DNA of 64,000 nucleotides from an uncultured Candidatus Micrarchaeota archaeon (lineage in GTDB: Archaea > Micrarchaeota > Micrarchaeia > Anstonellales > Bilamarchaeaceae). The notes under the pieces were generated by a model. The model was given only the letters and a program-made list of their open reading frames with translations, made no database searches and was not told where the DNA came from. The position numbers and the translations under genes were made by a program. The DNA lies in assembly GCA_963714085.1 (NCBI GenBank), contig OY970229.1:704001-768000 (forward strand), read 5' to 3'. How positions within the stretch are numbered: the first letter of the stretch is position 1; each line of letters begins with the position of its first letter. Shown one piece after another: positions 1-64,000 of the stretch.

Positions 1-813
1 ATCCCTCAGCACATTGAGGTATTTTGTGAGCTCCGTGGGTTTCCTTCCGCTATAATCCGCTATCTCCTTGAGCGAGTCTTTGCCCGCAGCCACGGCGGTC
101 AGGATCGTGAAGTACATCTTGTGCTCGGTCCCGAACTCCTCCCTCAGCATGGCGCGTATCTCTTCGTTCAGAGGCCGCGGGTAGAGCATGAAGAGGCTTT
201 TGACCGCGTCCATGAACGAAGGGTTCCCCATGCGCTCGAGCGTCTCGTAGTATTTCGGTATGCCGCCGAAGACCAGGTAGAACCGCATGGCGTCTTCGAA
301 TGAATATCCGGATGCGCTGCAAAGCACGAAGACCGCGCGGAAATCCAGCTCTCTCAGCCTGATGATGAAATCGAACCTGCCGTAAAGCGGGCTTTTGTAG
401 TCCTCTATAAGGCTTTTCATCACCGAAAGATAAGATCCCGATACCACGATGCCGCAGTCCTTGTGCTTGTCGAGGAGCCTCTGGAGGTCGTATATGAAGG
501 AACGGTTCACTTTGGCCACGTTCTGCAGCTCGTCTATGAAGACAAGCCTGCCCTTCTCCTTCAGGAACAGGTATTCGAAGAATTCCCTGAAATTCGAGAG
601 CCTGGGAAGGCCGAGGTCAGGGTATTCGTCGACCCAATCGGAGATGATCTCGTTCTCGGTCTTCTCCGCGGGGATGAAAAGCGTCAGGATGTTCTTGTAA
701 CTGTGCTCCACAAGCGTGGTCTTCCCGACCCTCCGCCTGCCTACGACTGCGACTCTCGGCCGTTTCAGGCCCTTCAATAGCTCCAATTCCTTTTCCCTGT
801 CGACGAACAGCAT
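1..813 (-). CDS. Archaeal ATPase (ATPase_2/DUF234-type P-loop NTPase), partial, runs off the left edge
   Basis: Not in the ORF track. Manual translation from ATG at 813 gives MLFVDREKELELLKGLKRPRVAVVGRRRVGKTTLVE (FVDRE.EL start, Walker A GRRRVGKT), later VFIDELQN (Walker B) and VSGSYLS. Confidence 0.9.
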   Translation of the reverse strand, partial: MLFVDREKELELLKGLKRPRVAVVGRRRVGKTTLVEHSYKNILTLFIPAEKTENEIISDWVDEYPDLGLPRLSNFREFFEYLFLKEKGRLVFIDELQNVAKVNRSFIYDLQRLLDKHKDCGIVVSGSYLSVMKSLIEDYKSPLYGRFDFIIRLRELDFRAVFVLCSASGYSFEDAMRFYLVFGGIPKYYETLERMGNPSFMDAVKSLFMLYPRPLNEEIRAMLREEFGTEHKMYFTILTAVAAGKDSLKEIADYSGRKPTELTKYLNVLRD

Positions 814-814
814 A

Positions 815-847
815 TATACCTATCAGGTATTATACCTAGCAGGTATA
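815..847. promoter_or_regulatory. Two tandem palindromic operator-like sites between the TATA box and ATG of the ATPase gene
   Basis: TATACCT-atc-AGGTAT(T) at 815-831 and TATACCT-agc-AGGTATA at 831-847; minus-strand TTTATATA at ~844-851. Confidence 0.6.
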
Positions 848-861
848 TAAATATGCCGGTC

Positions 862-1992
862 TCATTTTGCTGTTCTCTCGAGCATTTTCCGGGCGCCTTC
901 GAAGACCTCGTCCACGCTTATGAGGCGCATGCATTCGCCGTCGCACTTGCGCATTTCGTTGAGATGTATGTTTATCACCGGGTGCCCTGGGCTTGGATGG
1001 TAGAAGGCGAGGTTCCGCCCGAGCGGGAACGGGCCGAAGCGCTGCGGGAGGTTGGGGCCGAACAGGCCGATCGTGGGCACGCCCTGGGCCGCGGCCACAT
1101 GCATGGGCCCGGTGTCGTTGGCGATCATGAGGTCGTATTTTGCCACCAGGCAGAAAAGCTCGGTCTGGCTGAGATTCAACATGCAGAACACGTCCCCCTT
1201 GTCCTTGAGCATGCCTATTATCCCCAGGTTGCCAGGCTCTTCGGACGAAGAGCCGGTGAGGATGAATGTGCAGCCGTATCTCTCTTTTATCCGGCCTATC
1301 AGCTGGGCGAACCTCTCCTTCGGCCATGCCCTCCAGGTCGCGCTCGGGCCTGTGAAGGCGTGCATGCCTATCAGGGGATGCTTGTCCGGATTTATGCCCA
1401 TGGCCTTGAGCTTCGCGTCCAGCGACCTTGCCGCGTCTTGGCTATACCTCAGCCTGACCAGCTCTTTGGGCCTTGCGTTTATCCCGAGCGGCTTGAGCAG
1501 GTCGCATATGGTGCATACTGCGTGCTGGGCGTCGTTGTAAGCAACGTTCACGTCGTATAGTTTCGCCCTCGGGCCGTGGTCGTAGCCTATGGAGCGCTTC
1601 GCGCAGAAGAATGAGAGGATCGCCGAGATCGCGAAATGCGGCTCGGTGTCTATGGCCAGGTCGAATCTCCTGAAATTCTTTAGGATGAAGAACGGGATGG
1701 ACGACGAGCTGGTTTCCTTGTATGCGTCTATGAAATCCTGGCCCCTGAAGACGTCGGAGTTCTTCTTCGTGCAGAGCACGGTTATCCTGGAATCCGGATT
1801 CGCCTGCTTCAACGCTTTGATCATGGGCAGGCAGAGGATGGACTCGCCCAGCGCCCAGAGCCGGATGACGACCATCTCTTTGTTTTTTTCCAGAAGCGGC
1901 TTTTTCCTCTTGAATATGGAGAGCAGGCTGCACATGGATGGCAGGACCTTCTTCTCGACGAACCTCTCTATCTCGAACAGCAACAGTTTCAC
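862..1992 (-). CDS. Glycosyltransferase family 9 (WaaC/WaaF-like heptosyltransferase)
   Basis: IRLWALGESIL N-terminal motif, ANDTGPMHVAAA.GVPTIGLFGP motif; last gene of the heptose operon. Confidence 0.88.
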   Translation of the reverse strand: MKLLLFEIERFVEKKVLPSMCSLLSIFKRKKPLLEKNKEMVVIRLWALGESILCLPMIKALKQANPDSRITVLCTKKNSDVFRGQDFIDAYKETSSSSIPFFILKNFRRFDLAIDTEPHFAISAILSFFCAKRSIGYDHGPRAKLYDVNVAYNDAQHAVCTICDLLKPLGINARPKELVRLRYSQDAARSLDAKLKAMGINPDKHPLIGMHAFTGPSATWRAWPKERFAQLIGRIKERYGCTFILTGSSSEEPGNLGIIGMLKDKGDVFCMLNLSQTELFCLVAKYDLMIANDTGPMHVAAAQGVPTIGLFGPNLPQRFGPFPLGRNLAFYHPSPGHPVINIHLNEMRKCDGECMRLISVDEVFEGARKMLERTAK

Positions 1993-2519
1993 CCTTTTGA
2001 GAGTATGATGTCCGCCGCGCTCCTTATATCAGGAGCAGTGGCGTCCGCGGCGTTCTTCCCTTCTCCGATATAGACCGTCCGGCAGCCGGCGGACTTGCCT
2101 GCCTGCACGTCGGAATCCTTGTCCCCCACCATCCATGAGCCGGACAGCGTTATATCGTGCTCCTCCGCCGCCCTTATGAGCATGCCTGGCTTGGGCTTGC
2201 GGCAGTCGCAGTCCACCAGGTACTTTTCCACCTTCGCCTCGGTCGGATGATGCGGGCAGTAGTATACCGCGTCGACCTTCGCGCCCCTCTTTTTCAGCTC
2301 CGCGACCAGGTGGTCGTTGAAAGCGCGCACGTCCTTCTCCGTGAAATAGCCGCGCGCCACGCCGGACTGGTTGGAGACGATGATCACAAGGTAGCCCGCC
2401 TTGTTCAGCCTGGCCAAGGCCTCTGGCACGCCGTCGAGTATGCTCATGTCGCTGGTCTTGAACTGGTAGTGCTTGTCTTCTACGACGACCCCGTCCCGGT
2501 CGAGAAAAACTGCTTTCAT
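1989..2519 (-). CDS. gmhB: D-glycero-D-manno-heptose 1,7-bisphosphate phosphatase (HAD IIIA)
   Basis: FLDRDGV, SNQSGVARG, CPHHP...CDCRKPKPG, MVGDKDSD. Confidence 0.93.
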   Translation of the reverse strand: MKAVFLDRDGVVVEDKHYQFKTSDMSILDGVPEALARLNKAGYLVIIVSNQSGVARGYFTEKDVRAFNDHLVAELKKRGAKVDAVYYCPHHPTEAKVEKYLVDCDCRKPKPGMLIRAAEEHDITLSGSWMVGDKDSDVQAGKSAGCRTVYIGEGKNAADATAPDIRSAADIILSKG

Positions 2520-2529
2520 CCCTGATCAA

Positions 2530-3084
2530 CTACTTGGACAATTCGTCTTCAATCAGTTCGCACATCATGTGTATCGCCATGCCGTGCATCTCCTGTATCC
2601 TTGGGGTGTTGTCAGAGGGCACGACCAGCGCCTTGTCGCACAGCGGAAGCAGCTTCCCTCCCCCTTTCCCGAGCAGACCTGCGGTCCTCATCCCTTTCTC
2701 TTTCGCCTTCTTCGCAGCTTCCAGGAGATTGGGGGAGTTCCCGCTCGTGCTTATCAGGAAGAGCATGTCGCCTTTGTTACCCAGCGCCTCCACCTGGCGC
2801 GAGAAGACCTTGTCATAGCCGTAATCGTTTGATATCGCGGTGATGGCAGAGGTGTCGGTGCTCAGCGCGATAGACGGAAGACCTTTCCGCTCCTTCTTGT
2901 ACCTGCCGACGAGCTCGGCCGAGAAGTGCTGCGCGTCCGCCGCGCTCCCACCGTTCCCGCATACGAGTATCTTGTTGCCGCTCCTCAGGGTGGCTATCGC
3001 CGCCTCCGCTGCGTCCTTGACCTGCTTCAATGGCAGTTTCCTGCAGACGGAGATGTGCTCCTCCAGATCGGTTTCAAGCGCCAT
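2530..3084 (-). CDS. gmhA: Phosphoheptose (sedoheptulose-7-phosphate) isomerase
   Basis: [41 protein letters not shown]. Confidence 0.96.
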
Positions 3085-3088
3085 AGGA

Positions 3089-4519
3089 TCACCCGATGAG
3101 GTCCCTCGATGAGACCTTCTTCCCGCCCTCGTTGACCAGGTCGATGAGCTCCACCCTGCCCCCGTAGTTCTCCACGATCCTAGCCTCTGGGAGGTTCCCG
3201 ACGGTGTAATCCTTGCCCTTGACGTAGATGTCGGGCTTTAGCATCTCGACGAGGTATTCAGGCGTGTCGGTATCGAACACAACGACGTAGTCCACGAAGG
3301 GGAATGCTGCCAGCATCTCGGCCCTCCCGTGCTGGGGTATCTTGGGCCTGCCAGGCCCCTTGAGCTTCTTCACCGAAGCGTCGCTGTTGAGCGCGACTAT
3401 CAATATGTCGCCGAGCTCCCTGGCTTTCCTGAGGAAATACAGGTGGCCGTGGTGCAGGACGTCGAAGCACCCGTTCGTGAAAACTACCTTCTTCCCGGTC
3501 GCCCTCTGCCTGCCTATGGCTTTCGCGAGGCTATCCTCGTCGAGGATCTTCCTCTCCTCCATTGAGAGCTTCTTCCTTATCTCGTCGAGCGATACCGGGA
3601 CCGCGCCCCGTTTCGTGACTTTCACGGCCGCTGCAATGTTGGAGATGCGGAGGGCGCCCTGGACCGGCACCTTGCATGCCAATGCCACGGCGAACGCCGC
3701 CGTCACTGTGTCCCCAGCGCCGATTATGTCGATGACCTCCTTGCTCTCGACCAGCGAGTGGGACGTTACGTCCCCGATGTAGCTCATGCCCTTCTCCGAC
3801 CTGGTGACGAGAACGTCGGCCTTCAGGTCCTCCCTGACCTTTTTTCCTGCGCGCTCTATGTCGGCGTCGCTGTTCTCTACTTTCTCTCCGTACGCCTTCG
3901 AGAGCTCCCTGAACTCCTTGAAGTTCATCTTTATGATGTCCACCTTGCCCCTGAAGAGCTTCGCGTTGCCCGGCTTCACGTCCGCCATCCTCTTCTTCGC
4001 CTTTATCCTGAGGAAATCGGGCACCGTGTCCGGATTGAAGATGCCTTTGTTGTAATCGGAAAAGACCACCAGGTCGAAATCATCTTTCAGCCTCTTGACC
4101 AGGAAGCCGGATGTCGTTTTCGTGATGGGTGTACGGTCCTCGATGTCCTCCCTGCCCAGCAGGGCATTCGTCTCGGCATCGAAGAACCTTCTTTTGAGCG
4201 TAGTCGGGCGGCCGTCCCTCTCCACGACGGTCGGTATCTTGTTTTCCACTGCCAGGCGGTCAAGCTCTCCGTCGAATGCAATCCCTGCCAGCACTACTTC
4301 CGCTCCCAGCGCTTTTATGTTGTGGGCGAGATTTCCTGCGCCGCCCAGCTTTTTCTCGATGCGCTGCAGGTCCCATACGAGGAACGGACCCTCGGGTGTC
4401 TTGCGCTCGAGGCGGCAGTAATGGTACTCGTCTATCATCACGTCCCCGAGAACCAGGATCTTCAGCTTCCCGCCGTTCTGCTCTATGGCATCTATCTCGC
4501 AGTCCACTCTGAACACCAC
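3089..4519 (-). CDS. hldE: Bifunctional heptose-7-phosphate kinase / heptose-1-phosphate nucleotidyltransferase
   Basis: PfkB kinase domain ([27 protein letters not shown]) fused to a cytidylyltransferase-like domain ([25 protein letters not shown]); start codon uncertain. Confidence 0.92.
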
Positions 4520-4562
4520 ATGGTTATTTCGCCGGAGGTTTATATAAACTTGAGTTTGGCGC

Positions 4563-5666
4563 CTATCTGGCCAGGCCGAGGGCGGTTTCCACGCTCTCGC
4601 GCGTGATTATCCTGTTTATGAGCACGGAATCGTTCTTCGGGTTCGAGAAGTATTCATCGTCCGAAGGATGGAGCAGGACCGCAGTTCGCCCCTCGCCTTG
4701 TATGCGGGATATGTTCTTCGATATCTCGGTCCTCTTGCCGGTTATCTGGGGTGGCCAGAGGGCATGGACGCCCATCTGCCTCGCGGAGCCTCCGTAGACG
4801 ACTATGGAACGGGCGCAGAACATGGATGCGAGGTGGGATATCCCGTGGTCCACACCGAGATAGAGCGAAGCCGAGCATGCGAGCCTGCCCGCCTCCTCCA
4901 GCGATGGGGAGAGGAGGCTGCACCGCATCCCGTGGCTCGTACACGAAGCTGAGAAATGCTCCGCATGCTCCTTCTCCCACTGGCTCTTCGCATCCAGCAG
5001 CGTGATTACCCGGTAATCCGGGAACTGCTTGCTCAAGCATTCCGCTATGATGTCCAGCTTCGCATTCTCGATCTTCTTGTAATCCAAATCCCTGAACAGG
5101 TGCACGAGGATGGTCTTGCCGCTCTTCCCCTTGCCGGCCTTGAGGGAGGAGCGCATCCTTTCACGGACTTCCCTGGCCTGGTCCGGATATGAGCCTTTTT
5201 CCTTGATCGCATCGCAGAACAGCCCGAAGACCGAGGCGCCCACAGCCTCGCCCTGGTTGGGGACCATGTGCCTGGAGCGTATCCCGGAGAGACGCAGGAG
5301 CGGCCTGGCCCCCCAATTGTACAAGAGGATCTCGTTTTTCCTCCTGGCGTGGAAGGGTTGTGGCAGGACCATTCCGAGCCTGTCCTTGCCCATTTTCATG
5401 ATGGTCCCCAATGAGCGCCTGTCCCCAACGACCGCGATATCGTACCTGGTCTTTTCTGCGAGCACCTGCTTCGGTGGGATGAGCCTCAGGTCGCCCTTCT
5501 TCATCTCCCGGGCGAATATCAGCTGCGCCACCTTCTGCGGGCTTCCGCTCGTGAAGACTATGTCGACCTTATAGCCCTGCTTCATGGCGAGGAGGAACAG
5601 CGGGGCGAAGCACATCACGTCCCCGAGCCCCAGGTTGTGGACCATGAAGGCCATTGCCTTTTGCAT
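4563..5666 (-). CDS. Divergent GT9-like glycosyltransferase
   Basis: HNLGLGDVM (GLGD) and GVDHGISHLA (D.G..H) GT9 motifs; start taken at MQKAMAF just after the hldD stop. Confidence 0.6.
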   Translation of the reverse strand: MQKAMAFMVHNLGLGDVMCFAPLFLLAMKQGYKVDIVFTSGSPQKVAQLIFAREMKKGDLRLIPPKQVLAEKTRYDIAVVGDRRSLGTIMKMGKDRLGMVLPQPFHARRKNEILLYNWGARPLLRLSGIRSRHMVPNQGEAVGASVFGLFCDAIKEKGSYPDQAREVRERMRSSLKAGKGKSGKTILVHLFRDLDYKKIENAKLDIIAECLSKQFPDYRVITLLDAKSQWEKEHAEHFSASCTSHGMRCSLLSPSLEEAGRLACSASLYLGVDHGISHLASMFCARSIVVYGGSARQMGVHALWPPQITGKRTEISKNISRIQGEGRTAVLLHPSDDEYFSNPKNDSVLINRIITRESVETALGLAR

Positions 5667-5668
5667 TG

Positions 5669-6589
5669 TCATTCCCCGTTCGCCTTCAGGAAAGCGACGT
5701 AATCCTTTACCGCTTTTTCCAGATCCCACTCGGGCTTGTAGCCCAGACCCTGGCCGCTGCGCTCCAGGGACGCTTCCGTATGGTCCTGGTATTTGTCTGT
5801 GAAGGGATTGTCGAAGTACTCGATCTCGCGCTTGACCCCCAGCGCGCCTGTGAGCGCGTTGCAGACGTCGTTGAACGAGCGCGCCTTGCCTGAGCCGACG
5901 TTGTAGATCCCGCTCTTGCCATTCTCCAGCGCGAGCAGGTTCGCCTTCACCACGTCCTTGACGTATACGAAATCCCGCTTCTGCTCTCCGAACTTGAAGA
6001 TGCGGGGGTTCTTGCCGGCTTTCACCTGCAACGCCAGCTGGTATATCATGGATGCCATCCTGCCCTTGTTCTGCTCCCTTGGCCCGAAGACATTGAAGTA
6101 TCTAAGGCCTATGACGCGGGCTTTCGGGTGCTTTTTGATGAAGCGCATGGCCACGCAGTCGCACATCCACTTGGAGAAGCCGTAGACATTGAGCGGGACG
6201 CCGGCGTCGCCTTCTTGCTGGGGCGACTTGGCCGCTCCGTAGACCGCCGCGGAAGAGGCGTAGACGAGCGGCGTGCCCTTCTCGCCGCTGTACCTGAGCA
6301 GCGGCTCCATGGGATCGAGGTTGGACTGCAGCATGAGCTTCTCGTCATACACCGTGGTGTCGGTTATGGCCGCCTCGTGGAATATCGCGTCCGGCGCGAT
6401 CTCGAGCAGCCTCTGGTGGGAAAGCCTGGAGAGGTCGTCCGCGATGACGGTCCCGGTGAAGCCCCTGAGGTTCGCGAACGTGCCCACCGACATGTTATCG
6501 AAGATTGTGACGTCGTGCCCCAGCCGTTCCAGCTCGAGCGCGAGGTTGGAACCGATGAAACCCGCGCCGCCTGTGACAAGCAGTTTCAT
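5669..6589 (-). CDS. hldD: ADP-L-glycero-D-manno-heptose 6-epimerase
   Basis: VTGGAGFIGSNL, YASSAAVYG, PLNVYGFSK, LRYFNVFGPREQNKGRMAS, YQDHTEA; start at MKLLVTGG. Confidence 0.9.
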   Translation of the reverse strand: MKLLVTGGAGFIGSNLALELERLGHDVTIFDNMSVGTFANLRGFTGTVIADDLSRLSHQRLLEIAPDAIFHEAAITDTTVYDEKLMLQSNLDPMEPLLRYSGEKGTPLVYASSAAVYGAAKSPQQEGDAGVPLNVYGFSKWMCDCVAMRFIKKHPKARVIGLRYFNVFGPREQNKGRMASMIYQLALQVKAGKNPRIFKFGEQKRDFVYVKDVVKANLLALENGKSGIYNVGSGKARSFNDVCNALTGALGVKREIEYFDNPFTDKYQDHTEASLERSGQGLGYKPEWDLEKAVKDYVAFLKANGE

Positions 6590-6629
6590 GGGAATAACCT
6601 TCGTAAAACCAATTTTAAAGGTGATGGGG

Positions 6630-7670
6630 CTATCGGCTCCGCAGGGCGTCCTCATAAGCCGATATCGTGCTATCGATGCATGCGTCCCAGGTGAACTGCT
6701 TGAGATATTCGAGATGCGCTTTGGAGAAGACGAAGCCTTCGGATCGCACCTTCTCTAGCAGCGCTGCGAGATGCTCCTCGTCCTTCGCTTTCAGGCAGTA
6801 TGTGGTCACCTCTCCTGGCACGTGCGCCCCTTCCTTGACTATCGTGGGCACATGGCACATCTGGGCCTCGATCATCGGGAGGCCGAAACCCTCGCTGGTG
6901 GATGGGAACACGAAGACGTCGAAGCTGTTGTAGATGTCCACGATGTCCTTCTCATCAGCGAAACCGCGGAATTCCACGTTTTTCACTCCCAGTTGTTTTG
7001 CCAGCTCGATGCACTTCCCGTAATCCACGCCCTTGCCGTAGAGGACCAGGCGGCATGGTGCCGCGCACCGCTTTTCGAATATCGAGTAGGCGCGTATGAG
7101 AAACGACACGTTCTTGCCGACATTGAATCCTCCAAGATACCCAATCGTGAATATACCGCTTTTTTTCTCCTTCGACGCCTTGAATTTCTCATCAGCCGCC
7201 AGTGGTATGACGCGTATCTTCTTCTCGTCCACATTGAAATGTTCGAGGATATCGGTTTTCGTCTGGGAGGAGATGGCGAGCAGCATATCAGAGTGCTTGA
7301 TTGCGGCTGCGAACGCTTTTCCGAGCAGCATGTACCTGCTTTCGTTCCGGACATTGTAGAGGTTGAGGTCGTAGATGGTCGTTACCACTTTTTTCCCGTA
7401 TAGTTTTTTCAGGACGGGTATCGCCATGCCAGCCTGCGGAGCTGCGAAATGGAATAGGTCTCCTGTCCCGAACGGATACAACGACCTGAGCGGGAGATAC
7501 AGCAGAAAATCGAACGCTGATTTGAAAGGGCCTGGAAGGGCTGGCGGGGAGCTGACCGAATTGACGGTTATCCCTTTTTTCCGCAGGCCCTGGATCAGCT
7601 TCAGGCAATACCGGTCTATCCCGTGGCCTGTGGACTCGTCCAGGTAATGGGCCACCAGGGTGACTTTCAC
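6630..7670 (-). CDS. Glycosyltransferase family 4
   Basis: GHGIDRY, TIYDL, FVFPSTSEGFGLPMIEA. Confidence 0.9.
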   Translation of the reverse strand: MKVTLVAHYLDESTGHGIDRYCLKLIQGLRKKGITVNSVSSPPALPGPFKSAFDFLLYLPLRSLYPFGTGDLFHFAAPQAGMAIPVLKKLYGKKVVTTIYDLNLYNVRNESRYMLLGKAFAAAIKHSDMLLAISSQTKTDILEHFNVDEKKIRVIPLAADEKFKASKEKKSGIFTIGYLGGFNVGKNVSFLIRAYSIFEKRCAAPCRLVLYGKGVDYGKCIELAKQLGVKNVEFRGFADEKDIVDIYNSFDVFVFPSTSEGFGLPMIEAQMCHVPTIVKEGAHVPGEVTTYCLKAKDEEHLAALLEKVRSEGFVFSKAHLEYLKQFTWDACIDSTISAYEDALRSR

Positions 7671-7738
7671 TGCCCCACCGGCCGGATGAACCGTCTCTCC
7701 CTGGAGGACGGCGTCGTTATCAGAAAGTAGATGCCCAT
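7667..7738 (-). CDS. Possible 23-aa small ORF (MGIYFLITTPSSRERRFIRPVGQ) coupled to the GT4 gene
   Basis: ATG at 7738 preceded by AAAGTGATCCG (SD-like GTGA); its TGA overlaps the GT4 GTG start (GTGA overlap). Confidence 0.35.
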   Translation of the reverse strand: MGIYFLITTPSSRERRFIRPVGQ

Positions 7739-7829
7739 CGGATCACTTTGAAAGGGGGTTTGCTGCGCGCATATTTTAAACTCTTACGGGCATAGTGATG
7801 CCATCTTTTTCAGGCGGAGAGAGGATTGT

Positions 7830-8984
7830 ATGGAACAGAAAGAAGCGGAGTTGCTGCCTTTCGAGCAGGTCTTCGAGCCGGGCAGATTCAAGGAGCTGAA
7901 GCGCTCGGGGCATGTTATAGACATCGATAAGATAGACGAGCACGTGAAGGCACATGGCGGCAGGAAAACGGCCATGCCTGATCAGATATACTGGAAGGGG
8001 AAGAGGGTGCTCATAACCGGCGCAGCTGGGATGGTGGGAAGCACCATAATGGACTCGCTAGTCGAACTCGGAGCGGACGTCTATGGGACCGTGAAGAGGC
8101 ACGCAGCCCCGGATTACCCGAACATAAAGCACCAGATAGAAGATGGGAAGGTCAAGGCCGTGGAGGTCGACCTGCGCGATTACGGAAGGGTTACCGAGCT
8201 CATAAAGCAGATAGAACCGCAGGTTATCTTCCACCAGGCATCGGAATCGTTCGTGCCCACCAGCCTGAAACAGCCGAGCCACGTGGTGGAGAACAACTGC
8301 GTGAGCACCGTCAACCTGCTCGAGGCTGCTACGAAAGACGGCAAGGGGCTCGAGGGGATACAGCTGGCGTGCTCTTCAGAGGAGTACGGCTTCGTGAAGA
8401 GCTTCGATGAGCTGCCTGTGAAGGAAACCAACCCGCTCAGGCCGACATCCACATACGCCGCGACCAAGGTGTTCACTGAGTATATAGGCCTGGCCTACTA
8501 TTTCATGTACAAGACCCCGGTCCTGATATCGAGGACGTTCAACCAGGAAGGCCCCAGGCGCGGGCCGCAGTTCTTCACAGCACGCATAGCGACACAGATG
8601 GCCGACTGCCTAAGCGGCAAGTCGGACAGGATAGTCATGGGAAACCCGAATTCCGTCCGTGATTTCACGCATGTGCACGACACCGCCAGGGCGCAGATAC
8701 TCGCGGTGGAGAAATGCAACCGCGGGGAGGCCTACAACATCTGCTCCGGCAAGGGGATAACCACCGGAGACTATGTGAAGCTGGCGCTGAGGCTGTATTC
8801 GCTCGAAGGCAAGGTCAAGGTGTTCGTGGACAAGGCCTTCCTGCGCTCCTACGAGAGGGGGGAGTCCCTCATGGACGGCTTCATAGGCAACAACTCCAAG
8901 TTCATGGAGAAGACCGGCTGGGCGCCGACGACCACCGTGGTGGACATAATAAAGGACGGCGTCAGCTACCAGAGGAAGGGATGA
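7830..8984 (+). CDS. GDP-mannose 4,6-dehydratase-like SDR with N-terminal extension
   Basis: LITGAAGMVGS, FHQASESFV, SSEEYG, YAATK, FNQEGPRRG, GNPNSVRDF. Confidence 0.8.
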   Translation: MEQKEAELLPFEQVFEPGRFKELKRSGHVIDIDKIDEHVKAHGGRKTAMPDQIYWKGKRVLITGAAGMVGSTIMDSLVELGADVYGTVKRHAAPDYPNIKHQIEDGKVKAVEVDLRDYGRVTELIKQIEPQVIFHQASESFVPTSLKQPSHVVENNCVSTVNLLEAATKDGKGLEGIQLACSSEEYGFVKSFDELPVKETNPLRPTSTYAATKVFTEYIGLAYYFMYKTPVLISRTFNQEGPRRGPQFFTARIATQMADCLSGKSDRIVMGNPNSVRDFTHVHDTARAQILAVEKCNRGEAYNICSGKGITTGDYVKLALRLYSLEGKVKVFVDKAFLRSYERGESLMDGFIGNNSKFMEKTGWAPTTTVVDIIKDGVSYQRKG

Positions 8985-9026
8985 ACGGTCCGATGTTTGT
9001 CTAGCATCAACGAGAATGTCGCGAGT

Positions 9027-9971
9027 TCACTTCCTGAATACGACTTCGACATATTCTCCAAGTCCGACCAGATTTATTATCTCCACCGGAATAAATAATG
9101 GGATTGTAAGCAATTTGCGGATAATTGGCGGATATTCGATGGGTTTCCCTAGCTTCTCCTCGATGAAGTACCGTACGCTGTTCTTGTACGACTCTGGAAT
9201 ATCGTTGAAATTCACCTTCTCGACTTTCAAGCCGTTTTTTCTCCCGTATTCGATGAGGTTCGGGATGGAGAAAAGGTAGATGTGGCGGGGTGTATCCAGG
9301 TCCTGCCAGTACCTCCCGAAGAGACGGAAACCCAGGGAACCCGTATTAGGCACCGCGATTATCACGAACCCTCCGGGCTTGACGATTCTTTTCACATCAG
9401 CGAGCATGGCTGCTGGGTCTGGCGCATGCTCGAGCACATGGTTCAAGGTGACGACGTCGAAAAACTCATCTCCGAATCCGGCATCCTCTAAGAGTCCTTT
9501 GCGTATGGTGAACCCCTCCTTCTGGCTCAGGGTGGGATTGAAATCGGAAGGTTCCACTCCGTACACTTCGAATCCGAGCTTCTTGGCGATTGAGAGGAAT
9601 GCGCCGTTGCCGCAGCCGACATCAAGAAGGCGCATCTTGCCTTTGCGTGGAGGCAGGGTCCGGTTGAACCAGATACGAAAGAATGGCAGCGACAATGCAG
9701 CGAAAATCTTGTCCTTGAGCCCTTGCCCCTGGCGTATCCTGGCTAGTTCAAGAGCACGCTTCTCGTACATGCCACTGGACAGCGAGTAGTATGTGTTAGG
9801 ATAAAAGCCTTCGATTTCCTGCTGGGTCGGGATGGGATCCTGGCGTATGATGCCGCACGATGCGCACCGGACAAGCTGGTACTCCTTCCCCTTTCTGAAC
9901 ATTCTGTCATGGTTGACGAAGAGGGGACTGGAATTTTTACTCCCGCAGAGATTGCATGCATCGGTTAACAT
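9027..9971 (-). CDS. Class I SAM-dependent methyltransferase with N-terminal CxxC pairs
   Basis: CNLC...CASC; LLDVGCGNG; HVLEHAPDP; PRHIYLFS. Confidence 0.85.
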   Translation of the reverse strand: MLTDACNLCGSKNSSPLFVNHDRMFRKGKEYQLVRCASCGIIRQDPIPTQQEIEGFYPNTYYSLSSGMYEKRALELARIRQGQGLKDKIFAALSLPFFRIWFNRTLPPRKGKMRLLDVGCGNGAFLSIAKKLGFEVYGVEPSDFNPTLSQKEGFTIRKGLLEDAGFGDEFFDVVTLNHVLEHAPDPAAMLADVKRIVKPGGFVIIAVPNTGSLGFRLFGRYWQDLDTPRHIYLFSIPNLIEYGRKNGLKVEKVNFNDIPESYKNSVRYFIEEKLGKPIEYPPIIRKLLTIPLFIPVEIINLVGLGEYVEVVFRK

Positions 9972-10206
9972 CGTATCCCTTTCTTTCGGCTCTGGCGAGC
10001 GGCTCGATAAACGCGACTTTGGCAGAATGAATTTTTATGAGGTTGTATGGGACGCTAATGATTATATTTATACGCGTCGATAAGTTGAACAGGTGCGTTT
10101 CAGGCCAATGGCGTCCTGGCAGAGATATTTATGGTAGATGGACGCATAGGCGATTTCAAGGGCAGGCCGCCGGGTACGAAGCTTCAACTGCGGAAGGGGT
10201 GGATTC

Positions 10207-11253
10207 ATGAGGATATTTGTCGCTGGAAATCTGGGGTATATCGGAACGACCATGACGAAAATGATGCATGATGCGGGCCATGAGGTTGTAGGCTGCGACT
10301 GCGCCTATTTCAACGATGGCTTCATTCAAGGAGATCTGAAGGGCTTCATGAAAGAGTATGTGAAGAAGCAGATAACCAAGGACGTCCGGGACATAAATGG
10401 ATCAGACATCGCAGGCTGCGACGCGGTCGTGGACTATTCCGGGCTCGCGAACGACCCTGCCTCGGACCTCAATCCGCTCTGGACCGACCAGATAAACCAC
10501 CTTTCCCCCGTCCATCTCGCCAATCTGGCGAAAAAAAGCGGCATACGCCGTTTCGTATTCGCCTCGTCCTGTTCGACATATGGGGCGCAGTCCGGAGACA
10601 GCATGGTGGAGGAGACCTCGCCGCTACTTCCCGTATCGGCATACGCGAAAGCGAAGATAGGGGTCGAGCAGGATGTCGGCAGGCTGAAAGACCGGAGCTT
10701 CCACCCTACATTCATGAGGAACGCGACTGTCTTCGGTTTGTCATACCGGATGAGATTCGACCTCGTAGTCAACAACCTGACCGGATGGGCATACACCACG
10801 GGAAAAGTCAAACTCCTGAGCGCGGGAACATCATGGCGACCCAGCCTCCACGTCGAAGACTGCTGCAAGGCAGTGATGGCAGTGCTTGAGAGCCCGGAAG
10901 ACGGCGTGAGCGGCGAGGCGTTCAACATCGGCATGGATTCCGAGAATTTCAAGATAGTTGAAATCGCCGGCATGGTGAGGGAGATTGTGCCCAACTGCGA
11001 ACTCGAGGTCGGCAAGGACGCCCCGGTCGATCCGAGGTCCTACAGGGTTTCATTCAAGAAGATACATGAACGCATCAAATTGTTCAAGCCGTCATGGACG
11101 GTGCGGATGGGCATAAGGCAGCTTTATGAGCATTTCAGGAAGATAAACCTGGAGTATGAGACATTCTCGGCCAAGAGATTCTACGACGTGGATACTATGA
11201 AACGACTGATAGCCGAGAACAGGGTGGATGGAGATTTGAGGCTCAAGAACTAG
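10207..11253 (+). CDS. NAD-dependent epimerase/dehydratase (extended SDR)
   Basis: AGNLGYIG, GLANDP, FASSCSTYG, YAKAK, RNATVFG..RMRFDLVVN. Confidence 0.85.
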   Translation: MRIFVAGNLGYIGTTMTKMMHDAGHEVVGCDCAYFNDGFIQGDLKGFMKEYVKKQITKDVRDINGSDIAGCDAVVDYSGLANDPASDLNPLWTDQINHLSPVHLANLAKKSGIRRFVFASSCSTYGAQSGDSMVEETSPLLPVSAYAKAKIGVEQDVGRLKDRSFHPTFMRNATVFGLSYRMRFDLVVNNLTGWAYTTGKVKLLSAGTSWRPSLHVEDCCKAVMAVLESPEDGVSGEAFNIGMDSENFKIVEIAGMVREIVPNCELEVGKDAPVDPRSYRVSFKKIHERIKLFKPSWTVRMGIRQLYEHFRKINLEYETFSAKRFYDVDTMKRLIAENRVDGDLRLKN

Positions 11254-11269
11254 GATCAAAGGCGAAAAA

Positions 11270-12175
11270 ATGGAAGAACTACTTCTCCTCATTCTTTTCC
11301 TGATCTCCGGCTACCTGCTCCCGAAGTTCAGGCTCGCCAAAGGCACGGATTACAAGTTGCTAACGAATTTCGTCTTCTACGTCTGCCTGCCCTGTTCCAT
11401 ACTCTCGTCTTTTGCGGGGGTGGTGATAACCGGTTCGTTATATCTCGCCATCGGCATCCTTTTCGCGACGTTCATAATATTCACGGTATCGACGCTCGCG
11501 GTGGCGTCGTTCTTGAAGCTCGACAAGCGCATGTTCTACGCAATCCTGATCTGCGGCTTTTTCGGGAATATAATCTACTTCGGTTTTCCGTTCGTCCAGA
11601 TGCTCATGGGGAATGGCGCGCTCCCGCTAGCGGGCATCTACGTAGCGGCGTATAATCTCTTCATATTCGCGCTCCTGCTCCCATTCATATCCACGCAAGC
11701 CGGGGGAAAGCAGACCGGAAAGGACGGCATCGTGAAAGCGCTCAGGAATCCGTGCGTGATTTTCACGTTCATCGGCATCGTCGTCCTTGCCCTTTCGCTA
11801 GACATTGGAGCTGTAGTGCCGTACCTGCAGGGTTTCGCATCGCTCACGACGCCGATCTCGCTCGTCGCCATGGGGCTGTTCCTTTCGGACAAACTCCGCG
11901 TGAAACTTGACGGGAACCTGGTTTCTATCATGGCTGCGAAAATTGTGTTCTTCCCGCTGATAACGGCCATCCTGCTCGTGATAAGCGGGCTCTGGGGCTC
12001 AGCACCGGGGAGAGAGATGCTGTTGTTGTCCTTCATGCCCGTCGCGATAACCAGTTTCGTGATCGCCGATTCACTAAATCTGGACCTGGACGAACTGGTG
12101 ATGGACGCAATCGTAGCGACGAGTGTGGTATCCACACTTGTCGTGTTCGGGCTTAAGCTCTTAGGAGTGTTCTGA
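11270..12175 (+). CDS. AEC (auxin efflux carrier) family transporter
   Basis: About 10 hydrophobic segments; NFVFYVCLP, FGNIIYFGFP, NP..I, PISLVAMG, MPVA motifs. Confidence 0.8.
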   Translation: MEELLLLILFLISGYLLPKFRLAKGTDYKLLTNFVFYVCLPCSILSSFAGVVITGSLYLAIGILFATFIIFTVSTLAVASFLKLDKRMFYAILICGFFGNIIYFGFPFVQMLMGNGALPLAGIYVAAYNLFIFALLLPFISTQAGGKQTGKDGIVKALRNPCVIFTFIGIVVLALSLDIGAVVPYLQGFASLTTPISLVAMGLFLSDKLRVKLDGNLVSIMAAKIVFFPLITAILLVISGLWGSAPGREMLLLSFMPVAITSFVIADSLNLDLDELVMDAIVATSVVSTLVVFGLKLLGVF

Positions 12176-12256
12176 CGGATCAGTCCTCCTTAAGTCGCTC
12201 TGTTTCTTTAGTGATTTTCTTCTGGGCAGGAAAGAGGGTGATGACCAGTATGTCTT

Positions 12257-13228
12257 CTACTTTGGGATGGTCGGACCTGTCATGGAAGGGATAATATGGC
12301 GTCTGTATGAAAGCAAGCCTTTCATGATTGCTGCGCTCATGAGCAGGATCCGATAAGGCAGCCTGACGAGGTCGGCGGGGGAGAGTAAGAAGGCCACATT
12401 GCTTTTGCTGAGGTCGCTCCGCTTATCCGCCCTCCGGACGATGAGCCGGGCGTAAATCCGCGCCATCATCTTCAAGAGCTCCGGCAAAGGCGCATAGCGT
12501 GCGTAGAATATTATGATGTTCCTCGCGATTACGTAGTCTCGTTCGTCGCTGGCGGTTATCGAACCGCCTTCCAGATGGTAAAGAGATACGTTGCCTGCGT
12601 AGATTATCTTGAAACCGGATTTCCTGGCTCTGAAGCAGAGGTCTACATCCTCGCAGTAGTATGGGGAGAAGATTTCATCGAAGCCGCCGATTTTCCCAAG
12701 AACTTCTGTCCTGATGAGACATGCCGCCATGGTGACCGCGTCAAGTTCCTCGATGTCTCCCAAACTCGATGCCGAGCCGCCTCTTCCCCGGTGCCGGTCC
12801 GGCCAGAATGATATCCCCCCATGCTGGATCGTGCCGTTCGGATAGAGCAACTTGCAGCCTAGGATGCCTGCCGAGGGGTTTTTCCCCGCGACTGACACCA
12901 GCGAAGAGAGCCAATCCGAAGCTATGATGGTTATGTCGTCATTCAGGAATGCGATGTAATCGCAGGGGAACTCCCGCATCGCGAGGCTGAATGCCTGGTT
13001 CGCCGCCTTGGTCAGGCCGATGTTCTTCGCTACGCCGAAAAGCGTGACCTCGGGGTATTCCTTTTGTATTATATCCTTCGAATGGTCGGTGGAGCCGTTA
13101 TCGAAAACGAATGTCCTCTGATTCGGGTAGTCGGTTTTCCTGAGCGAATCTAGGCAACCGCGTATGAGGCCCTCTCCATTGTAATGTACTATGACTATGG
13201 CGACGGGAGGTTGGTCCCTAGGGCTCAT
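12257..13228 (-). CDS. Glycosyltransferase family 2
   Basis: VIVHYNG, DNGSTD, FLNDD, GGFDE.F.PYYCEDVDLCFR; ATG at 13228 overlaps the upstream TGA (ATGA). Confidence 0.88.
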   Translation of the reverse strand: MSPRDQPPVAIVIVHYNGEGLIRGCLDSLRKTDYPNQRTFVFDNGSTDHSKDIIQKEYPEVTLFGVAKNIGLTKAANQAFSLAMREFPCDYIAFLNDDITIIASDWLSSLVSVAGKNPSAGILGCKLLYPNGTIQHGGISFWPDRHRGRGGSASSLGDIEELDAVTMAACLIRTEVLGKIGGFDEIFSPYYCEDVDLCFRARKSGFKIIYAGNVSLYHLEGGSITASDERDYVIARNIIIFYARYAPLPELLKMMARIYARLIVRRADKRSDLSKSNVAFLLSPADLVRLPYRILLMSAAIMKGLLSYRRHIIPSMTGPTIPK

Positions 13229-14469
13229 CCGACCACGTCTGTCAAAGAAGCGATGATGCGCGGGGATGGGACCGGTATTATGAATTTTCCTCCCGATTCG
13301 AGGAATTTCTCTTGCTGCTTGATTATCTCGGGAGCGAAGTTCCAAGCCAGTATGAGGACTACGTCCGGTTTGCTTGAGTAGAGCGCCTCCGGGGCGAGTA
13401 TAGGTATGTGCGTGCCAGGAGTGTAAAGGCCTTGCTTGTACTCGCTCTTGTCCACGGTGAAGTCTATCAGCCGCGTGTCTATTCCGCAGAAACAAAGCAG
13501 CGTGTTCCCTTTGGCTGGTGCGCCGTAGGCAGCGAGCTTCCTGCCCTGCTTCTTGAGATCCTTCAGCATGGACACGAGGTTTTCATTGAGCCGCTCGACC
13601 TTGTCTGCGAAGCCCTTGTAGGTCTCAAAGTTCCCGAGCCCCAGCTTTTTTTCGAGCTCCTGCTGTCGCTGCACAGCTGGCAGGACGGGTCGCGGGCCTC
13701 CTTTGCGCTGCACGAAGATGCGTATCGAACCGCCATGGATATCGGTCCTCTTGACGTTGAAGATCTCCATGTCGTGCATGGCGAACAACCGGACCAGGGG
13801 CCCAAGCGAGAAGTAGGAGAGGTGCTCGTGATAAATCGTATCGAATTCCACCTTGTCCAGCAGCTCCGCGAGGTAAGGGAACTCGAGGACCAGGAAACCG
13901 TCTTGCGCGAGAAGCGTATTCACGCCTTCGATGAGGTCGTGGACGTCATTGACGTGAGCGAACACGTTATTGCCTACTATCGCGGTGGCCTTGCCGTATT
14001 TCGCCTCAATGGATTTGGCAGAACGGGAATTGAAGAAATCGTTGAGCGTCGGAAGGCCTTCCTTGTTTGCCTTCTCGGCTATGTTGGCGGCTGGGTCCAC
14101 GCCCAGGAACCGGATACCATGCCTGGTCAGGTTTTTTATGAATATGCCGTCGTTGCTGGCTATCTCGACAACGAATGCATTGGATTTGTCAGAGTGCATC
14201 GCGGCCACTTCGTCAGCATAATCCGAGAAGTGCTTCATGAGCGTGGGCGAGGTCGATGAAAAATACAGGTAGTTGCTGTACAGCTTCTCTGGAGAAACTA
14301 CTTCGCCAAGCTGGACGAGGCCGCAATCCTCGCAGAAGTAGACATCCAGCCGTTCTTTGTACTCCGGCTTGCCCAGGTCCTCCTTGGTGAGATAGCTGTT
14401 GGCGAGCGCGACAACTCCCAGATCCAGGAACCTCTTGAGCCGGCTACCCTTGCAGATGCGACAGTGCAA
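13225..14469 (-). CDS. NDP-sugar C-methyltransferase (Zn-binding; TylCIII/TcaB9-like family)
   Basis: CRIC...CEDCGLVQL, EIASNDG, NVFAH, FDTIYHEHLSYFS, HGGSIR, YGAPAKGNT, LAWNF. Confidence 0.88.
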   Translation of the reverse strand: MHCRICKGSRLKRFLDLGVVALANSYLTKEDLGKPEYKERLDVYFCEDCGLVQLGEVVSPEKLYSNYLYFSSTSPTLMKHFSDYADEVAAMHSDKSNAFVVEIASNDGIFIKNLTRHGIRFLGVDPAANIAEKANKEGLPTLNDFFNSRSAKSIEAKYGKATAIVGNNVFAHVNDVHDLIEGVNTLLAQDGFLVLEFPYLAELLDKVEFDTIYHEHLSYFSLGPLVRLFAMHDMEIFNVKRTDIHGGSIRIFVQRKGGPRPVLPAVQRQQELEKKLGLGNFETYKGFADKVERLNENLVSMLKDLKKQGRKLAAYGAPAKGNTLLCFCGIDTRLIDFTVDKSEYKQGLYTPGTHIPILAPEALYSSKPDVVLILAWNFAPEIIKQQEKFLESGGKFIIPVPSPRIIASLTDVVG

Positions 14470-14582
14470 TAAATCACCATCCTACGAACAGATACCAGAT
14501 TACGAATATTTTTATGATGCTTGGAAGCAGTATTAAACAATCACAATTAAAAAGAATGAAGAGCGGTTCGCGGTGATTATCC

Positions 14583-15476
14583 TTGGATGCGCTGGTGCTA
14601 GGCGGGAGCGGCCTTGTCGGAGAAAGAATCGTGATGGCGCTGCAGCGCGCAGGCTTCCGGATGGCATATACCTACTTGGGCAATGCGCTGGATATCCAGG
14701 GAGCGGAAGGCATAAGGATGGACATATCCGATTCCGAAGCGCTCACGAGCCTGCTTGAAACCAAAAAGACTAGGTTCGTAATAAACACGGTGGCACTCCC
14801 TTCGGTGGACAAATGCGACGATGACGAGGAACTCGCCTTCAAGGTAAATGCCGAACCCCAGAAGCTGCTGGCTGACTTTTCCAACAGGACTGGCGCCGGC
14901 ATAGCGTTTATATCCACCTCCAACGTGTTCGGACCTTCGGATAGGTCCTTCAGTGAGGATGACCGGCCAGGCCCGATAAACACGTACGGCAGGACGAAAC
15001 TCCGCGGTGAGGAGTATACTCTGCGCGCGAAGCGGCATATCATACTGAGAACCGACCAGGTATATGCTTGGACCAGAGAAGGACAGAAAAAGACGTTCGT
15101 GGAGAAGACGCTCGGGAAGCTTGAGAACGGGGAGACTGTGGAGGTATGCAGGGATTGGTTCAACTGCCCTACCTACGCTGACGACCTGGCTGTCGCCCTG
15201 GTGAAACTCTTCGCGGGCAGCCATTGGGGGGTTTTCCATGCGGTTGGGCCCACGTATATCAACAGGTACGAATGGGCTGTCCGCATCGCAGATGCATTCA
15301 CGCTCGACAGATCTTTGGTGAGGACTATAGATTCCTCGGTCCTCGGCCTCCCGGCTCGCCGCTCGAACTGCTCCCTGAGCAATAAGAAAATTGAGCGAGT
15401 CAGCGGAGTGCGGTTCCTTTCCGTGGATGAGGGGCTGGAGAGGATGATGACTACTCGAAGTAGTCGGCATCCTTGA
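14583..15476 (+). CDS. RmlD-like NDP-4-keto-6-deoxyhexose reductase
   Basis: LGGSGLVG, VDKCD, ISTSNVF, P.NTYGRTKL.GE, PTYADDLA, ARR. Confidence 0.82.
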   Translation: MDALVLGGSGLVGERIVMALQRAGFRMAYTYLGNALDIQGAEGIRMDISDSEALTSLLETKKTRFVINTVALPSVDKCDDDEELAFKVNAEPQKLLADFSNRTGAGIAFISTSNVFGPSDRSFSEDDRPGPINTYGRTKLRGEEYTLRAKRHIILRTDQVYAWTREGQKKTFVEKTLGKLENGETVEVCRDWFNCPTYADDLAVALVKLFAGSHWGVFHAVGPTYINRYEWAVRIADAFTLDRSLVRTIDSSVLGLPARRSNCSLSNKKIERVSGVRFLSVDEGLERMMTTRSSRHP

Positions 15477-16008
15477 AAAGCGGCCACTTCTTGTCCTTCT
15501 CGGATAGTGTCGGGTTTGTCACGTTCCAGTTTATTCCGAGTTGCGGATCGTTCCACAGGACGCCGCGCTCGTTATCCGGGGAATATCCGTTGTCGACCCT
15601 GTAGAGCAACGCGGCGTCTTCTGTGAGACTCACAAACCCATGCGCGAAGCCGCGGGGCACGAAAAGGCTCAGCATGTTCCTGGCTGAAAGCACGATGCCA
15701 GTCCACTTGCCGAAAGTCGGCGAGCCTTTCCGCAGGTCGAGGATTACGTCGTATATCTCTCCGTTCAAGCACCGCACCAGCTTCCCTTGCGCGTATTTGC
15801 CGGATTGGTAGTGCAGGCCGCGTAGCACGCCCTTTTTCGAAACTGTCAGGTATTCTTCTGGGAAATACGGCTCCATGCCGAACTCCTTGAGCACGGCTTC
15901 GGTATAAAGCTTGTAGAACGTGCCCCGCTCATCACGGAACTCCTGGGGTTTTAGGACGAATGCATCTTTGAGCGGCAGATTCTCGCCTTCGAGTTTTCGG
16001 ACAATCAT
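15451..16008 (-). CDS. rfbC: dTDP-4-dehydrorhamnose 3,5-epimerase family
   Basis: DERG.F, GVLRGLHYQ, QGKLVRC, DLRKGSPTFG, PRGFAHGF, WNDP, LSEKD. Confidence 0.9.
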   Translation of the reverse strand: MIVRKLEGENLPLKDAFVLKPQEFRDERGTFYKLYTEAVLKEFGMEPYFPEEYLTVSKKGVLRGLHYQSGKYAQGKLVRCLNGEIYDVILDLRKGSPTFGKWTGIVLSARNMLSLFVPRGFAHGFVSLTEDAALLYRVDNGYSPDNERGVLWNDPQLGINWNVTNPTLSEKDKKWPLFKDADYFE

Positions 16009-16077
16009 GCGAACGCCTTCGACTTAGTTCGTTTATAGTTCTTTTGCCTTCGAAGAATTACGCCTGCACAGATGAGG

Positions 16078-16845
16078 TTATTTCCACACCTTCCACGGTG
16101 CGTTCCCCGACGTCCAGAGTTCTTCAAGCTCTCTCTTCTCACGCAGGGTGTCCATCGGTTTCCAGAAGCCGGAATGCTTGTAGGCCATGAGCTGGCCTTT
16201 TTTTGCAGCCGATTCGAGCGGCTCCCTCTCCCAGAGCGTGCGGTCGTCTTTTATGTAATCGAACACTGCCGGCTCCAAAACGAAATAACCGCCGTTTATC
16301 CAAACCCCGTCGCCCCTGGGTTTCTCCAGGAATGAAAGGACCCGGTCATCATGGACATCGAGGGTCCCGAAGCGCCCCGGCGGCTGGACTGCCGTGATGG
16401 TCGCGTTCTTGCCGTGCTTCCTGTGGAAAGCGAGCAGCTTGGAAATGTCGACATCGGACAGGCCGTCGCCGTAGGTCAGCATGAACGTCCCGTCCACGTA
16501 CTTTTGGATCCGCTTCACCCTGCCGCCGGTCTCGACCTTGTCCCCAGTGTCGACCAGCGTTACCGTCCAGTCGTCCACGTTGGTGTTGTGGACGGTCATC
16601 TTGTTGGTCTTGAGCTCCATGGTGACATCGGAATTGTGGAGGAAATAATTAGCGAACCATTCTTTTACCATGTAACCCTTGTATCCCAGGCATATCACGA
16701 AATCCTTGATGCCGTAGTGCGAGTACGTCTTCATGATATGCCAGAGGATGGGCTTGTCGCCTATCTCGACCATGGGTTTCGGTTTGACCACTGTCTCTTC
16801 GCTCAGGCGGGTGCCTAGGCCACCCGCCAGTATCACAGCTTTCAT
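16078..16845 (-). CDS. rfbF: Glucose-1-phosphate cytidylyltransferase
   Basis: ILAGGLGTRLSEET..KPKPMVEIG, LTYGDG, WINGG, GFWKPMDTLR, APWK. Confidence 0.95.
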   Translation of the reverse strand: MKAVILAGGLGTRLSEETVVKPKPMVEIGDKPILWHIMKTYSHYGIKDFVICLGYKGYMVKEWFANYFLHNSDVTMELKTNKMTVHNTNVDDWTVTLVDTGDKVETGGRVKRIQKYVDGTFMLTYGDGLSDVDISKLLAFHRKHGKNATITAVQPPGRFGTLDVHDDRVLSFLEKPRGDGVWINGGYFVLEPAVFDYIKDDRTLWEREPLESAAKKGQLMAYKHSGFWKPMDTLREKRELEELWTSGNAPWKVWK

Positions 16846-16919
16846 GAGGGTGCTTTGGTAGGCAACTGATTAAAATATTCCGAATGCACGGACACCGGCC
16901 CGCTCCCTCCAGAAATCAG

Positions 16920-18308
16920 TCACTGTGTGAGGTTTTGGCACTGGTTTTCGTATAGCACAGTCGAATGGTCCACAAAACCGAGCTGGGCGAACAGGAACGG
17001 CTTAACTTCGATCAGCGTCTTTTGCTCCTTAAGGCAGGGCACTTGCACTGGGACAAAGCCTTTCATGGCCACGACGTATTTACATGCGTTGTAGGTGTAC
17101 CCGTTCGGTGGAATCATCTCATTTTGGAAGTAATTGACCTGGTCCCTTAGCATATAGAAATATTCGAAAGAGAAGCACGTGCCCGGGGGTAGGGTCGAAG
17201 TCATATTGATTATGTTGGTGGGATTCCCCGTGGACAGTGCTTCCTGGCCCACGGCGATGAAACCGAAAACCATGTTCAGGGCGATTATCGAGACCAGGTA
17301 TGCCCGCACCTCCTGCGAATCATGGTTCTTTATTATCCAGTAAAGCAGGAACGGCACCGCCATTATCGCGTACTTGGATTCTGCCCCCATCGGGACGATT
17401 GCGATGAATACGAAGACCCCGAAAAGGAACTCGAGCCCTGGGATTTTTTTGGATTTCAGCTCCTTCCAGCCAAAGAAGAGGGTCGGAAGTATCATGGGGA
17501 AGAATTTGAACAGGCCGAGCAATGACGGGAGGTATGCTTTTTGCACGCCTACCGAGAGCCCGTTATCGAGGATCTGTTCTATTGCGCTGGATGGCTGCAG
17601 GCTTATGAAGTAGAGATACGGCAGGAGGAAGATGCCGCAGAACACCAGCATGGTGATTAGATTTTTGTTCTTGTATGATTTCGCCACGGCGTAGATGACA
17701 AGTAGCGCTGCGGCGAAGTGCGTGCTGATGGCCATCGCGGACAACAGGCCCAGCAGCACCGGCGAGCTGACCACCAGCATCGCGACTGCGATTACTCCCA
17801 TCAGCGCTTCGGGCCGGTTCGTTATCGCAGTGTAGATGAACCCGGGCGAGAGTATCGCGGCTACGAGCAGGAGCTTGCTCACCTCCCCGGACGGCTTGAG
17901 TTTCGTGAGGAAGTCCAAGAGCAGCCATAAGCCGAGAAGAGAGAGTATGATTGGCAGTATGACAGGGGCGATCAAGCGCAGGGTGGAATCGGTCGGATCG
18001 AAAAGGTGGTAGACCAGGCTTTCCAAGACGAAATAGAGCGGGGGCATCCAGTAGGTGTTAGAGCCGAAACCCGTCAGGTCCGGCCTCAGGCTGTTGGTGA
18101 GCACTCCGTACTTAGCCAGGTTATACGCGGGTGCGAAGAAGAAACTGATATCCATGATGATGTCCCGCGGCTTGAACGTCTGGAGATATGCTATGGCGGC
18201 GAATTGGATCAGGATTATGAGAAGCGCAAGGCCGACCAGGCGCCTGTTTTTTGAGATTTTATCTAGTAACGAGGCGACGCCAGAGCTATATTTATCTAAG
18301 TCGTACAC
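16920..18308 (-). CDS. Polytopic membrane protein, probable GT-C (PMT/ArnT-like) glycosyltransferase
   Basis: N-terminal TM then D-containing loop, YWMPPLYF, NRPE, ~11 TM segments and a C-terminal soluble domain; glycan-locus context. Confidence 0.55.
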   Translation of the reverse strand: MYDLDKYSSGVASLLDKISKNRRLVGLALLIILIQFAAIAYLQTFKPRDIIMDISFFFAPAYNLAKYGVLTNSLRPDLTGFGSNTYWMPPLYFVLESLVYHLFDPTDSTLRLIAPVILPIILSLLGLWLLLDFLTKLKPSGEVSKLLLVAAILSPGFIYTAITNRPEALMGVIAVAMLVVSSPVLLGLLSAMAISTHFAAALLVIYAVAKSYKNKNLITMLVFCGIFLLPYLYFISLQPSSAIEQILDNGLSVGVQKAYLPSLLGLFKFFPMILPTLFFGWKELKSKKIPGLEFLFGVFVFIAIVPMGAESKYAIMAVPFLLYWIIKNHDSQEVRAYLVSIIALNMVFGFIAVGQEALSTGNPTNIINMTSTLPPGTCFSFEYFYMLRDQVNYFQNEMIPPNGYTYNACKYVVAMKGFVPVQVPCLKEQKTLIEVKPFLFAQLGFVDHSTVLYENQCQNLTQ

Positions 18309-18366
18309 GCGTTATCTTAGCGGGTATTTGTTCTATAAATTTATCGCAATGGGTTCCTGAAGACGT

Positions 18367-19401
18367 TCAGGAGCCTTCGGTCGCCCTGTCCTCGACCCCG
18401 TTTATGTCATCCAGTATGCCGGCGATGCTCTCCCTGTGGATATAGTCAAGGATGGTCCATATGCCGCCTATCGCGTCTACTACTATCATCAGGACACGGG
18501 TGAGCAGGGCGAATGGGACCCCGATTCCAAGGGGCACTCCGAAAAGCACGAGCAGGCCTGCGAACGCCGCCTCCGAGGTCCCGGTCCCTGCGAGCGTTGG
18601 TATCGGTATGAACTGGATGAGCGTTACCGAAGGATGCAGGAGCAGGAAGAAACCCAGCTCGACAAAAGGATTCGGGAACAGGGTTATGCCGAGCGCCCGG
18701 GCGAGGCAGAACCATTCCAGCCCCTTTAGGAACCATGTCGTCAGGGTCACTCCGAGGACGGTCCCCCACTTGTCGACGAGCACCTTTGAGTTCTTCTGCA
18801 TCAGGTGGAAGAGGAAGAAGAACTTCCTGCCGATGGAGAATCGTTTGATGAAGGAGAACTTTTGCAGCAGCGCGGGCGAGAACAGGAGCGCGGAGAAGAA
18901 GCCGATGATCACGAAGATGCCGAGGATGGGCCCCAATATGAGCAGGGGATTGCCGTTCCCCAGCAGGTCCATGTGCCCGAGCACGAAGAAGACGAGGAGC
19001 GTGAGCCCGAGCGCCTTTACAGCGAACTCCAGCATCTGCGGGCCGAATATGGCGAGCATCGACTTCTCGATCGGGATGTCGTGCTTTGAGGAGAGGACGA
19101 ACGCGGTGAAGAAATAGCCGCCGCGGGCGGGCGTGAAATCCGAGGCGCTCATGCCTGCGAAATTGGCGTCCAGCGCTGCCCTGAACGATATCTTGTGCCC
19201 GACCTCCGCTAGAAGCGCCTGTATCCTGTATGCCATCATGGCATTGAGCGCCACGTAGCAGAGCACGGCCAGCAGCAGGTAGCGCCAGTCCGCCTTGGAG
19301 AGGACTCCTATGATCTGCTGCGGACTGACGATGTAGATGAGCACGGCTATGAACAGGATAGCGAATAAGGCGCTGATGATGAGCTTTCCCTTGTTTTCCA
19401 A
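18367..19401 (-). CDS. Lysylphosphatidylglycerol synthase TM-region / AglD2-like flippase family protein
   Basis: ADWRYLLLA, DFTPARGG, IPTLAGTGTSEA, ALLTR; ~8 TM; divergent from the GT2 gene. Confidence 0.75.
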   Translation of the reverse strand: MENKGKLIISALFAILFIAVLIYIVSPQQIIGVLSKADWRYLLLAVLCYVALNAMMAYRIQALLAEVGHKISFRAALDANFAGMSASDFTPARGGYFFTAFVLSSKHDIPIEKSMLAIFGPQMLEFAVKALGLTLLVFFVLGHMDLLGNGNPLLILGPILGIFVIIGFFSALLFSPALLQKFSFIKRFSIGRKFFFLFHLMQKNSKVLVDKWGTVLGVTLTTWFLKGLEWFCLARALGITLFPNPFVELGFFLLLHPSVTLIQFIPIPTLAGTGTSEAAFAGLLVLFGVPLGIGVPFALLTRVLMIVVDAIGGIWTILDYIHRESIAGILDDINGVEDRATEGS

Positions 19402-19472
19402 AAATCACACCTGGAGGAATCTGACTCAAATGATTTTAAAAGCAAATTGAACGAATAAAACCTGTTGAGAGC

Positions 19473-20204
19473 ATGCCCAAGACCGATTTGACAGTGGTGA
19501 TACCGACCTGGAACGAAGCCGGCAACATAGGCAAGGCGCTGGAGCAGGTAACAGGTGTGCTGGAGAAGGCGGGCATCTCCCACGAGATACTGGTCATGGA
19601 CGATGCGAGCAAGGATGGGACGGACAAGGTCGTGAACGATTTCGCGCAAAAACGGCCCGCAGTGCGCTTCATAGCGCATCCGCCTCCGCCCGGCTTCGGA
19701 TATTCCATCAGGGATGGCGTCAGGATGGCCAAGGGCGACGCGGTCGTGATAATGATGGCCGACCTCTCCGACGACCCTTCCTATCTGCCGGACATGCTCG
19801 CCCGGATGCAGGATGGCTGCGACGTGGTGGTCGGCTCCAGGTTCCTCCAGGGCTCGAAGATCTACGGCTACCGGCCGCTCAAGTACCTCTCCAACCGGCT
19901 CTTCAACATCTCGGTCCAGCTCTGCTTCCTCACCGGGATAAACGACGCGTCCAACGCGTTCAAGATGTTCAGGACCGAGCTGATACGCGGGCTCCCGGTC
20001 GAGTCCCGGAGCTTCACGGTCTCGGCTGAGATGATGCTCAGGATGAAGATAGCAGGCCATAAAATCTGCCAGGTCCCTGTGACCTGGACCGACCGGACCG
20101 AGGGAACGGCCAAATTCCGCCTGCGCAACACCTTTTATAATTATTTTCTTCTACTAGTGAGGATGGTAAAACTAGCGTATATAGACGGCTTGTTGAAACG
20201 CTAA
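19473..20204 (+). CDS. Polyprenol-phosphate glycosyltransferase (DPM1-like GT2)
   Basis: VIPTWNE, MDDASKDGT, MMADLSDDP, VVGSRF, D...AFK. Confidence 0.88.
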   Translation: MPKTDLTVVIPTWNEAGNIGKALEQVTGVLEKAGISHEILVMDDASKDGTDKVVNDFAQKRPAVRFIAHPPPPGFGYSIRDGVRMAKGDAVVIMMADLSDDPSYLPDMLARMQDGCDVVVGSRFLQGSKIYGYRPLKYLSNRLFNISVQLCFLTGINDASNAFKMFRTELIRGLPVESRSFTVSAEMMLRMKIAGHKICQVPVTWTDRTEGTAKFRLRNTFYNYFLLLVRMVKLAYIDGLLKR

Positions 20205-20233
20205 TCATAGAGGCTGGCGGGGCCGTTCGACGG

Positions 20234-21451
20234 GTGGTTCATCTGAAAGCATGCGTAGTTGGTATCGGAAGGGTTGGATTGCCGCTTGCGCTTTTCCTAG
20301 GCTCGAAGGGCGTGTTCACCTACGGGCTGGACATCGACCAGGCGAAGGTCGACAAGCTCAAGCAGGGGAAATTCCCGTTCCTGGAGAACGGGGGCCAGGA
20401 GCTCCTGGGCAAGGTCATCGGCAAGAGCTTCGAGCCCACGACTGATTTCGCGAAGGCCAATGACGCGGACTACCTCATCCTCACCCTGGGCACACCTGTG
20501 GATGAGTTCCTCAACCCGGATTTCTCGCAGCTGGAGAAATCCTTCGACGCTCTGCTCCCGCACCTTAAGAAGGGCCAGACGCTCCTCCTCAGGAGCACGG
20601 TCTCCCCGCGTTCCACGGAGTACGTGAAGGAGCTGCTCGAGCGCAGGAAAGGCTTCAGCATCGGAAAGGATTTCTATCTGGCGTTCTGCCCTGAGCGCAT
20701 AGCAGAGGGCAAGGCGTTCGAGGAGCTGGAAACTCTCCCTGAGATAGTCGGCGGTGCGGACGCTGAGAGCGGGAAGAAGGCAGCTGAGCTCTGGAAGTCC
20801 ATAGGCAAGGAGGTCTACATCACGACGTCCATAAACGCCGAGCTGCTCAAGCTGTTCACGAACATGTACAGGTACATCAATTTCGCCATAGCCAACGAGT
20901 TCATGGTGATCGCGGAGGACTGGGGGGCGAACATCTACGAGATTGTGGAGCTCTCGAACAAGAACTATCCCAGGGCTGGCCCTAAGAAGCCAGGATTCGC
21001 CGCCGGCCCGTGCCTGTTCAAGGACGGGTTCTTCCTGACAAGCAATATCCCGTTCCCTGACCTCATCTCGACTGCATGGACGATAAACGAGAGGCTGCCG
21101 GCTTATCTCATCGAAAGGGCCAAGAAGCTCAAGGAAACCAAGGGCACGAAATGCGCGATATTGGGCATGGCGTTCAAGGCTGACAACGACGACGACCGCG
21201 CTTCTCTCTCTTACAAGCTGAAGAAGGTCTTCAAGCGCGAGCTCTCCGACGTCCATACCCATGACGTCTACCAGAACGGGCCGGATTTCTGGCCCGCGGT
21301 GAAGGATGCGGACTTCCTTGTCATAGCGACCGCGCACAAGGAGTACAAGAAACCGCTCGAGGAGTACAGGAAGCACATGAAGAAGGACGCGGTGGTCATA
21401 GACGTGTGGAACGTATTCGGGAAGAAATCCGCGGTGTTCAAACTAGATTGA
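20234..21451 (+). CDS. UDP-N-acetyl-hexosamine/nucleotide-sugar dehydrogenase (WecC-like)
   Basis: VGIGRVGLP, GTP, RSTV, FCPERIAEG, KLFTNMYR, GPCL.KD, GMAFK. Confidence 0.88.
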   Translation: MVHLKACVVGIGRVGLPLALFLGSKGVFTYGLDIDQAKVDKLKQGKFPFLENGGQELLGKVIGKSFEPTTDFAKANDADYLILTLGTPVDEFLNPDFSQLEKSFDALLPHLKKGQTLLLRSTVSPRSTEYVKELLERRKGFSIGKDFYLAFCPERIAEGKAFEELETLPEIVGGADAESGKKAAELWKSIGKEVYITTSINAELLKLFTNMYRYINFAIANEFMVIAEDWGANIYEIVELSNKNYPRAGPKKPGFAAGPCLFKDGFFLTSNIPFPDLISTAWTINERLPAYLIERAKKLKETKGTKCAILGMAFKADNDDDRASLSYKLKKVFKRELSDVHTHDVYQNGPDFWPAVKDADFLVIATAHKEYKKPLEEYRKHMKKDAVVIDVWNVFGKKSAVFKLD

Positions 21452-21460
21452 GGTGTATGC

Positions 21461-22450
21461 ATGGCAAAAGCTGTAGTCACTGGAGGGGCCGGGTTCATAG
21501 GAAGCCAGGTCGTCAAGGCACTTTTGGGAGCTGGTCATGAGGTGACCGTGATCGACAACCTCAGCAAGGGGAACGTCAAGAACATAGATGTGAACGAGGT
21601 CACGTTCAGGCAGGCGGACCTCTGCGACGCGTCTGCGGTGAAAGGGCTGCTCGAAGGCGCAGAGTTCTGCTTCCATTTCGCGGCCAAGATCGGGGGGATC
21701 GGATATTTCCACAAGTACCCGGCCGAGATCATACGCGACAACACGCTCATGCTCTCCAACCTGCTCGACGAGGGGAGGCGCGCGGACCTGAAGAAGATGG
21801 TGTACATCTCCTCGTCCATGGTGTTCGAGAGGACGAAGAAGTTCCCGTCCAAGGAGGAGGACATATTCACCTCCCCGCCGCCCATCACCCACTACGGGTT
21901 CTCCAAGCTCATAGGCGAGTATTATTGCACCGCCTACAAGGAGCAGTACGGCATGAAGTACGCGATATTCAGGCCTTTCAACGCCTTCGGCCCCGGCGAG
22001 GTGCCGGAGAACGAGGTGGGCATCGCGCACGTGATACCGGACCTGATAAAGAAGATATATTTCGACAAGCAGTACCCGATCCAGATACTGGGCAAGGGCA
22101 ACCAGGTGCGCGCCTACACCTACGTGACGGACATCGGGGATGCGGTGGCCCAGCTGGGCATGGACCCGAGGACGGACAACAACGATTACAACGTGGCTAA
22201 CCCAGAGGCGCTGACCGTGATGGACCTGCTCAAGCGCATCTGGGCCCTTGAGCAGCACGAGAAGCCGCTGAAGACCAAGAGGATGCCGACATTCAGGGAC
22301 GACGTACAGAGGAGGATACCGAGCGCGGAGAAGATAATGGCGCTTGGCTGGAAGCCGAAGGTCACCCTTGACGACGGCCTGAGAAGGACCTATGAGTGGA
22401 TCAAGACCAGGCCGGGCTCAGCTGGCATGGCGGCGGACAGGGGGATGTGA
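21461..22450 (+). CDS. NAD-dependent epimerase/dehydratase
   Basis: VTGGAGFIGS, AAKIGGIGY, SSSMVF, YGFSK, RPFNAFG. Confidence 0.88.
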   Translation: MAKAVVTGGAGFIGSQVVKALLGAGHEVTVIDNLSKGNVKNIDVNEVTFRQADLCDASAVKGLLEGAEFCFHFAAKIGGIGYFHKYPAEIIRDNTLMLSNLLDEGRRADLKKMVYISSSMVFERTKKFPSKEEDIFTSPPPITHYGFSKLIGEYYCTAYKEQYGMKYAIFRPFNAFGPGEVPENEVGIAHVIPDLIKKIYFDKQYPIQILGKGNQVRAYTYVTDIGDAVAQLGMDPRTDNNDYNVANPEALTVMDLLKRIWALEQHEKPLKTKRMPTFRDDVQRRIPSAEKIMALGWKPKVTLDDGLRRTYEWIKTRPGSAGMAADRGM

Positions 22451-22501
22451 CGTTTTCCGTAACGCGGTGATTGCCTGGAAGAGAGCGAGACGATAAAGAG
22501 G

Positions 22502-23152
22502 ATGTATTCGCGGCGGTTCGACGAGACAAAGGGCATGAGAAACGAGATCTGGAAGGTCCTGTGCGAGGATTTCTTCCAGAGGTACATCAGAAGCGACGCG
22601 AGGGTCCTGGAGATCGCCTCCGGCTATTGCGAATTCATAAACAACATAAAGGCGAAGAGGAAGATCGCCGTAGACATAAACCCTTCTTCCAAAGAGCATG
22701 CGGCCAAGGATGTCGAATTCATCTTCTCCAGCTCCACCAGGCTGCAGGACATCGAAGACGGGTCCGTGGACGTCGTATTCACGAGCAATTTCTTCGAGCA
22801 CCTGACGAAGGAGGACATCATCAAAGTCATCAAGGAGGTCCACAGGGTCCTGGCCAAGGACGGCTCGTTCCTCGTCCTGGGCCCCAACATAAGATACTCC
22901 TATGACATATTCTGGTGCTTCTTCGACCATATAACGCCCCTGGACCACGAGAGCATGAGCGAAGCGCTTGAGATCAACGGGTTCAGGTCCGTGGATGTGA
23001 TACCCCGGTTCCTCCCGTATTCCACGAAGACGAACCTGCCGAAATCGCCCCTCCTGCTGAAAGCCTACCTGAGGCTTCCCTGGGCCTGGAGCATCTTCGG
23101 AAAGCAGATGTTCGTGCATGCCAAGAAACTGCCCTCGCAGGTGGCGCCATGA
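22502..23152 (+). CDS. Class I SAM-dependent methyltransferase
   Basis: VLEIASGYCEF, VDIN, FTSNFFEHL, FFDH. Confidence 0.82.
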   Translation: MYSRRFDETKGMRNEIWKVLCEDFFQRYIRSDARVLEIASGYCEFINNIKAKRKIAVDINPSSKEHAAKDVEFIFSSSTRLQDIEDGSVDVVFTSNFFEHLTKEDIIKVIKEVHRVLAKDGSFLVLGPNIRYSYDIFWCFFDHITPLDHESMSEALEINGFRSVDVIPRFLPYSTKTNLPKSPLLLKAYLRLPWAWSIFGKQMFVHAKKLPSQVAP

Positions 23153-24969
23153 AGATACTTGGAAAAGACGTCGAGAATGCCGACTTGCTCTTCGCAGCGG
23201 TCCTCCTGGTCGTGCTATACCTGAACTTCGGCATGCTTTCCACATTAAAGGAGATCCCGAGCCCGCTTTATGGAGGCGATCTGTACAACGGGCTCGGCGG
23301 AGTGAACCACATAATGGCGGGCGGCTCGATATTCTCCAGCGCGCAGATGACCGGCGAGATACCGTGGGTGCCGTGGCTCTACCATCTCCTGGTGTCGATC
23401 TACGGCAAGCTCACGGGCGCGGACGCGATGACCGCGCTGATCTGGTTCTCCTTGCCGGTGACGCTCCTGAGCGCGATAGTCTGCTATCTGTTCGTGTCCA
23501 GGATGACCAAGAGCAAGTACCTCGCATTGTCTGGAACGATCGTCCTGCTCATCGAGTTCCCCCTGTTCAAATATTCGGATTTCGCCGCTTACCTAGTGAT
23601 CCCGGCCTTCTTCCTCATGCTCTATGAGTTCGTCAAGAACCAGAACGTCAGGAACGCGGCCATAACCGGGATCCTGCTCGGGCTCGCGGGCCTGAGCAAC
23701 ACGCAGGCGTTCTTCGTGGCGTTCATGGTGCTTTTCCTGGTGTTCGCGGTCTTCGTGCTCCCCAGGCTGTGGCGGGAGAAGAAGCTCGTGATAGACAAGG
23801 ACGCCCAGGAGACGATAAAGCTCTATGCAGTCGTGTTCGTGATCGGCTTCGCGATCTCCATGCTTTTCTGGTTCTGGCCCATATTCGTCTTCCACGGCAA
23901 GACCGCCAACCCGATACAGCAGTTCGCCACACCTGACGCCACGAATCCGACCTATCTCTGGGACACGATAATAAATTACTCCCTCATGCCCATGGTCGCC
24001 CCCTACACCAGCGGGCTGGGGATAATATTGACGCTGCTCCTGCTCGCGGGCGTGGCTTATGCCGTGCTGGACTGGAAGAGCGACGAGGGCAGGTTCATCC
24101 TGGCGCTACTGGCCACCGTGCTCCTGGGAGCGTTCCATCCGCTCGTGACCATGCCGCTCCTGGGGATGCAGCTCATCAATTACCAGCTGGTGGGCCAGGT
24201 GCAGCCGCTGCTCCAGGCCGCGCTCATACCCATGGGGCTCCTGCTGGTCTTCCGCAAGGTCACGAAGGAGAAGGGGCAGCTCGCGCTAATCGGAGCGCTC
24301 CTCGTACTTTCCTTCGTGGTGTATCTGGGCTACTTCGATGCTAAGAAGGCGGATCAATGGTACACCGTTGGCACGCAGCCCATAGAGCCGGTGTACGCCC
24401 AGCTCGAGACATGGATAGACTCGAACACCAATGTCAACAACGTGTTCCTCACGACCAACGAGAACGGCTTCATGATGAACGCGCTCACCGGGAGGAAGGT
24501 GCTCTCCTACAGGCGGACGCATTCCAGCCCCTACACAGACGTGAACGCGAGGATGGCGGACCAGGCCGTGATAGCGTACGGCACGAACGCCACCGAGGCG
24601 TACGCCTTGCTGAAGAAATACAATGTGAAATACCTGCTCTGGAGCACCGACTGGATAACGACCGAGTTCAGCTTCAACCAGCAGGGCCATTTCCAGGGGT
24701 TCTTCGATCCGCTGGACATCCCGAACAATGCGAGCAACAGGGCTTATTGGGACGAATACGGCGTGAAGTACCTGAACCAGACCATGGTGCTCGACCCTAC
24801 GCCCAAGCCCGGCGCTCCGGTCTACCCGTTGCTCATAGCCATCCCATACCAAATGGATATCCAGACCCCTTACAATCCGCAGCTGCTGCAATACTTCGAC
24901 CTCAAGGAGACCATACAGTCGCAGGGGCAGGACGTTTTCAGGATATACGAGAGGAAGGACCTGGAATAG
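23149..24969 (+). CDS. Large polytopic membrane protein, GT-C-like (STT3/arabinofuranosyltransferase-like topology)
   Basis: N-terminal loop PLYGGD, ~12 TM segments, C-terminal extracytoplasmic domain (WI..NT...VFLT, LLKKYNVKY) with several N-x-T/S sequons; lacks the WWDYG motif of AglB. Confidence 0.5.
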   Translation: MKILGKDVENADLLFAAVLLVVLYLNFGMLSTLKEIPSPLYGGDLYNGLGGVNHIMAGGSIFSSAQMTGEIPWVPWLYHLLVSIYGKLTGADAMTALIWFSLPVTLLSAIVCYLFVSRMTKSKYLALSGTIVLLIEFPLFKYSDFAAYLVIPAFFLMLYEFVKNQNVRNAAITGILLGLAGLSNTQAFFVAFMVLFLVFAVFVLPRLWREKKLVIDKDAQETIKLYAVVFVIGFAISMLFWFWPIFVFHGKTANPIQQFATPDATNPTYLWDTIINYSLMPMVAPYTSGLGIILTLLLLAGVAYAVLDWKSDEGRFILALLATVLLGAFHPLVTMPLLGMQLINYQLVGQVQPLLQAALIPMGLLLVFRKVTKEKGQLALIGALLVLSFVVYLGYFDAKKADQWYTVGTQPIEPVYAQLETWIDSNTNVNNVFLTTNENGFMMNALTGRKVLSYRRTHSSPYTDVNARMADQAVIAYGTNATEAYALLKKYNVKYLLWSTDWITTEFSFNQQGHFQGFFDPLDIPNNASNRAYWDEYGVKYLNQTMVLDPTPKPGAPVYPLLIAIPYQMDIQTPYNPQLLQYFDLKETIQSQGQDVFRIYERKDLE

Positions 24970-24970
24970 A

Positions 24971-25879
24971 CTATCGGCTCCGCAGCCAGTCCAGGTATAA
25001 CCCTGCGCCGTGCTCGAAACCGATTTTCGCGGACCAGCCCGTCTTCTCGATCTTGGAGCACTCCAGCAGCATCAGCCTCACGTCCCCGGCCCAGCCGCGC
25101 TCGCCTCCGGTGTAGACGGCTTCCGGCTTCACGCCCATGGACCTGGAGACGAACTGCGCGATCTCGTTCACGGTGCGCTTCTCCCGGCTGCCGGCGTTGT
25201 AGGCCTCGAAGACGCTCTTCTGGTTGCTGAAGGCGGCCATGGTCGCGGATACACAGTCCGAGACGTACAGATAGGACTTCTCCTGCCTGCCGTTGCCCAG
25301 GATCTCCAGCCTCTTGGGGTCGCTCCTGAGCTTCTGGTAGAAATCGAATATCACGCCGTGGGTGCTCCCGGGCCCGAAGACGTTGGCGTACCGCATCACT
25401 GTGGATTTGATGCCGTAGCTGTGCGCATAGCTGCCAGCGTAGGCCTCGCATGCGAGCTTGGACGCGCCATAGTTCGATATCGGCACGCAGGGGCACGTCT
25501 CCGGGGTCGGGACCGCCGCTTCTCCGTACACCGCGGAGGTCGAGGCGAGGACAAATCTTTCCACCCCGGATTTCCTGCACGCCTCCAGGACCCTGAACGT
25601 GCCCAGGACATTGTTGTCGAACGTCGCCTCGCTGTTGTCCGTGCTGAGGCGCACGTCGGGATCCGCCGCGAAATGGAACACGGCGTCGGCGCCTTGCAGC
25701 TCCTTGGTGAGCTCGTCGCGGGCTATGTCTTTTTTAGCGAAACCCGCCTTTTTCGGGACATTGGCAGTGCTGCCTGAGGCCAGGTTGTCCAGGACCACGA
25801 CGTCATTCCCCTGGCGCAGGAGCTCCTCCGCTATATGGGAGCCTATGAAACCTGCGCCTCCGGTAACCACTAGCTTCAT
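24971..25879 (-). CDS. UDP-glucose 4-epimerase-like SDR
   Basis: VTGGAGFIGSH, AADPDV, STSAVYG, PISNYGASK, HGVIFDF, KSYLYV. Confidence 0.88.
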   Translation of the reverse strand: MKLVVTGGAGFIGSHIAEELLRQGNDVVVLDNLASGSTANVPKKAGFAKKDIARDELTKELQGADAVFHFAADPDVRLSTDNSEATFDNNVLGTFRVLEACRKSGVERFVLASTSAVYGEAAVPTPETCPCVPISNYGASKLACEAYAGSYAHSYGIKSTVMRYANVFGPGSTHGVIFDFYQKLRSDPKRLEILGNGRQEKSYLYVSDCVSATMAAFSNQKSVFEAYNAGSREKRTVNEIAQFVSRSMGVKPEAVYTGGERGWAGDVRLMLLECSKIEKTGWSAKIGFEHGAGLYLDWLRSR

Positions 25880-25940
25880 GAGAAGAAGTTGGTGCGTTCT
25901 CTTAATAAAACATTTTGACCATCTGTTTTGTGGGAAGAAG

Positions 25941-26942
25941 ATGGATAACGAAGAGAAGATAGCGCTGCCCGATGGCATGCGCGAGCGCTACGAGAAGGCT
26001 GTCTACGGCATAGCCGGGAGGCACTCAGGGGTGCAGATATGCACCTGGACCAAGAAGGCGCTGCGCGGCCAGGGCGTGTGCTACAAGCAGAAGTTCTACG
26101 GCGTGGACTGCCATCGCTGCTGCCAGATGTCCCCATCCCTTGCCTGGTGCCAGCAGGCATGCATCTTCTGCTGGAGGCCCATGGAGTGGATGAAGCGGAC
26201 GAGCATGGGAAGCTCGGAGGTCGACGCGCCGGAGGCTATCATCGGGGAGTGCGTCGCCAAGCGCAGGAAGCTGATTGGCGGGATAGGCGGAGCAAAGGAT
26301 GTGCGGAGGGACGCGTTCGACGAGTCATTTGAAAAATTTCCATCGCACTGGGCGATCTCCCTCTCCGGAGAGCCGACCGTGTATCCGAGGCTCGGAGAGC
26401 TGGTGAAGGCGCTGAAGAAGCACGCGGAGGTGCGCAGCATGTTCATAGTCACCAATGGTCAGGAGCCGGAAAGGCTGGAGGCGATGGCGAGGGAATGTGC
26501 GCTACCCACGCAGCTCTACGTCTCCCTCACCGCTCCGGACAAGGGTTTCTTCAAGAAGATAAATCGCTCAAGGTACGAGGACGGCTGGGATAGGCTGAAC
26601 CGCACTTTGGAGCTGCTCCCTTCCCTGGATTGCAGGCGCGTGATACGGCTGACGCTGATAAAAGGCGTGAACGACGCAGAAGAGCATCTGTTGCCTTATG
26701 CGCGTCTATTGGAGAAAAGCAAGGCCGACTTCATCGAGATAAAATCCTACATGCACCTTGGTCTTTCCAGGGAGCGGCTCGAAAGGGAGAACATGGCGGA
26801 GCACAATTACATATTGGAGTGGGCTGGAAGACTCCTTGAACTGATGTCTGCCTACAGGTTGGAGGACGACGACGCGCAGTCGCGGATCGCGCTGCTAAAA
26901 CGGAAAGACAGCGCTTATGATAATATTATTAAGAAAGTGTGA
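25941..26942 (+). CDS. taw1: 4-demethylwyosine synthase (radical SAM, archaeal Taw1/TYW1)
   Basis: HSGVQICTWTK, CYKQKFYG, HRCCQMSP, CQQACIFCWR, AISLSGEPT, PTQLYVS, E.KSYM. Confidence 0.95.
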   Translation: MDNEEKIALPDGMRERYEKAVYGIAGRHSGVQICTWTKKALRGQGVCYKQKFYGVDCHRCCQMSPSLAWCQQACIFCWRPMEWMKRTSMGSSEVDAPEAIIGECVAKRRKLIGGIGGAKDVRRDAFDESFEKFPSHWAISLSGEPTVYPRLGELVKALKKHAEVRSMFIVTNGQEPERLEAMARECALPTQLYVSLTAPDKGFFKKINRSRYEDGWDRLNRTLELLPSLDCRRVIRLTLIKGVNDAEEHLLPYARLLEKSKADFIEIKSYMHLGLSRERLERENMAEHNYILEWAGRLLELMSAYRLEDDDAQSRIALLKRKDSAYDNIIKKV

Positions 26943-26973
26943 CATATCCATAGTGATAACGGATGGTGTTGGT

Positions 26974-27423
26974 ATGACTCATGGCGTAGACGAACGTGTG
27001 CTTTCTGTGAAAACTGATGGTGACGCTGTCGTAGTGGTCTCTGAACCCAGTATGACGGCACGCCATGAGACCAGGTTCGACCTCGCAGATCCGAATGAGT
27101 GCAGATTGTTTTTGAGGACGATAAATGAAACCCCGGATCTCGGGAGTAGGATTGCGCTTGAGAACCAGCATCCGGTGGTCACCAAGGCAATCAAAAACCT
27201 GACCAGCAGCTTTGGCGACTCCAACGAAGCGCTGATAAAAAAGGACCTCGCAACGATAAATAGCGCCGGAAAAATCTATTCTGCGTATAAAACAGTCAAC
27301 AATGCCGTTCTGGCTGCGAACGAAAGTGCGGCCAAGAGAGGCATAGAGAAGCCTACGGACCTGAAGCCCATACTGACGGGGCAACGAAGAGACGATGTTA
27401 TCGCAAAAAACCTTGAAAGGTAA
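26974..27423 (+). CDS. Hypothetical protein A1 (paralog of 27986..28459)
   Basis: ORF; shares HET.F.L..P..C..FL.T.N and VV.KAI.NL..SF with the downstream copy. Confidence 0.7.
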   Translation: MTHGVDERVLSVKTDGDAVVVVSEPSMTARHETRFDLADPNECRLFLRTINETPDLGSRIALENQHPVVTKAIKNLTSSFGDSNEALIKKDLATINSAGKIYSAYKTVNNAVLAANESAAKRGIEKPTDLKPILTGQRRDDVIAKNLER

Positions 27424-27439
27424 TGCGATTGTTTTGACT

Positions 27440-27847
27440 TCAGTGAGAGGCATCTCCAGGGCAGATGCCGCGCTTTAGATCATACTGATGGGCGTTTTCG
27501 AGTATGTTCTCGATGTTGAGTAGTCTGCCCGCATCTTCCGTGTTTCCGGTCTTTATAAGGCGGGACCGCTCTTTCCGGACGTCATCCAGCACCTTGCGGT
27601 AGTTGTCGCCGCATTCCCCGCCCTGAACCAGAGCCTGATCCCAGGCCCGCATCTTCTCCGTGAGACGCACGTTTTCGGAATCCGGGTTCGCTTCAATGAC
27701 GTAGGAGGCGCCTATGAACGCCAGGGATGTTGCCAATGCCCCGACCAAAGGCAGTTTGTTCCTGACCCAGCGCCTGAAACGGCCTGTTTCGGTCCTCGCG
27801 GGATCCGCCGCTTTTTGTCGCGGCAGGGTTAGTGTTCTTTCATGCAT
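27440..27847 (-). CDS. Hypothetical single-TM protein B1 (paralog of 28474..28875)
   Basis: ORF; QKAA..ARTETGR.RRW.R..LPLVG followed by a hydrophobic helix. Confidence 0.72.
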   Translation of the reverse strand: MHERTLTLPRQKAADPARTETGRFRRWVRNKLPLVGALATSLAFIGASYVIEANPDSENVRLTEKMRAWDQALVQGGECGDNYRKVLDDVRKERSRLIKTGNTEDAGRLLNIENILENAHQYDLKRGICPGDASH

Positions 27848-27985
27848 AATAGTCGCGTTATATGTTATGTTGTGTAGGTTTTAAAAGGGTTTTGGCGGAA
27901 TCGCCGTGGTAATCCGTCAGAGGCAGCCGCAGTAACGTTATTAAGGGGAAGTGAGATAATTATAGTGATAATGGGTGGTACTGAC

Positions 27986-28459
27986 ATGGTTGACGGAGAA
28001 GAAGTTAGCAGGGACATAAATAGCGTTAAAACAAGCGGAATCTGGAAGTATAATCCCCTTCCGCCTACGATCACCATCAACTCCCAACCGGACATACTGG
28101 GAAACCCGCACGAAACCAAATTCCACCTCAGCGAACCCGATGATTGCGAGGCTTTTTTGAAGACGCTCAACAGGCATGAGAAACTCCAGGAAGTGATGAA
28201 AGCGTTAGGCCAGGAATCGGCCGTCGTCAAGGCCATAGACAATCTGGCTGCGTCTTTCCCCGATTTAGACAAAAAGGAGCGGGATAAGAAAGCCGACTTG
28301 ATAACTTATGTGGGGAACAAGTTCGAAGGCAACAAACGGATTGCAGATGCCGTGGCATCCGCGAATCAGACCGCCGGGCGCAAGCCCCAAGGCGAACTCG
28401 CAATTGGTCGTGTGGAGAAGAGGTATGAACAGGAGATGGGAGAGAAACTGACGCGGTAA
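27986..28459 (+). CDS. Hypothetical protein A2
   Basis: ORF; paralog of A1. Confidence 0.7.
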   Translation: MVDGEEVSRDINSVKTSGIWKYNPLPPTITINSQPDILGNPHETKFHLSEPDDCEAFLKTLNRHEKLQEVMKALGQESAVVKAIDNLAASFPDLDKKERDKKADLITYVGNKFEGNKRIADAVASANQTAGRKPQGELAIGRVEKRYEQEMGEKLTR

Positions 28460-28473
28460 GCGTCGCGGGAACA

Positions 28474-28875
28474 TCAGCGACCGGCGTCCTTGGCGCATGC
28501 GGGATCCCTCATATCTGAGTTGTAGAGTTCCATCGCTGCGCGCTCCACATCGAAAAGCTTCTCCAGGCTTCGGGAGTCCCTTGCTTCCATACGACGGCTT
28601 ACTTCCTCCCGCACTTCGCCAAGCACTTTGAGGTACGTGCCGGTGTCGCAGCCCTTGCTAAAACCAAGTTCGGAATGCCATGCTTTTATCTTGGCGTCCA
28701 AGCTGACCTGGTCCGTTCCAACGACTGCCATGGTCCCTGCGAATGCGGATAGTGCCAACCCGCCGACCAAAGGAAGTGCATTCTTTCTGAGCCAGCGCCT
28801 GACACGGCCTGTTTCGGTTCTAGCATCCACGGCAGCCGCTTTTTGTGGCGGCGGGCCGAATAGTTTTCCTTGCAT
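28474..28875 (-). CDS. Hypothetical single-TM protein B2
   Basis: ORF; paralog of B1. Confidence 0.72.
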   Translation of the reverse strand: MQGKLFGPPPQKAAAVDARTETGRVRRWLRKNALPLVGGLALSAFAGTMAVVGTDQVSLDAKIKAWHSELGFSKGCDTGTYLKVLGEVREEVSRRMEARDSRSLEKLFDVERAAMELYNSDMRDPACAKDAGR

Positions 28876-28969
28876 AATAGTCGCATTATATGTTATGTTG
28901 TGTAGGTTTTAAAAGGTTTGGGGCGGGACCGCCGTTCTTCTTTAAAAGCGTTTGAACGGTAGTGTAGCC

Positions 28970-29428
28970 ATGGATGCGCTGACAAGGGCGGCAATGGGGA
29001 TCAACAACCCCGCACTCACGGCCGTGTCCCTGCTCTTGGACAACGACCTCTTCTTCGCCGTATTGATCCTGGCGATGATACTGCTGGCGGAGCGGAGGAA
29101 CGACAAACGCCTGAAGATAGTCTCCGCGATCGCCCTGGCGTTCATCGCAGGCTTCGCGCTCAAGGACATATACGCCATCCAGCGCCCGTGCTCAGGGGTG
29201 GGATGCCCGAGCGACTACTCCTTCCCCAGCCTGCATGCCGTTACGGCCTTCACCCTGATGATAGCGTTCCTGGACAAGAGGGAATACCCGATTTTCCTGG
29301 TCTTCGCGCTTTTCGTCGCTTTCACGCGGCTCAATCTGGGCGTCCATACGTTCGAGGACGTAGCCGGCGCGCTGCCGGTCGCGATACTGGCGTACCATAT
29401 CGTGGATTCGAGGTGGAAGGATGGATAG
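28970..29428 (+). CDS. PAP2-family phosphatase (possible dolichol pyrophosphate phosphatase)
   Basis: K......RP, SFPSLHA, TRLNLGVH...DV. Confidence 0.85.
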   Translation: MDALTRAAMGINNPALTAVSLLLDNDLFFAVLILAMILLAERRNDKRLKIVSAIALAFIAGFALKDIYAIQRPCSGVGCPSDYSFPSLHAVTAFTLMIAFLDKREYPIFLVFALFVAFTRLNLGVHTFEDVAGALPVAILAYHIVDSRWKDG

Positions 29429-29975
29429 GGAGGAGAAGAGGCAGGCCATCCATTTCCTCGTGTGCATGGCTGCGCTCGCGGTGCTGCTCCTTTCCAGCAG
29501 GGACTGGCTGCTCGGCATCACCTTCAGCGTGCTGGTCGTGGGCATGCTGCTGATAAACATGACCATGCGTAAGAAGAGGATCCACCTGGTCGAATGGTTC
29601 GTGAGCGAATTCGAGCGCGAGGACGTGCGGTTCCCGGGCTGGGGCTCGGCCTGCCTCGCCACCGGAGTGCTCATACTCGCGGCCTACATGATGCAGCCGG
29701 CGCAGATAGCTGCCGGGCTGGTGGTCCTGGGCATCGGGGACGGGCTTTCCACCCTGGTCGGGAGGATGGGCTCGCACAGGCTGCCCTGGAACCGGAAGAA
29801 GACCTTGGAGGGCACGGGTGCGTTCTTCGCAGGAAGCCTCGTAGCGTGGGTATTCGTCGGCCCTGTCTCCGTGCCCCTTGCAGCCCTGGCAGCGCTCGGC
29901 GAGAGCCTGGACCTGGGCGTAGATGACAACCTGGTGATACCTATGGTGTGCACAATCGTGCTTTCGGTGCTTTGA
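29421..29975 (+). CDS. Dolichol/phytol kinase-like (SEC59/DGK1/VTE5) membrane protein
   Basis: E.KRQAIH, LGIGDGLSTLVG, KTLEG, E....DDNL.IP. Confidence 0.85.
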   Translation: MDREEKRQAIHFLVCMAALAVLLLSSRDWLLGITFSVLVVGMLLINMTMRKKRIHLVEWFVSEFEREDVRFPGWGSACLATGVLILAAYMMQPAQIAAGLVVLGIGDGLSTLVGRMGSHRLPWNRKKTLEGTGAFFAGSLVAWVFVGPVSVPLAALAALGESLDLGVDDNLVIPMVCTIVLSVL

Positions 29976-29976
29976 C

Positions 29977-30741
29977 ATGCCAGTGATACTTTTCACAAGG
30001 AGCAACGAGGCTAGCATCGCTATCGCGAAGAGGATGAGCGAAATCGCTCCGCATCCGGAAATCGAGCCAGTGGACGCCGGATCGGACAGCGCAATCAGCG
30101 TTCCGACCGATTTCGACACGGACTGCATAATCGTCCTTAGCCCGCACAGGAGCAAATCCGGCACCCCGGTGCTCACTGCGCACTTCCCGGGGAACTGGGA
30201 CAAGGCGGACATGGGCGGCAGGCCGAGGACGCTGAATATCGCCCACGGGGCGCTGCTGAAGACAATCGTCAGGGAGCTGGACGCCGCGGACAAGAGGCAC
30301 GGCCTTGGCTGGCCGGTATTCATCGAGGCAGACCACCACGGCCCTAGCGCGAAAGTGCCGATGATTTTCGTGGAGATCGGAAGCACGGAGAAGGAATGGA
30401 GGGACGAGAAGGCCGCGTTCGTCGTGGCCGAGGCGGTGGATAATGCGATGAGGAAGGCGAGGGAGCCCGGGGCCCCGGAGACGTTTTTCTGCGTTGGAGG
30501 GGGGCATTACGCGAAGGAGTTCACCAAGCTGGTCCTGGAGCGCGACGACTTCTGCGCCGGCCATATCTGCCCCAAGTACGCCATAGATTCGCTCGAAGAG
30601 GACACATTCAGGCAGGCGATAGAGAAGAGCACCGGGCCCGTGAAGCGCGTTATGGTCCTTAAAGAAGGCAGTAACGCCAGTCAGAAGAAGAAAGTGAGGG
30701 CCCTTTGCGAAAAGTGCGGCGTCGGGTACGAAGAGATCTAA
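29977..30741 (+). CDS. dtdA: Archaeal D-aminoacyl-tRNA deacylase
   Basis: S.H.S, LTAHFPGN, EADHHGP, FVEIGSTE.EW, GGGHYA, GHICPKY. Confidence 0.93.
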   Translation: MPVILFTRSNEASIAIAKRMSEIAPHPEIEPVDAGSDSAISVPTDFDTDCIIVLSPHRSKSGTPVLTAHFPGNWDKADMGGRPRTLNIAHGALLKTIVRELDAADKRHGLGWPVFIEADHHGPSAKVPMIFVEIGSTEKEWRDEKAAFVVAEAVDNAMRKAREPGAPETFFCVGGGHYAKEFTKLVLERDDFCAGHICPKYAIDSLEEDTFRQAIEKSTGPVKRVMVLKEGSNASQKKKVRALCEKCGVGYEEI

Positions 30742-31079
30742 TATCCGAATCTTCGCTCGTAGTCCTTATGGCTGAACCATTCGAGGACAACTGTCAGTAT
30801 GGTTACCTGGTTGGCCCGTACGGTATAAATCAGCCGCCAGCCGTTTGGAAGATCGTATTTCCAAAGGTTGTCAATCTCGTATTTCTTGACGTAATCATCC
30901 GGCCACAGCTTCTTTGAGATCTTGATGCCGCTGAATGGGTCTTTCTTCAAGTCGTCGAAGGCACGATTGAGAAATTCGTACAGATGCGGCTCGGCTCCTT
31001 TCCCTTGTTTGAGCTCGTCAAATGCCCGTTTCAGTTTTTCGTCTGCAAAACCGACCATGGTCTCTTTAGGGGCGTTCAT
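30738..31079 (-). CDS. RelE/ParE-like toxin
   Basis: 113 aa; DPF.G, NLWKYDLPNGWRLIYTV, SHKDYERRFGY; overlaps the upstream gene (ATGA). Confidence 0.6.
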   Translation of the reverse strand: MNAPKETMVGFADEKLKRAFDELKQGKGAEPHLYEFLNRAFDDLKKDPFSGIKISKKLWPDDYVKKYEIDNLWKYDLPNGWRLIYTVRANQVTILTVVLEWFSHKDYERRFGY

Positions 31080-31351
31080 CGGACCATTAAGTTCCTTTTC
31101 ACCACGTCTTCAACGCCCTTTGGATTCCAAATCCAGACCACCCTGCCGTCTTTTCTGTCGATGTAAACCTTGTTGGAATTCTCCAGATAATCCAGTATCA
31201 GCAGGAACGTCTGGTACATCATCTGCTTCGGCAGGTGTTTGAGAAGCTCGGCTTTCGTCGGATATTCCCCGGCTTTCTTCAAAGCTTCCTCTACCATCAT
31301 CACGGTGTCTAACCTAGGGTAATGCAGCACCTGCTGAACTGATCTAGTCAT
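31076..31351 (-). CDS. Small winged-helix protein, probable antitoxin/regulator
   Basis: HYPRLDTVMMVE...T..EL...LP..MMYQT...ILDYLE.S.K wHTH pattern; coupled to the RelE-like gene. Confidence 0.6.
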   Translation of the reverse strand: MTRSVQQVLHYPRLDTVMMVEEALKKAGEYPTKAELLKHLPKQMMYQTFLLILDYLENSNKVYIDRKDGRVVWIWNPKGVEDVVKRNLMVR

Positions 31352-31362
31352 GTGATTTTCAC

Positions 31363-31380
31363 CTATATAATATTATATAG
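31363..31380. promoter_or_regulatory. Perfect 18-bp palindrome, probable operator of the TA operon
   Basis: CTATATAATATTATATAG between the minus-strand TATA (~31389-31397) and the ATG at 31351. Confidence 0.55.
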
Positions 31381-31413
31381 CATATAAGTTTATATAACTA
31401 CCTTTTGTTCTGG

Positions 31414-32049
31414 CTATAGCTTCCGGATTATGTTTCCGCGCCCGCGCTTGAACTTCTTCACATGGCCGGATTCCTCCAGCTCGCTCAGGATAAGGCTCAG
31501 CTTCGAATCCGAGAACCTCAGCTCTTCGCCCAGCTCCTTCTGCGTCGCCCTGCCTTCGTGGGACTCGAGCACGGCCAGAACGCTTTTCATGTCGTTGTCC
31601 AGTTCGGTTTTCCTAGGTTCGGGGGCTTTTTCCGTTGATTCCGAAACAGGCATCGAGACCGGTTTCCGGCTGAGATAGAAGAATGCCAGCAGGATTCCAA
31701 GGACGAGCAAGCCTCCGACGATGTAAACAACGTATCCATCGCCCACTGGTTTGAGCACGAGGTCCACCCGCTGGTCGTTGCTTCCTACCTTGATCGGTTC
31801 CTCGGCGTAGTAAGCAAGCGCTCCATCCGCGCCGAATGCGCTCGCGGATATGTTGTAATCCCCATCAGGGAGGAAAATCGAGTAGTTGCCCTTGTCCGTT
31901 ACGAGCTGGTAGGTGAATTCCCCATCCACGCTCAAAACGGTTTTGTTCAGCCTCTCCAGGCCGTTCCCGTAGATGTCGCCGAAAACGAAGGCGGCTGAAG
32001 CCGTGGCTGCCAGGAGCGAAAGCGCGAACAGCAGCCGTAAAGGGTTCAT
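31414..32049 (-). CDS. Membrane-anchored protein with C-terminal winged HTH
   Basis: Signal peptide, small beta domain, TM helix, then GRATQKEL...SDSKLSLILSELE..G.VKK.KRGRGNII. Confidence 0.75.
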   Translation of the reverse strand: MNPLRLLFALSLLAATASAAFVFGDIYGNGLERLNKTVLSVDGEFTYQLVTDKGNYSIFLPDGDYNISASAFGADGALAYYAEEPIKVGSNDQRVDLVLKPVGDGYVVYIVGGLLVLGILLAFFYLSRKPVSMPVSESTEKAPEPRKTELDNDMKSVLAVLESHEGRATQKELGEELRFSDSKLSLILSELEESGHVKKFKRGRGNIIRKL

Positions 32050-32142
32050 ACGACGTAGATGGGATTCCCTTATTTATAAAGATATTTTAGAAAGACAATC
32101 TGCCAAAAAGTCTATTTAAATAAGCGAAAACAGGATGATTGC

Positions 32143-32997
32143 GTGATTGAAATGGAAATCAAAAACGTGCTTGTAATAATCCTTTTGGCAATGCTTCTGG
32201 CTGCCGTATTGATTATCGGGTTCGTTGTTGGGACGGGTGACACGAAAGAGAATGCGGCACCCGAGAACGTGAGCGTGAGTCCGGTGATTGTATCGGATAA
32301 CTTAACCGCGTCTGGGGATACGATGCAAAAAAATACCACGCTGATAACCTTGATAGGCACTGCTACGGAAACGGTTCCATATGATACAGCCTCTTTCGAG
32401 GTGGACCTTGCGGTCGTGGACGATTCAGCATGCAGTAACGAATCGGGATTGGAAGAGGTTTATGTGCAGACCGAACAGGAGGTTATTGACATATTAGGCT
32501 CCTACGGCATAAATAAAAGCGACATGAGCACGAAATCATTTTATGAGGGCAGCTGTTCTATTGAACAGGATTTTATCGTCAGAACGGGGGATGTGGAAAA
32601 CCTGACGAGAATGTTCTACGAGCTCAGTAAAAATAACAAGGCCGTTGGCAGTTATTCCGTAAGCATAAGCACTTCCATCTGTCAGCTGGGGCTTAAAGAT
32701 GCGACAAAAAAAGAATTGTCAAGAAAGCTTCGAAGCGAAGCGCTGCAAGATGCCGTTGGAGAGTTCAATTATACATTCGGAGATTCTGGAGAGATAAAGC
32801 AGATAGAAGATCGCGGCCTTGAAACCCGCGACAGCATGGCTTCGAATTATGATCCATATAGCTGTGAGCAGTATAGTTTCGTATATGGTAGTTCCACCCT
32901 GCCGCTGGATGATGTTATGGATTTCGTACCGGAAACCATTGCGGATTATACTGTTTCAGTGGCATACGAAATGGCTGCTGACGAGGTGAATGTATGA
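32143..32997 (+). CDS. SIMPL/DUF541-like exported protein
   Basis: N-terminal TM; ITLIGTA.ETV.YD.A, L.S.GI...D..T, R.EALQDA pattern; AT-richer DNA. Confidence 0.5.
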   Translation: MIEMEIKNVLVIILLAMLLAAVLIIGFVVGTGDTKENAAPENVSVSPVIVSDNLTASGDTMQKNTTLITLIGTATETVPYDTASFEVDLAVVDDSACSNESGLEEVYVQTEQEVIDILGSYGINKSDMSTKSFYEGSCSIEQDFIVRTGDVENLTRMFYELSKNNKAVGSYSVSISTSICQLGLKDATKKELSRKLRSEALQDAVGEFNYTFGDSGEIKQIEDRGLETRDSMASNYDPYSCEQYSFVYGSSTLPLDDVMDFVPETIADYTVSVAYEMAADEVNV

Positions 32998-34418
32998 AAA
33001 ATATTATCGCAATTGCAATGCTCATGCTTGTAATGTTCGCTGGATGCGTTTCGACGCCTTTTGTGCAGCCAGCGGCGCCGGCCAAGGAGCAGGTCGGGGA
33101 ACAGTTGCAGAACGCCACCGTTCCGGGCGCGGAGGAGCTGATAAAAGCGAGCGGCGATGAGAACGTCGGCGTAGTAGAGATATACGCGGAAAAATCCAGC
33201 GGCAAGTGGCTTTTTCCCACGACGGATTACAACGGCCAGTTCGAAACCATGGGGTTGTACAGCTCTGCGTTCGTGATGCTCAATAGAACGCAGATACAGT
33301 GGCTGGGCGATGGCGAATCCATCTGGCTCACCCCCATGATAAGCAATGGGAGTGGTGTGCTGTTCAACGCGGTTTATGAGAACGATGCGGTGAATTGCAC
33401 CTCCGGCCAGATCAGCATCCTTGGCAAGAACTACTCGCTCTCAGACTTCGGCCAAGGAACCGGCTTCCAAGGCGACGACAAATGGAAAATAGAGCGTGAC
33501 CCGAGCACCGGATGCCCGAAAAGGGTCATCATCTACCTGGACGGCTACTTCTACGGCCTGAAGGACAACGAGACCATACCGCTTTTCAGGAACGACAATA
33601 CCATTCTCCTTAAATTCTACGGTTTGGAGGCTTCCGCGGTAGTCGAAGTGATAGGAACGAAACTGCCCGAAGCGCCTCGGATAACCCAGAATGCGAATGG
33701 ACAATCTCAAGACACTTCAATCCAAAATACGAGCAATCAGTCCGTTGAGAGCGCCACAAATGCTGTTGAAACAGATAATACCAATTTCACAGATGAATTC
33801 AGCGAAGAGGTATATAATCTTACGCAGTCAACCGGGTCGGATGGTATGACCTTGCGATTCAATCCACCCGTAGAGGTATGCTCGGATTATAACCCTGCGG
33901 CAATCGGACTGTTAACAGAAGATGACCATGTGCGCATCAACATCAGCGGGCAAGTCTGGGTGATATCAAAGTTAGAAAATGGTCCGAACGATACCAGTCT
34001 TGTTCTTGCGAAAGAAGGAACCGGCGCAGTTCTGCTTGCGAATCAACTGAATCAGAGCGTCCTCCTTGATGGGGATAATTTAACCTTCGAAGATTATGAT
34101 AACCCACAAAACGGGTATCATGGAGCAAATAACATTGAGACATTTAGCTATAGAAATCAGACTTTCGACATGACAGATGGGGAAACGATTCCATTCCAAG
34201 ACGGTTATCTGAGAATCTGGAGCTCTTCCGGCACATATCAATTTGGTCCGTACTATGTCGATCTCTCTTATCTTACTGACCAGATCGATCTTGAGGACCC
34301 GGCGAATAACGTGACTGTCGGTTGGGTGGACTCAAATACGTGTGGAAACATGTCAGTCAGCACAATCTTCGTCCCGCGGAGCAGCCCGATATTCGCGAAC
34401 CTGACCGGAAACGCGTGA
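32994..34418 (+). CDS. Exported lipoprotein-like surface protein
   Basis: Lipobox-like MFAGC; acidic and Asn/Thr-rich; many N-x-S/T sequons. Confidence 0.65.
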   Translation: MKNIIAIAMLMLVMFAGCVSTPFVQPAAPAKEQVGEQLQNATVPGAEELIKASGDENVGVVEIYAEKSSGKWLFPTTDYNGQFETMGLYSSAFVMLNRTQIQWLGDGESIWLTPMISNGSGVLFNAVYENDAVNCTSGQISILGKNYSLSDFGQGTGFQGDDKWKIERDPSTGCPKRVIIYLDGYFYGLKDNETIPLFRNDNTILLKFYGLEASAVVEVIGTKLPEAPRITQNANGQSQDTSIQNTSNQSVESATNAVETDNTNFTDEFSEEVYNLTQSTGSDGMTLRFNPPVEVCSDYNPAAIGLLTEDDHVRINISGQVWVISKLENGPNDTSLVLAKEGTGAVLLANQLNQSVLLDGDNLTFEDYDNPQNGYHGANNIETFSYRNQTFDMTDGETIPFQDGYLRIWSSSGTYQFGPYYVDLSYLTDQIDLEDPANNVTVGWVDSNTCGNMSVSTIFVPRSSPIFANLTGNA

Positions 34419-34481
34419 TAACAATAAAAACATTCCCCACGAACTCTAGAACCAGGCAAGGAACTTTTTCAGGGTGAGAAC

Positions 34482-34817
34482 GTGGATGAAGGGAAAGGAG
34501 GAAGGGGAGAGAAGCCGTCCAAGAGGTTCGAGATTCCGAAACCCGTCGCAGTGGGGGACGAGGTGGACGTCACCATAGAGAGCGTCGGCGGCCAGGGGGA
34601 TGGCATCGCGAAGGTGAGCGGTTTCGTCGTCTTCGTGAAGGGCGCCAAGAAGGACGAGCACATAAAGATCAGGATCACGGACCTGAAAAGGACCTACGCC
34701 ATAGGCGAGAAGGTCGGCGAGGCGTCCGCGCCTGGCGGAGAGCCTTCCGAAGAGCCGGAAAGCGCCGAGGCTGAGGAAGGGGATACTGCAGAAGAAGAGG
34801 ACGAGGGCGACGCGTAG
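34482..34817 (+). CDS. Stand-alone TRAM domain protein with acidic tail
   Basis: PV.VGDE.DVTIE.VG.QGDGIAKV.GFVVFV.GA. Confidence 0.92.
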   Translation: MDEGKGGRGEKPSKRFEIPKPVAVGDEVDVTIESVGGQGDGIAKVSGFVVFVKGAKKDEHIKIRITDLKRTYAIGEKVGEASAPGGEPSEEPESAEAEEGDTAEEEDEGDA

Positions 34818-34871
34818 GCGCGCTCCTTTTTTTTATCTTATCCGCTGTTTTTTGTCAGGCTGGAGAAACGG

Positions 34872-35069
34872 CTACCCTTTCGGTGCAGTTGCTGCCAGAG
34901 CGCCACCGGCGAAGACCAGACCCATACCGCCTACGAGCACCATTCCGGATGTAAACCCTGAGCCTGCAGTCGCGTTGATAGTACCGGGCAAGAGAGTGCT
35001 TGCCATTGCACCGAGGCCTGCAGCTACTCCAGCCCATCCGAGCGTTCCTTGACCGATTAAATTTGCCAT
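34872..35069 (-). CDS. Small Gly/Ala-rich hydrophobic protein (two helices)
   Basis: 65-aa ORF with TATTTAAA about 22 nt upstream of the ATG. Confidence 0.65.
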   Translation of the reverse strand: MANLIGQGTLGWAGVAAGLGAMASTLLPGTINATAGSGFTSGMVLVGGMGLVFAGGALAATAPKG

Positions 35070-35184
35070 AATTAAGTTACCCTTCCGGAGTTTAAATACT
35101 TTTCGGTATCGTCATCAAAACTGGTTTTGCATGGCTGGGGTGGCATGGCGGATGTTTTTAAATTGTTCCATTAATTATACTTTT

Positions 35185-35847
35185 ATGTTAACCGGTAAGG
35201 AGCTCAGGCATGAGAAATTCCGCAGGCTGAAGAAGGCCGCTAAGAAGGTCGCGAGGGAGTTCAAGCCTCCCCTGGTCGGGATAATCCAGGAATACAGGGC
35301 GGACAAGAAGGCAGGAAGGCCCACGCGCTTTTGGAGCGAATGCGGCATCTGGGGGGCGCAGGTTCTCGCGTCGCTTGCGATCAACCGCGCCACCGCCACA
35401 TGTGTCGGCGTGGGCGCATGGGACCCTACTCTCCAGCAGGGATCCGGTCGCATGCTCACAGACGCCAGCCCGACATCGTTGACGGTTTCCGCCGCGATAG
35501 CGAGCTCCATACCACCGCATTATGCGAACCCGGTCCAGGCGCTCGAATACTCGATGTGCATCATCCGCATATGGACTGAGAGGTGGGCATGGAAAAAGAC
35601 CGGGATAACGGGGGATGTGGCGGGCCCGGCCCTCAATCCGTTGACCGCAGGTGCGATTGAGATGACGCTCAAACTCGTGGAGAAGCAGCCGGCTGACGAG
35701 TTCACGAGGCTTATGATAGGTATCAACGGCATATTCGGCAATGCCGTGAGGATGGTGGAGGCCGGCCTGCTGGTTCTCGCGTACCATGGGACCAAGAGAT
35801 GGCACAGGAAACACGAGGCGCCTTCAGAACAACAGCCTGCGTCCTGA
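35185..35847 (+). CDS. Hypothetical protein
   Basis: ORF; TATA (ttttaaa) about 25 nt before ATG 35185; no recognisable motif. Confidence 0.55.
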   Translation: MLTGKELRHEKFRRLKKAAKKVAREFKPPLVGIIQEYRADKKAGRPTRFWSECGIWGAQVLASLAINRATATCVGVGAWDPTLQQGSGRMLTDASPTSLTVSAAIASSIPPHYANPVQALEYSMCIIRIWTERWAWKKTGITGDVAGPALNPLTAGAIEMTLKLVEKQPADEFTRLMIGINGIFGNAVRMVEAGLLVLAYHGTKRWHRKHEAPSEQQPAS

Positions 35848-35857
35848 CAAAAGGGCC

Positions 35858-36988
35858 TCACTTGTAGTGGATGCGGTTGAGAAGCACTACCGCCAAAAGC
35901 ACGCCCACCAGCCCCAGGCTCAGCGCTACCGTACGGATGGTTTCCGTGCTGAAGGCGAGCGACGGCCGCGAATCCGAGGGCGATGAGGGCCCTCCCAGCT
36001 CAGTGGTGTTGCCCGAATACGAAAGCATCCTGGAAAGGAGCTCCTGCTGGAAAGAGTGGTTGTCACCGAAAAACGACTCCTCCTCTAGCGAGAGCGTGTT
36101 CTCCCCGATGCCCTGGTACGAATAGTTGAAGCCGTAGAGGTAGGCATAGGTGAAGTTGTCGTGCGCCAATGCCGTCGGCGTGTTGAAGGCCTGGTAGCCT
36201 GCGACGCCGCCAGCAGGTCCGAGCGGGACCGAGACCACGTGCCATGCGCCGTAGCTGTCGTTGGTGACGTTGAACGCGTAGAGCCGGAACTGGTAGGACT
36301 GATCTCCGGGACCGGTGATCGCGCCCTTGTAGACCCTGGAGTCGGAGAAAAGGACGGTGTCGAACTCGTTGTCCATGTACCACTGCTCGCCCAGGACCGG
36401 CGCGCTGAGGAAGAAAAGCGTGCGGTTCCCCTCCACGGTCCAGTTCATGGCATCCGTGACGACCAGTGAGGAATTCGCGGAGCAGCCGGGCGCCTGGTCG
36501 CCGTAGAGGAAGTCGAAGGTCGCGTTGATCCGCACCTGCAGCGGGTCCATGCCGCTGGTGTTCGCCATGGCCGCGACTATGTCCTGCGGCACGGGGACGA
36601 CGTTTGAATCCGTGACCACGACATCGCTGGCATTCTGGAAGGCGAAGCTCACCGCGGCAGAGCGTGACACGGACGGCTGGGTGCAGTTGCCGCCCGGAGC
36701 CAGCTGGGCGCCGGCTCCCCAGGCGAAGATCAGGATGGACGAGGCTGGGTAGGTCGCATTGTCCACCGAGGGCTCCATTGCCACCAGCTTCACGGACGCG
36801 GCCATCGTGCTTAGGACCGTGCCGTTGAGATCCACGGTGCCGTTGACCCCGATGGCTGGCATGTAGGAATCGTTCAAAGACGCCGCGATGGCGAGGTTGT
36901 GCGCAGTGACATTGGCCAATGGCGGGTCGCTGTAGAGCGCGCTGAAGGCCGTGGAAAGCAGGAGCAGGAGAACGATCGCCGTCCGCAT
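35858..36988 (-). CDS. Exported protein with C-terminal TM anchor
   Basis: Signal peptide, many N-x-S/T sequons, C-terminal hydrophobic helix. Confidence 0.75.
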   Translation of the reverse strand: MRTAIVLLLLLSTAFSALYSDPPLANVTAHNLAIAASLNDSYMPAIGVNGTVDLNGTVLSTMAASVKLVAMEPSVDNATYPASSILIFAWGAGAQLAPGGNCTQPSVSRSAAVSFAFQNASDVVVTDSNVVPVPQDIVAAMANTSGMDPLQVRINATFDFLYGDQAPGCSANSSLVVTDAMNWTVEGNRTLFFLSAPVLGEQWYMDNEFDTVLFSDSRVYKGAITGPGDQSYQFRLYAFNVTNDSYGAWHVVSVPLGPAGGVAGYQAFNTPTALAHDNFTYAYLYGFNYSYQGIGENTLSLEEESFFGDNHSFQQELLSRMLSYSGNTTELGGPSSPSDSRPSLAFSTETIRTVALSLGLVGVLLAVVLLNRIHYK

Positions 36989-36992
36989 GGGC

Positions 36993-38888
36993 TCACAGTA
37001 CCTCGTCGAGCTGCTCGAGCGTGATGAACCTGAACGTGCCGTTGGCCATCCTTATGCGCAATGCCGCCAGCGACTTCGCGTCCATGGCGTCGAGTATGGA
37101 GGACATCTCCCGCTGGTCCTCTATGACCGCGGCAGCGTTCTTCGTGAACTTGTCCCCGAAGAAGCCTATCTCCATCCTGTCGGTCACGAAGTGCCTGCCC
37201 CGCATCCTGAAGGCCACGCCTGCCTGGATGAGCCGGTCCCGTATCATGCGGACCATGGCGTTGCGCTTCACGTCGCCTTCGCCCTTGAGCTGGTAGTGCT
37301 GCCTGTAGGACTCCAGGAAGCCCTTGCGCACCAGCCGCTGAAGGATCTCCTCGACGTTGCCGTCCGTGACGTCTGCGCCGTCGGTGACGAACCGCTTGAG
37401 CGCCACGGAGTACTCGTGCGCGGTTATCGGGCTGTGGCCGATGCCGAGCTCCTTTCGAGCGGACTTGAAGAGCGAGAGCGCGGTGTCCACGCCCATCCCG
37501 ACGTCCTTCCTGATCTCCCCGACGGTCTCGCCCACCCTGAGGACGTAGACCGGCCTGCGGGTCATCCTGGCGCCGAAGTAGATGAGCACGACGAGGATCA
37601 GGCAGGGTATCCCGTAGGTGATGTAGACGCCCTCGAGGGAGAGCTGCGAATACCCTACGCTTACGTCCCTTTCCGTGCCTAGCAGCGACATGTGGAACGT
37701 GTTGTTGCCCTGCTGGAGCTGGGCCGGGACCATGAGCACGCCTTCGGACACGTAGAACTCCTTCTCCAGGGTCGAGTTGCCGAGGTGGACCGTGGCCTCC
37801 TCGTTGTCCACCGGCGCGCCGTCCACGGTCACGTTGAACAGGTACGACACGCCCTCCTGGCCCAGGTAGCCTATCTCCAGGTCCTTGACATGGATGATCC
37901 CGCCCCCGAGCACGCCCGAATCATCCGATATGAGCAGGATGTTGTCGCCAGGCTCGCTGAGCTGGATCCGTTCCGGGAAATAGTTCGTCTCCGTGACGCT
38001 GCCGAGGTCCTTGGTGTAGACCACGGCCCCTTCGTCGGTGACGTTCATAACCGCGTCCCCGAATGTCTGGCCCAGGGAGAACGAGATGTCGCATTTCTCC
38101 CATGGGAAGAGCGACTGCGGGGAGATGTCCACGGCTATTTTAGGCGCAGGCAACCGGCCCGAGTCCACGAAACCTTCCTGGCCGTCGGTCACCGCTATGG
38201 CGCGCAGGTATTCCGAACCGTTCATGTCAAGCGAGTAGGTCTGCATGCCATTGCCGGAGACCAGGGCGTTCGCCCTTTGGGCCACGGCCCAGCTGTTCTC
38301 CAGGATGTCGTTCCGCAGCGAGAGGTTGGCGTCCACGAACTCGTCCGGGCTCTTGTCGTAGAGGACGACCCTGGCCCTCTGCGACGCATTGAGCTCTGAG
38401 TACCAGTCTTCCTGGGTCACGCCGTTGCCGAGCACGAGGTCGGGCTTGCCGACATAGACTATCACGGCGTCTGTGGTTCCGTAGCGCAGGTCCTCCAGGA
38501 TGTAGTATGGCATGGCGCCGGTCGCAGCCACGACAACGGTCCCGTTGACGAGCATCTCAGCGCCGGTCACCGAGACGTTCATGCCGTAGTCCTCGAGCGG
38601 CATGAGGTCCTGGACGAAAGGCGATACGTTCCCCGGCGCGGCCGAGTCGTTGAATATCACGACGCGGGCGAGCGGGGGGGACAGGTACGAGAGCAGGGTG
38701 ACGTTGACGGTGCCGTTCAGGTCCAGATACGCGTAGCCGTAATCCCCGGCGCGACCGAGCCCGGTTATCGTGAAGTATCCGCTCCCGTTGCCGGCCGCTG
38801 CCGGCTGGCTGGGAGGCGCGAAAAGCGCGAGCACTGTTATTGCTGCGGCGGCGATCAGGATTGCCAGCACCGCGTACCTGAGTTTCAT
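36993..38888 (-). CDS. Membrane protein: large extracellular domain, TM helix, cytoplasmic wHTH-like tail
   Basis: N-terminal signal/TM, TM at YGIPCLILVVLIYFGA, C-terminal helical region ..GNVEEILQRLVRKGFL.. Confidence 0.7.
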   Translation of the reverse strand: MKLRYAVLAILIAAAAITVLALFAPPSQPAAAGNGSGYFTITGLGRAGDYGYAYLDLNGTVNVTLLSYLSPPLARVVIFNDSAAPGNVSPFVQDLMPLEDYGMNVSVTGAEMLVNGTVVVAATGAMPYYILEDLRYGTTDAVIVYVGKPDLVLGNGVTQEDWYSELNASQRARVVLYDKSPDEFVDANLSLRNDILENSWAVAQRANALVSGNGMQTYSLDMNGSEYLRAIAVTDGQEGFVDSGRLPAPKIAVDISPQSLFPWEKCDISFSLGQTFGDAVMNVTDEGAVVYTKDLGSVTETNYFPERIQLSEPGDNILLISDDSGVLGGGIIHVKDLEIGYLGQEGVSYLFNVTVDGAPVDNEEATVHLGNSTLEKEFYVSEGVLMVPAQLQQGNNTFHMSLLGTERDVSVGYSQLSLEGVYITYGIPCLILVVLIYFGARMTRRPVYVLRVGETVGEIRKDVGMGVDTALSLFKSARKELGIGHSPITAHEYSVALKRFVTDGADVTDGNVEEILQRLVRKGFLESYRQHYQLKGEGDVKRNAMVRMIRDRLIQAGVAFRMRGRHFVTDRMEIGFFGDKFTKNAAAVIEDQREMSSILDAMDAKSLAALRIRMANGTFRFITLEQLDEVL

Positions 38889-40240
38889 CGGTTCAACCTT
38901 GTCCTTTTGAGGAAGTCTATGTCGTTCCTGTAGAAAGCGCGTATGTCATCTAGCCCGAGCGTGATCATGAGCGGCCGCTCGAGCGAGAGCCCCCAGGCGA
39001 GCACAGGGTACACGCCTGCGAGCGGGATGCTGACCTCGGGCCTGAATATGCCGGCGCCGCCGAGTTCCAGCCACTGGCCCCTGGGCTCGTAGTAGACCTC
39101 CACCTCGAGGCTGGGCTCGGTGTAGGGGAAGAAGCTCGGACGGAAGCGTATCTTCTCGAAGCCGAGCTTGCGGTAGAATTCCTTGATGACACCCAGCAGG
39201 TCTGCGAAGGTCGCCCCCTCCCAGGCGATTATGCCCTCCACCTGGTGGAACTCCGCCAGGTGCTTGAAGTCCGTGGCCTCGTTCCTGAAGACCCTGCCTA
39301 TGGCGAAGAACTTCTTCGGTTTCCCGGGCTTCACGGATGAGAGGTAGCGGGCGCTGAGCGCGGTGGTGTGAGTCCGGAGCACTGTGCGCTTGGCCTCTGC
39401 CTCGCTCCACCTGTATTTCCATCCCTTCTCGTGGGCGTCCTTCACCTTCTTCACGAGGCCCTTGTCGGACGGGAGCGGGCTCTCGCCCCTGAGGTAGAAT
39501 GTGTCTGCCAGGTCCCTCGCGGGATGGTCCTGGGGCTGGAAGAGCGCGTCGAAATTCCAGAATGTGGACTCCACTATGGAGCCGTCCATCTCCTCGAAGC
39601 CCATCTCCGTCATTATGGAGGACAGGCGATCTTTGAAGGCGCTTATCACGTGCGCCTTGCCCAGCTGGGCGTCTGCTGCGGGCGCGGAGATGTCGAACTC
39701 CGGCATCTGCTCCGGGAGCGGCTTGCCACTGTACTTGACCACCGTGCGCCGCTCGGCCTTCTTCCTCACCAGGTTGCGCATGAACAGCTCGTCGAGCATC
39801 GCCGTGTCTGAGAGGGACCCGGACTCCTGCAGCTTTGCGAACGCCTCGGACATCCTGCGCTCTGCTGCGAGCACCTCTTCCTGGCTTTTCCTGGCCAGTA
39901 GCGCGCCCTTGTCGATCTCCACGAAGCCCTTCTTCCTGGCCCAGGGCAGGCCGAACTGCTTCTCCTCCTGGGATAGGGCGGACACGGGCTTGCCTGCAGC
40001 CGCTGCCCTGTAGACCCTGGCTTCCGGAGTGCCGCCTCCGGCGTAGCCCTTGAACTCTTCGGTTGGCGTGATGACCAGGCTCTCCACGGTGTCGACCGTG
40101 GCGTATCCCTCGCCTTTGAGCGACTCCACTATCCTCCGCACGCTGTCGACGTTCAGGCCCGACTCCTGCGCGAGCTGCTCCAGGCCGAGCTCGTTCCTCT
40201 GGGCGAGAATCCTGAGCACCGTGTCCTCTCCCTTGTACAT
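38885..40240 (-). CDS. pheS: Phenylalanine--tRNA ligase alpha subunit (archaeal type)
   Basis: FWNFDALFQPQDHPARD..DTF, LRTHTT, VFRNE..D..HLAEFHQVEG, FFPYTEPS, GAGIFRPE, WGLSLER. Confidence 0.97.
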   Translation of the reverse strand: MYKGEDTVLRILAQRNELGLEQLAQESGLNVDSVRRIVESLKGEGYATVDTVESLVITPTEEFKGYAGGGTPEARVYRAAAAGKPVSALSQEEKQFGLPWARKKGFVEIDKGALLARKSQEEVLAAERRMSEAFAKLQESGSLSDTAMLDELFMRNLVRKKAERRTVVKYSGKPLPEQMPEFDISAPAADAQLGKAHVISAFKDRLSSIMTEMGFEEMDGSIVESTFWNFDALFQPQDHPARDLADTFYLRGESPLPSDKGLVKKVKDAHEKGWKYRWSEAEAKRTVLRTHTTALSARYLSSVKPGKPKKFFAIGRVFRNEATDFKHLAEFHQVEGIIAWEGATFADLLGVIKEFYRKLGFEKIRFRPSFFPYTEPSLEVEVYYEPRGQWLELGGAGIFRPEVSIPLAGVYPVLAWGLSLERPLMITLGLDDIRAFYRNDIDFLKRTRLNR

Positions 40241-40241
40241 C

Positions 40242-41063
40242 TCATTCCTCCCTTTTCTTCTTGGCTATGGTTATGTACACGTAGCTCCCCACGAGTATGG
40301 CGATGATCGCGAGGAATGCCATGCCGTGCTGGCTGTTGACCGTGTTCTGGAGATTCTGCAACGCATTCGTGAAGTAATCCCCGACCTCCTGGTCTATGGT
40401 CTTCTCCACGTCGAAGACCACGGAGAACCGCGCGAGCACCATGTCGTTCCACGAGTAGACCTCCCCGTTGGCGCTGCCCTGGGAGGTCGTCGGCGAGGGA
40501 TTGATCTCCACGATGCTGCTTCCCTGGGGCAGCTCCAGCGTGAGCCAGATGTCGGGACCGAGCAGCGTGGTGCCGCCGGCTACCGATGTGAAGGACAGGG
40601 CGTCCGGGTTGAGCGAGTACCTCGTGGTCCTCGGCTTGTAATTATACATCGCGAAGAGGCCGGTGCCGTTTATGGGGACGGAATTGTTGTATACGGGCGT
40701 CACGGTATATGCCATCCTCAGCTCGCCGTGGCACAGGTCCAGGAACGGGTTGCACTCCGTCATGGGCTGAGGCTGGAGCCCGAAATTCTCTATCACCACC
40801 AGCGCCGGGTTGACGTGCTCCCTGACGTCGCTTAGATTGATGAGGGTGGACCAGCTGTCCAGGCCGCTGGAGGACTCCAGGGCGCTGTCATAGAGCTGCT
40901 CTGACAGGTTGCCCCTGACGATGAATTTGATGGATTCGACGACCTGTGCCGAGCCGTCGGCCTGGATGTTGGATATGTTGACATGGACGGATTCGAGCGT
41001 GAAATCAGCGCTGACCAGTGCTGCCAGTGAGAGCATTATGACGAAAAACAACAGGCCTCTCAT
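40242..41063 (-). CDS. Exported protein with C-terminal TM anchor
   Basis: Signal peptide, C-terminal TM plus KKKREE; first gene of the pheS operon. Confidence 0.75.
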   Translation of the reverse strand: MRGLLFFVIMLSLAALVSADFTLESVHVNISNIQADGSAQVVESIKFIVRGNLSEQLYDSALESSSGLDSWSTLINLSDVREHVNPALVVIENFGLQPQPMTECNPFLDLCHGELRMAYTVTPVYNNSVPINGTGLFAMYNYKPRTTRYSLNPDALSFTSVAGGTTLLGPDIWLTLELPQGSSIVEINPSPTTSQGSANGEVYSWNDMVLARFSVVFDVEKTIDQEVGDYFTNALQNLQNTVNSQHGMAFLAIIAILVGSYVYITIAKKKREE

Positions 41064-41154
41064 GGATGTAATGTGACTGGTAACGTATAAAAAGTTATTT
41101 AAAGCGCGGCGGGCAAGAAGAATGAAATATCAACGATAGATCATCGGTGAAACT

Positions 41155-42243
41155 GTGAAACACACCATCGCTACCATAGGAAGCCATTCCGCCCTCGACG
41201 TGTGCGAGGGCGCCAAGGCGGAAGGGTTCAAGACGCTCGTGGCATGCCAGAGGGGCAGGGAGAGGACTTATCTCGGCCCTTATAAGACGAGGATGCGCGG
41301 CAAGGACGAGATCGGCGTGGTGGACGAGCTGCTCCTGCTGGACAAATTCTCCGAGATAGCCGGCCCGAAAGCGGTCGGATTCATGAAAGAGCGCGACGCT
41401 GTATTCGTCCCGAACCGCTCCTTCTGCGTCTACGTGGGCTATGACAATATCGAGAAGGGCTTCCCGATACCAATCTTCGGCAACCGGAGCCTGCTCAGGG
41501 CCGAGGAGCGCGATGCCCCGAAGAACCAGTATTACCTCATGGAGAAGGCCGGAGTGCGGTTCCCCAAAGAGATCAGGACCCCGGACAAGATAGACCGGCT
41601 AGCGATAGTCAAGGTGTCCGAGGCCAAGCGGAGCTACGAGAGGGCTTTCTTCCTCGCCAGGAATCCGGATGAATACCGGCAGAAAAGCGGCGAGCTGTTG
41701 AAGTCCGGAAAGATCACCGAGGACGGGCTGAGGAAGGCGAAGATAGAGGAGTACGTGATAGGCGCGCACTTCAACCTGAATTTCTTCTATTCCCCGCTGC
41801 ACGGCGAGCTCGAGCTGATGGGAGTGGACACCCGCAGGCAGACCAATCTCGACGGATTCCTGAGGATGCCCGCGGACCAGCAGCTGGAGACGCTCAAGGT
41901 CGCGCAGCCGACTACGATTGAAGTCGGGCACATCGCCTGCACGCTCCGCGAGTCGCTCCTGGAGCAGGTCTTCGAGCTCGGCGAGAGGTTCGTGCATGCG
42001 GTAGAGAAGGAGTATCCGCCCGGCATAATCGGGCCCTTCGCGCTGCAGGGGGCGTTCTTAGAGGAAGGCAGGGAGGAGTTCGTCTGCTTCGACGTCTCGC
42101 TCCGCATCCCGGGCTCTCCCGGCACGCGCTTCACTCCGTACTCCGGCTATTTGTTCAGGGAGAACATCTCATTCGGCCGCAGGATAGCCATGGAGATAAG
42201 GGACGCTGAAAAAAAGAAGATGATGGAAGCGGTAACGACTTAG
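41155..42243 (+). CDS. purP: PurP-family formate:AICAR ligase (FAICAR synthetase, ATP-grasp)
   Basis: IATIGSHSALD..GAK.EGF, PNRSF..YVG, GNR, ERAFF, IEE, VGH, RESLL, IIGPFALQ, GRRIA.EI. Confidence 0.9.
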   Translation: MKHTIATIGSHSALDVCEGAKAEGFKTLVACQRGRERTYLGPYKTRMRGKDEIGVVDELLLLDKFSEIAGPKAVGFMKERDAVFVPNRSFCVYVGYDNIEKGFPIPIFGNRSLLRAEERDAPKNQYYLMEKAGVRFPKEIRTPDKIDRLAIVKVSEAKRSYERAFFLARNPDEYRQKSGELLKSGKITEDGLRKAKIEEYVIGAHFNLNFFYSPLHGELELMGVDTRRQTNLDGFLRMPADQQLETLKVAQPTTIEVGHIACTLRESLLEQVFELGERFVHAVEKEYPPGIIGPFALQGAFLEEGREEFVCFDVSLRIPGSPGTRFTPYSGYLFRENISFGRRIAMEIRDAEKKKMMEAVTT

Positions 42244-42653
42244 AAATAGTCGCTGTTGCAGTTCAGGAGCACGTTCTGCCCCAGCAGCTTCGCCGCTTTC
42301 CTCGGCTTGTCCACCCTCAGCGCGAACACTCCTTCCGATGTCGAAGTGGAGATCGTCGAAAGGTCGTCTATGTTCACCCGGGCCCTTGTCAGCTTTTCCG
42401 TGACTTTCGAGAGGTCGTTGAGGTGGTTTGAGACCTTTATCACTATCGCGTCGAGCGCGGCCGTGTTGTAGCCGTTGCTTTCCAGGATGGTTTTCGCCTT
42501 CTTCGGGTCCCTCACAAGCAAGGATATCACCGCCTTTGCGCCCACGACCTCGATGTTCAGGCTCTCTATGTTCACGCCCGATTTGCCGAGCACATAGGAG
42601 ATATCCGCCATCAAGCCCACCCTGTCTTCCGCGATAACAGTCACCGATTTCAT
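42240..42653 (-). CDS. Tandem ACT domain protein
   Basis: EDRVGLMADIS..LG..GVNI, second ACT-like unit; start at MKSVTV. Confidence 0.8.
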   Translation of the reverse strand: MKSVTVIAEDRVGLMADISYVLGKSGVNIESLNIEVVGAKAVISLLVRDPKKAKTILESNGYNTAALDAIVIKVSNHLNDLSKVTEKLTRARVNIDDLSTISTSTSEGVFALRVDKPRKAAKLLGQNVLLNCNSDYF

Positions 42654-42727
42654 TCCAACACCTTCATTCATTTTTTTCTCTGGTCAATCTAAACTTTGGT
42701 TTATAAAAGATATATAAAAAATAAATA

Positions 42728-43042
42728 CTAAAGCAGCTGGACCACGTCGCTGCTTATCGAGTCGAGGCTCCTGAAGGCGTCGTAGCACTCATTGCCGCCG
42801 TGCATCAGCGCCCTGACCTTGGCCTTGTTCAAGGCCTTCACTATGCGTACTTTCTCGGTCCTGGAGATGGCCATGCCCTGCTGCCGTAAGATGTTTCTGA
42901 GCCGTGCCGCATTGCCTACAATGTCGGAGCATGCTGACTCGGAGAACTCTGCGGTTTCCAAGGCATCGACCAGGTCGCTCCTTCTTTCAGTCGCGTCCTC
43001 TCCGCCCAACCCAAACAGGTTCTTTATTCCGAACATATCCAT
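42728..43042 (-). CDS. Hypothetical protein
   Basis: 104-aa ORF with GGTGGGGGG SD-like element upstream. Confidence 0.55.
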   Translation of the reverse strand: MDMFGIKNLFGLGGEDATERRSDLVDALETAEFSESACSDIVGNAARLRNILRQQGMAISRTEKVRIVKALNKAKVRALMHGGNECYDAFRSLDSISSDVVQLL

Positions 43043-43250
43043 CCCCCCACCAGATACTACTAGGATTAAGGTTGTATATATAGGTTACGCCATATTTCAT
43101 GTGTAAACAAACATTTTCTTATAGTTATTATGCTAAAAAAAACAAGAATTGGACATTATCCGGGAACTCATCGAGGTAAAAGCACCTATGCCTAGCTGTT
43201 ATAACAGCCCGCCCTATCTTTTTTATATCCTTTCCGGCTATTCTAGCCTT

Positions 43251-44135
43251 ATGAGGATTGTAATAGCCGACCAGATGGAAGACGAGGTCGTCGAGGCGAT
43301 AAGGAAACTCGGGATCGTGGAGTATAAGCCGAAGGACCTCCCCGGAGCCGTCACCGGGGCCGATGCCCTGGTCGTGCGCAGTGCGACCAAGGTCACGAAG
43401 GACCTCCTTTCGCACGCGGACAGGCTCAGGCTCGTGGTGCGCGCCGGCGTGGGCCTTGACAACATCGACGTGAGCACCTGCGAAGAGAGAAGTATAAAGG
43501 TCATGAACACGCCCGGCGCATCCACCAACGCCGTTGCGGAGCTCACGTTGGGTCTCATTATCTGCCTGCTGAGGAACGTCGGTAAGGCCCATTTCCAGAT
43601 GAGGAATGGTACCTGGGACAAGAAAGGTCTGATGGGGAAGGAGCTGGCGGGCAGGACGCTCGGGATCGTGGGCTACGGAAGGATAGGCTCCGCCGTGGGG
43701 CATAAAGCCGCAGCCCTGGGCATGAAGATAATCGCCTACAACATTCCGCCAAGGCACGAGGACGGCATCGTGGGATACGTGGAGACCCTGGATGAGCTGC
43801 TCTCGCGATCCGATGTCATCACCCTCCATACCACGCTCACTCCGGAAACGCGGCACATGATAGGCAAAGAGGCGATCTCGAGGATGAGGGACGGCGCTTA
43901 CATCATCAACGCCGCCAGGGGCGGGCTTATCGAAGAGGAAGCGCTTTATCAGGCGTGCAAGAGCGGCAAGATTGCCGGGGCCGCGCTCGATGTCTACGAA
44001 TCCGAGCCCTACACCGGAAAACTCCTCGGGCTGGATAACATCGTTTTCACGCCGCACCTCGGAGCGAGCACGGTCGATGCGCAGGCGAGGATAGGCGACG
44101 AACTGGTCGCGATACTGAAGAAGGAGTTGGGATAG
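43251..44135 (+). CDS. serA: D-3-phosphoglycerate / D-2-hydroxyacid dehydrogenase (short form without ACT)
   Basis: VRSATKVT, RAGVGLDNID, AVAEL, GIVGYGRIG, INAARG, ALDVYESEP, TPHLGAST. Confidence 0.8.
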   Translation: MRIVIADQMEDEVVEAIRKLGIVEYKPKDLPGAVTGADALVVRSATKVTKDLLSHADRLRLVVRAGVGLDNIDVSTCEERSIKVMNTPGASTNAVAELTLGLIICLLRNVGKAHFQMRNGTWDKKGLMGKELAGRTLGIVGYGRIGSAVGHKAAALGMKIIAYNIPPRHEDGIVGYVETLDELLSRSDVITLHTTLTPETRHMIGKEAISRMRDGAYIINAARGGLIEEEALYQACKSGKIAGAALDVYESEPYTGKLLGLDNIVFTPHLGASTVDAQARIGDELVAILKKELG

Positions 44136-44146
44136 GAGAAATAGAA

Positions 44147-44812
44147 TCAGCGCAATATTCCTTCTGAGAGAAGCTCGTCCGAGAACGTGCGCTTCTTCTC
44201 CTTCGGCGCCTCCTCTTTCTGTTCCTGCGCCTCTTTCTTCGAGTCCGGATGGGAAGCGCCCTCGATCTCTATTACCTGCGGTTCTGAGGGGGGCGATATC
44301 AGCACGGCCGGTGCGGACTCTCCTTTCGGTTCGGCTGGCGCTGCTTCCGCCGCTTCATCCTCTTCAGCGGTCGTGGTCTCTTCCGCCGGTTCTGGATCCC
44401 CTTCGGTCGCGGTGCCGGCTTCCTCCGTGCCCTCCTCCGCCGGCTCTTCGCCCTCCTCCCCGCCCTTCGTTATCGCATCGTGCGAGAGCACCTTCTTCCG
44501 CATCTTCTTCTCCGGCTTCGGGTCGTCCTTCGCCGCGGCGGCCTTCTTATCATCGCCGTCCTTCCGGGCGAAATCCTGCGCGGCCTTGCCTTTCGGGAAT
44601 GCGGTGACGCCGTGGCATTTTATCGGGAGCCCGAGCTCCTCAGCGAGGCGCAGGAGCTCGGCCGTGGGGAGCTTGTGCTTGCTCACAAGATACGGCACCA
44701 TCCCCCATACGGTCTTCTCGTAGGTCACCTTGAGGACATGGAGCTGCCTGATGCCGCCGACCTTGGCATGCACCTCCACGGAGCCCGTTTTGAGTATCTC
44801 CTCTGTTTTCAT
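44147..44812 (-). CDS. Hypothetical protein with long acidic disordered tail
   Basis: About 85-aa folded-looking N-terminus followed by a Glu/Ala/Pro-rich region; 4 nt downstream of the NAD kinase. Confidence 0.7.
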   Translation of the reverse strand: MKTEEILKTGSVEVHAKVGGIRQLHVLKVTYEKTVWGMVPYLVSKHKLPTAELLRLAEELGLPIKCHGVTAFPKGKAAQDFARKDGDDKKAAAAKDDPKPEKKMRKKVLSHDAITKGGEEGEEPAEEGTEEAGTATEGDPEPAEETTTAEEDEAAEAAPAEPKGESAPAVLISPPSEPQVIEIEGASHPDSKKEAQEQKEEAPKEKKRTFSDELLSEGILR

Positions 44813-44816
44813 TCTC

Positions 44817-45539
44817 TCACTTGAGGAACCGGATGGTATTACCTGCGCGCACGAGGACCTTCTCGCCCGCCTTGACATTCCGGATGAATATGCCGTCCAC
44901 GATGAAACCTGATTGCCGGTTGGATTTTATCTCTACCGTTGCGTTGCCCTGGAGCAGGGACGGCTTGAACAGCTGCTTGTAGGGGCAGATGGGAACCACC
45001 ACGATCCTGCGCGAGGCGAGCGGAAGCCTCCTGCCCCCGGCGGAATAGGCGTACGCGTAGGAGCCGGTCGCGGTTGAGACGATTATGCCGTCTGCCTCGA
45101 ACCAGTGGTCCTTGCCGGCCATGCGGACGTCCAGCTCGATCACGCGGTAGTCGTTGGCATGGACCACGAAGTCGTTTATAGCCGAATAACGCATCCTTCC
45201 GCAGCGCGCCTCCAGCATCTGGCGGGATTCCGTACTCGCCTTCCGCATGAGCGGCAGCAGACCCTTCTTCCAGTTCCTCCTCGTGAGCTGGCATATGAAG
45301 GAGCGTTCGCCGCCTATCCCGAGCACATCGCCCTCTATGCGGTTCCGGTGGTTCGCATAGAGTATGGTACCGTCCCCTCCTATGCATATCGTAAGCTCCG
45401 CGCCTTTCACCACGACCCGCTTGCCGGCGGCTCGGAGGTGCCTGCTCACCTGCTTCGCGGTCTCCTTGGCCCAGTGCTTGAGCGGGTTCGCGATGACTTT
45501 CACGGTGCAGTATCCTGTGGCTTTGTTTTTGGAGCGCAT
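44817..45539 (-). CDS. nadK: NAD kinase
   Basis: GGDGTIL, AIND, DGIIVSTATGS.AY.YSAGG, PICP. Confidence 0.9.
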   Translation of the reverse strand: MRSKNKATGYCTVKVIANPLKHWAKETAKQVSRHLRAAGKRVVVKGAELTICIGGDGTILYANHRNRIEGDVLGIGGERSFICQLTRRNWKKGLLPLMRKASTESRQMLEARCGRMRYSAINDFVVHANDYRVIELDVRMAGKDHWFEADGIIVSTATGSYAYAYSAGGRRLPLASRRIVVVPICPYKQLFKPSLLQGNATVEIKSNRQSGFIVDGIFIRNVKAGEKVLVRAGNTIRFLK

Positions 45540-45640
45540 TGATGGAAGATTGCTGAGTACGGTTTTAAATGATAACCCTGCGGCTCACAAGGATAAGGAA
45601 AAAATAAATAAAAAGAAAGGGGGGATGGGATGAACGCTCT

Positions 45641-46720
45641 TCAGCCCAGGACTTCGAGGTCACCGTAGGTCTGGGGGAGGGCCGACGGCTCCTCCTCGCT
45701 GTAGGAGCTCCCTGCTATGGAAGCGCCCTTCACGCCCGTGACGATGGCCACGATCTCCAGCTTGCCCTCGTAGTTCTGCATTATCCTGGCGCCCCATTTC
45801 ACGTTGGCCTCGGCGTCCATCTTCTCGGTGATCATCTCACCGGCTTTGATGGCATCACCGAGCGTGAGGTCCGAGCCGCCGGTTATGTGGATGAGCGCGC
45901 CCTTTGCGCCCTCGAAGTCCACGTCGAGCAGCCTGTTCTTTATGACACCCTCGGAAGCTGCGCGCACCTTGTCCGTGCCCTTGCCCTCGCCGACCGCGAT
46001 GAAGCCCACGCCTCCGCCTTCCATGATGGAGCGGACATCAGCGAAGTCGATGTTGATGAGCGACGGCTGTGTGATCGTCCATACGAGGCCTGATATCGCC
46101 CTTGCGAGGATCTCGTCAGCGACCGCGAACGCTTCCGCCATCGGCAGGTTCGGGACCAACTGGACCAGCCTGTTGTTGTCGAGGATGATCACCGAGTCGC
46201 AGCTCTTCTTGAGCTTGCCGATGCCCTCGTCGGCCTTCTTCTTCCTCGCCCTTTCCAGCGAGAACGGGTAGGTCACCATCGAGACGACGATAGCGCCCTG
46301 CTCCTTGGCTATCTGCGCCACGACCGGAGCGGCACCACCACCGGTTCCTCCGCCCATGCCCGCGCATATGAACACCAGGTGAGCGCCTTCCAGCTCCTTC
46401 TCAATGAGCGGCCTGTCCACCTCAGCGGATTTGGCGCCCACGTCCGGGTAGCCTCCTGCGCCGAGGCCTTTGGTCACCGAGCGGCCTATGAGCACCTTCT
46501 TCGCCCTCTCGTGGACGATGTTCAGGTGCTGCTTGTCCGTGTTTATGGCGACGAGTTCCGTGCCTTTGACGCCAGACTTTATCAGCCTGTTTATGGTGTT
46601 GTTGCCAGCGCCACCGACACCCACAGTCACGATCTTTATCGTCTCAGAGCTGAGCGATTCGCTCGTGCTGGATTCTTCCACAACGCTTTCCCCCATAACT
46701 GATTTCACAAGGTCTTCCAT
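45641..46720 (-). CDS. ftsZ: Cell division protein FtsZ (FtsZ2-like)
   Basis: GVGGAGNN, NTD, GLGAGG.P, GMGGGTGGG, DNNRL; TQPSLINIDFADV and ALIHITGG resemble archaeal FtsZ2; start uncertain (46720 or 46765). Confidence 0.95.
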   Translation of the reverse strand: MEDLVKSVMGESVVEESSTSESLSSETIKIVTVGVGGAGNNTINRLIKSGVKGTELVAINTDKQHLNIVHERAKKVLIGRSVTKGLGAGGYPDVGAKSAEVDRPLIEKELEGAHLVFICAGMGGGTGGGAAPVVAQIAKEQGAIVVSMVTYPFSLERARKKKADEGIGKLKKSCDSVIILDNNRLVQLVPNLPMAEAFAVADEILARAISGLVWTITQPSLINIDFADVRSIMEGGGVGFIAVGEGKGTDKVRAASEGVIKNRLLDVDFEGAKGALIHITGGSDLTLGDAIKAGEMITEKMDAEANVKWGARIMQNYEGKLEIVAIVTGVKGASIAGSSYSEEEPSALPQTYGDLEVLG

Positions 46721-46946
46721 GTTTCCACCTTTTTGGTCACCCAATTTACCCAAATTCTGCACCATTATCGGGCTTTCATACCCATGATTTTTCGGGAGGA
46801 TTTTGGGTACGCAATGCTTGGACTTTTCCGCATTTAAATACTTGAGCGTTTACGCCTGAGCAATTGCGCCGTGTCAGAGGCGGTATTACCACAACAGACC
46901 GTCCGAAGGGGTAAATCATATAAATGTATTTAGTGAATGCATGCAC

Positions 46947-47183
46947 ATGGTACGCGTGATAACGATAATGGACGACGTGTATGCCGAATTGTACAAGCTC
47001 AAGACATCCAAGGCGATGTCATTCTCGGAAGTGATGCGCTACCTCCTGCACGAGCGCTCCAAGGAGGGCAGGTCCATAATCGGCCTTGCGGGCAGCGTGA
47101 ACGAGGCGGACATAGACAGGAGAGCCGTGAGCATGATAAGGAGGGGAAGGGGCGTGCTCGGCTGGAAGAGCATGTCTGACTGA
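46947..47183 (+). CDS. VapB-like antitoxin (archaeal RHH type)
   Basis: RVITIMDDVYAEL..LK....SFSEV...LL, LAG; upstream of a PIN gene. Confidence 0.75.
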   Translation: MVRVITIMDDVYAELYKLKTSKAMSFSEVMRYLLHERSKEGRSIIGLAGSVNEADIDRRAVSMIRRGRGVLGWKSMSD

Positions 47184-47193
47184 AGGTGCTTTG

Positions 47194-47562
47194 ATGGAGA
47201 AGATATGTCTGGATTTCGAAGCGGCCCTGGATTTCCTGCGGGGCGAGACGGCCACCATCGAGAAGATAAGATGGTACGCCGACAGGGAGGACCTGTGCAT
47301 CACTGCTTTCAGCGTCGCGCACCTAATGGAAGCTATCAAGAAACCGGACTTGGTGAGCAGGTTCACGAACTCCGTGACCGTCCTTCCGTTCGACAAGAAA
47401 TGCGCGGACATCCTCTGCAGGCTCATCGATGAGGCGCGGGAGCGCCAGCTCAAGACCATGGATCATCTTGTCACAGCGTCGATATGCATGGCCAACGACG
47501 CGTTCCTTTTCACCAGGTCGCCTGCGAACTACGAGGGCATAAAGGGACTTAGAAGAGTCTAG
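47194..47562 (+). CDS. VapC-like PIN domain protein (degenerate active site)
   Basis: ICLD...LDFLRG, VLPFD..CA, D.L.TASI, LFTR...Y..I.GL. Confidence 0.72.
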   Translation: MEKICLDFEAALDFLRGETATIEKIRWYADREDLCITAFSVAHLMEAIKKPDLVSRFTNSVTVLPFDKKCADILCRLIDEARERQLKTMDHLVTASICMANDAFLFTRSPANYEGIKGLRRV

Positions 47563-48317
47563 TGCGGCCTGCGCACCTGATGTGGCATGCCGTCCTCAGG
47601 AATCCAGGTGATCGTATTATCTGGCGACGGGCTGCGTTGCGCTGCTCTGGCTACCTCCGCGGGAAGCAGGGTCTCGGTTCTTCCAATCACCCTGTCCAGC
47701 TCATCCAGCTTGGCCGGAGGGAGTGTTAGCGTGAACCACCACAAGGCGAGCTGCCCGTCCGAGGTGAATAGGCCGAATGCTCTGCTAAGATGCTCGCGCC
47801 TGCATATGGCGTCGCTTTTTTCATATCTGTTGTCATGAACCGCGATCGCCTCGTCAAGAGCCGCGGCATTTTTCTTCCCCAGCTCCCTGGCGCCCCACCT
47901 CAGCGGAATCTTCTGAAACGGTTTGGCGTCGTCCACCAGCTTCCTGAGGTTTTCGAATTCTCTTGGGGTGCACATCTTGTCCAGCTCATCCAGCTTGTCC
48001 TGACGGAATCTCGCAGAGAACAACAGCAAGGCGAACCTCTCCTCCGGACTGGATACGGCGAACATGTCGTGAATATGCGGGCGCCTGCGTATGGCGTCGG
48101 ATTCTTTATCTTCGGTTTTCAGGCTCGCAATCTGCCGATCGAGGCTTGCAAGGTCGCCTGGCAAAAGCTGCACGGCGCCCCAGCCCAGCGCGCGCCGCTG
48201 TAACGGCTTGGCTCGGTCCACCAGCGTCCAGACGTGCGTGAATCTTGTTGGAACGGGATTTCGAGGGGGGCGCGTTTGCTCTGCCATTCTTTGATGTAAA
48301 AGCCGTTCGTCTGCCAT
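47559..48317 (-). CDS. Hypothetical protein with two tandem copies of a ~90-aa unit
   Basis: LVD.AKP.Q...L.WGA..L......LD..IA.....E.SDAI.RR.H....F........AL........KLDELD occurs twice. Confidence 0.75.
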   Translation of the reverse strand: MADERLLHQRMAEQTRPPRNPVPTRFTHVWTLVDRAKPLQRRALGWGAVQLLPGDLASLDRQIASLKTEDKESDAIRRRPHIHDMFAVSSPEERFALLLFSARFRQDKLDELDKMCTPREFENLRKLVDDAKPFQKIPLRWGARELGKKNAAALDEAIAVHDNRYEKSDAICRREHLSRAFGLFTSDGQLALWWFTLTLPPAKLDELDRVIGRTETLLPAEVARAAQRSPSPDNTITWIPEDGMPHQVRRPH

Positions 48318-48374
48318 TCCATCACTTTTATAACGTAGTCCGCAAAGTTTTAATTAGTTCTAGTCCCGCGGTGC

Positions 48375-49316
48375 TTAGGCAGAGTTCGGTCTGACAAGCC
48401 GTTTGAGTTCCTCCAGGATACTCAACTGCTCGGGAAGGTTGCGGGCCTGCGCGATTTTTATCCCCTGGCCGTAATCGCCGTTCTGTAGGCAGGCCTCTAT
48501 CGCTTCTAAAGACGCCTTTGCCAATTGGTCGGGACCGACCAGTGGGGAGGCTAACCGCATGATCGTTTCGAGCCTTGCTTGGATTTTTCTCTGTGCCTGG
48601 TCGATGGTGTAGCCGTGGGGCATCTTGCCTTCAGAGTATTCGGCTGCCATGCGGATCAGATATGTGAGCGCCGGGATGTACACCCGCTCAATTTGCTCGC
48701 ATTTAAGACGTGAATCATCATGAAGGCTGGTTTTTTCGCCAAGCAGTATGATGGCGCCGAGGTCTTTCATGTGCATGATACGCAGTTCTGCTCTGCTCGG
48801 TTCTCTGGGCAGCAAAAGAGGGGCCAGACTGTCGTAAGTGAACACCACCAAGAGATCTTTATTTATGACCTCGTCTGGCGCAAAGCTGTGCTGCACGCCG
48901 TGTTGAGTGTAATATGGCGCGAAACAGCTGAGTCTTAGGAGCTGCTCGCAAAGCTTGATTCTGCTGCCGAGGTACTCCTCGTACTTTGAAGCCACGAGAT
49001 CATCCCTGCCCACCGCATGGGCTTCCGCTTTAAAATCGGATAGTTCCGCCTGGAATAAACGCGGCTCGTCTCTGATGCGCTTAAACATGGAAGCCAGATC
49101 TGGAGCGCGGGCATCTTGGCGGCATTGGGCTGCCATCTCTATGAATCGCGCCTGCTCTACCCTTATCCCGAGTTCTCCGGCGATGTGCGCGCATAGCCTG
49201 TTTCTGTCCAGAGCGGGCAATTTGTTCATCACCGCAGCTCCGCCAGTCCTCTTGGAAACGCTACTTTTGTCAAGTGCATCGATTGTTAGGAATCCCATGA
49301 AGATATGATGTTGCAA
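48375..49316 (-). CDS. Hypothetical protein
   Basis: 313-aa helical-looking ORF, no motif recognised; start uncertain. Confidence 0.6.
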   Translation of the reverse strand: MQHHIFMGFLTIDALDKSSVSKRTGGAAVMNKLPALDRNRLCAHIAGELGIRVEQARFIEMAAQCRQDARAPDLASMFKRIRDEPRLFQAELSDFKAEAHAVGRDDLVASKYEEYLGSRIKLCEQLLRLSCFAPYYTQHGVQHSFAPDEVINKDLLVVFTYDSLAPLLLPREPSRAELRIMHMKDLGAIILLGEKTSLHDDSRLKCEQIERVYIPALTYLIRMAAEYSEGKMPHGYTIDQAQRKIQARLETIMRLASPLVGPDQLAKASLEAIEACLQNGDYGQGIKIAQARNLPEQLSILEELKRLVRPNSA

Positions 49317-49390
49317 AAAGAATAAAAATAGGAGCGTTTGGGTTGCTTCAGCGCGTGAGAGGAACGCGCATGCTGCATCAAAAGCGCTCG

Positions 49391-49777
49391 CTACGTGTGC
49401 GCTTCATGTTCAGCAGGCGCTAGCGGCTTGCGACCTGGTGCGGGCTTGCTTTGAGCCAAGGCACTTTGCCCGACCATTTTGTCCAGTTGAGCGACCTCGT
49501 CTGGCTTGAGTTTGGCTGCCATCCACAAGATTACGGCTCTCTGTCTAGGGGTGGCGGAACGGAGCACGGTGTCCATGTGCTGGCATTTTGACATTGCTTC
49601 GGATGTTTCAGGCTTCACGGTATCATTCGTGATGTTTGCTTCCAGCGCAGCGAGATTGTAAGGCTCAAGGTGCCGGGCTTCCCACCTGAGAGTAGCCTTC
49701 TGGAGCGGCGGGGCCGCATCCACTAATTTTCGTAGGTTTGGGGACGTTCTCCTGTTAGGAGCATGTGTTTCTGCCAT
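49391..49777 (-). CDS. Hypothetical protein with one copy of the same ~90-aa unit
   Basis: Start at MAETHAP; NLRKLVDAAPPLQKATLRWEARHL...AALE...ETSEAM...H...QLDKM. Confidence 0.72.
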   Translation of the reverse strand: MAETHAPNRRTSPNLRKLVDAAPPLQKATLRWEARHLEPYNLAALEANITNDTVKPETSEAMSKCQHMDTVLRSATPRQRAVILWMAAKLKPDEVAQLDKMVGQSALAQSKPAPGRKPLAPAEHEAHT

Positions 49778-49840
49778 TTGAATCACTGTACTATCATATA
49801 TTCGCAAACCTTTAACTCTTTTTCCTTCCAAGAACATCCC

Positions 49841-50611
49841 ATGCAACTGAAGACGCTGGTGCTCTCCGGCTATGGCATAAACTGCGAAGCCGAGTCGAAA
49901 TACTGCGTGGAGAACGCGGGCGGCGTCGCTGACATCGTCCATGTGAACAGACTGGTCGAGAACCCCAAGATGCTCGAGAGTTACAATATGCTCTTCATAC
50001 CCGGGGGATTCTCGTTCGGGGATGATTTGGGCTCGGGCAAGGTGCTCGCGAACAGGATCAAGTTCCGCATCGCGGACAGTCTCCTGGATTTCGCGAAGCA
50101 GGGGAAACTCGTGCTCGGCGTGTGCAACGGGTTCCAGGTCCTCGTGAAGATGGGCCTGCTCCCGGAGCCGGATTTCCATCAGCGCGTCACGCTCACGTTC
50201 AACGATTCTGGGCACTTCGAGGACCGCTGGGTCGCGCTGAAGGCGAACGAGCGCTCCCCGTGCGTTTTCACCAAGGGGTTGAAAACCATCCTGCTGCCGG
50301 TCAGGCACGGGGAAGGAAAGTTCGTGGCCGAGAGCAGCGAGACGCTCAGGTCATTGGTGGACAACGAGCAGGTCTGCCTCCAGTACGTGGATGAGAAGGG
50401 AGGGCTGGGCGGCTACCCATACAATCCGAACGGCTCGCAGCTGAACATAGCCGGCATATGCGACAAATCAGGCCGCATCTTCGGGACCATGCCGCATCCT
50501 GAGGCCTTCAACACCGTGCAGAACTGCCCCTACTGGAGCACCGGATTCATAAAAGAAGCCCAAGGGCTGCGCGTCTTCAGGAACGCAGCAGAGTATTGGA
50601 AAGATAAATAA
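49841..50611 (+). CDS. purQ: Phosphoribosylformylglycinamidine synthase glutaminase subunit
   Basis: GYGINC, PGGFSFGD, GVCNGFQ, RHGEG, NPNGS, MPHPE. Confidence 0.95.
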   Translation: MQLKTLVLSGYGINCEAESKYCVENAGGVADIVHVNRLVENPKMLESYNMLFIPGGFSFGDDLGSGKVLANRIKFRIADSLLDFAKQGKLVLGVCNGFQVLVKMGLLPEPDFHQRVTLTFNDSGHFEDRWVALKANERSPCVFTKGLKTILLPVRHGEGKFVAESSETLRSLVDNEQVCLQYVDEKGGLGGYPYNPNGSQLNIAGICDKSGRIFGTMPHPEAFNTVQNCPYWSTGFIKEAQGLRVFRNAAEYWKDK

Positions 50612-50624
50612 GAAAAAAATAGTT

Positions 50625-50882
50625 CTATTTCTTGCCCGAGCAGATGACCGCTTTCACGATCAGCACGACGCCGAGCAGTATGAGCAGTATCGGCCAGCCC
50701 GATGCTACAGTGCCCACCCACGAGAATCCCGGCACCACACCCATGGTGAAGGGCAGGGATACTATGCCCAAAGATGCGATTATGTACCCTGGCACGTGCG
50801 CATGCGGATGATTGCAACTGCCGCAATAGCATGACTTGGCTGCGTTCTTTACTGCTTTCGATCTCTTTTTCCTGGTCACCAC
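50625..50882 (-). CDS. Small membrane protein with a CxCxxCxH cluster
   Basis: Basic N-terminus, CYCGSCNHPH, two hydrophobic helices (WP.LLILLG); start uncertain. Confidence 0.55.
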   Translation of the reverse strand: MVTRKKRSKAVKNAAKSCYCGSCNHPHAHVPGYIIASLGIVSLPFTMGVVPGFSWVGTVASGWPILLILLGVVLIVKAVICSGKK

Positions 50883-50969
50883 ATCACCCCACATAAATAC
50901 TCTTATACACATTATTATTTTGATGGGAAAGGTTATTAAATGTTCTGAAAACTGTGCGGTGCGGTTTTA

Positions 50970-51443
50970 TCACATGCTCGAAGAGAAGATAAGGATGGCC
51001 GCAGGCACCAGCAGCCCTAGGAAAAGCATGTAGAACACCGTGTGCACGAGGTCGAGGAGCATGTGCAGCATGAACACGTGCGGCTCGTGCTTCGCGTCCA
51101 TGCGGTTGAACAGCCGGCCCAGGTATGCCAGGAGAAGGACCACCGGCAGGCCGAGGAGCCCTCCTGCGAGGAGAAGGCCATAATCGTGGGACAGCGCCAG
51201 GGGCGCCAGCCTGTACATGTTGAGGAGCAGGAACACGAATGAGGCGAGCCCGACCACGAGCGCAGCGATGTCCACGGCCTTCCCGTACCCGGGATACAAC
51301 CCCTTGGTCACGTCGTCGTCCAGTATCTTGAAGAAACGCGGCGCTTCCCAGATGACGAATGTGATCAGGAAAAGCACGGCTGCGGATGCCAGCCCGTCGA
51401 ATGTGAGGTACTGCAGGACGTAGAAGACGATGTCGAATGCCAT
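50970..51443 (-). CDS. Hypothetical multi-TM membrane protein
   Basis: Four hydrophobic segments; TATA upstream. Confidence 0.7.
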   Translation of the reverse strand: MAFDIVFYVLQYLTFDGLASAAVLFLITFVIWEAPRFFKILDDDVTKGLYPGYGKAVDIAALVVGLASFVFLLLNMYRLAPLALSHDYGLLLAGGLLGLPVVLLLAYLGRLFNRMDAKHEPHVFMLHMLLDLVHTVFYMLFLGLLVPAAILIFSSSM

Positions 51444-51509
51444 GCTTTGAGGTTGTCGGTCGGGATTTAAAATGCTTTTTATGGACTTGGTATATGTGGA
51501 GGCGATATT

Positions 51510-51746
51510 TTGAAGACAAACAAGCCGTTGATTTTCCTGAACGACGACTGCGATTGGTGCAAGGAGACGAAGAAGCTGCTTGACAGCGTCGGTGCGGACT
51601 ATGTCGCCCTGGATGTGCGGACCAACCCCATCGCGAAGGCGGTCGCAAGGAAGGCATGCGAAGGCCGCGAAGTGTGCATGCTGCTCAAGGGCGAAGTGAT
51701 CACAAAGTTCGACAAGAGGAAGATAGCCGACGCCATCCTGGACTAA
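51510..51746 (+). CDS. Glutaredoxin-like protein
   Basis: CDWC, ..LL...G..Y...DV pattern, 78 aa. Confidence 0.7.
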   Translation: MKTNKPLIFLNDDCDWCKETKKLLDSVGADYVALDVRTNPIAKAVARKACEGREVCMLLKGEVITKFDKRKIADAILD

Positions 51747-51815
51747 CGAAGCCCGCTTGTGCGATTGACGTAATGCTTTAAAACAGTTGGCTGGCTATTC
51801 TAGCTGGGAACGACG

Positions 51816-52505
51816 ATGGACAAGATCAAGGCTGAGATCGCGGGCGAGATCGCGCTTTCCGACGACCCAGGCGCGACCATGAAGAAGTGGCGCGACATAT
51901 TCGGAATCCCGCAGGTTGAGCTCGCCAGGCACCTCAAGATAACCGTGTCCACCATCTCGGATTACGAGGGCAACAGGAGGAAGTCGCCCGGAGCAGGGGT
52001 CATCAAGAGGTTCGTGAACGCGCTCTTCGACATAGACCAGCTCAAGGGCGGGGTATTGACCGCTAAATTCGCGGAGAAGCAGAAGCCTGTGAGCGACTTC
52101 TTCGAGGTGCACGAGTTCGCGAGGGCGATAACGCTCCGGGACTTCGTGGGGCTCATCAAGGGCCAGGTGCTCTCCAACGAGGATTTGGTGGATTCCGGGC
52201 GGATTTACGGCTACACGCTCATAGACAGCATAAAGGTCATCCTCGAGATGCCCTTCTCCTACTTCCAGAACCTCTACGGCAACGTTAACGAGCGGGTGTT
52301 CATATTCACCGGGGTCTCGACCGGAAGGAGCCCGATGGTCGTCATCCGCGTCTCGCCGTCCAAGCCGAGCGCGGTCGTGCTCCACAACATAGACGCCTCG
52401 AAGGTCGATAGGCTCGCGGTGAAGATATCCGAGAAGGAGCGCATACCCCTTATTCTTACGAAGGCGAGCATAGAGGAGATAAAGGACGCGCTGAACAGGA
52501 TTTGA
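51816..52505 (+). CDS. Archaeal XRE-HTH transcriptional regulator (COG1709-like)
   Basis: IAGEI.LS..PG.TMKKWR..F...Q..LA, ISDYE..RR.SPG, GYT.IDS, FTGVSTGRSPMV. Confidence 0.88.
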   Translation: MDKIKAEIAGEIALSDDPGATMKKWRDIFGIPQVELARHLKITVSTISDYEGNRRKSPGAGVIKRFVNALFDIDQLKGGVLTAKFAEKQKPVSDFFEVHEFARAITLRDFVGLIKGQVLSNEDLVDSGRIYGYTLIDSIKVILEMPFSYFQNLYGNVNERVFIFTGVSTGRSPMVVIRVSPSKPSAVVLHNIDASKVDRLAVKISEKERIPLILTKASIEEIKDALNRI

Positions 52506-52567
52506 GCCGTTTTTTAAAAGAAGTTAAATTCTATTAAAAGAGTTTAAACTAAACACTAACTTTATAA

Positions 52568-52589
52568 AGAATATATATTCTATTAATAG
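52568..52589. promoter_or_regulatory. Adjacent palindromes between the TATA box and ATG of the MNT-HEPN operon
   Basis: AGAATATATATTCT (52568-52581) and CTATTAATAG (52580-52589) after TTTATAAA. Confidence 0.4.
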
Positions 52590-52590
52590 T

Positions 52591-53151
52591 ATGACAAATG
52601 AGAAGCTCGACAGTTACGTGATCCTTCGATCGATGCGAATCGTGCTTTCGGAACCGGATCGGAAGTTTTCCATGGCATCGCTTGCAAAGGAGGCGAAGAT
52701 AGCTCCCAGCGCCGCGAAATATTCGCTGGAGTATATGCTCGCTGAGGGGCTGGTAAGAAAAGAAGTGATTGGCCACACGCACCAATATGCCGCTGACCTG
52801 GGGGGCTTTCTTACGCGGCAGTGGAAAATCCTGTTCTCTCTCCAGTCGATACGGAAAAGCGGGTTAGTGGATGAGATAGTGGAAAACGCGCCCCATGCGA
52901 GCAGCGTGACTCTTTATGGCAGCGTGGCCATGGGAACGGACGATGCGAAGAGCGATCTGGACATTTTAGTTATCATGGATGCCGGAAAGCCTGTTGCCGC
53001 GGGCAGGACAGCCATAGGCGGCAGGGAGCTTAACATAAGCACGTACAGTCCGATGGAATGGAGAAGGAAGGCGCAGAAGGACAAAGCGTTCTACGATAAC
53101 GTGATAATAAACTCCATAGCGCTTCATGGGGAGAAACCGGTGGTGCTGTGA
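52591..53151 (+). CDS. wHTH-fused minimal nucleotidyltransferase (MNT antitoxin)
   Basis: N-terminal HTH; LYGSVAMG....SDLDILV. Confidence 0.85.
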   Translation: MTNEKLDSYVILRSMRIVLSEPDRKFSMASLAKEAKIAPSAAKYSLEYMLAEGLVRKEVIGHTHQYAADLGGFLTRQWKILFSLQSIRKSGLVDEIVENAPHASSVTLYGSVAMGTDDAKSDLDILVIMDAGKPVAAGRTAIGGRELNISTYSPMEWRRKAQKDKAFYDNVIINSIALHGEKPVVL

Positions 53152-53585
53152 GCGAGGTTGCCGAGTGCTTTGTCAAAGGATTGCTGAAGAAGGGAAAACC
53201 AGACCTGGGAAAGGCCAGGCTCTCACTGAAGGTCTCGGAGCAGAATCTCGATGACGCGGCGACCCAGATCAATGCAGGGCTTGCCAAGTGGGCGTTCATA
53301 GCCGCTTACACTTCGATGTTCCACGCCGCCAGGGCGCTGCTTTACCGGGACGGGGTGAAAGAAAGGAGCCACTATTGCCTCTGCGCCTATGTCAAAGAGA
53401 AGTACCGCGGGGCGATCGAGGAGAAATACCTCAACGAGTTCAATGTCCTCAGGGAGCAAAGGCACCGCATCATGTACGGGGACGAGGGCATAAAGACAAA
53501 AGAGGTAGAAACCGTGGAGGCGGAGAGCGCGGTCGCGATAGCGAGGGGATTCCTGGAAGCGGTGAAAAAAATTATTTCGCCTTGA
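53148..53585 (+). CDS. HEPN domain protein (HEPN-MNT toxin partner)
   Basis: AYTSMFHAARALL, SH, R..RH..MY; GTGA overlap with MNT. Confidence 0.85.
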   Translation: MSEVAECFVKGLLKKGKPDLGKARLSLKVSEQNLDDAATQINAGLAKWAFIAAYTSMFHAARALLYRDGVKERSHYCLCAYVKEKYRGAIEEKYLNEFNVLREQRHRIMYGDEGIKTKEVETVEAESAVAIARGFLEAVKKIISP

Positions 53586-54552
53586 GCAAATTCCTATACC
53601 CCGGCGTCCATTCATCGGTCTTCATGACCACTGACTCGATGTTCTTTATCACGAAGGGGAATTCCGCCTTCACCACGTCCATGAGCTCGCGGTATTCGGG
53701 ATAACCGGATACCACGATTTCCGGCTCTATGTCCCAGATGTTCCTGATGAGGTACTGGATGCCCGGGAGCCCGGACATGTGGGCCAGAAGTTTCGTCTCG
53801 TCATCGTGCGTGTACCTCTCAAGATGCATTATCGCCTTGTAGTACTCAAGCCCGAGGATTTTGAAGTTGACTCCGATGCGGTACTGGATTATCACGCCGG
53901 ACTTTTCCATCTTCTTCATCCTCGCGGAAACAGTAGCGGGATTCGAGCCCGTTTTCGAAGCGAGTTCGGTGAGCGGAATACGCGCGTTGTTCACTATCTC
54001 TCCGAGAATCGCGTGGTCCAGGCTGTCCAGTTCGCTTTCGGCCATCTCGCCCGCGAACATCACCGGCTCACGCAGCTCCCCTGTGAAATACATTTTCGGA
54101 TACTGCTTCACGTCCACCAGGACGTCGTAGAAGTTCTTCACGATTATCTTCCCGAACTCGGACATCAACTCGTTCTTGAGCGTGTAGAACTCGTAGTCGG
54201 ATTTCGCGAAAATGCCGAATATCAGGTCCCATGCGCCGTCGCACTCGCCCATCCAGTACACTATGCCGGATTTCCGCAGGTAGTCGAAGAGCTTCTGCTT
54301 CTCCTCGGCGACGTTCCTGAGCTGGAGGTAGATCTTGTATATCTTGCAGCCCATCCTGTGCGGGTTTATGGATGTGTTGAAGCTGGTTATGATGCCGCGC
54401 TCCACGAGGCGCCTGATACGGTATTCCACGCTCTGGCGGGATTTCCTCGTGAGCTTCGCGAGCCTGTTCATTGGCACGCGGCAGTTCCTGTCAAGTTCGG
54501 TTAGGATTATCCTGTCGGCCTTGTCGAGCTTTTCCTTGAATGTATGTGCCAT
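53572..54552 (-). CDS. Tandem (double) Lrp/AsnC family regulator
   Basis: Two HTH units (LDKADRIIL.EL..NCR; LDSLD..IL..I..NAR) each followed by a RAM-like domain. Confidence 0.88.
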   Translation of the reverse strand: MAHTFKEKLDKADRIILTELDRNCRVPMNRLAKLTRKSRQSVEYRIRRLVERGIITSFNTSINPHRMGCKIYKIYLQLRNVAEEKQKLFDYLRKSGIVYWMGECDGAWDLIFGIFAKSDYEFYTLKNELMSEFGKIIVKNFYDVLVDVKQYPKMYFTGELREPVMFAGEMAESELDSLDHAILGEIVNNARIPLTELASKTGSNPATVSARMKKMEKSGVIIQYRIGVNFKILGLEYYKAIMHLERYTHDDETKLLAHMSGLPGIQYLIRNIWDIEPEIVVSGYPEYRELMDVVKAEFPFVIKNIESVVMKTDEWTPGYRNLLKAK

Positions 54553-54694
54553 GATTTTGCTTTTTGATTAGTTTATATTATTAAACCTAACTTTTTGCCA
54601 AGAATTTCAACCACTAATTAATATATAAGTTCAGACACGACTAATACACGAACAACCACAGATAACTGTGGTGTTCACGAGAGACGATTGAGAG

Positions 54695-55576
54695 GTGTTG
54701 GATATGGTTGACACGACAAAGAAGCTTGCAGACCCGCTTCCACAACAAGTGGCAGTGACGCAAGCAAAGAACGGATTCCGGGGGAAGGCGCCAATGTCAG
54801 AGGATGGCACCAGATTCGATTTCACGGCATTGATGTGGAACGTGTGCAAGACGGGTAAGCAAATGCCGAGGGATTGCACCGATTCCGATGGACTGAAAGT
54901 TACGGCACTGTTCTATGAGAGAAATTGCAGTATTGATAAAATTGTCGCACTTGGGAAGCCGGCAGTCAAACCGCTCATTGCGCATTTTCTTTTTGAGGAC
55001 CTTGACCATCCTTACCGGTATCTGAATTATGGGTCATATATGATACATATTTACGCGGCAAAAGCGCTCGGACGGCTTGGCGATAAGGAAGCAGTCGGGC
55101 CACTGATTGAGGGGCTTAAACACCCGTACGTGGAGATGCAGTACATTTCGGCGATTGCGCTCGGGGAGATTGGCGATGTCGCAGCGCTTCATCCGCTGAT
55201 TGCATTGCTTAAAAGCTCGTGTGAAGGCTTGGTGATCAATGCAATGGACGCGCTCGTACGGCTTGGCGATAAGGAAGCGGTAGAACCACTGATCGGATTG
55301 TTTAGACATAAAGAGTGTCACGTACGAGAACATGCAGTATGGGCGCTCGGGCGCTTGGGGAAACCTGCGGTCAAGCCGCTAATCAGGATACTGAAGAATC
55401 CTAGCAGGGGTATGCGGAGGGCATGGTCGGCGGAAACACTCGGATGGATCGGGAATAAGGAAGCGGTCGGGCCGCTGCTTGGGGCGCTTAAGGACCCAGA
55501 CATACATGTAATGAAAGCAGCTGCGGAAGCGCTCACGAGATTAATCGGTCAGGATTACCCTATCGGTCCTGACTAG
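54695..55576 (+). CDS. HEAT/PBS-lyase-like repeat protein
   Basis: Repeated A..ALG.LGDKEAV.PLI..L units; start uncertain. Confidence 0.85.
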   Translation: MLDMVDTTKKLADPLPQQVAVTQAKNGFRGKAPMSEDGTRFDFTALMWNVCKTGKQMPRDCTDSDGLKVTALFYERNCSIDKIVALGKPAVKPLIAHFLFEDLDHPYRYLNYGSYMIHIYAAKALGRLGDKEAVGPLIEGLKHPYVEMQYISAIALGEIGDVAALHPLIALLKSSCEGLVINAMDALVRLGDKEAVEPLIGLFRHKECHVREHAVWALGRLGKPAVKPLIRILKNPSRGMRRAWSAETLGWIGNKEAVGPLLGALKDPDIHVMKAAAEALTRLIGQDYPIGPD

Positions 55577-55618
55577 CTTTTTTCTTGAAGTCGTATGCCA
55601 TGATTTTGCTTTTTGATT
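55541..55618 (-). pseudogene. Frameshifted 5' remnant of a duplicated Lrp gene with its leader
   Basis: 23-bp exact repeat tgccatgattttgctttttgatt at 54547-54569 and 55596-55618; reads MAYDFKK(+1)KLVRTDRVILTD versus Lrp MAHTFKEKLDKADRIILTE. Confidence 0.75.
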
Positions 55619-55699
55619 GAAAATGTTTAAATAATCATCTTTTTAGCTCATTTTTTCAAATTAACTTTATTATGTACCAACTTCCATATTTTATCACAT

Positions 55700-56869
55700 A
55701 TGGAGGTTGACGACGTGCGAACCAAGAAACTTATGTTCCCGGAAGTGAAACCGGTCTTCACCGGTCTAAAAGTTCCTGCAGGTTTCGTCAACGATGTCCG
55801 CGGATGGACTTTCGGCCGCCTGGAAGTCGAAGATGCAGCGAAGAACGGAAAGCTGCTCACTATGGACATAGACATGGCCGGCAAAGGGGCCTGCAGCCTG
55901 AGATGCGGGCACTGCTTCCGCAGGACCGCGGAGTTCAAGAACGAAAAGCGGATGGATTTTGCCGAACTGACGGCACACCTGCGTGAAGCGAAGGGGCTCG
56001 GCCTGCGGAGCGTCAAGCTGATCGGGCCGGGAGAGCCGCTCGAGGACAGGGGCTTGCTGGGTTTCCTCAGGATGCTTCGTGAGATGGATATTACTCCCCT
56101 CGTATTCACCAAGGGGCACGTACTCGGAGACGACGATTTTTCGCAGGGCCGCCATGGGATGGATGGACAGGCTCTCTGCGCGGCACTCAAGGACCTCGAT
56201 ACTTCCATCCTCCTTGGCACGACCTCGTTCGACCCGGCGACCGAAGACGCGATTGTCGGCCGCCGGAGTTACCATGAGAGAAGGCACATGGCGATAGAGC
56301 GGATATGCGAGGCGGGTTTCAATGCTTTCACCCAGAACCAACCGACGCGGCTCGCTTTCGTCTGCACGCCCGTCACTCCGCTTAACATAGACGAAGCGTT
56401 CGCGATATACGAGTTCGCGCGCGCAATCCACGCCCAGCCAATACTGGCTCCGACCATGGTCGCCGGGAGGGCGCTCGACAGGCTCTGCGACATGATTCCC
56501 TCCCCAGAAGACCTCGTAGAGCTGTATGTGAAGATAAACCTCTTCAATATCGAGCACGGCATCACGACGCTGGAGGAGATCGGTTCTGTCGGCATCACCG
56601 CTTACTCGGGTGCCGCGCCGTGCAACCAGGTCGCCGTGGGCCTGTTCCTCCGCGGGGATGGAAAGGTCCTCAGATGCCCGGGGGACGACATCAGCATCCA
56701 GGGGGACCTGCGCGAGCGCTCGCTCCGGGAGATCTGGGAGAAGAGCGAGAATCGCCGTATCTATGCCGGACAGTACAACAACGGATGCCCTCCGAAGAAG
56801 GACGTATCATTCCCCGTAGGGTTCTTTGAAACCGTGCTGGAGCGGGTGAAGGCGCACTTCGTGCAATGA
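55700..56869 (+). CDS. Radical SAM protein with C-terminal SPASM/twitch-like Cys
   Basis: CSLRCGHC, GPGEP, C-terminal C....G.....G.V..CPG...GD.....L.EIW...CP. Confidence 0.88.
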   Translation: MEVDDVRTKKLMFPEVKPVFTGLKVPAGFVNDVRGWTFGRLEVEDAAKNGKLLTMDIDMAGKGACSLRCGHCFRRTAEFKNEKRMDFAELTAHLREAKGLGLRSVKLIGPGEPLEDRGLLGFLRMLREMDITPLVFTKGHVLGDDDFSQGRHGMDGQALCAALKDLDTSILLGTTSFDPATEDAIVGRRSYHERRHMAIERICEAGFNAFTQNQPTRLAFVCTPVTPLNIDEAFAIYEFARAIHAQPILAPTMVAGRALDRLCDMIPSPEDLVELYVKINLFNIEHGITTLEEIGSVGITAYSGAAPCNQVAVGLFLRGDGKVLRCPGDDISIQGDLRERSLREIWEKSENRRIYAGQYNNGCPPKKDVSFPVGFFETVLERVKAHFVQ

Positions 56870-56918
56870 GCGGCAAAGCGAAAATATTTATATAACCTGA
56901 GCCCACATATGATTCCTT

Positions 56919-58544
56919 ATGTCTGAGAAAAAAACTAAGTACATAGTCATAACCGGGTCAATAATGTCCGGGCTCGGCAAGGGGATAGTGACGTCCTCCC
57001 TGGGGAGGCTTCTTGAGGCGCGCGGCTATCACGTCGTGCCGGTAAAATTCGACGGCTACCTGAATGTGGACTGCGGGACGATGAACCCCTTCAGGCACGG
57101 CGAGGTCTTCGTGCTGGACGACGGCACTGAAGTCGACATGGATTTCGGCACTTATGAGCGTTTTCTCAACACCTCCATGTCAGGCACTTCTTCCATAACC
57201 GGGGGCAAGCTGTTCCAGCGCATAATAGAGAAGGAGCGCAGGGGCGAATACCTGGGAAGGGACGTCCAGTTCGTGCCCCATCTGACAGACGAGATAAAGA
57301 AATGGGTGATGGGCGTCGCGAAGGAGAAGGACGCGGACATAGTCCTGGTGGAGGTCGGCGGCACGGCCGGGGACCTCGAGAATGGCTATTTCCTCGAAGC
57401 GATGAGGCAGCTGCGCTTCGAGCACGACCAGCTGATTTTTGTTCAGCTCACCTACGTGCCTTCGCTGAGCCCTGGCGAGCAGAAGACCAAGCCCACGCAG
57501 CACGCGAGCAGGCTGCTCCAGTCCATGGGGATCCAGCCGAGCATCATAATCACGCGCGAGCAGGAGAACCTCACAGAGGAGTCGCGCAAGAAGATCGCAC
57601 AATACTGCAACGTGCAGGAGGGCTGCGTCTTCGACGACCCGGTGGTGCGCACGGTGTACGACCTGCCGCTCGCATTCGAGAAGCAGAACATCTACGTCCA
57701 GATCGCGAACGCGCTCGGGCTCGATCCGAAGCGCGATGCCGAGCTTTCGGAATGGAAGACGCTCGTGAGGAAGATAGCCGAGCCGAAGAACGGACCGCTC
57801 AAGATAGCCATTGTGGGCAAGTACATCGCGGTGAAGGACGCTTACGTGAGTGTCAAGGAAGCATTGGTGCATTCCGCGGCTGCTATAGACTGCGGGCTGG
57901 AAATAGGATGGATAGAGGCGAGCGACCTGGAAGGGAAGGATGTCGATGTCGCTAAAATGCTCGCGAAATACGATGGCGTAATAGTGCCCGGCGGGTTCGG
58001 CGAACGCGGAATAGAAGGGAAGATACGCGCGATTGAATATGCGCGCAAAAACAAGGTCCCCTATCTCGGATTGTGCCTCGGCGTGCAGCTCATGGTCGTG
58101 GAATGGGCGAGGAATGTTGCGGGAATGAAGGACGCGCACAGCACGGAGTTCAGCAAGAACACGACAAGCCCGGTAATAGATTTCCTGCCTGAGCAGAAGC
58201 AGATATCGCGCATGGGCGGGACCATGCGGCTCGGCGCGTATGATGCCATCCTGAAAAAGGGTACGCGGGCTTACAACGCTTACAAAACCGATTCCGTTTC
58301 CGAGCGCCACAGGCACAGGTACGAGGCGAACCCGGATTTCGTTGAAAGGCTGGAGAAATCAGGGCTGATAATATCCGGGGTGCACCCGAAGAACAACGTC
58401 GTCGAGGTCGTGGAATGGCCGGGCGAGCAGTTCGGCGTCGCGACCCAGGCGCACATAGAGCTGAAATCGAGGCTGGAGACCCCTGCCCCGCTCTTCGTGG
58501 CGTTCATGAAGGCGGCTAAAGAGTACGAGGATAAGAGGAAGTAA
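56919..58544 (+). CDS. pyrG: CTP synthase
   Basis: SGLGKG, GTMNP..HGEVFV, D.DFGTYERF, KTKPTQH, PGGFG.RG, GLCLG.Q, GGTMRLG, ERHRHRYE. Confidence 0.97.
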   Translation: MSEKKTKYIVITGSIMSGLGKGIVTSSLGRLLEARGYHVVPVKFDGYLNVDCGTMNPFRHGEVFVLDDGTEVDMDFGTYERFLNTSMSGTSSITGGKLFQRIIEKERRGEYLGRDVQFVPHLTDEIKKWVMGVAKEKDADIVLVEVGGTAGDLENGYFLEAMRQLRFEHDQLIFVQLTYVPSLSPGEQKTKPTQHASRLLQSMGIQPSIIITREQENLTEESRKKIAQYCNVQEGCVFDDPVVRTVYDLPLAFEKQNIYVQIANALGLDPKRDAELSEWKTLVRKIAEPKNGPLKIAIVGKYIAVKDAYVSVKEALVHSAAAIDCGLEIGWIEASDLEGKDVDVAKMLAKYDGVIVPGGFGERGIEGKIRAIEYARKNKVPYLGLCLGVQLMVVEWARNVAGMKDAHSTEFSKNTTSPVIDFLPEQKQISRMGGTMRLGAYDAILKKGTRAYNAYKTDSVSERHRHRYEANPDFVERLEKSGLIISGVHPKNNVVEVVEWPGEQFGVATQAHIELKSRLETPAPLFVAFMKAAKEYEDKRK

Positions 58545-60050
58545 TTACTCGCTCATCCTTTTTATGTCCTGGAAATCCCCATGCGTGGCGAACCTGGCCA
58601 GGTCCATGGCGAGTTCGGTGGCATACCTTACGTACACCTCGCGGGCCTGTTTGCGGATGCTGCGTTCGAGTTCAGGAGGCCGCTTAGTGCGGCTCTCGAC
58701 TACTCTGATGATGCCGTCCACGACTTCGGTGAAGACCACCGCGCTCATCTTTATCTCTTTCCTGGAGGTGCCACGCACGAGGTCTTCTGCGCTGAGCTTA
58801 TGAGTCTGCATGGCTTCCGGAACTTCCAGGCGGGTCCAGCTGCTGAACCAGTCGCCGCCCACGCAGTAATCGCGCTCCAGGGGCACCTCGGTATGCGCAT
58901 CCGAGCCGAAGCTCTGCCCGAGCCCGAACCTATCCGTGAGTTCCGCGGCCACGAGCATGTTGCAGAGGTTGGCGGAGAGTTTCATGTCCTGCGGGACGCC
59001 AAGCGCTGAGGCATGTTTGGCGAGTAGCGCCAGCATCGTCTCTTTGAATTCGGGTGACTCGAAGGACATCTCTCCCATGTGGATCGAATCGTTCCAGCGT
59101 TCCACGAAATCGGTCCTAGCAGCGTATTCCATCGCCTGCTCGTAAGTGATATGCCCGTGCTCGACCGCGCTGAACAGCCCGACGCCCCTTATGGGCAACG
59201 AAGGACTGTTGAAATTCACCGGGTGCGCGATGCCAACAATTGCGTCGTGGCTCGCCCGCAGCGGTTCCAACGCGCGATACATTTCGTCCATGGTCATGCC
59301 AAGGAAATAAGAGGGCATTTTGAGCGACTTGTCCCCGTGCTCGAGTATGTTTTTCATGACATGCCTTGCCGCCTTGTAGTCGGCTGCGATCACTATGTGG
59401 TGCGGGCCGCTCGGGTGGTGGGGCAGCAGCGGCATGGTCATCTCGGTTGCGATCGGAGCCACCATGCCGAACTCCCTTAGGAACGGTCCCATCTTATCGC
59501 TGTTGCTGGCTCCGCATGAGTTGTGCATCGTGGGCACGAAGAAGTCCACATGATGGAGGAGCGCCCTGCGTATGGAAGACGCGACGTGCGAGACGCCGTC
59601 GTCATGGGCTTTGGAGCCGTTTATTATGCGGCCCATGTGGTCATGGACCTGCATGCGGTGGGCTGTCTTGAGGCTGGCCAATCTCGAAAGTTCCACGGCA
59701 ATCCCTTCGGCTATCACGTCCGGTTTGCCGCTTTTCTCAGAGAAGGTCCTCTTGAAATATTGTTCTGCGCGCGTGAGGCGGCCGGCTACCGCGTCCTCCC
59801 GCGGATTGGAGGCGAGCACGCTGACCGTGTCCCGGCACTCGTCCCTTGTCACGAATACCGCGAAAATAGGCTTTCCGTTGTCCCTGTTGAGGATATGGAT
59901 GTCCTCGTTCGGGTATGCGAGCGGCTGGCATTTCCACTTCGCCATGGATGACACGATGCCTGTGGTATCAGCCTTGGCGAAGCCTTTGTCCCTGAGGGCT
60001 AAGTCAATCGCGGATGCGAGACGATCCTTGAATGCCAATCTTGCTGCCAT
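58545..60050 (-). CDS. PHP-like metal-dependent hydrolase with N-terminal extension
   Basis: QVHDH, DDG, TMHN, E, H, AHP, GSDAH: PHP-type metal-ligand order. Confidence 0.6.
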   Translation of the reverse strand: MAARLAFKDRLASAIDLALRDKGFAKADTTGIVSSMAKWKCQPLAYPNEDIHILNRDNGKPIFAVFVTRDECRDTVSVLASNPREDAVAGRLTRAEQYFKRTFSEKSGKPDVIAEGIAVELSRLASLKTAHRMQVHDHMGRIINGSKAHDDGVSHVASSIRRALLHHVDFFVPTMHNSCGASNSDKMGPFLREFGMVAPIATEMTMPLLPHHPSGPHHIVIAADYKAARHVMKNILEHGDKSLKMPSYFLGMTMDEMYRALEPLRASHDAIVGIAHPVNFNSPSLPIRGVGLFSAVEHGHITYEQAMEYAARTDFVERWNDSIHMGEMSFESPEFKETMLALLAKHASALGVPQDMKLSANLCNMLVAAELTDRFGLGQSFGSDAHTEVPLERDYCVGGDWFSSWTRLEVPEAMQTHKLSAEDLVRGTSRKEIKMSAVVFTEVVDGIIRVVESRTKRPPELERSIRKQAREVYVRYATELAMDLARFATHGDFQDIKRMSE

Positions 60051-60146
60051 TTCCTCCCCAGGGTAGACCTTTGTCTGTATATATTATGGTAGAAAGAGTA
60101 TTAAAACGGATTGGTGGGAGGTGTTTTGCCGTGGATTAGGAAAAAA

Positions 60147-60245
60147 GTCCGCTGCTGCCGCTTCGTCGAGTCGGTGATACCCGGCGACTCCTCTCTTCGG
60201 CGGGGGATCCGCTGGGCGGAGAGGAATGCACGCGGCAGCGCGGAT
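60147..60245. ncRNA. Candidate structured RNA (three-way junction), strand uncertain
   Basis: GC-rich island in AT-rich intergenic DNA; helices TCCGC-(T)-GCTGCCGC/GCGGCAGC-GCGGA, GAGTCG/CGACTC, CCTCTC/GAGAGG, GCGG/CCGC; TATA-like boxes on both sides. Confidence 0.5.
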
Positions 60246-60441
60246 AGCTGGTCACCATGGTATTATATACAAACAAACATCTTTTAAAACCATATGTTGT
60301 GCTATTTAACAACAAAATAAGAAAATGCTGCGGGGATGTATTGTTTTCAGCCGTTTTCCTGTAGTGGCCTGTTTTTCCTTCGGGCAAGGCTCCCATTCGC
60401 TTTTTATTTATTACCCGTCAAATGGTTTCTACTCTGGTCTA

Positions 60442-60513
60442 GGGCCCGTAGTCGAATGGTAAGACGCTACCTTGACATGGTATAGATTAGGGGTTCGATT
60501 CCTCTCGGGCCCA
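60442..60513 (+). tRNA. tRNA-Val(GAC)
   Basis: Acceptor GGGCCCG/CGGGCCC+A, D-arm GTC..GAC, anticodon loop TT-GAC-AT, T-arm AGGGG-TTCGATT-CCTCT; CCA not encoded; C:U mismatch at the top of the anticodon stem. Confidence 0.93.
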
Positions 60514-60524
60514 TTGGAAAAAAA

Positions 60525-61127
60525 TCAGCGTGAGCCAGGCAGTTCGTCCCTGAAATCCCTTTCCGAGGCCCAACCCGGTATGGTCCAGCCTGGGATGGTC
60601 CCGTGCTTTATGTTGGCTTCGGTCAGCACCTTTTCAGCCAGAAACCGGACTACGGACTGGTGCGAGCTCATCATCTTCCGCAGTATGGCGAGGTGCTCAT
60701 GGCTGTTGGGGCAGTCGTCCTGCGCCTTCATGACGTCTATGCGCCTCACGGCGAATTCAAACGCAGCCTTGACGTGCGGAGAGCGTATGCCGCTGCCGAT
60801 CATCCTCTTGAGCAACGGCAGCGCCTTTACCATGCCGAGCTCCGCGATCACGTGGGCCGCGGCGCATCTTGTTAGGCTGGACTGATCCGGTTTCAGCAGC
60901 GCGAGCATCCTCGTCCTTTCCGGACCGGTAAGGGCCCTGGAGCATATGTGATCTTCGGGGTCGAAGCGGCGCTGGGCCGTGCGGTGCGCTTTGAAGCGGA
61001 ATGCTTTCTCTATGCGGTCCAGATGCGGGGGATGCGGCCGTGGCTCTGGATGCGCATGGCGCTTAAGGGAGGAGATCGCCAGGCGCGGATGGGCGAAACG
61101 TGCCACTGACTGGGTGTAATGAGTCAT
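60525..61127 (-). CDS. Hypothetical protein with degenerate HEAT-like repeats
   Basis: RCAAAHVIAELG..KALPLL, VVRFLAEKVL; ends with TIPGW-TIPGW. Confidence 0.55.
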   Translation of the reverse strand: MTHYTQSVARFAHPRLAISSLKRHAHPEPRPHPPHLDRIEKAFRFKAHRTAQRRFDPEDHICSRALTGPERTRMLALLKPDQSSLTRCAAAHVIAELGMVKALPLLKRMIGSGIRSPHVKAAFEFAVRRIDVMKAQDDCPNSHEHLAILRKMMSSHQSVVRFLAEKVLTEANIKHGTIPGWTIPGWASERDFRDELPGSR

Positions 61128-61177
61128 ATAAGTATAATGATTGTAACTGAATATAAACCTATCTGACGGAGACGACG

Positions 61178-61420
61178 TCAGAACGCGACGTGCCTTTCCC
61201 AGTGCCCTTCGCGGGGCTTCAACGCCGAGCGCTTCAGGACAAGGGAGGCGCGGTTCTTCACTGCCGAGTTGGGATCGTGCTCGAGCACGTATTCCAAAGC
61301 CAGGATGGAAAGCTGGTCGCCTGCCTGCGCACGCCTATGGAGCATCCTGAGGCCTTCCATCCTCTTGAGCACCGCTTTCACGGATAGCAAATGCATAGCC
61401 TGCCTGAATTCAATGTCCAT
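61178..61420 (-). CDS. Small hypothetical protein (single HEAT-like unit)
   Basis: ILALEYVLEHDPNSAVKNRASLVL; SD-like GGAAGTGA upstream. Confidence 0.5.
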   Translation of the reverse strand: MDIEFRQAMHLLSVKAVLKRMEGLRMLHRRAQAGDQLSILALEYVLEHDPNSAVKNRASLVLKRSALKPREGHWERHVAF

Positions 61421-61583
61421 CAGTGGTCACTTCCTTGCATGCTGGTCGCAGTCCTTGTATATGTTAATTGTGTATGGAAGTGTTTATAAATGTGTGTTAA
61501 TTGGATGGTGAAAAACCACTTGTGAACAAAGTTTCGCTTAGGATTAGCTCTTATATTTTCTTTTCTAATTACCCCGTAAACAT

Positions 61584-62999
61584 ATGTCTGAGTATGATAT
61601 TATAAATAAATACGGTAAAACTAATCGCATGGAGGCAGCGGGTAACTTACTGAGGATTTCGAAAGGCAAGGGCAAATCCCATTCATACAAATGCTTTATC
61701 TCTAGGGATACTGCCGAAAAACTCAAATTGAAGGAGAAGGATGGCCTTCTTCTCAACACGGGTAATCTTACATTCCCGACTGTATTTCATAAACATAAAA
61801 CTGCAAAAAGTTTTACATATGCATTTACGGTTCCAAGGAACATTGGCGATATGCAAAAGACAAAAGTATTGAGATTTGAAATTACGAGAGTAGCAAAAAG
61901 AGAGCGGATTGTATCAAAACCAAAAAAAGGAATCGACCTCCTCAGGAATATTGCGAACAAAACGATGCAGGGGCAGCCGTTTTATCTTTTTGATCTTGGT
62001 GAGAAAACGTATGCGTGGGTGTTCAGCAGAGGATCGAAAGGATTTCTTCTAAACAGGTTCATACCTTTTAAACTCGATAAGAATTTTGATTTTTTCGAAG
62101 TGATGGGCGCATTTCATTGCGAGGGCAAAAAAGCAAGGAAAACGGGTAAGCGGAACCTGGATTCCATCACGTTCAGTAACGGGGATCCTGCACAGATTTT
62201 ATGGTTTGCAAAATCACTTGAAGGTTTTGGTTTTACGAAAAACGAATTCAGATTGCAGATATTGCACAATGAAAAACAGAAAGTAGATGTTTTGAGAAGG
62301 TACTGGGGTTTGAACTTCCCGAAAGAAAGAATCAGGTTTTACTTAAACAACACGGTTAAATCCGAGAAGGGAATTTGCATTCTGAGCGTAATTGGAACCA
62401 CTGCAGGTGAGCTGTTCTACGAATTGTTAAAAATCGCCGAACGCATGGCGGCGACAAAAGATGATTATGCAGTTAGTTTTTTTAGGGGCCTTTCGAGAGG
62501 TGACCTCGGTGTTTCAAGAAGCGGAGGACTGATTGGCGGGGTAAATTTCACCTCAGAAAAAAGAGAAGGCACAGAATTATTCAAAAGAGTTTGTGAAAAA
62601 ATTGGAGTTAGCACTGGAGGCGAGTATTTCCAAAAAGGGATAAAGGGGTTTTGGACCGTGCAGGTTTTTGGAATAGAAAACTATCGGATGCTGCTTAAGA
62701 AACGCGCAATAGCGCATTCTAAAAGGAAGGAGAAATTAGTAAATCTCTTCCTTAAGATGAAAGGTAATAGATTTTGTGAATACCTCAAAGCAGTCAATGG
62801 GGGGGCGATGACTTCAAGGCAGGTTTCGAAAGCATGCAGCGTTTCAATAATATCAAGTAGGGCATTTTTGCAAAAACTGAGAGAGAATAAGTATCTTAAG
62901 GGAAAGCTCAGGAATAACACCCTTGTTCATACCCTGACTGAAAAGGGGGATAGGGAACTTGCGGTTTACACATCTATAGAAAAACAGGCGGTGAATTAG
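61584..62999 (+). CDS. Free-standing double-motif LAGLIDADG endonuclease-like protein with C-terminal wHTH
   Basis: Motif 1 FEVMGAFHCEG followed by ITFSNGDP..I..F; motif 2 SFFRGLSRGDLGV; C-terminal HTH (MTSRQVS...L.KL.E..YL...LTEKG); markedly AT-rich. Confidence 0.68.
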   Translation: MSEYDIINKYGKTNRMEAAGNLLRISKGKGKSHSYKCFISRDTAEKLKLKEKDGLLLNTGNLTFPTVFHKHKTAKSFTYAFTVPRNIGDMQKTKVLRFEITRVAKRERIVSKPKKGIDLLRNIANKTMQGQPFYLFDLGEKTYAWVFSRGSKGFLLNRFIPFKLDKNFDFFEVMGAFHCEGKKARKTGKRNLDSITFSNGDPAQILWFAKSLEGFGFTKNEFRLQILHNEKQKVDVLRRYWGLNFPKERIRFYLNNTVKSEKGICILSVIGTTAGELFYELLKIAERMAATKDDYAVSFFRGLSRGDLGVSRSGGLIGGVNFTSEKREGTELFKRVCEKIGVSTGGEYFQKGIKGFWTVQVFGIENYRMLLKKRAIAHSKRKEKLVNLFLKMKGNRFCEYLKAVNGGAMTSRQVSKACSVSIISSRAFLQKLRENKYLKGKLRNNTLVHTLTEKGDRELAVYTSIEKQAVN

Positions 63000-64000
63000 A
63001 TGGGAAAGAGGATAAGATCCCCGATAGTGGCTGTTCTGGCGCATGTAGACCATGGAAAAACGACGATACTTGATTCCATTAGAGGTTCCAACGTCGCCGC
63101 GAAGGAAGCAGGCAAGATAACCCAAATGATAGGCGCAAGCTATATCACACAGGGAACCATCAATGGCATGGCACAAAAACTTTCGGAAAATTTACGCTTT
63201 CAGCTCAAGATTCCAGGGTTGCTTTTAATCGATACACCCGGTCATGAAGCTTTTGCGAATCTGAGGGACCGCGGCGGCTCCATCGCGGATATAGTAATAC
63301 TTGTCATAGATGTGATGCAGGGCTTCCAGCCCCAGACGATGGAAAGCATACGGATTCTCAAGCAGTATAAGACGCCTTTCGTCGTTGCAGCCAACAAGAT
63401 CGACATGGTGCAGGGATGGAAATCCTACAAGGACGAGCCGTTCCTATCCTCGCTCGCGAAGCAGCCGGAGCACGTGCAGCAGAGGCTTGACGAGAAGATA
63501 TACGAGCTCGTCGGAAAGCTCTCAGAACAGGGTTTCGAGTCCGAGCGCTTCGACCGCATCACGGATTTCAGCAAGCAGATAGCCATAGTCCCGGTGAGCG
63601 CGCGTAGCAAGGAAGGGCTGAGCGAGCTGCTCATGCTCATCGCAGGATTGTCCCAGCGGTTCCTGGAGGGCAAGCTGGAGATAGAGGAGGCCGGGCGGGG
63701 GCGGGGCAGCATAATCGAGGTGAAGGAAGAGAAGGGCATGGGCACCACGCTGGACGTCATCCTGTTCGACGGCATACTGCGCAAGAACGACGATGTGCTT
63801 TTCCTCACGTCCGAAGGCGCTAGGAAGACGCGGGTGAGGGGCCTGCTCGTGCCGAACGTATCCGGCACGGAGAAGTTCAGCCACGTGAACGAAGTGGTGG
63901 CCGCGGCCGGGGTGAAGATATTCGCGTCAGACCTGGAGGACGCCATGCCGGGCTCGCCGCTCGACGTGGTGGAGGATTTCGAGAGGGACAAGGCCGAGAT
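63000..64000 (+). CDS. infB: Translation initiation factor aIF5B (IF-2), partial, runs off the right edge
   Basis: Not in the ORF track. Manual translation from ATG 63000: MGKRIRSPIVAVLAHVDHGKTTILDSIRGS..EAGKITQMIGA...IDTPGHEAF.NLR.RGG, NKID. Confidence 0.96.
   Translation, partial: MGKRIRSPIVAVLAHVDHGKTTILDSIRGSNVAAKEAGKITQMIGASYITQGTINGMAQKLSENLRFQLKIPGLLLIDTPGHEAFANLRDRGGSIADIVILVIDVMQGFQPQTMESIRILKQYKTPFVVAANKIDMVQGWKSYKDEPFLSSLAKQPEHVQQRLDEKIYELVGKLSEQGFESERFDRITDFSKQIAIVPVSARSKEGLSELLMLIAGLSQRFLEGKLEIEEAGRGRGSIIEVKEEKGMGTTLDVILFDGILRKNDDVLFLTSEGARKTRVRGLLVPNVSGTEKFSHVNEVVAAAGVKIFASDLEDAMPGSPLDVVEDFERDKAE

Follow-up and report, generated by a model that had tools for sequence, protein, structure and literature searches.

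A native archaeal gene cassette predicted to make ADP-heptose and its candidate role in N-glycan assembly

Six adjacent genes in a window of 64,000 nucleotides (the whole stretch of DNA analyzed) were found to form a cassette that is native to its archaeal genome. From their sequences, four of them are predicted to encode the synthesis of ADP-L-glycero-D-manno-heptose and the other two, both of the GT9 family, to be heptose-transferring enzymes. Among three acceptors listed in a first-pass annotation, comparative gene context favors the dolichol-linked N-glycan, to which we assign a probability of about 60%. The heptose would likely be present on surface glycoproteins, because the closest relatives of one GT9 usually adjoin aglB.

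The cassette and its host genome

The host is a DPANN archaeon, probably of the Micrarchaeota, represented by a single contig that is 87.65% complete. Its full-length SSU rRNA matched RF01959, a model which also responds to bacterial sequences and alone is not decisive. An archaeal proteasome alpha subunit scoring above cut-off is encoded some 9 kb ahead of the window, and the window itself encodes an archaeal-type IF-2.

All six ORFs are on the minus strand in the order hldD, GT9-B, hldE, gmhA, gmhB and GT9-A, with intergenic gaps of 2, 43, 4, 10 and -4 nt. The contiguous run described in the first-pass annotation was therefore recovered, and its spacing of 2-11 nt or overlap applies to four of the five junctions, the exception being the 43 nt between GT9-B and hldE. 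The cassette and its surroundings contain the following features.

6613..6619, minus: archaeal TATA box (TTTAWAW) at -30, i.e., 30 nt before the hldD start
5669..6589, minus: hldD, predicted ADP-heptose 6-epimerase, 306 aa (TIGR02197, 326.6 bits; cut-off 274.6)
4563..5666, minus: GT9-B, divergent GT9 of a small unnamed family, 367 aa (PF01075, 24.4 bits; cut-off 22)
4542..4548, minus: archaeal TATA box, likely an internal promoter, 29 nt before the hldE start
3089..4519, minus: fused hldE, predicted heptose-7-phosphate kinase and nucleotidyltransferase of a divergent lineage, 476 aa
2530..3084, minus: gmhA, predicted sedoheptulose-7-phosphate isomerase, 184 aa (TIGR00441, 226.2; cut-off 209.45)
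1989..2519, minus: gmhB, predicted heptose-1,7-bisphosphate phosphatase, 176 aa (TIGR00213, 162.1; cut-off 149.6)
862..1992, minus: GT9-A, a GT9 from an archaeal (DPANN) clade, 376 aa (PF01075, 89.7 bits; cut-off 22)
1..813, minus: archaeal ATPase (PF01637), co-oriented with the cassette
6630..25978, strand not assigned: sugar island adjoining the cassette (GT4, NDP-sugar dehydratases/epimerases, methyltransferases, glucose-1-P cytidylyltransferase)
Genome 702515-703423, minus, outside the window: HldD-like SDR
Genome 700880-702505, minus, outside the window: Wzx/MurJ-type flippase
Genome 699975-700823, minus, outside the window: A24 prepilin peptidase
Genome 698774-699970, minus, outside the window: GT2

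The six genes are genuine, native parts of the archaeal genome: their codon GC is typical of it, archaeal TATA boxes precede them, read depth is flat and relatives are syntenic. Their GC3 is 0.78-0.84, around the genome median of 0.80, in agreement with the housekeeping-like GC-rich style noted previously. Both TATA boxes lie within the genome-wide position peak of -28 to -31, the background rate in a 16-nt window being 0.46%. In run X1, which is possibly the source of the assembly, read depth was 2.7-8.4 in all 30 bins over 19.5 kb, and contigs span the peptidase-flippase, flippase-SDR-ATPase, ATPase-GT9-A and GT9-A-gmhB-gmhA junctions. Same-family genomes have orthologues at the same chromosomal site with 54-63% identity, and GmhA and GmhB are closest to proteins of same-family archaea.

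These observations contradict a chimeric bacterial origin of this 6-kb region, a possibility mentioned in the first-pass annotation, and likewise a recent insertion without function. Such an origin would fit the bacterial type of the pathway and the position of HldD, for which an Omnitrophota protein (49%) is as near as the archaeal ones among the loci compared; however, considering the GC3, the promoter positions, the even depth with bridging contigs, the shared site and the affinities of GmhA and GmhB, we regard it as extremely improbable.

Heptose synthesis and the donor

HldD is 46% identical to its E. coli counterpart and keeps Y140, K144 and K178 as Y136, K140 and K175. GmhA retains H61, E65, Q172 and H180, which we take to be the residues that serve the isomerase reaction. 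In GmhB, D11, D13, the Zn-site Cys/His residues, K111 and D136 are kept, so that both the HAD phosphatase DxD motif and the Zn site are present; the protein scored 177.1 against a cut-off of 178 for the beta-type model (PRK08942) and 141 against 250 for the alpha-type.

HldE is divergent, with all catalytic residues checked being kept. It scored below cut-off as a whole (314.5/521) and in its kinase (204.5/345) and nucleotidyltransferase (177.2/181.5) parts, heptose kinase being the best-scoring family, and its best PDB matches are HldA (4e84) and HldC (5x9q). In the kinase, 34 of 42 conserved columns are kept, including D18, D22, R31, E35, N195, E198 and D264, and eight differ; lid changes are G27C, S33T, A36G and V38F (E. 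coli numbering). The nucleotidyltransferase keeps HxGH and 35 of 37 conserved columns, SSR replaces the C-terminal STT, and the STTR5 motif, (F/L)XXGRSTT, is absent from the protein. Passages of one commentary describe STTR5 as a motif of NTP-promiscuous HENases (PMC11573728), and those of another report promiscuity without a strict need for it (PMC11461863). It is 66% and 59% identical to lone fused HldE proteins in two genomes (G292 and G074), where this lineage stands alone without GT9. Thus, the motifs called intact in the first-pass annotation are so in GmhA, GmhB and HldD but not in the HldE kinase columns and STTR5, at Glu50 of GT9-A, or in the divergent GT9-B.

Based on family knowledge, the reactions would run from GmhA through the HldE kinase, GmhB and the HldE nucleotidyltransferase to HldD; as HldE lacks STTR5, ATP is taken as the default nucleotide. 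Genes at genome positions 873923-876410, which encode transketolase halves and a protein resembling ribulose-P epimerase (queries recognized by motif), could supply sedoheptulose-7-phosphate. As for the GDP-D-glycero-alpha-D-manno-heptose pathway, tblastn with the HddA (GHMP-type kinase) of G074 gave no match in the genome, whose sole GHMP match (47 bits) is away from the cassette.

The distribution of heptose kinase was analyzed in 201 Woesearchaeota-type genomes (the order of G308), in which kin are not independent: it is present in 52 of 60 GT9-A carriers vs. 18 of 141 non-carriers, and within 10 kb of GT9-A in 35 of the 40 genomes with both on one contig. In the window's own phylum, a hand count found an HldE-like gene in 16/23 genomes with GT9 and 11/278 without. 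Among seven same-family GT9-A genomes, the kinase was not found in two (G258 and G262, 88% and 85% complete).

It is improbable that the donor is other than plain ADP-L,D-manno-heptose, with a different nucleotide or isomer arising from the divergent HldE and a second, HldD-like SDR, or with one of the GT9s taking its sugar from the CDP/GDP-sugar island next to the cassette. The lid changes and SSR of HldE point in this direction, as do the island's glucose-1-P cytidylyltransferase and the downstream SDR, for which TIGR02197 is the best-scoring model (159 bits, under cut-off) and in which Y140 and K178 are kept but K144 is replaced by Arg. On the other hand, the catalytic residues checked are all kept, HldD is above its equivalog cut-off, and GT9-A and heptose kinase strongly co-occur; a different isomer alone would also be partly compatible with the N-glycan reading.

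The GT9 proteins and the candidate acceptor

The structural model of GT9-A (pLDDT 95) has an extra N-terminal helix and a TM of 0.64-0.76 to GT9 structures. Glu50 occupies the position of the WaaC catalytic Asp13, and all 46 relatives in the alignment have Glu there. In the phylogeny, the clade of GT9-A contains 28 archaeal and one bacterial rows (SH-aLRT 99) and is almost purely archaeal, mostly with Glu for the catalytic Asp. R221, D293 and H298 align with WaaC K192, D261 and H266, the last of which is presumably a donor-site residue. WaaC K192 and D261 are donor-site residues (PMC5713226). GT9-B is a very divergent GT9, as indicated mainly by fold and motifs: the best fold match of its model (pLDDT 82) is WaaC 2h1h, and it keeps Asp16, Asp273, His278 and a Lys matching WaaC K192. 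Its relatives are rare (11 matches among 1.84 billion representatives).

Both proteins are far below the WaaC/F/Q equivalog cut-offs (best 65/467, 59/185 and 57/135; GT9-B scores none). Kdo and lipid A genes had been reported absent from the window. When the search was extended to the whole 87.65% complete genome, waaA, kdsA, kdsB, lpxC and lpxB were not found (no match to PF04413, TIGR01362, PF02348, PF03331 or PF02684; the lpx genes covered were lpxC and lpxB), and waaA is absent from 36 of 36 other GT9-bearing archaeal genomes. Together with the failure of the chimera alternative, this supports the proposed archaeal heptosylation with a non-LPS acceptor.

Comparative analysis suggested which acceptor this may be. 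In 28 of the 32 Woesearchaeota-type genomes with GT9-A and aglB on one contig, aglB is upstream of GT9-A in the same orientation, at a distance of no more than 8 kb (28 of 60 carriers were unscorable, with aglB on another contig or unmatched). A repeatedly seen gene order is geranylgeranyl reductase, aglB, AglJ/PpgS-like GT2, DUF2304, GT9 and heptose genes. At non-Micrarchaeota archaeal loci, aglB occurs in 16 of 21, and in 14 of the 15 of those with at least 4.6 kb upstream. Three further GT9 branches in the window's class are near aglB (G231, G093 and G142/G173). In the present genome aglB is 116 kb from the cassette, and it is on another contig in all four same-family GT9-A genomes with an aglB match; the link is therefore carried over from Woesearchaeota orthologues, with which GT9-A shares 33-41% identity.

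The genome itself encodes parts of an AglB pathway: an AglB of 1053 aa with the WWDxG motif (WWDYG), a flippase three genes (2.4 kb) downstream of the cassette, a candidate Dol-P priming GT2 and acceptor sequons. The 87 proteins predicted to be secreted show a 2.2-fold enrichment of N-x-S/T, compared with 0.98-fold in 633 cytoplasmic ones, and sequons are above expectation in 64 of 66 proteins. The GT2, AglJ/DPM-like and under the AglJ cut-off, is in the sugar island, which also contains PF03706 and DUF6541 membrane proteins and a UDP-sugar dehydrogenase.

Judging from this context, the AglJ/DPM-type GT2 may prime a short Dol-P sugar, which GT9-A would heptosylate at the cytoplasmic membrane face with Glu50 as base; GT9-B may attach a second or branching heptose, and the flippase and AglB would then place the heptosylated oligosaccharide on asparagines of surface proteins.

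Several observations argue against this N-glycan reading. aglB is remote here and in the family, DUF2304 was not found in the genome with one query, and GT9-A has Glu for the catalytic Asp. HldE is below cut-off and belongs to a lineage without GT9 in G292 and G074, and the kinase was not found in G258 and G262. In addition, the known archaeal N-glycan heptose, that of T. acidophilum, is described in passages of PMC12448462 and PMC11407970 as galacto rather than manno. The multi-pass membrane proteins of the sugar island could deliver a different lipid-linked glycan.

Heptose might be made as above and transferred onto a surface glycoconjugate of another kind (archaeol/caldarchaeol glycolipid, lipoglycan, or lipid-linked glycan handled by a non-AglB GT-C-type enzyme), which we consider rather unlikely. 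Besides the distance of aglB, such an acceptor would suit the flippase, membrane GT2 and DUF6541/PF03706 proteins nearby, the PMT-type GT-C genes flanking GT9 at one other locus (L108), and the glycolipid acceptors of bacterial GT9s. The conserved block of aglB, GT2, DUF2304 and GT9 in most scorable genomes, the three additional branches near aglB, and the sequon enrichment, which implies heavily used N-glycosylation, speak instead for the N-glycan.

A broader proposal, possible but somewhat doubtful as a whole, is that GT9-A proteins are DPANN-wide N-glycan heptosyltransferases acting with a Glu base on a Dol-P sugar, that GT9-B is a second small family adding a further heptose, and that the two HldD-like epimerases give two isomers. 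If so, giant surface proteins of such archaea would be coated with an LPS-core-like di-heptose N-glycan, and the purpose of archaeal ADP-heptose would be explained in about 30% of sampled Woesearchaeota-type genomes and some Micrarchaeota.

Relation to known heptose systems

That NDP-heptose enzymes exist outside bacteria, as previously noted, is in print: ADP-heptose clusters in archaea, their proposed role in S-layer glycosylation and one archaeal N-glycan with heptose have already been published. Passages of two commentaries on Tang et al. 2024 report functional NDP-heptose enzymes in archaea, naming M. maripaludis S2; there, no transferase or acceptor is named and the reason for archaeal heptose is called elusive (PMC11461863, PMC11573728). 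Compared with the enzymes so described, the present HldE lacks STTR5. The sections covered of PMC3750248 and PMC12667266 place ADP-heptose clusters in Iplasma, with S-layer glycosylation proposed, and in glycan loci of M. maripaludis KA1 and JJ, respectively; these resemble the cassette in having the full pathway inside an archaeal glycan cluster, in different lineages. The term "heptosyl" occurs in neither of these main texts, the Methanococcus text does not mention GT9, and a search of 11 of the 14 Iplasma supplementary files gave no heptosyltransferase. The N-glycan of Thermoplasma acidophilum, which carries D-glycero-D-galacto-heptose (cited in PMC12448462 and PMC11407970), is a precedent for heptose on an archaeal AglB-type glycan, with the galacto isomer; the passages give neither pathway nor transferase.

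Our literature search found no paper on a GT9-AglB link or a GT9 role in N-glycan assembly, a role that GT9 would gain if the N-glycan reading is true. Why archaea make manno-heptose is still an unanswered question according to the authors who demonstrated heptose enzymes in archaea (PMC11573728), and the cassette and its relatives offer a candidate transferase and acceptor, turning it into a direct assay. It is also relevant to how DPANN cells construct the surfaces through which they encounter hosts and viruses.

Outside LPS, ADP-heptose is also used by the GT-B enzymes TibC and Aah, bacterial autotransporter heptosyltransferases characterized by an iron finger and a dodecameric assembly. 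These reportedly O-heptosylate proteins directly, and the GT9s might likewise act on proteins in the cytoplasm, considering that TibC is among the GT9-A fold matches (rank 20, TM 0.55) and that, in seven of eight same-family genomes, the present one included, GT9-A has a gene for an A24 prepilin peptidase no more than four genes away. However, Foldseek ranks 1-9 are all GT9 structures for both models, TibC/Aah reach only TM 0.55-0.58 at ranks 20 and 30 vs. 0.64-0.76 for GT9 with the GT9-A model, and the association with a flippase and aglB suggests a lipid carrier, all of which makes this very improbable.

The cassette is most similar in content to the bacterial LPS heptose system, with the same four enzyme families (37-46% identity to E. 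coli, catalytic residues kept) and two GT9-fold transferases with donor-site residues. It differs from the WaaC/WaaF/WaaQ system in that no Kdo or lipid A genes were found, its GT9s are far under the equivalog cut-offs, and GT9-A carries Glu in place of the WaaC Asp13 together with an additional N-terminal helix, whereas GT9-B keeps Asp16. The cassette has archaeal promoters, and its genetic linkage is with a flippase in this genome and with aglB in relatives.

Gene content and native origin of the operon

The six genes lie on the minus strand in the order first described, with gaps of 2, 43, 4, 10 and -4 nt:

862..6589, minus strand: whole operon (hldD, GT9-B, hldE, gmhA, gmhB, GT9-A)
862..1992, minus strand: glycosyltransferase GT9-A, last gene
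4563..5666, minus strand: glycosyltransferase GT9-B

In profile searches, GmhA, GmhB and HldD passed their NCBIfam cut-offs and both GT9s passed PF01075, GT9-B with little to spare (24.4, cut-off 22). HldE was the best family for the fused protein, which nevertheless fell below all three of its cut-offs. The heptose enzymes are 37-46% identical to their E. coli K-12 counterparts and keep residues which we take to be the catalytic ones: H61/E65/Q172/H180 in GmhA, D11/D13 and the zinc site in GmhB, Y140/K144/K178 in HldD, and D264, N195 and HxGH in HldE. Eight of 42 conserved columns of the HldE kinase differ, four of these in the lid; SSR replaces STT, and STTR5 is absent. This divergence speaks for, and the retained residues against, a donor with a different isomer or nucleotide, which appears unlikely. 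The GDP-alpha-heptose route was rejected, HddA not being found in the genome. Sedoheptulose-7-P could be obtained via transketolase and an epimerase-like gene, both present in the genome.

Two neighbouring features were also observed. Past the end of the operon, genome 702515-703423 (L159:10516-11424) encodes another HldD-like SDR, conserved in G287 and G109; it retains Y140 and K178, has Arg at the K144 position, and may make another heptose isomer. Genes for a glucose-1-P cytidylyltransferase, a 3,5-epimerase, a reductase and a C-methyltransferase (window 10207-16845) suggest that a CDP-linked branched deoxysugar is made beside the heptose operon.

The host contig is single (1.57 Mb, 87.65% complete) and contains an archaeal proteasome alpha subunit, an archaeal-type IF-2 and a full SSU rRNA. 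The nearest GT9-A relatives that bear a name are labelled Micrarchaeota, with one further name reading 'ainarchaeum', which makes this phylum probable. The first-pass annotation had described a GC-rich style like that of housekeeping genes and named a bacterial chimera among the findings that would overturn its reading; coverage, composition and synteny were checked. GC3 of the six genes is in line with the genome median. TTTAWAW boxes stand at -30 (hldD) and -29 (hldE), with the genome's own peak at -28 to -31 and a background of 0.46% per window; a sigma-70 promoter and terminator scan gave no signal above shuffles. Depth in sequencing run X1, possibly the assembly's source, was 2.7-8.4 in every one of the 30 bins into which 19.5 kb were divided, and four sets of junctions between the prepilin peptidase and gmhA are bridged by X1 contigs. 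Two runs of another study (X2 and X3) contain identical short pieces in housekeeping and heptose genes alike. No single piece covers the whole stretch. Orthologues of GT9-A (54-63%) occupy the same chromosomal site in same-family genomes, next to prepilin peptidase, GT2 and lemA. GC3, the TATA boxes, X1 depth and junctions and the same-site orthologues are grounds for rejecting contamination and leave a chimera next to no credence. The operon is real and native.

The GT9 transferases and the history of the cassette

GT9s are inverting enzymes that form alpha linkages. Structural models were of high confidence for GT9-A (pLDDT 95) and lower for GT9-B (pLDDT 82, residues 104-159 unreliable), and for both, ranks 1-9 of the fold matches are GT9 structures. 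Mutagenesis of WaaC has shown the importance of D13, K192 and D261 (accessible text of PMC5713226). GT9-B retains equivalents of all three, and GT9-A has Glu50, Arg221 and Asp293 at these positions. All 46 of the aligned relatives share Glu50. Glu at this position is no archaeal peculiarity, as Poribacteria GT9s of another branch have it too.

The GT9 tree (124 rows, LG+G4, SH-aLRT only, unrooted) was obtained after removal of 5 of 129 rows (2 partial, 3 judged outliers, including L142_6667) and is without a few GT9s of GC-rich loci, including two Peribacteria loci. It places GT9-A, with support 99, among 29 rows that form one clade, 28 of them archaeal and one Bacteroidales. As the tree is unrooted, no donor lineage is claimed. 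Four Methanosarcinales-labelled rows cluster with those of Woesearchaeota and have the Woesearchaeota gene order, so these labels are treated as doubtful. The GT9-B family is small and unnamed (11 matches among 1.84 billion representatives), and an orthologue heads the same cassette in one compared genome, G144.

HldE forms a separate three-member branch with the lone fused HldEs of G292 and G074, apart from the split kinases of GT9-A-bearing relatives, indicating that the operon is a mosaic. Among the loci compared, HldD is nearest to Woesearchaeota-labelled and Omnitrophota proteins. The two closest HldE relatives (L033:8690-10111 in G292, L034:8805-10397 in G074) are lone genes amid housekeeping genes, and neither genome has a GT9 match. 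G074 also carries a GDP-alpha-type cassette (HddA-like kinase, GmhA, NTP-transferase-GmhB fusion) 6-8 kb from HldE.

In 201 sampled genomes of a Woesearchaeota-type order, GT9-A occurs in 60 and a heptose kinase in 70; the kinase is found in 52/60 GT9-A carriers vs 18/141 non-carriers, counts which are descriptive, kin not being independent. Where the two share a contig, the kinase lies within 10 kb of GT9-A in 35 of 40 cases. Among 301 genomes of the host phylum, a hand count, likewise descriptive, gave an HldE-like gene in 27, a GT9 in 23 and both in 16.

Several related loci contain variant cassettes. The place that gmhA has in sister loci is taken by a PF07883 cupin of some 120 aa in L084:11362-11742, L090:9997-10353, L086:12160-13416 (an HldD fusion), L087:10380-10748 and L093:9998-10366, and gmhA is absent from these five loci. 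This cupin is a candidate non-orthologous sedoheptulose-7-P isomerase, a role for which our literature search found no paper. A GSU2086-family protein (NF052581, 420 bits; deoxyhypusine-synthase-like) takes the hldD slot in L089:2576-3526, L091:12369-13289 and L096:4327-5232, heptose cassettes from which hldD is absent, and also occurs in L036, L039, L109, L114 and L136. It is a candidate alternative epimerase or modifier; again, the literature search found no paper on such a role. Flanking the heptose cassettes of G032 and G012, genomes with no GT9 match, is a conserved protein of some 400 aa that matches nothing in Pfam or NCBIfam (L037:175-1386, L038:5514-6755, L166:5578-6723); it may be an unrecognised transferase. 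Ten loci have, between GT9 and the heptose genes, a divergently oriented gene for an NTP-transferase-like protein (L084:10327-11067 and orthologues); the protein's short N-terminal extension presumably resembles a ribbon-helix-helix domain. Three unpublished genomes, G305 (L087), G311 (L093) and G448, are included in counts and trees; any result from them needs the depositors' permission before publication.

N-glycosylation context and the probable acceptor

Of 21 archaeal loci from the GT9-A clade that are not Micrarchaeota, 16 contain the oligosaccharyltransferase gene aglB, among them 14 of the 15 where 4.6 kb or more of upstream sequence is available. Most often the genes run geranylgeranyl reductase, aglB, AglJ/PpgS-like GT2, DUF2304, GT9 and then heptose genes; aglB, GT9 and kinase occur together in nine loci. 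Of the 60 GT9-A carriers in the evenly drawn Woesearchaeota-type sample, 57 gave an aglB match. The gene shares GT9-A's contig in 32, and in 28 of those it is co-oriented and no more than 8 kb upstream. Three other GT9 branches of the host's class are also near aglB (G231, G093, G142/G173). The host's own aglB (1053 aa, WWDYG) is 116 kb from the operon, and all four same-family carriers with an aglB match have it on another contig. The strongest context evidence thus comes from relatives, not from the host locus, and an acceptor that is another lipid-linked glycan or glycolipid is a lesser but real possibility.

A simple hydropathy rule predicts 87 proteins to be secreted; their N-x-S/T sequons are enriched 2.2-fold relative to shuffled sequences, and 633 cytoplasmic proteins are not enriched. 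In the 74 secreted proteins below 1000 aa the enrichment is 2.5-fold. Sixty-four of 66 proteins are above expectation. This enrichment shows that N-glycosylation is heavily used, and we infer that the heptose is on an N-glycan. Downstream of GT9-A are an ATPase, the HldD-like SDR, a Wzx/MurJ-type flippase and prepilin peptidase. With the flippase here and aglB in relatives, direct heptosylation of protein seems very improbable. The reading we prefer (probability about 0.6) is that the operon enzymes would make ADP-L,D-heptose, that the GT9s would transfer heptose onto a Dol-P-linked oligosaccharide, and that the product would be flipped and transferred by AglB.

Among the predicted secreted proteins, one encoded outside the window (genome 337404-378431) has 13,675 aa and 808 N-x-S/T sequons, and at least nine others exceed 1500 aa. 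In L108:3403-6816 and L097:3288-6671, AglB carries a C-terminal peptidyl-prolyl isomerase fusion (FKBP or parvulin type).

Comparison with known heptose systems

A genome-wide check for waaA, kdsA, kdsB, lpxB and lpxC, as the first reading had proposed, found none: five family searches with working positive controls gave no match to WaaA, KdsA, KdsB, LpxC or LpxB in the host, and a hidden LPS/Kdo acceptor was rejected. WaaA was found in none of 36 other GT9-bearing archaeal genomes, and KdsA over cut-off in one (G258); weak matches to the kdsA model in 17 (86-142 bits, cut-off 314) are probably DAHP synthases. In the same-family genome G258 the full set kdsB-kdsA-kdsD-kdsC (L183:9136-12233), with scores above the cut-offs, forms a cassette within a glycan cluster, with GT9-A and gmhA present and waaA and heptose kinase not found; contamination is possible there.

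The theme is partly in print. In their accessible text, published sources report heptose enzymes in archaea (PMC11461863, PMC11573728), whose purpose has been called elusive (PMC11573728), a full heptose cluster in Iplasma with a proposed role in S-layer glycosylation (PMC3750248), heptose clusters in the glycan loci of M. maripaludis KA1 and JJ (PMC12667266), and galacto-heptose in the N-glycan of T. acidophilum (PMC12448462, PMC11407970). Three DPANN genomics papers (PMC8204110, PMC12892359, PMC8421398) have no 'hept' in their accessible main text. No paper that ties GT9 to AglB or to archaeal N-glycosylation turned up in a literature search covering mostly openly accessible main texts. With named enzymes, the stated open question of why archaea have heptose becomes testable.

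The operon is predicted to function in the manner of the bacterial system of ADP-heptose enzymes and GT9s. It cannot be classed as an LPS core system: no acceptor pathway was found, the GT9s miss the equivalog cut-offs for WaaC/WaaF/WaaQ, and GT9-A is without Asp13. These differences support the non-LPS archaeal heptosylation proposed earlier.
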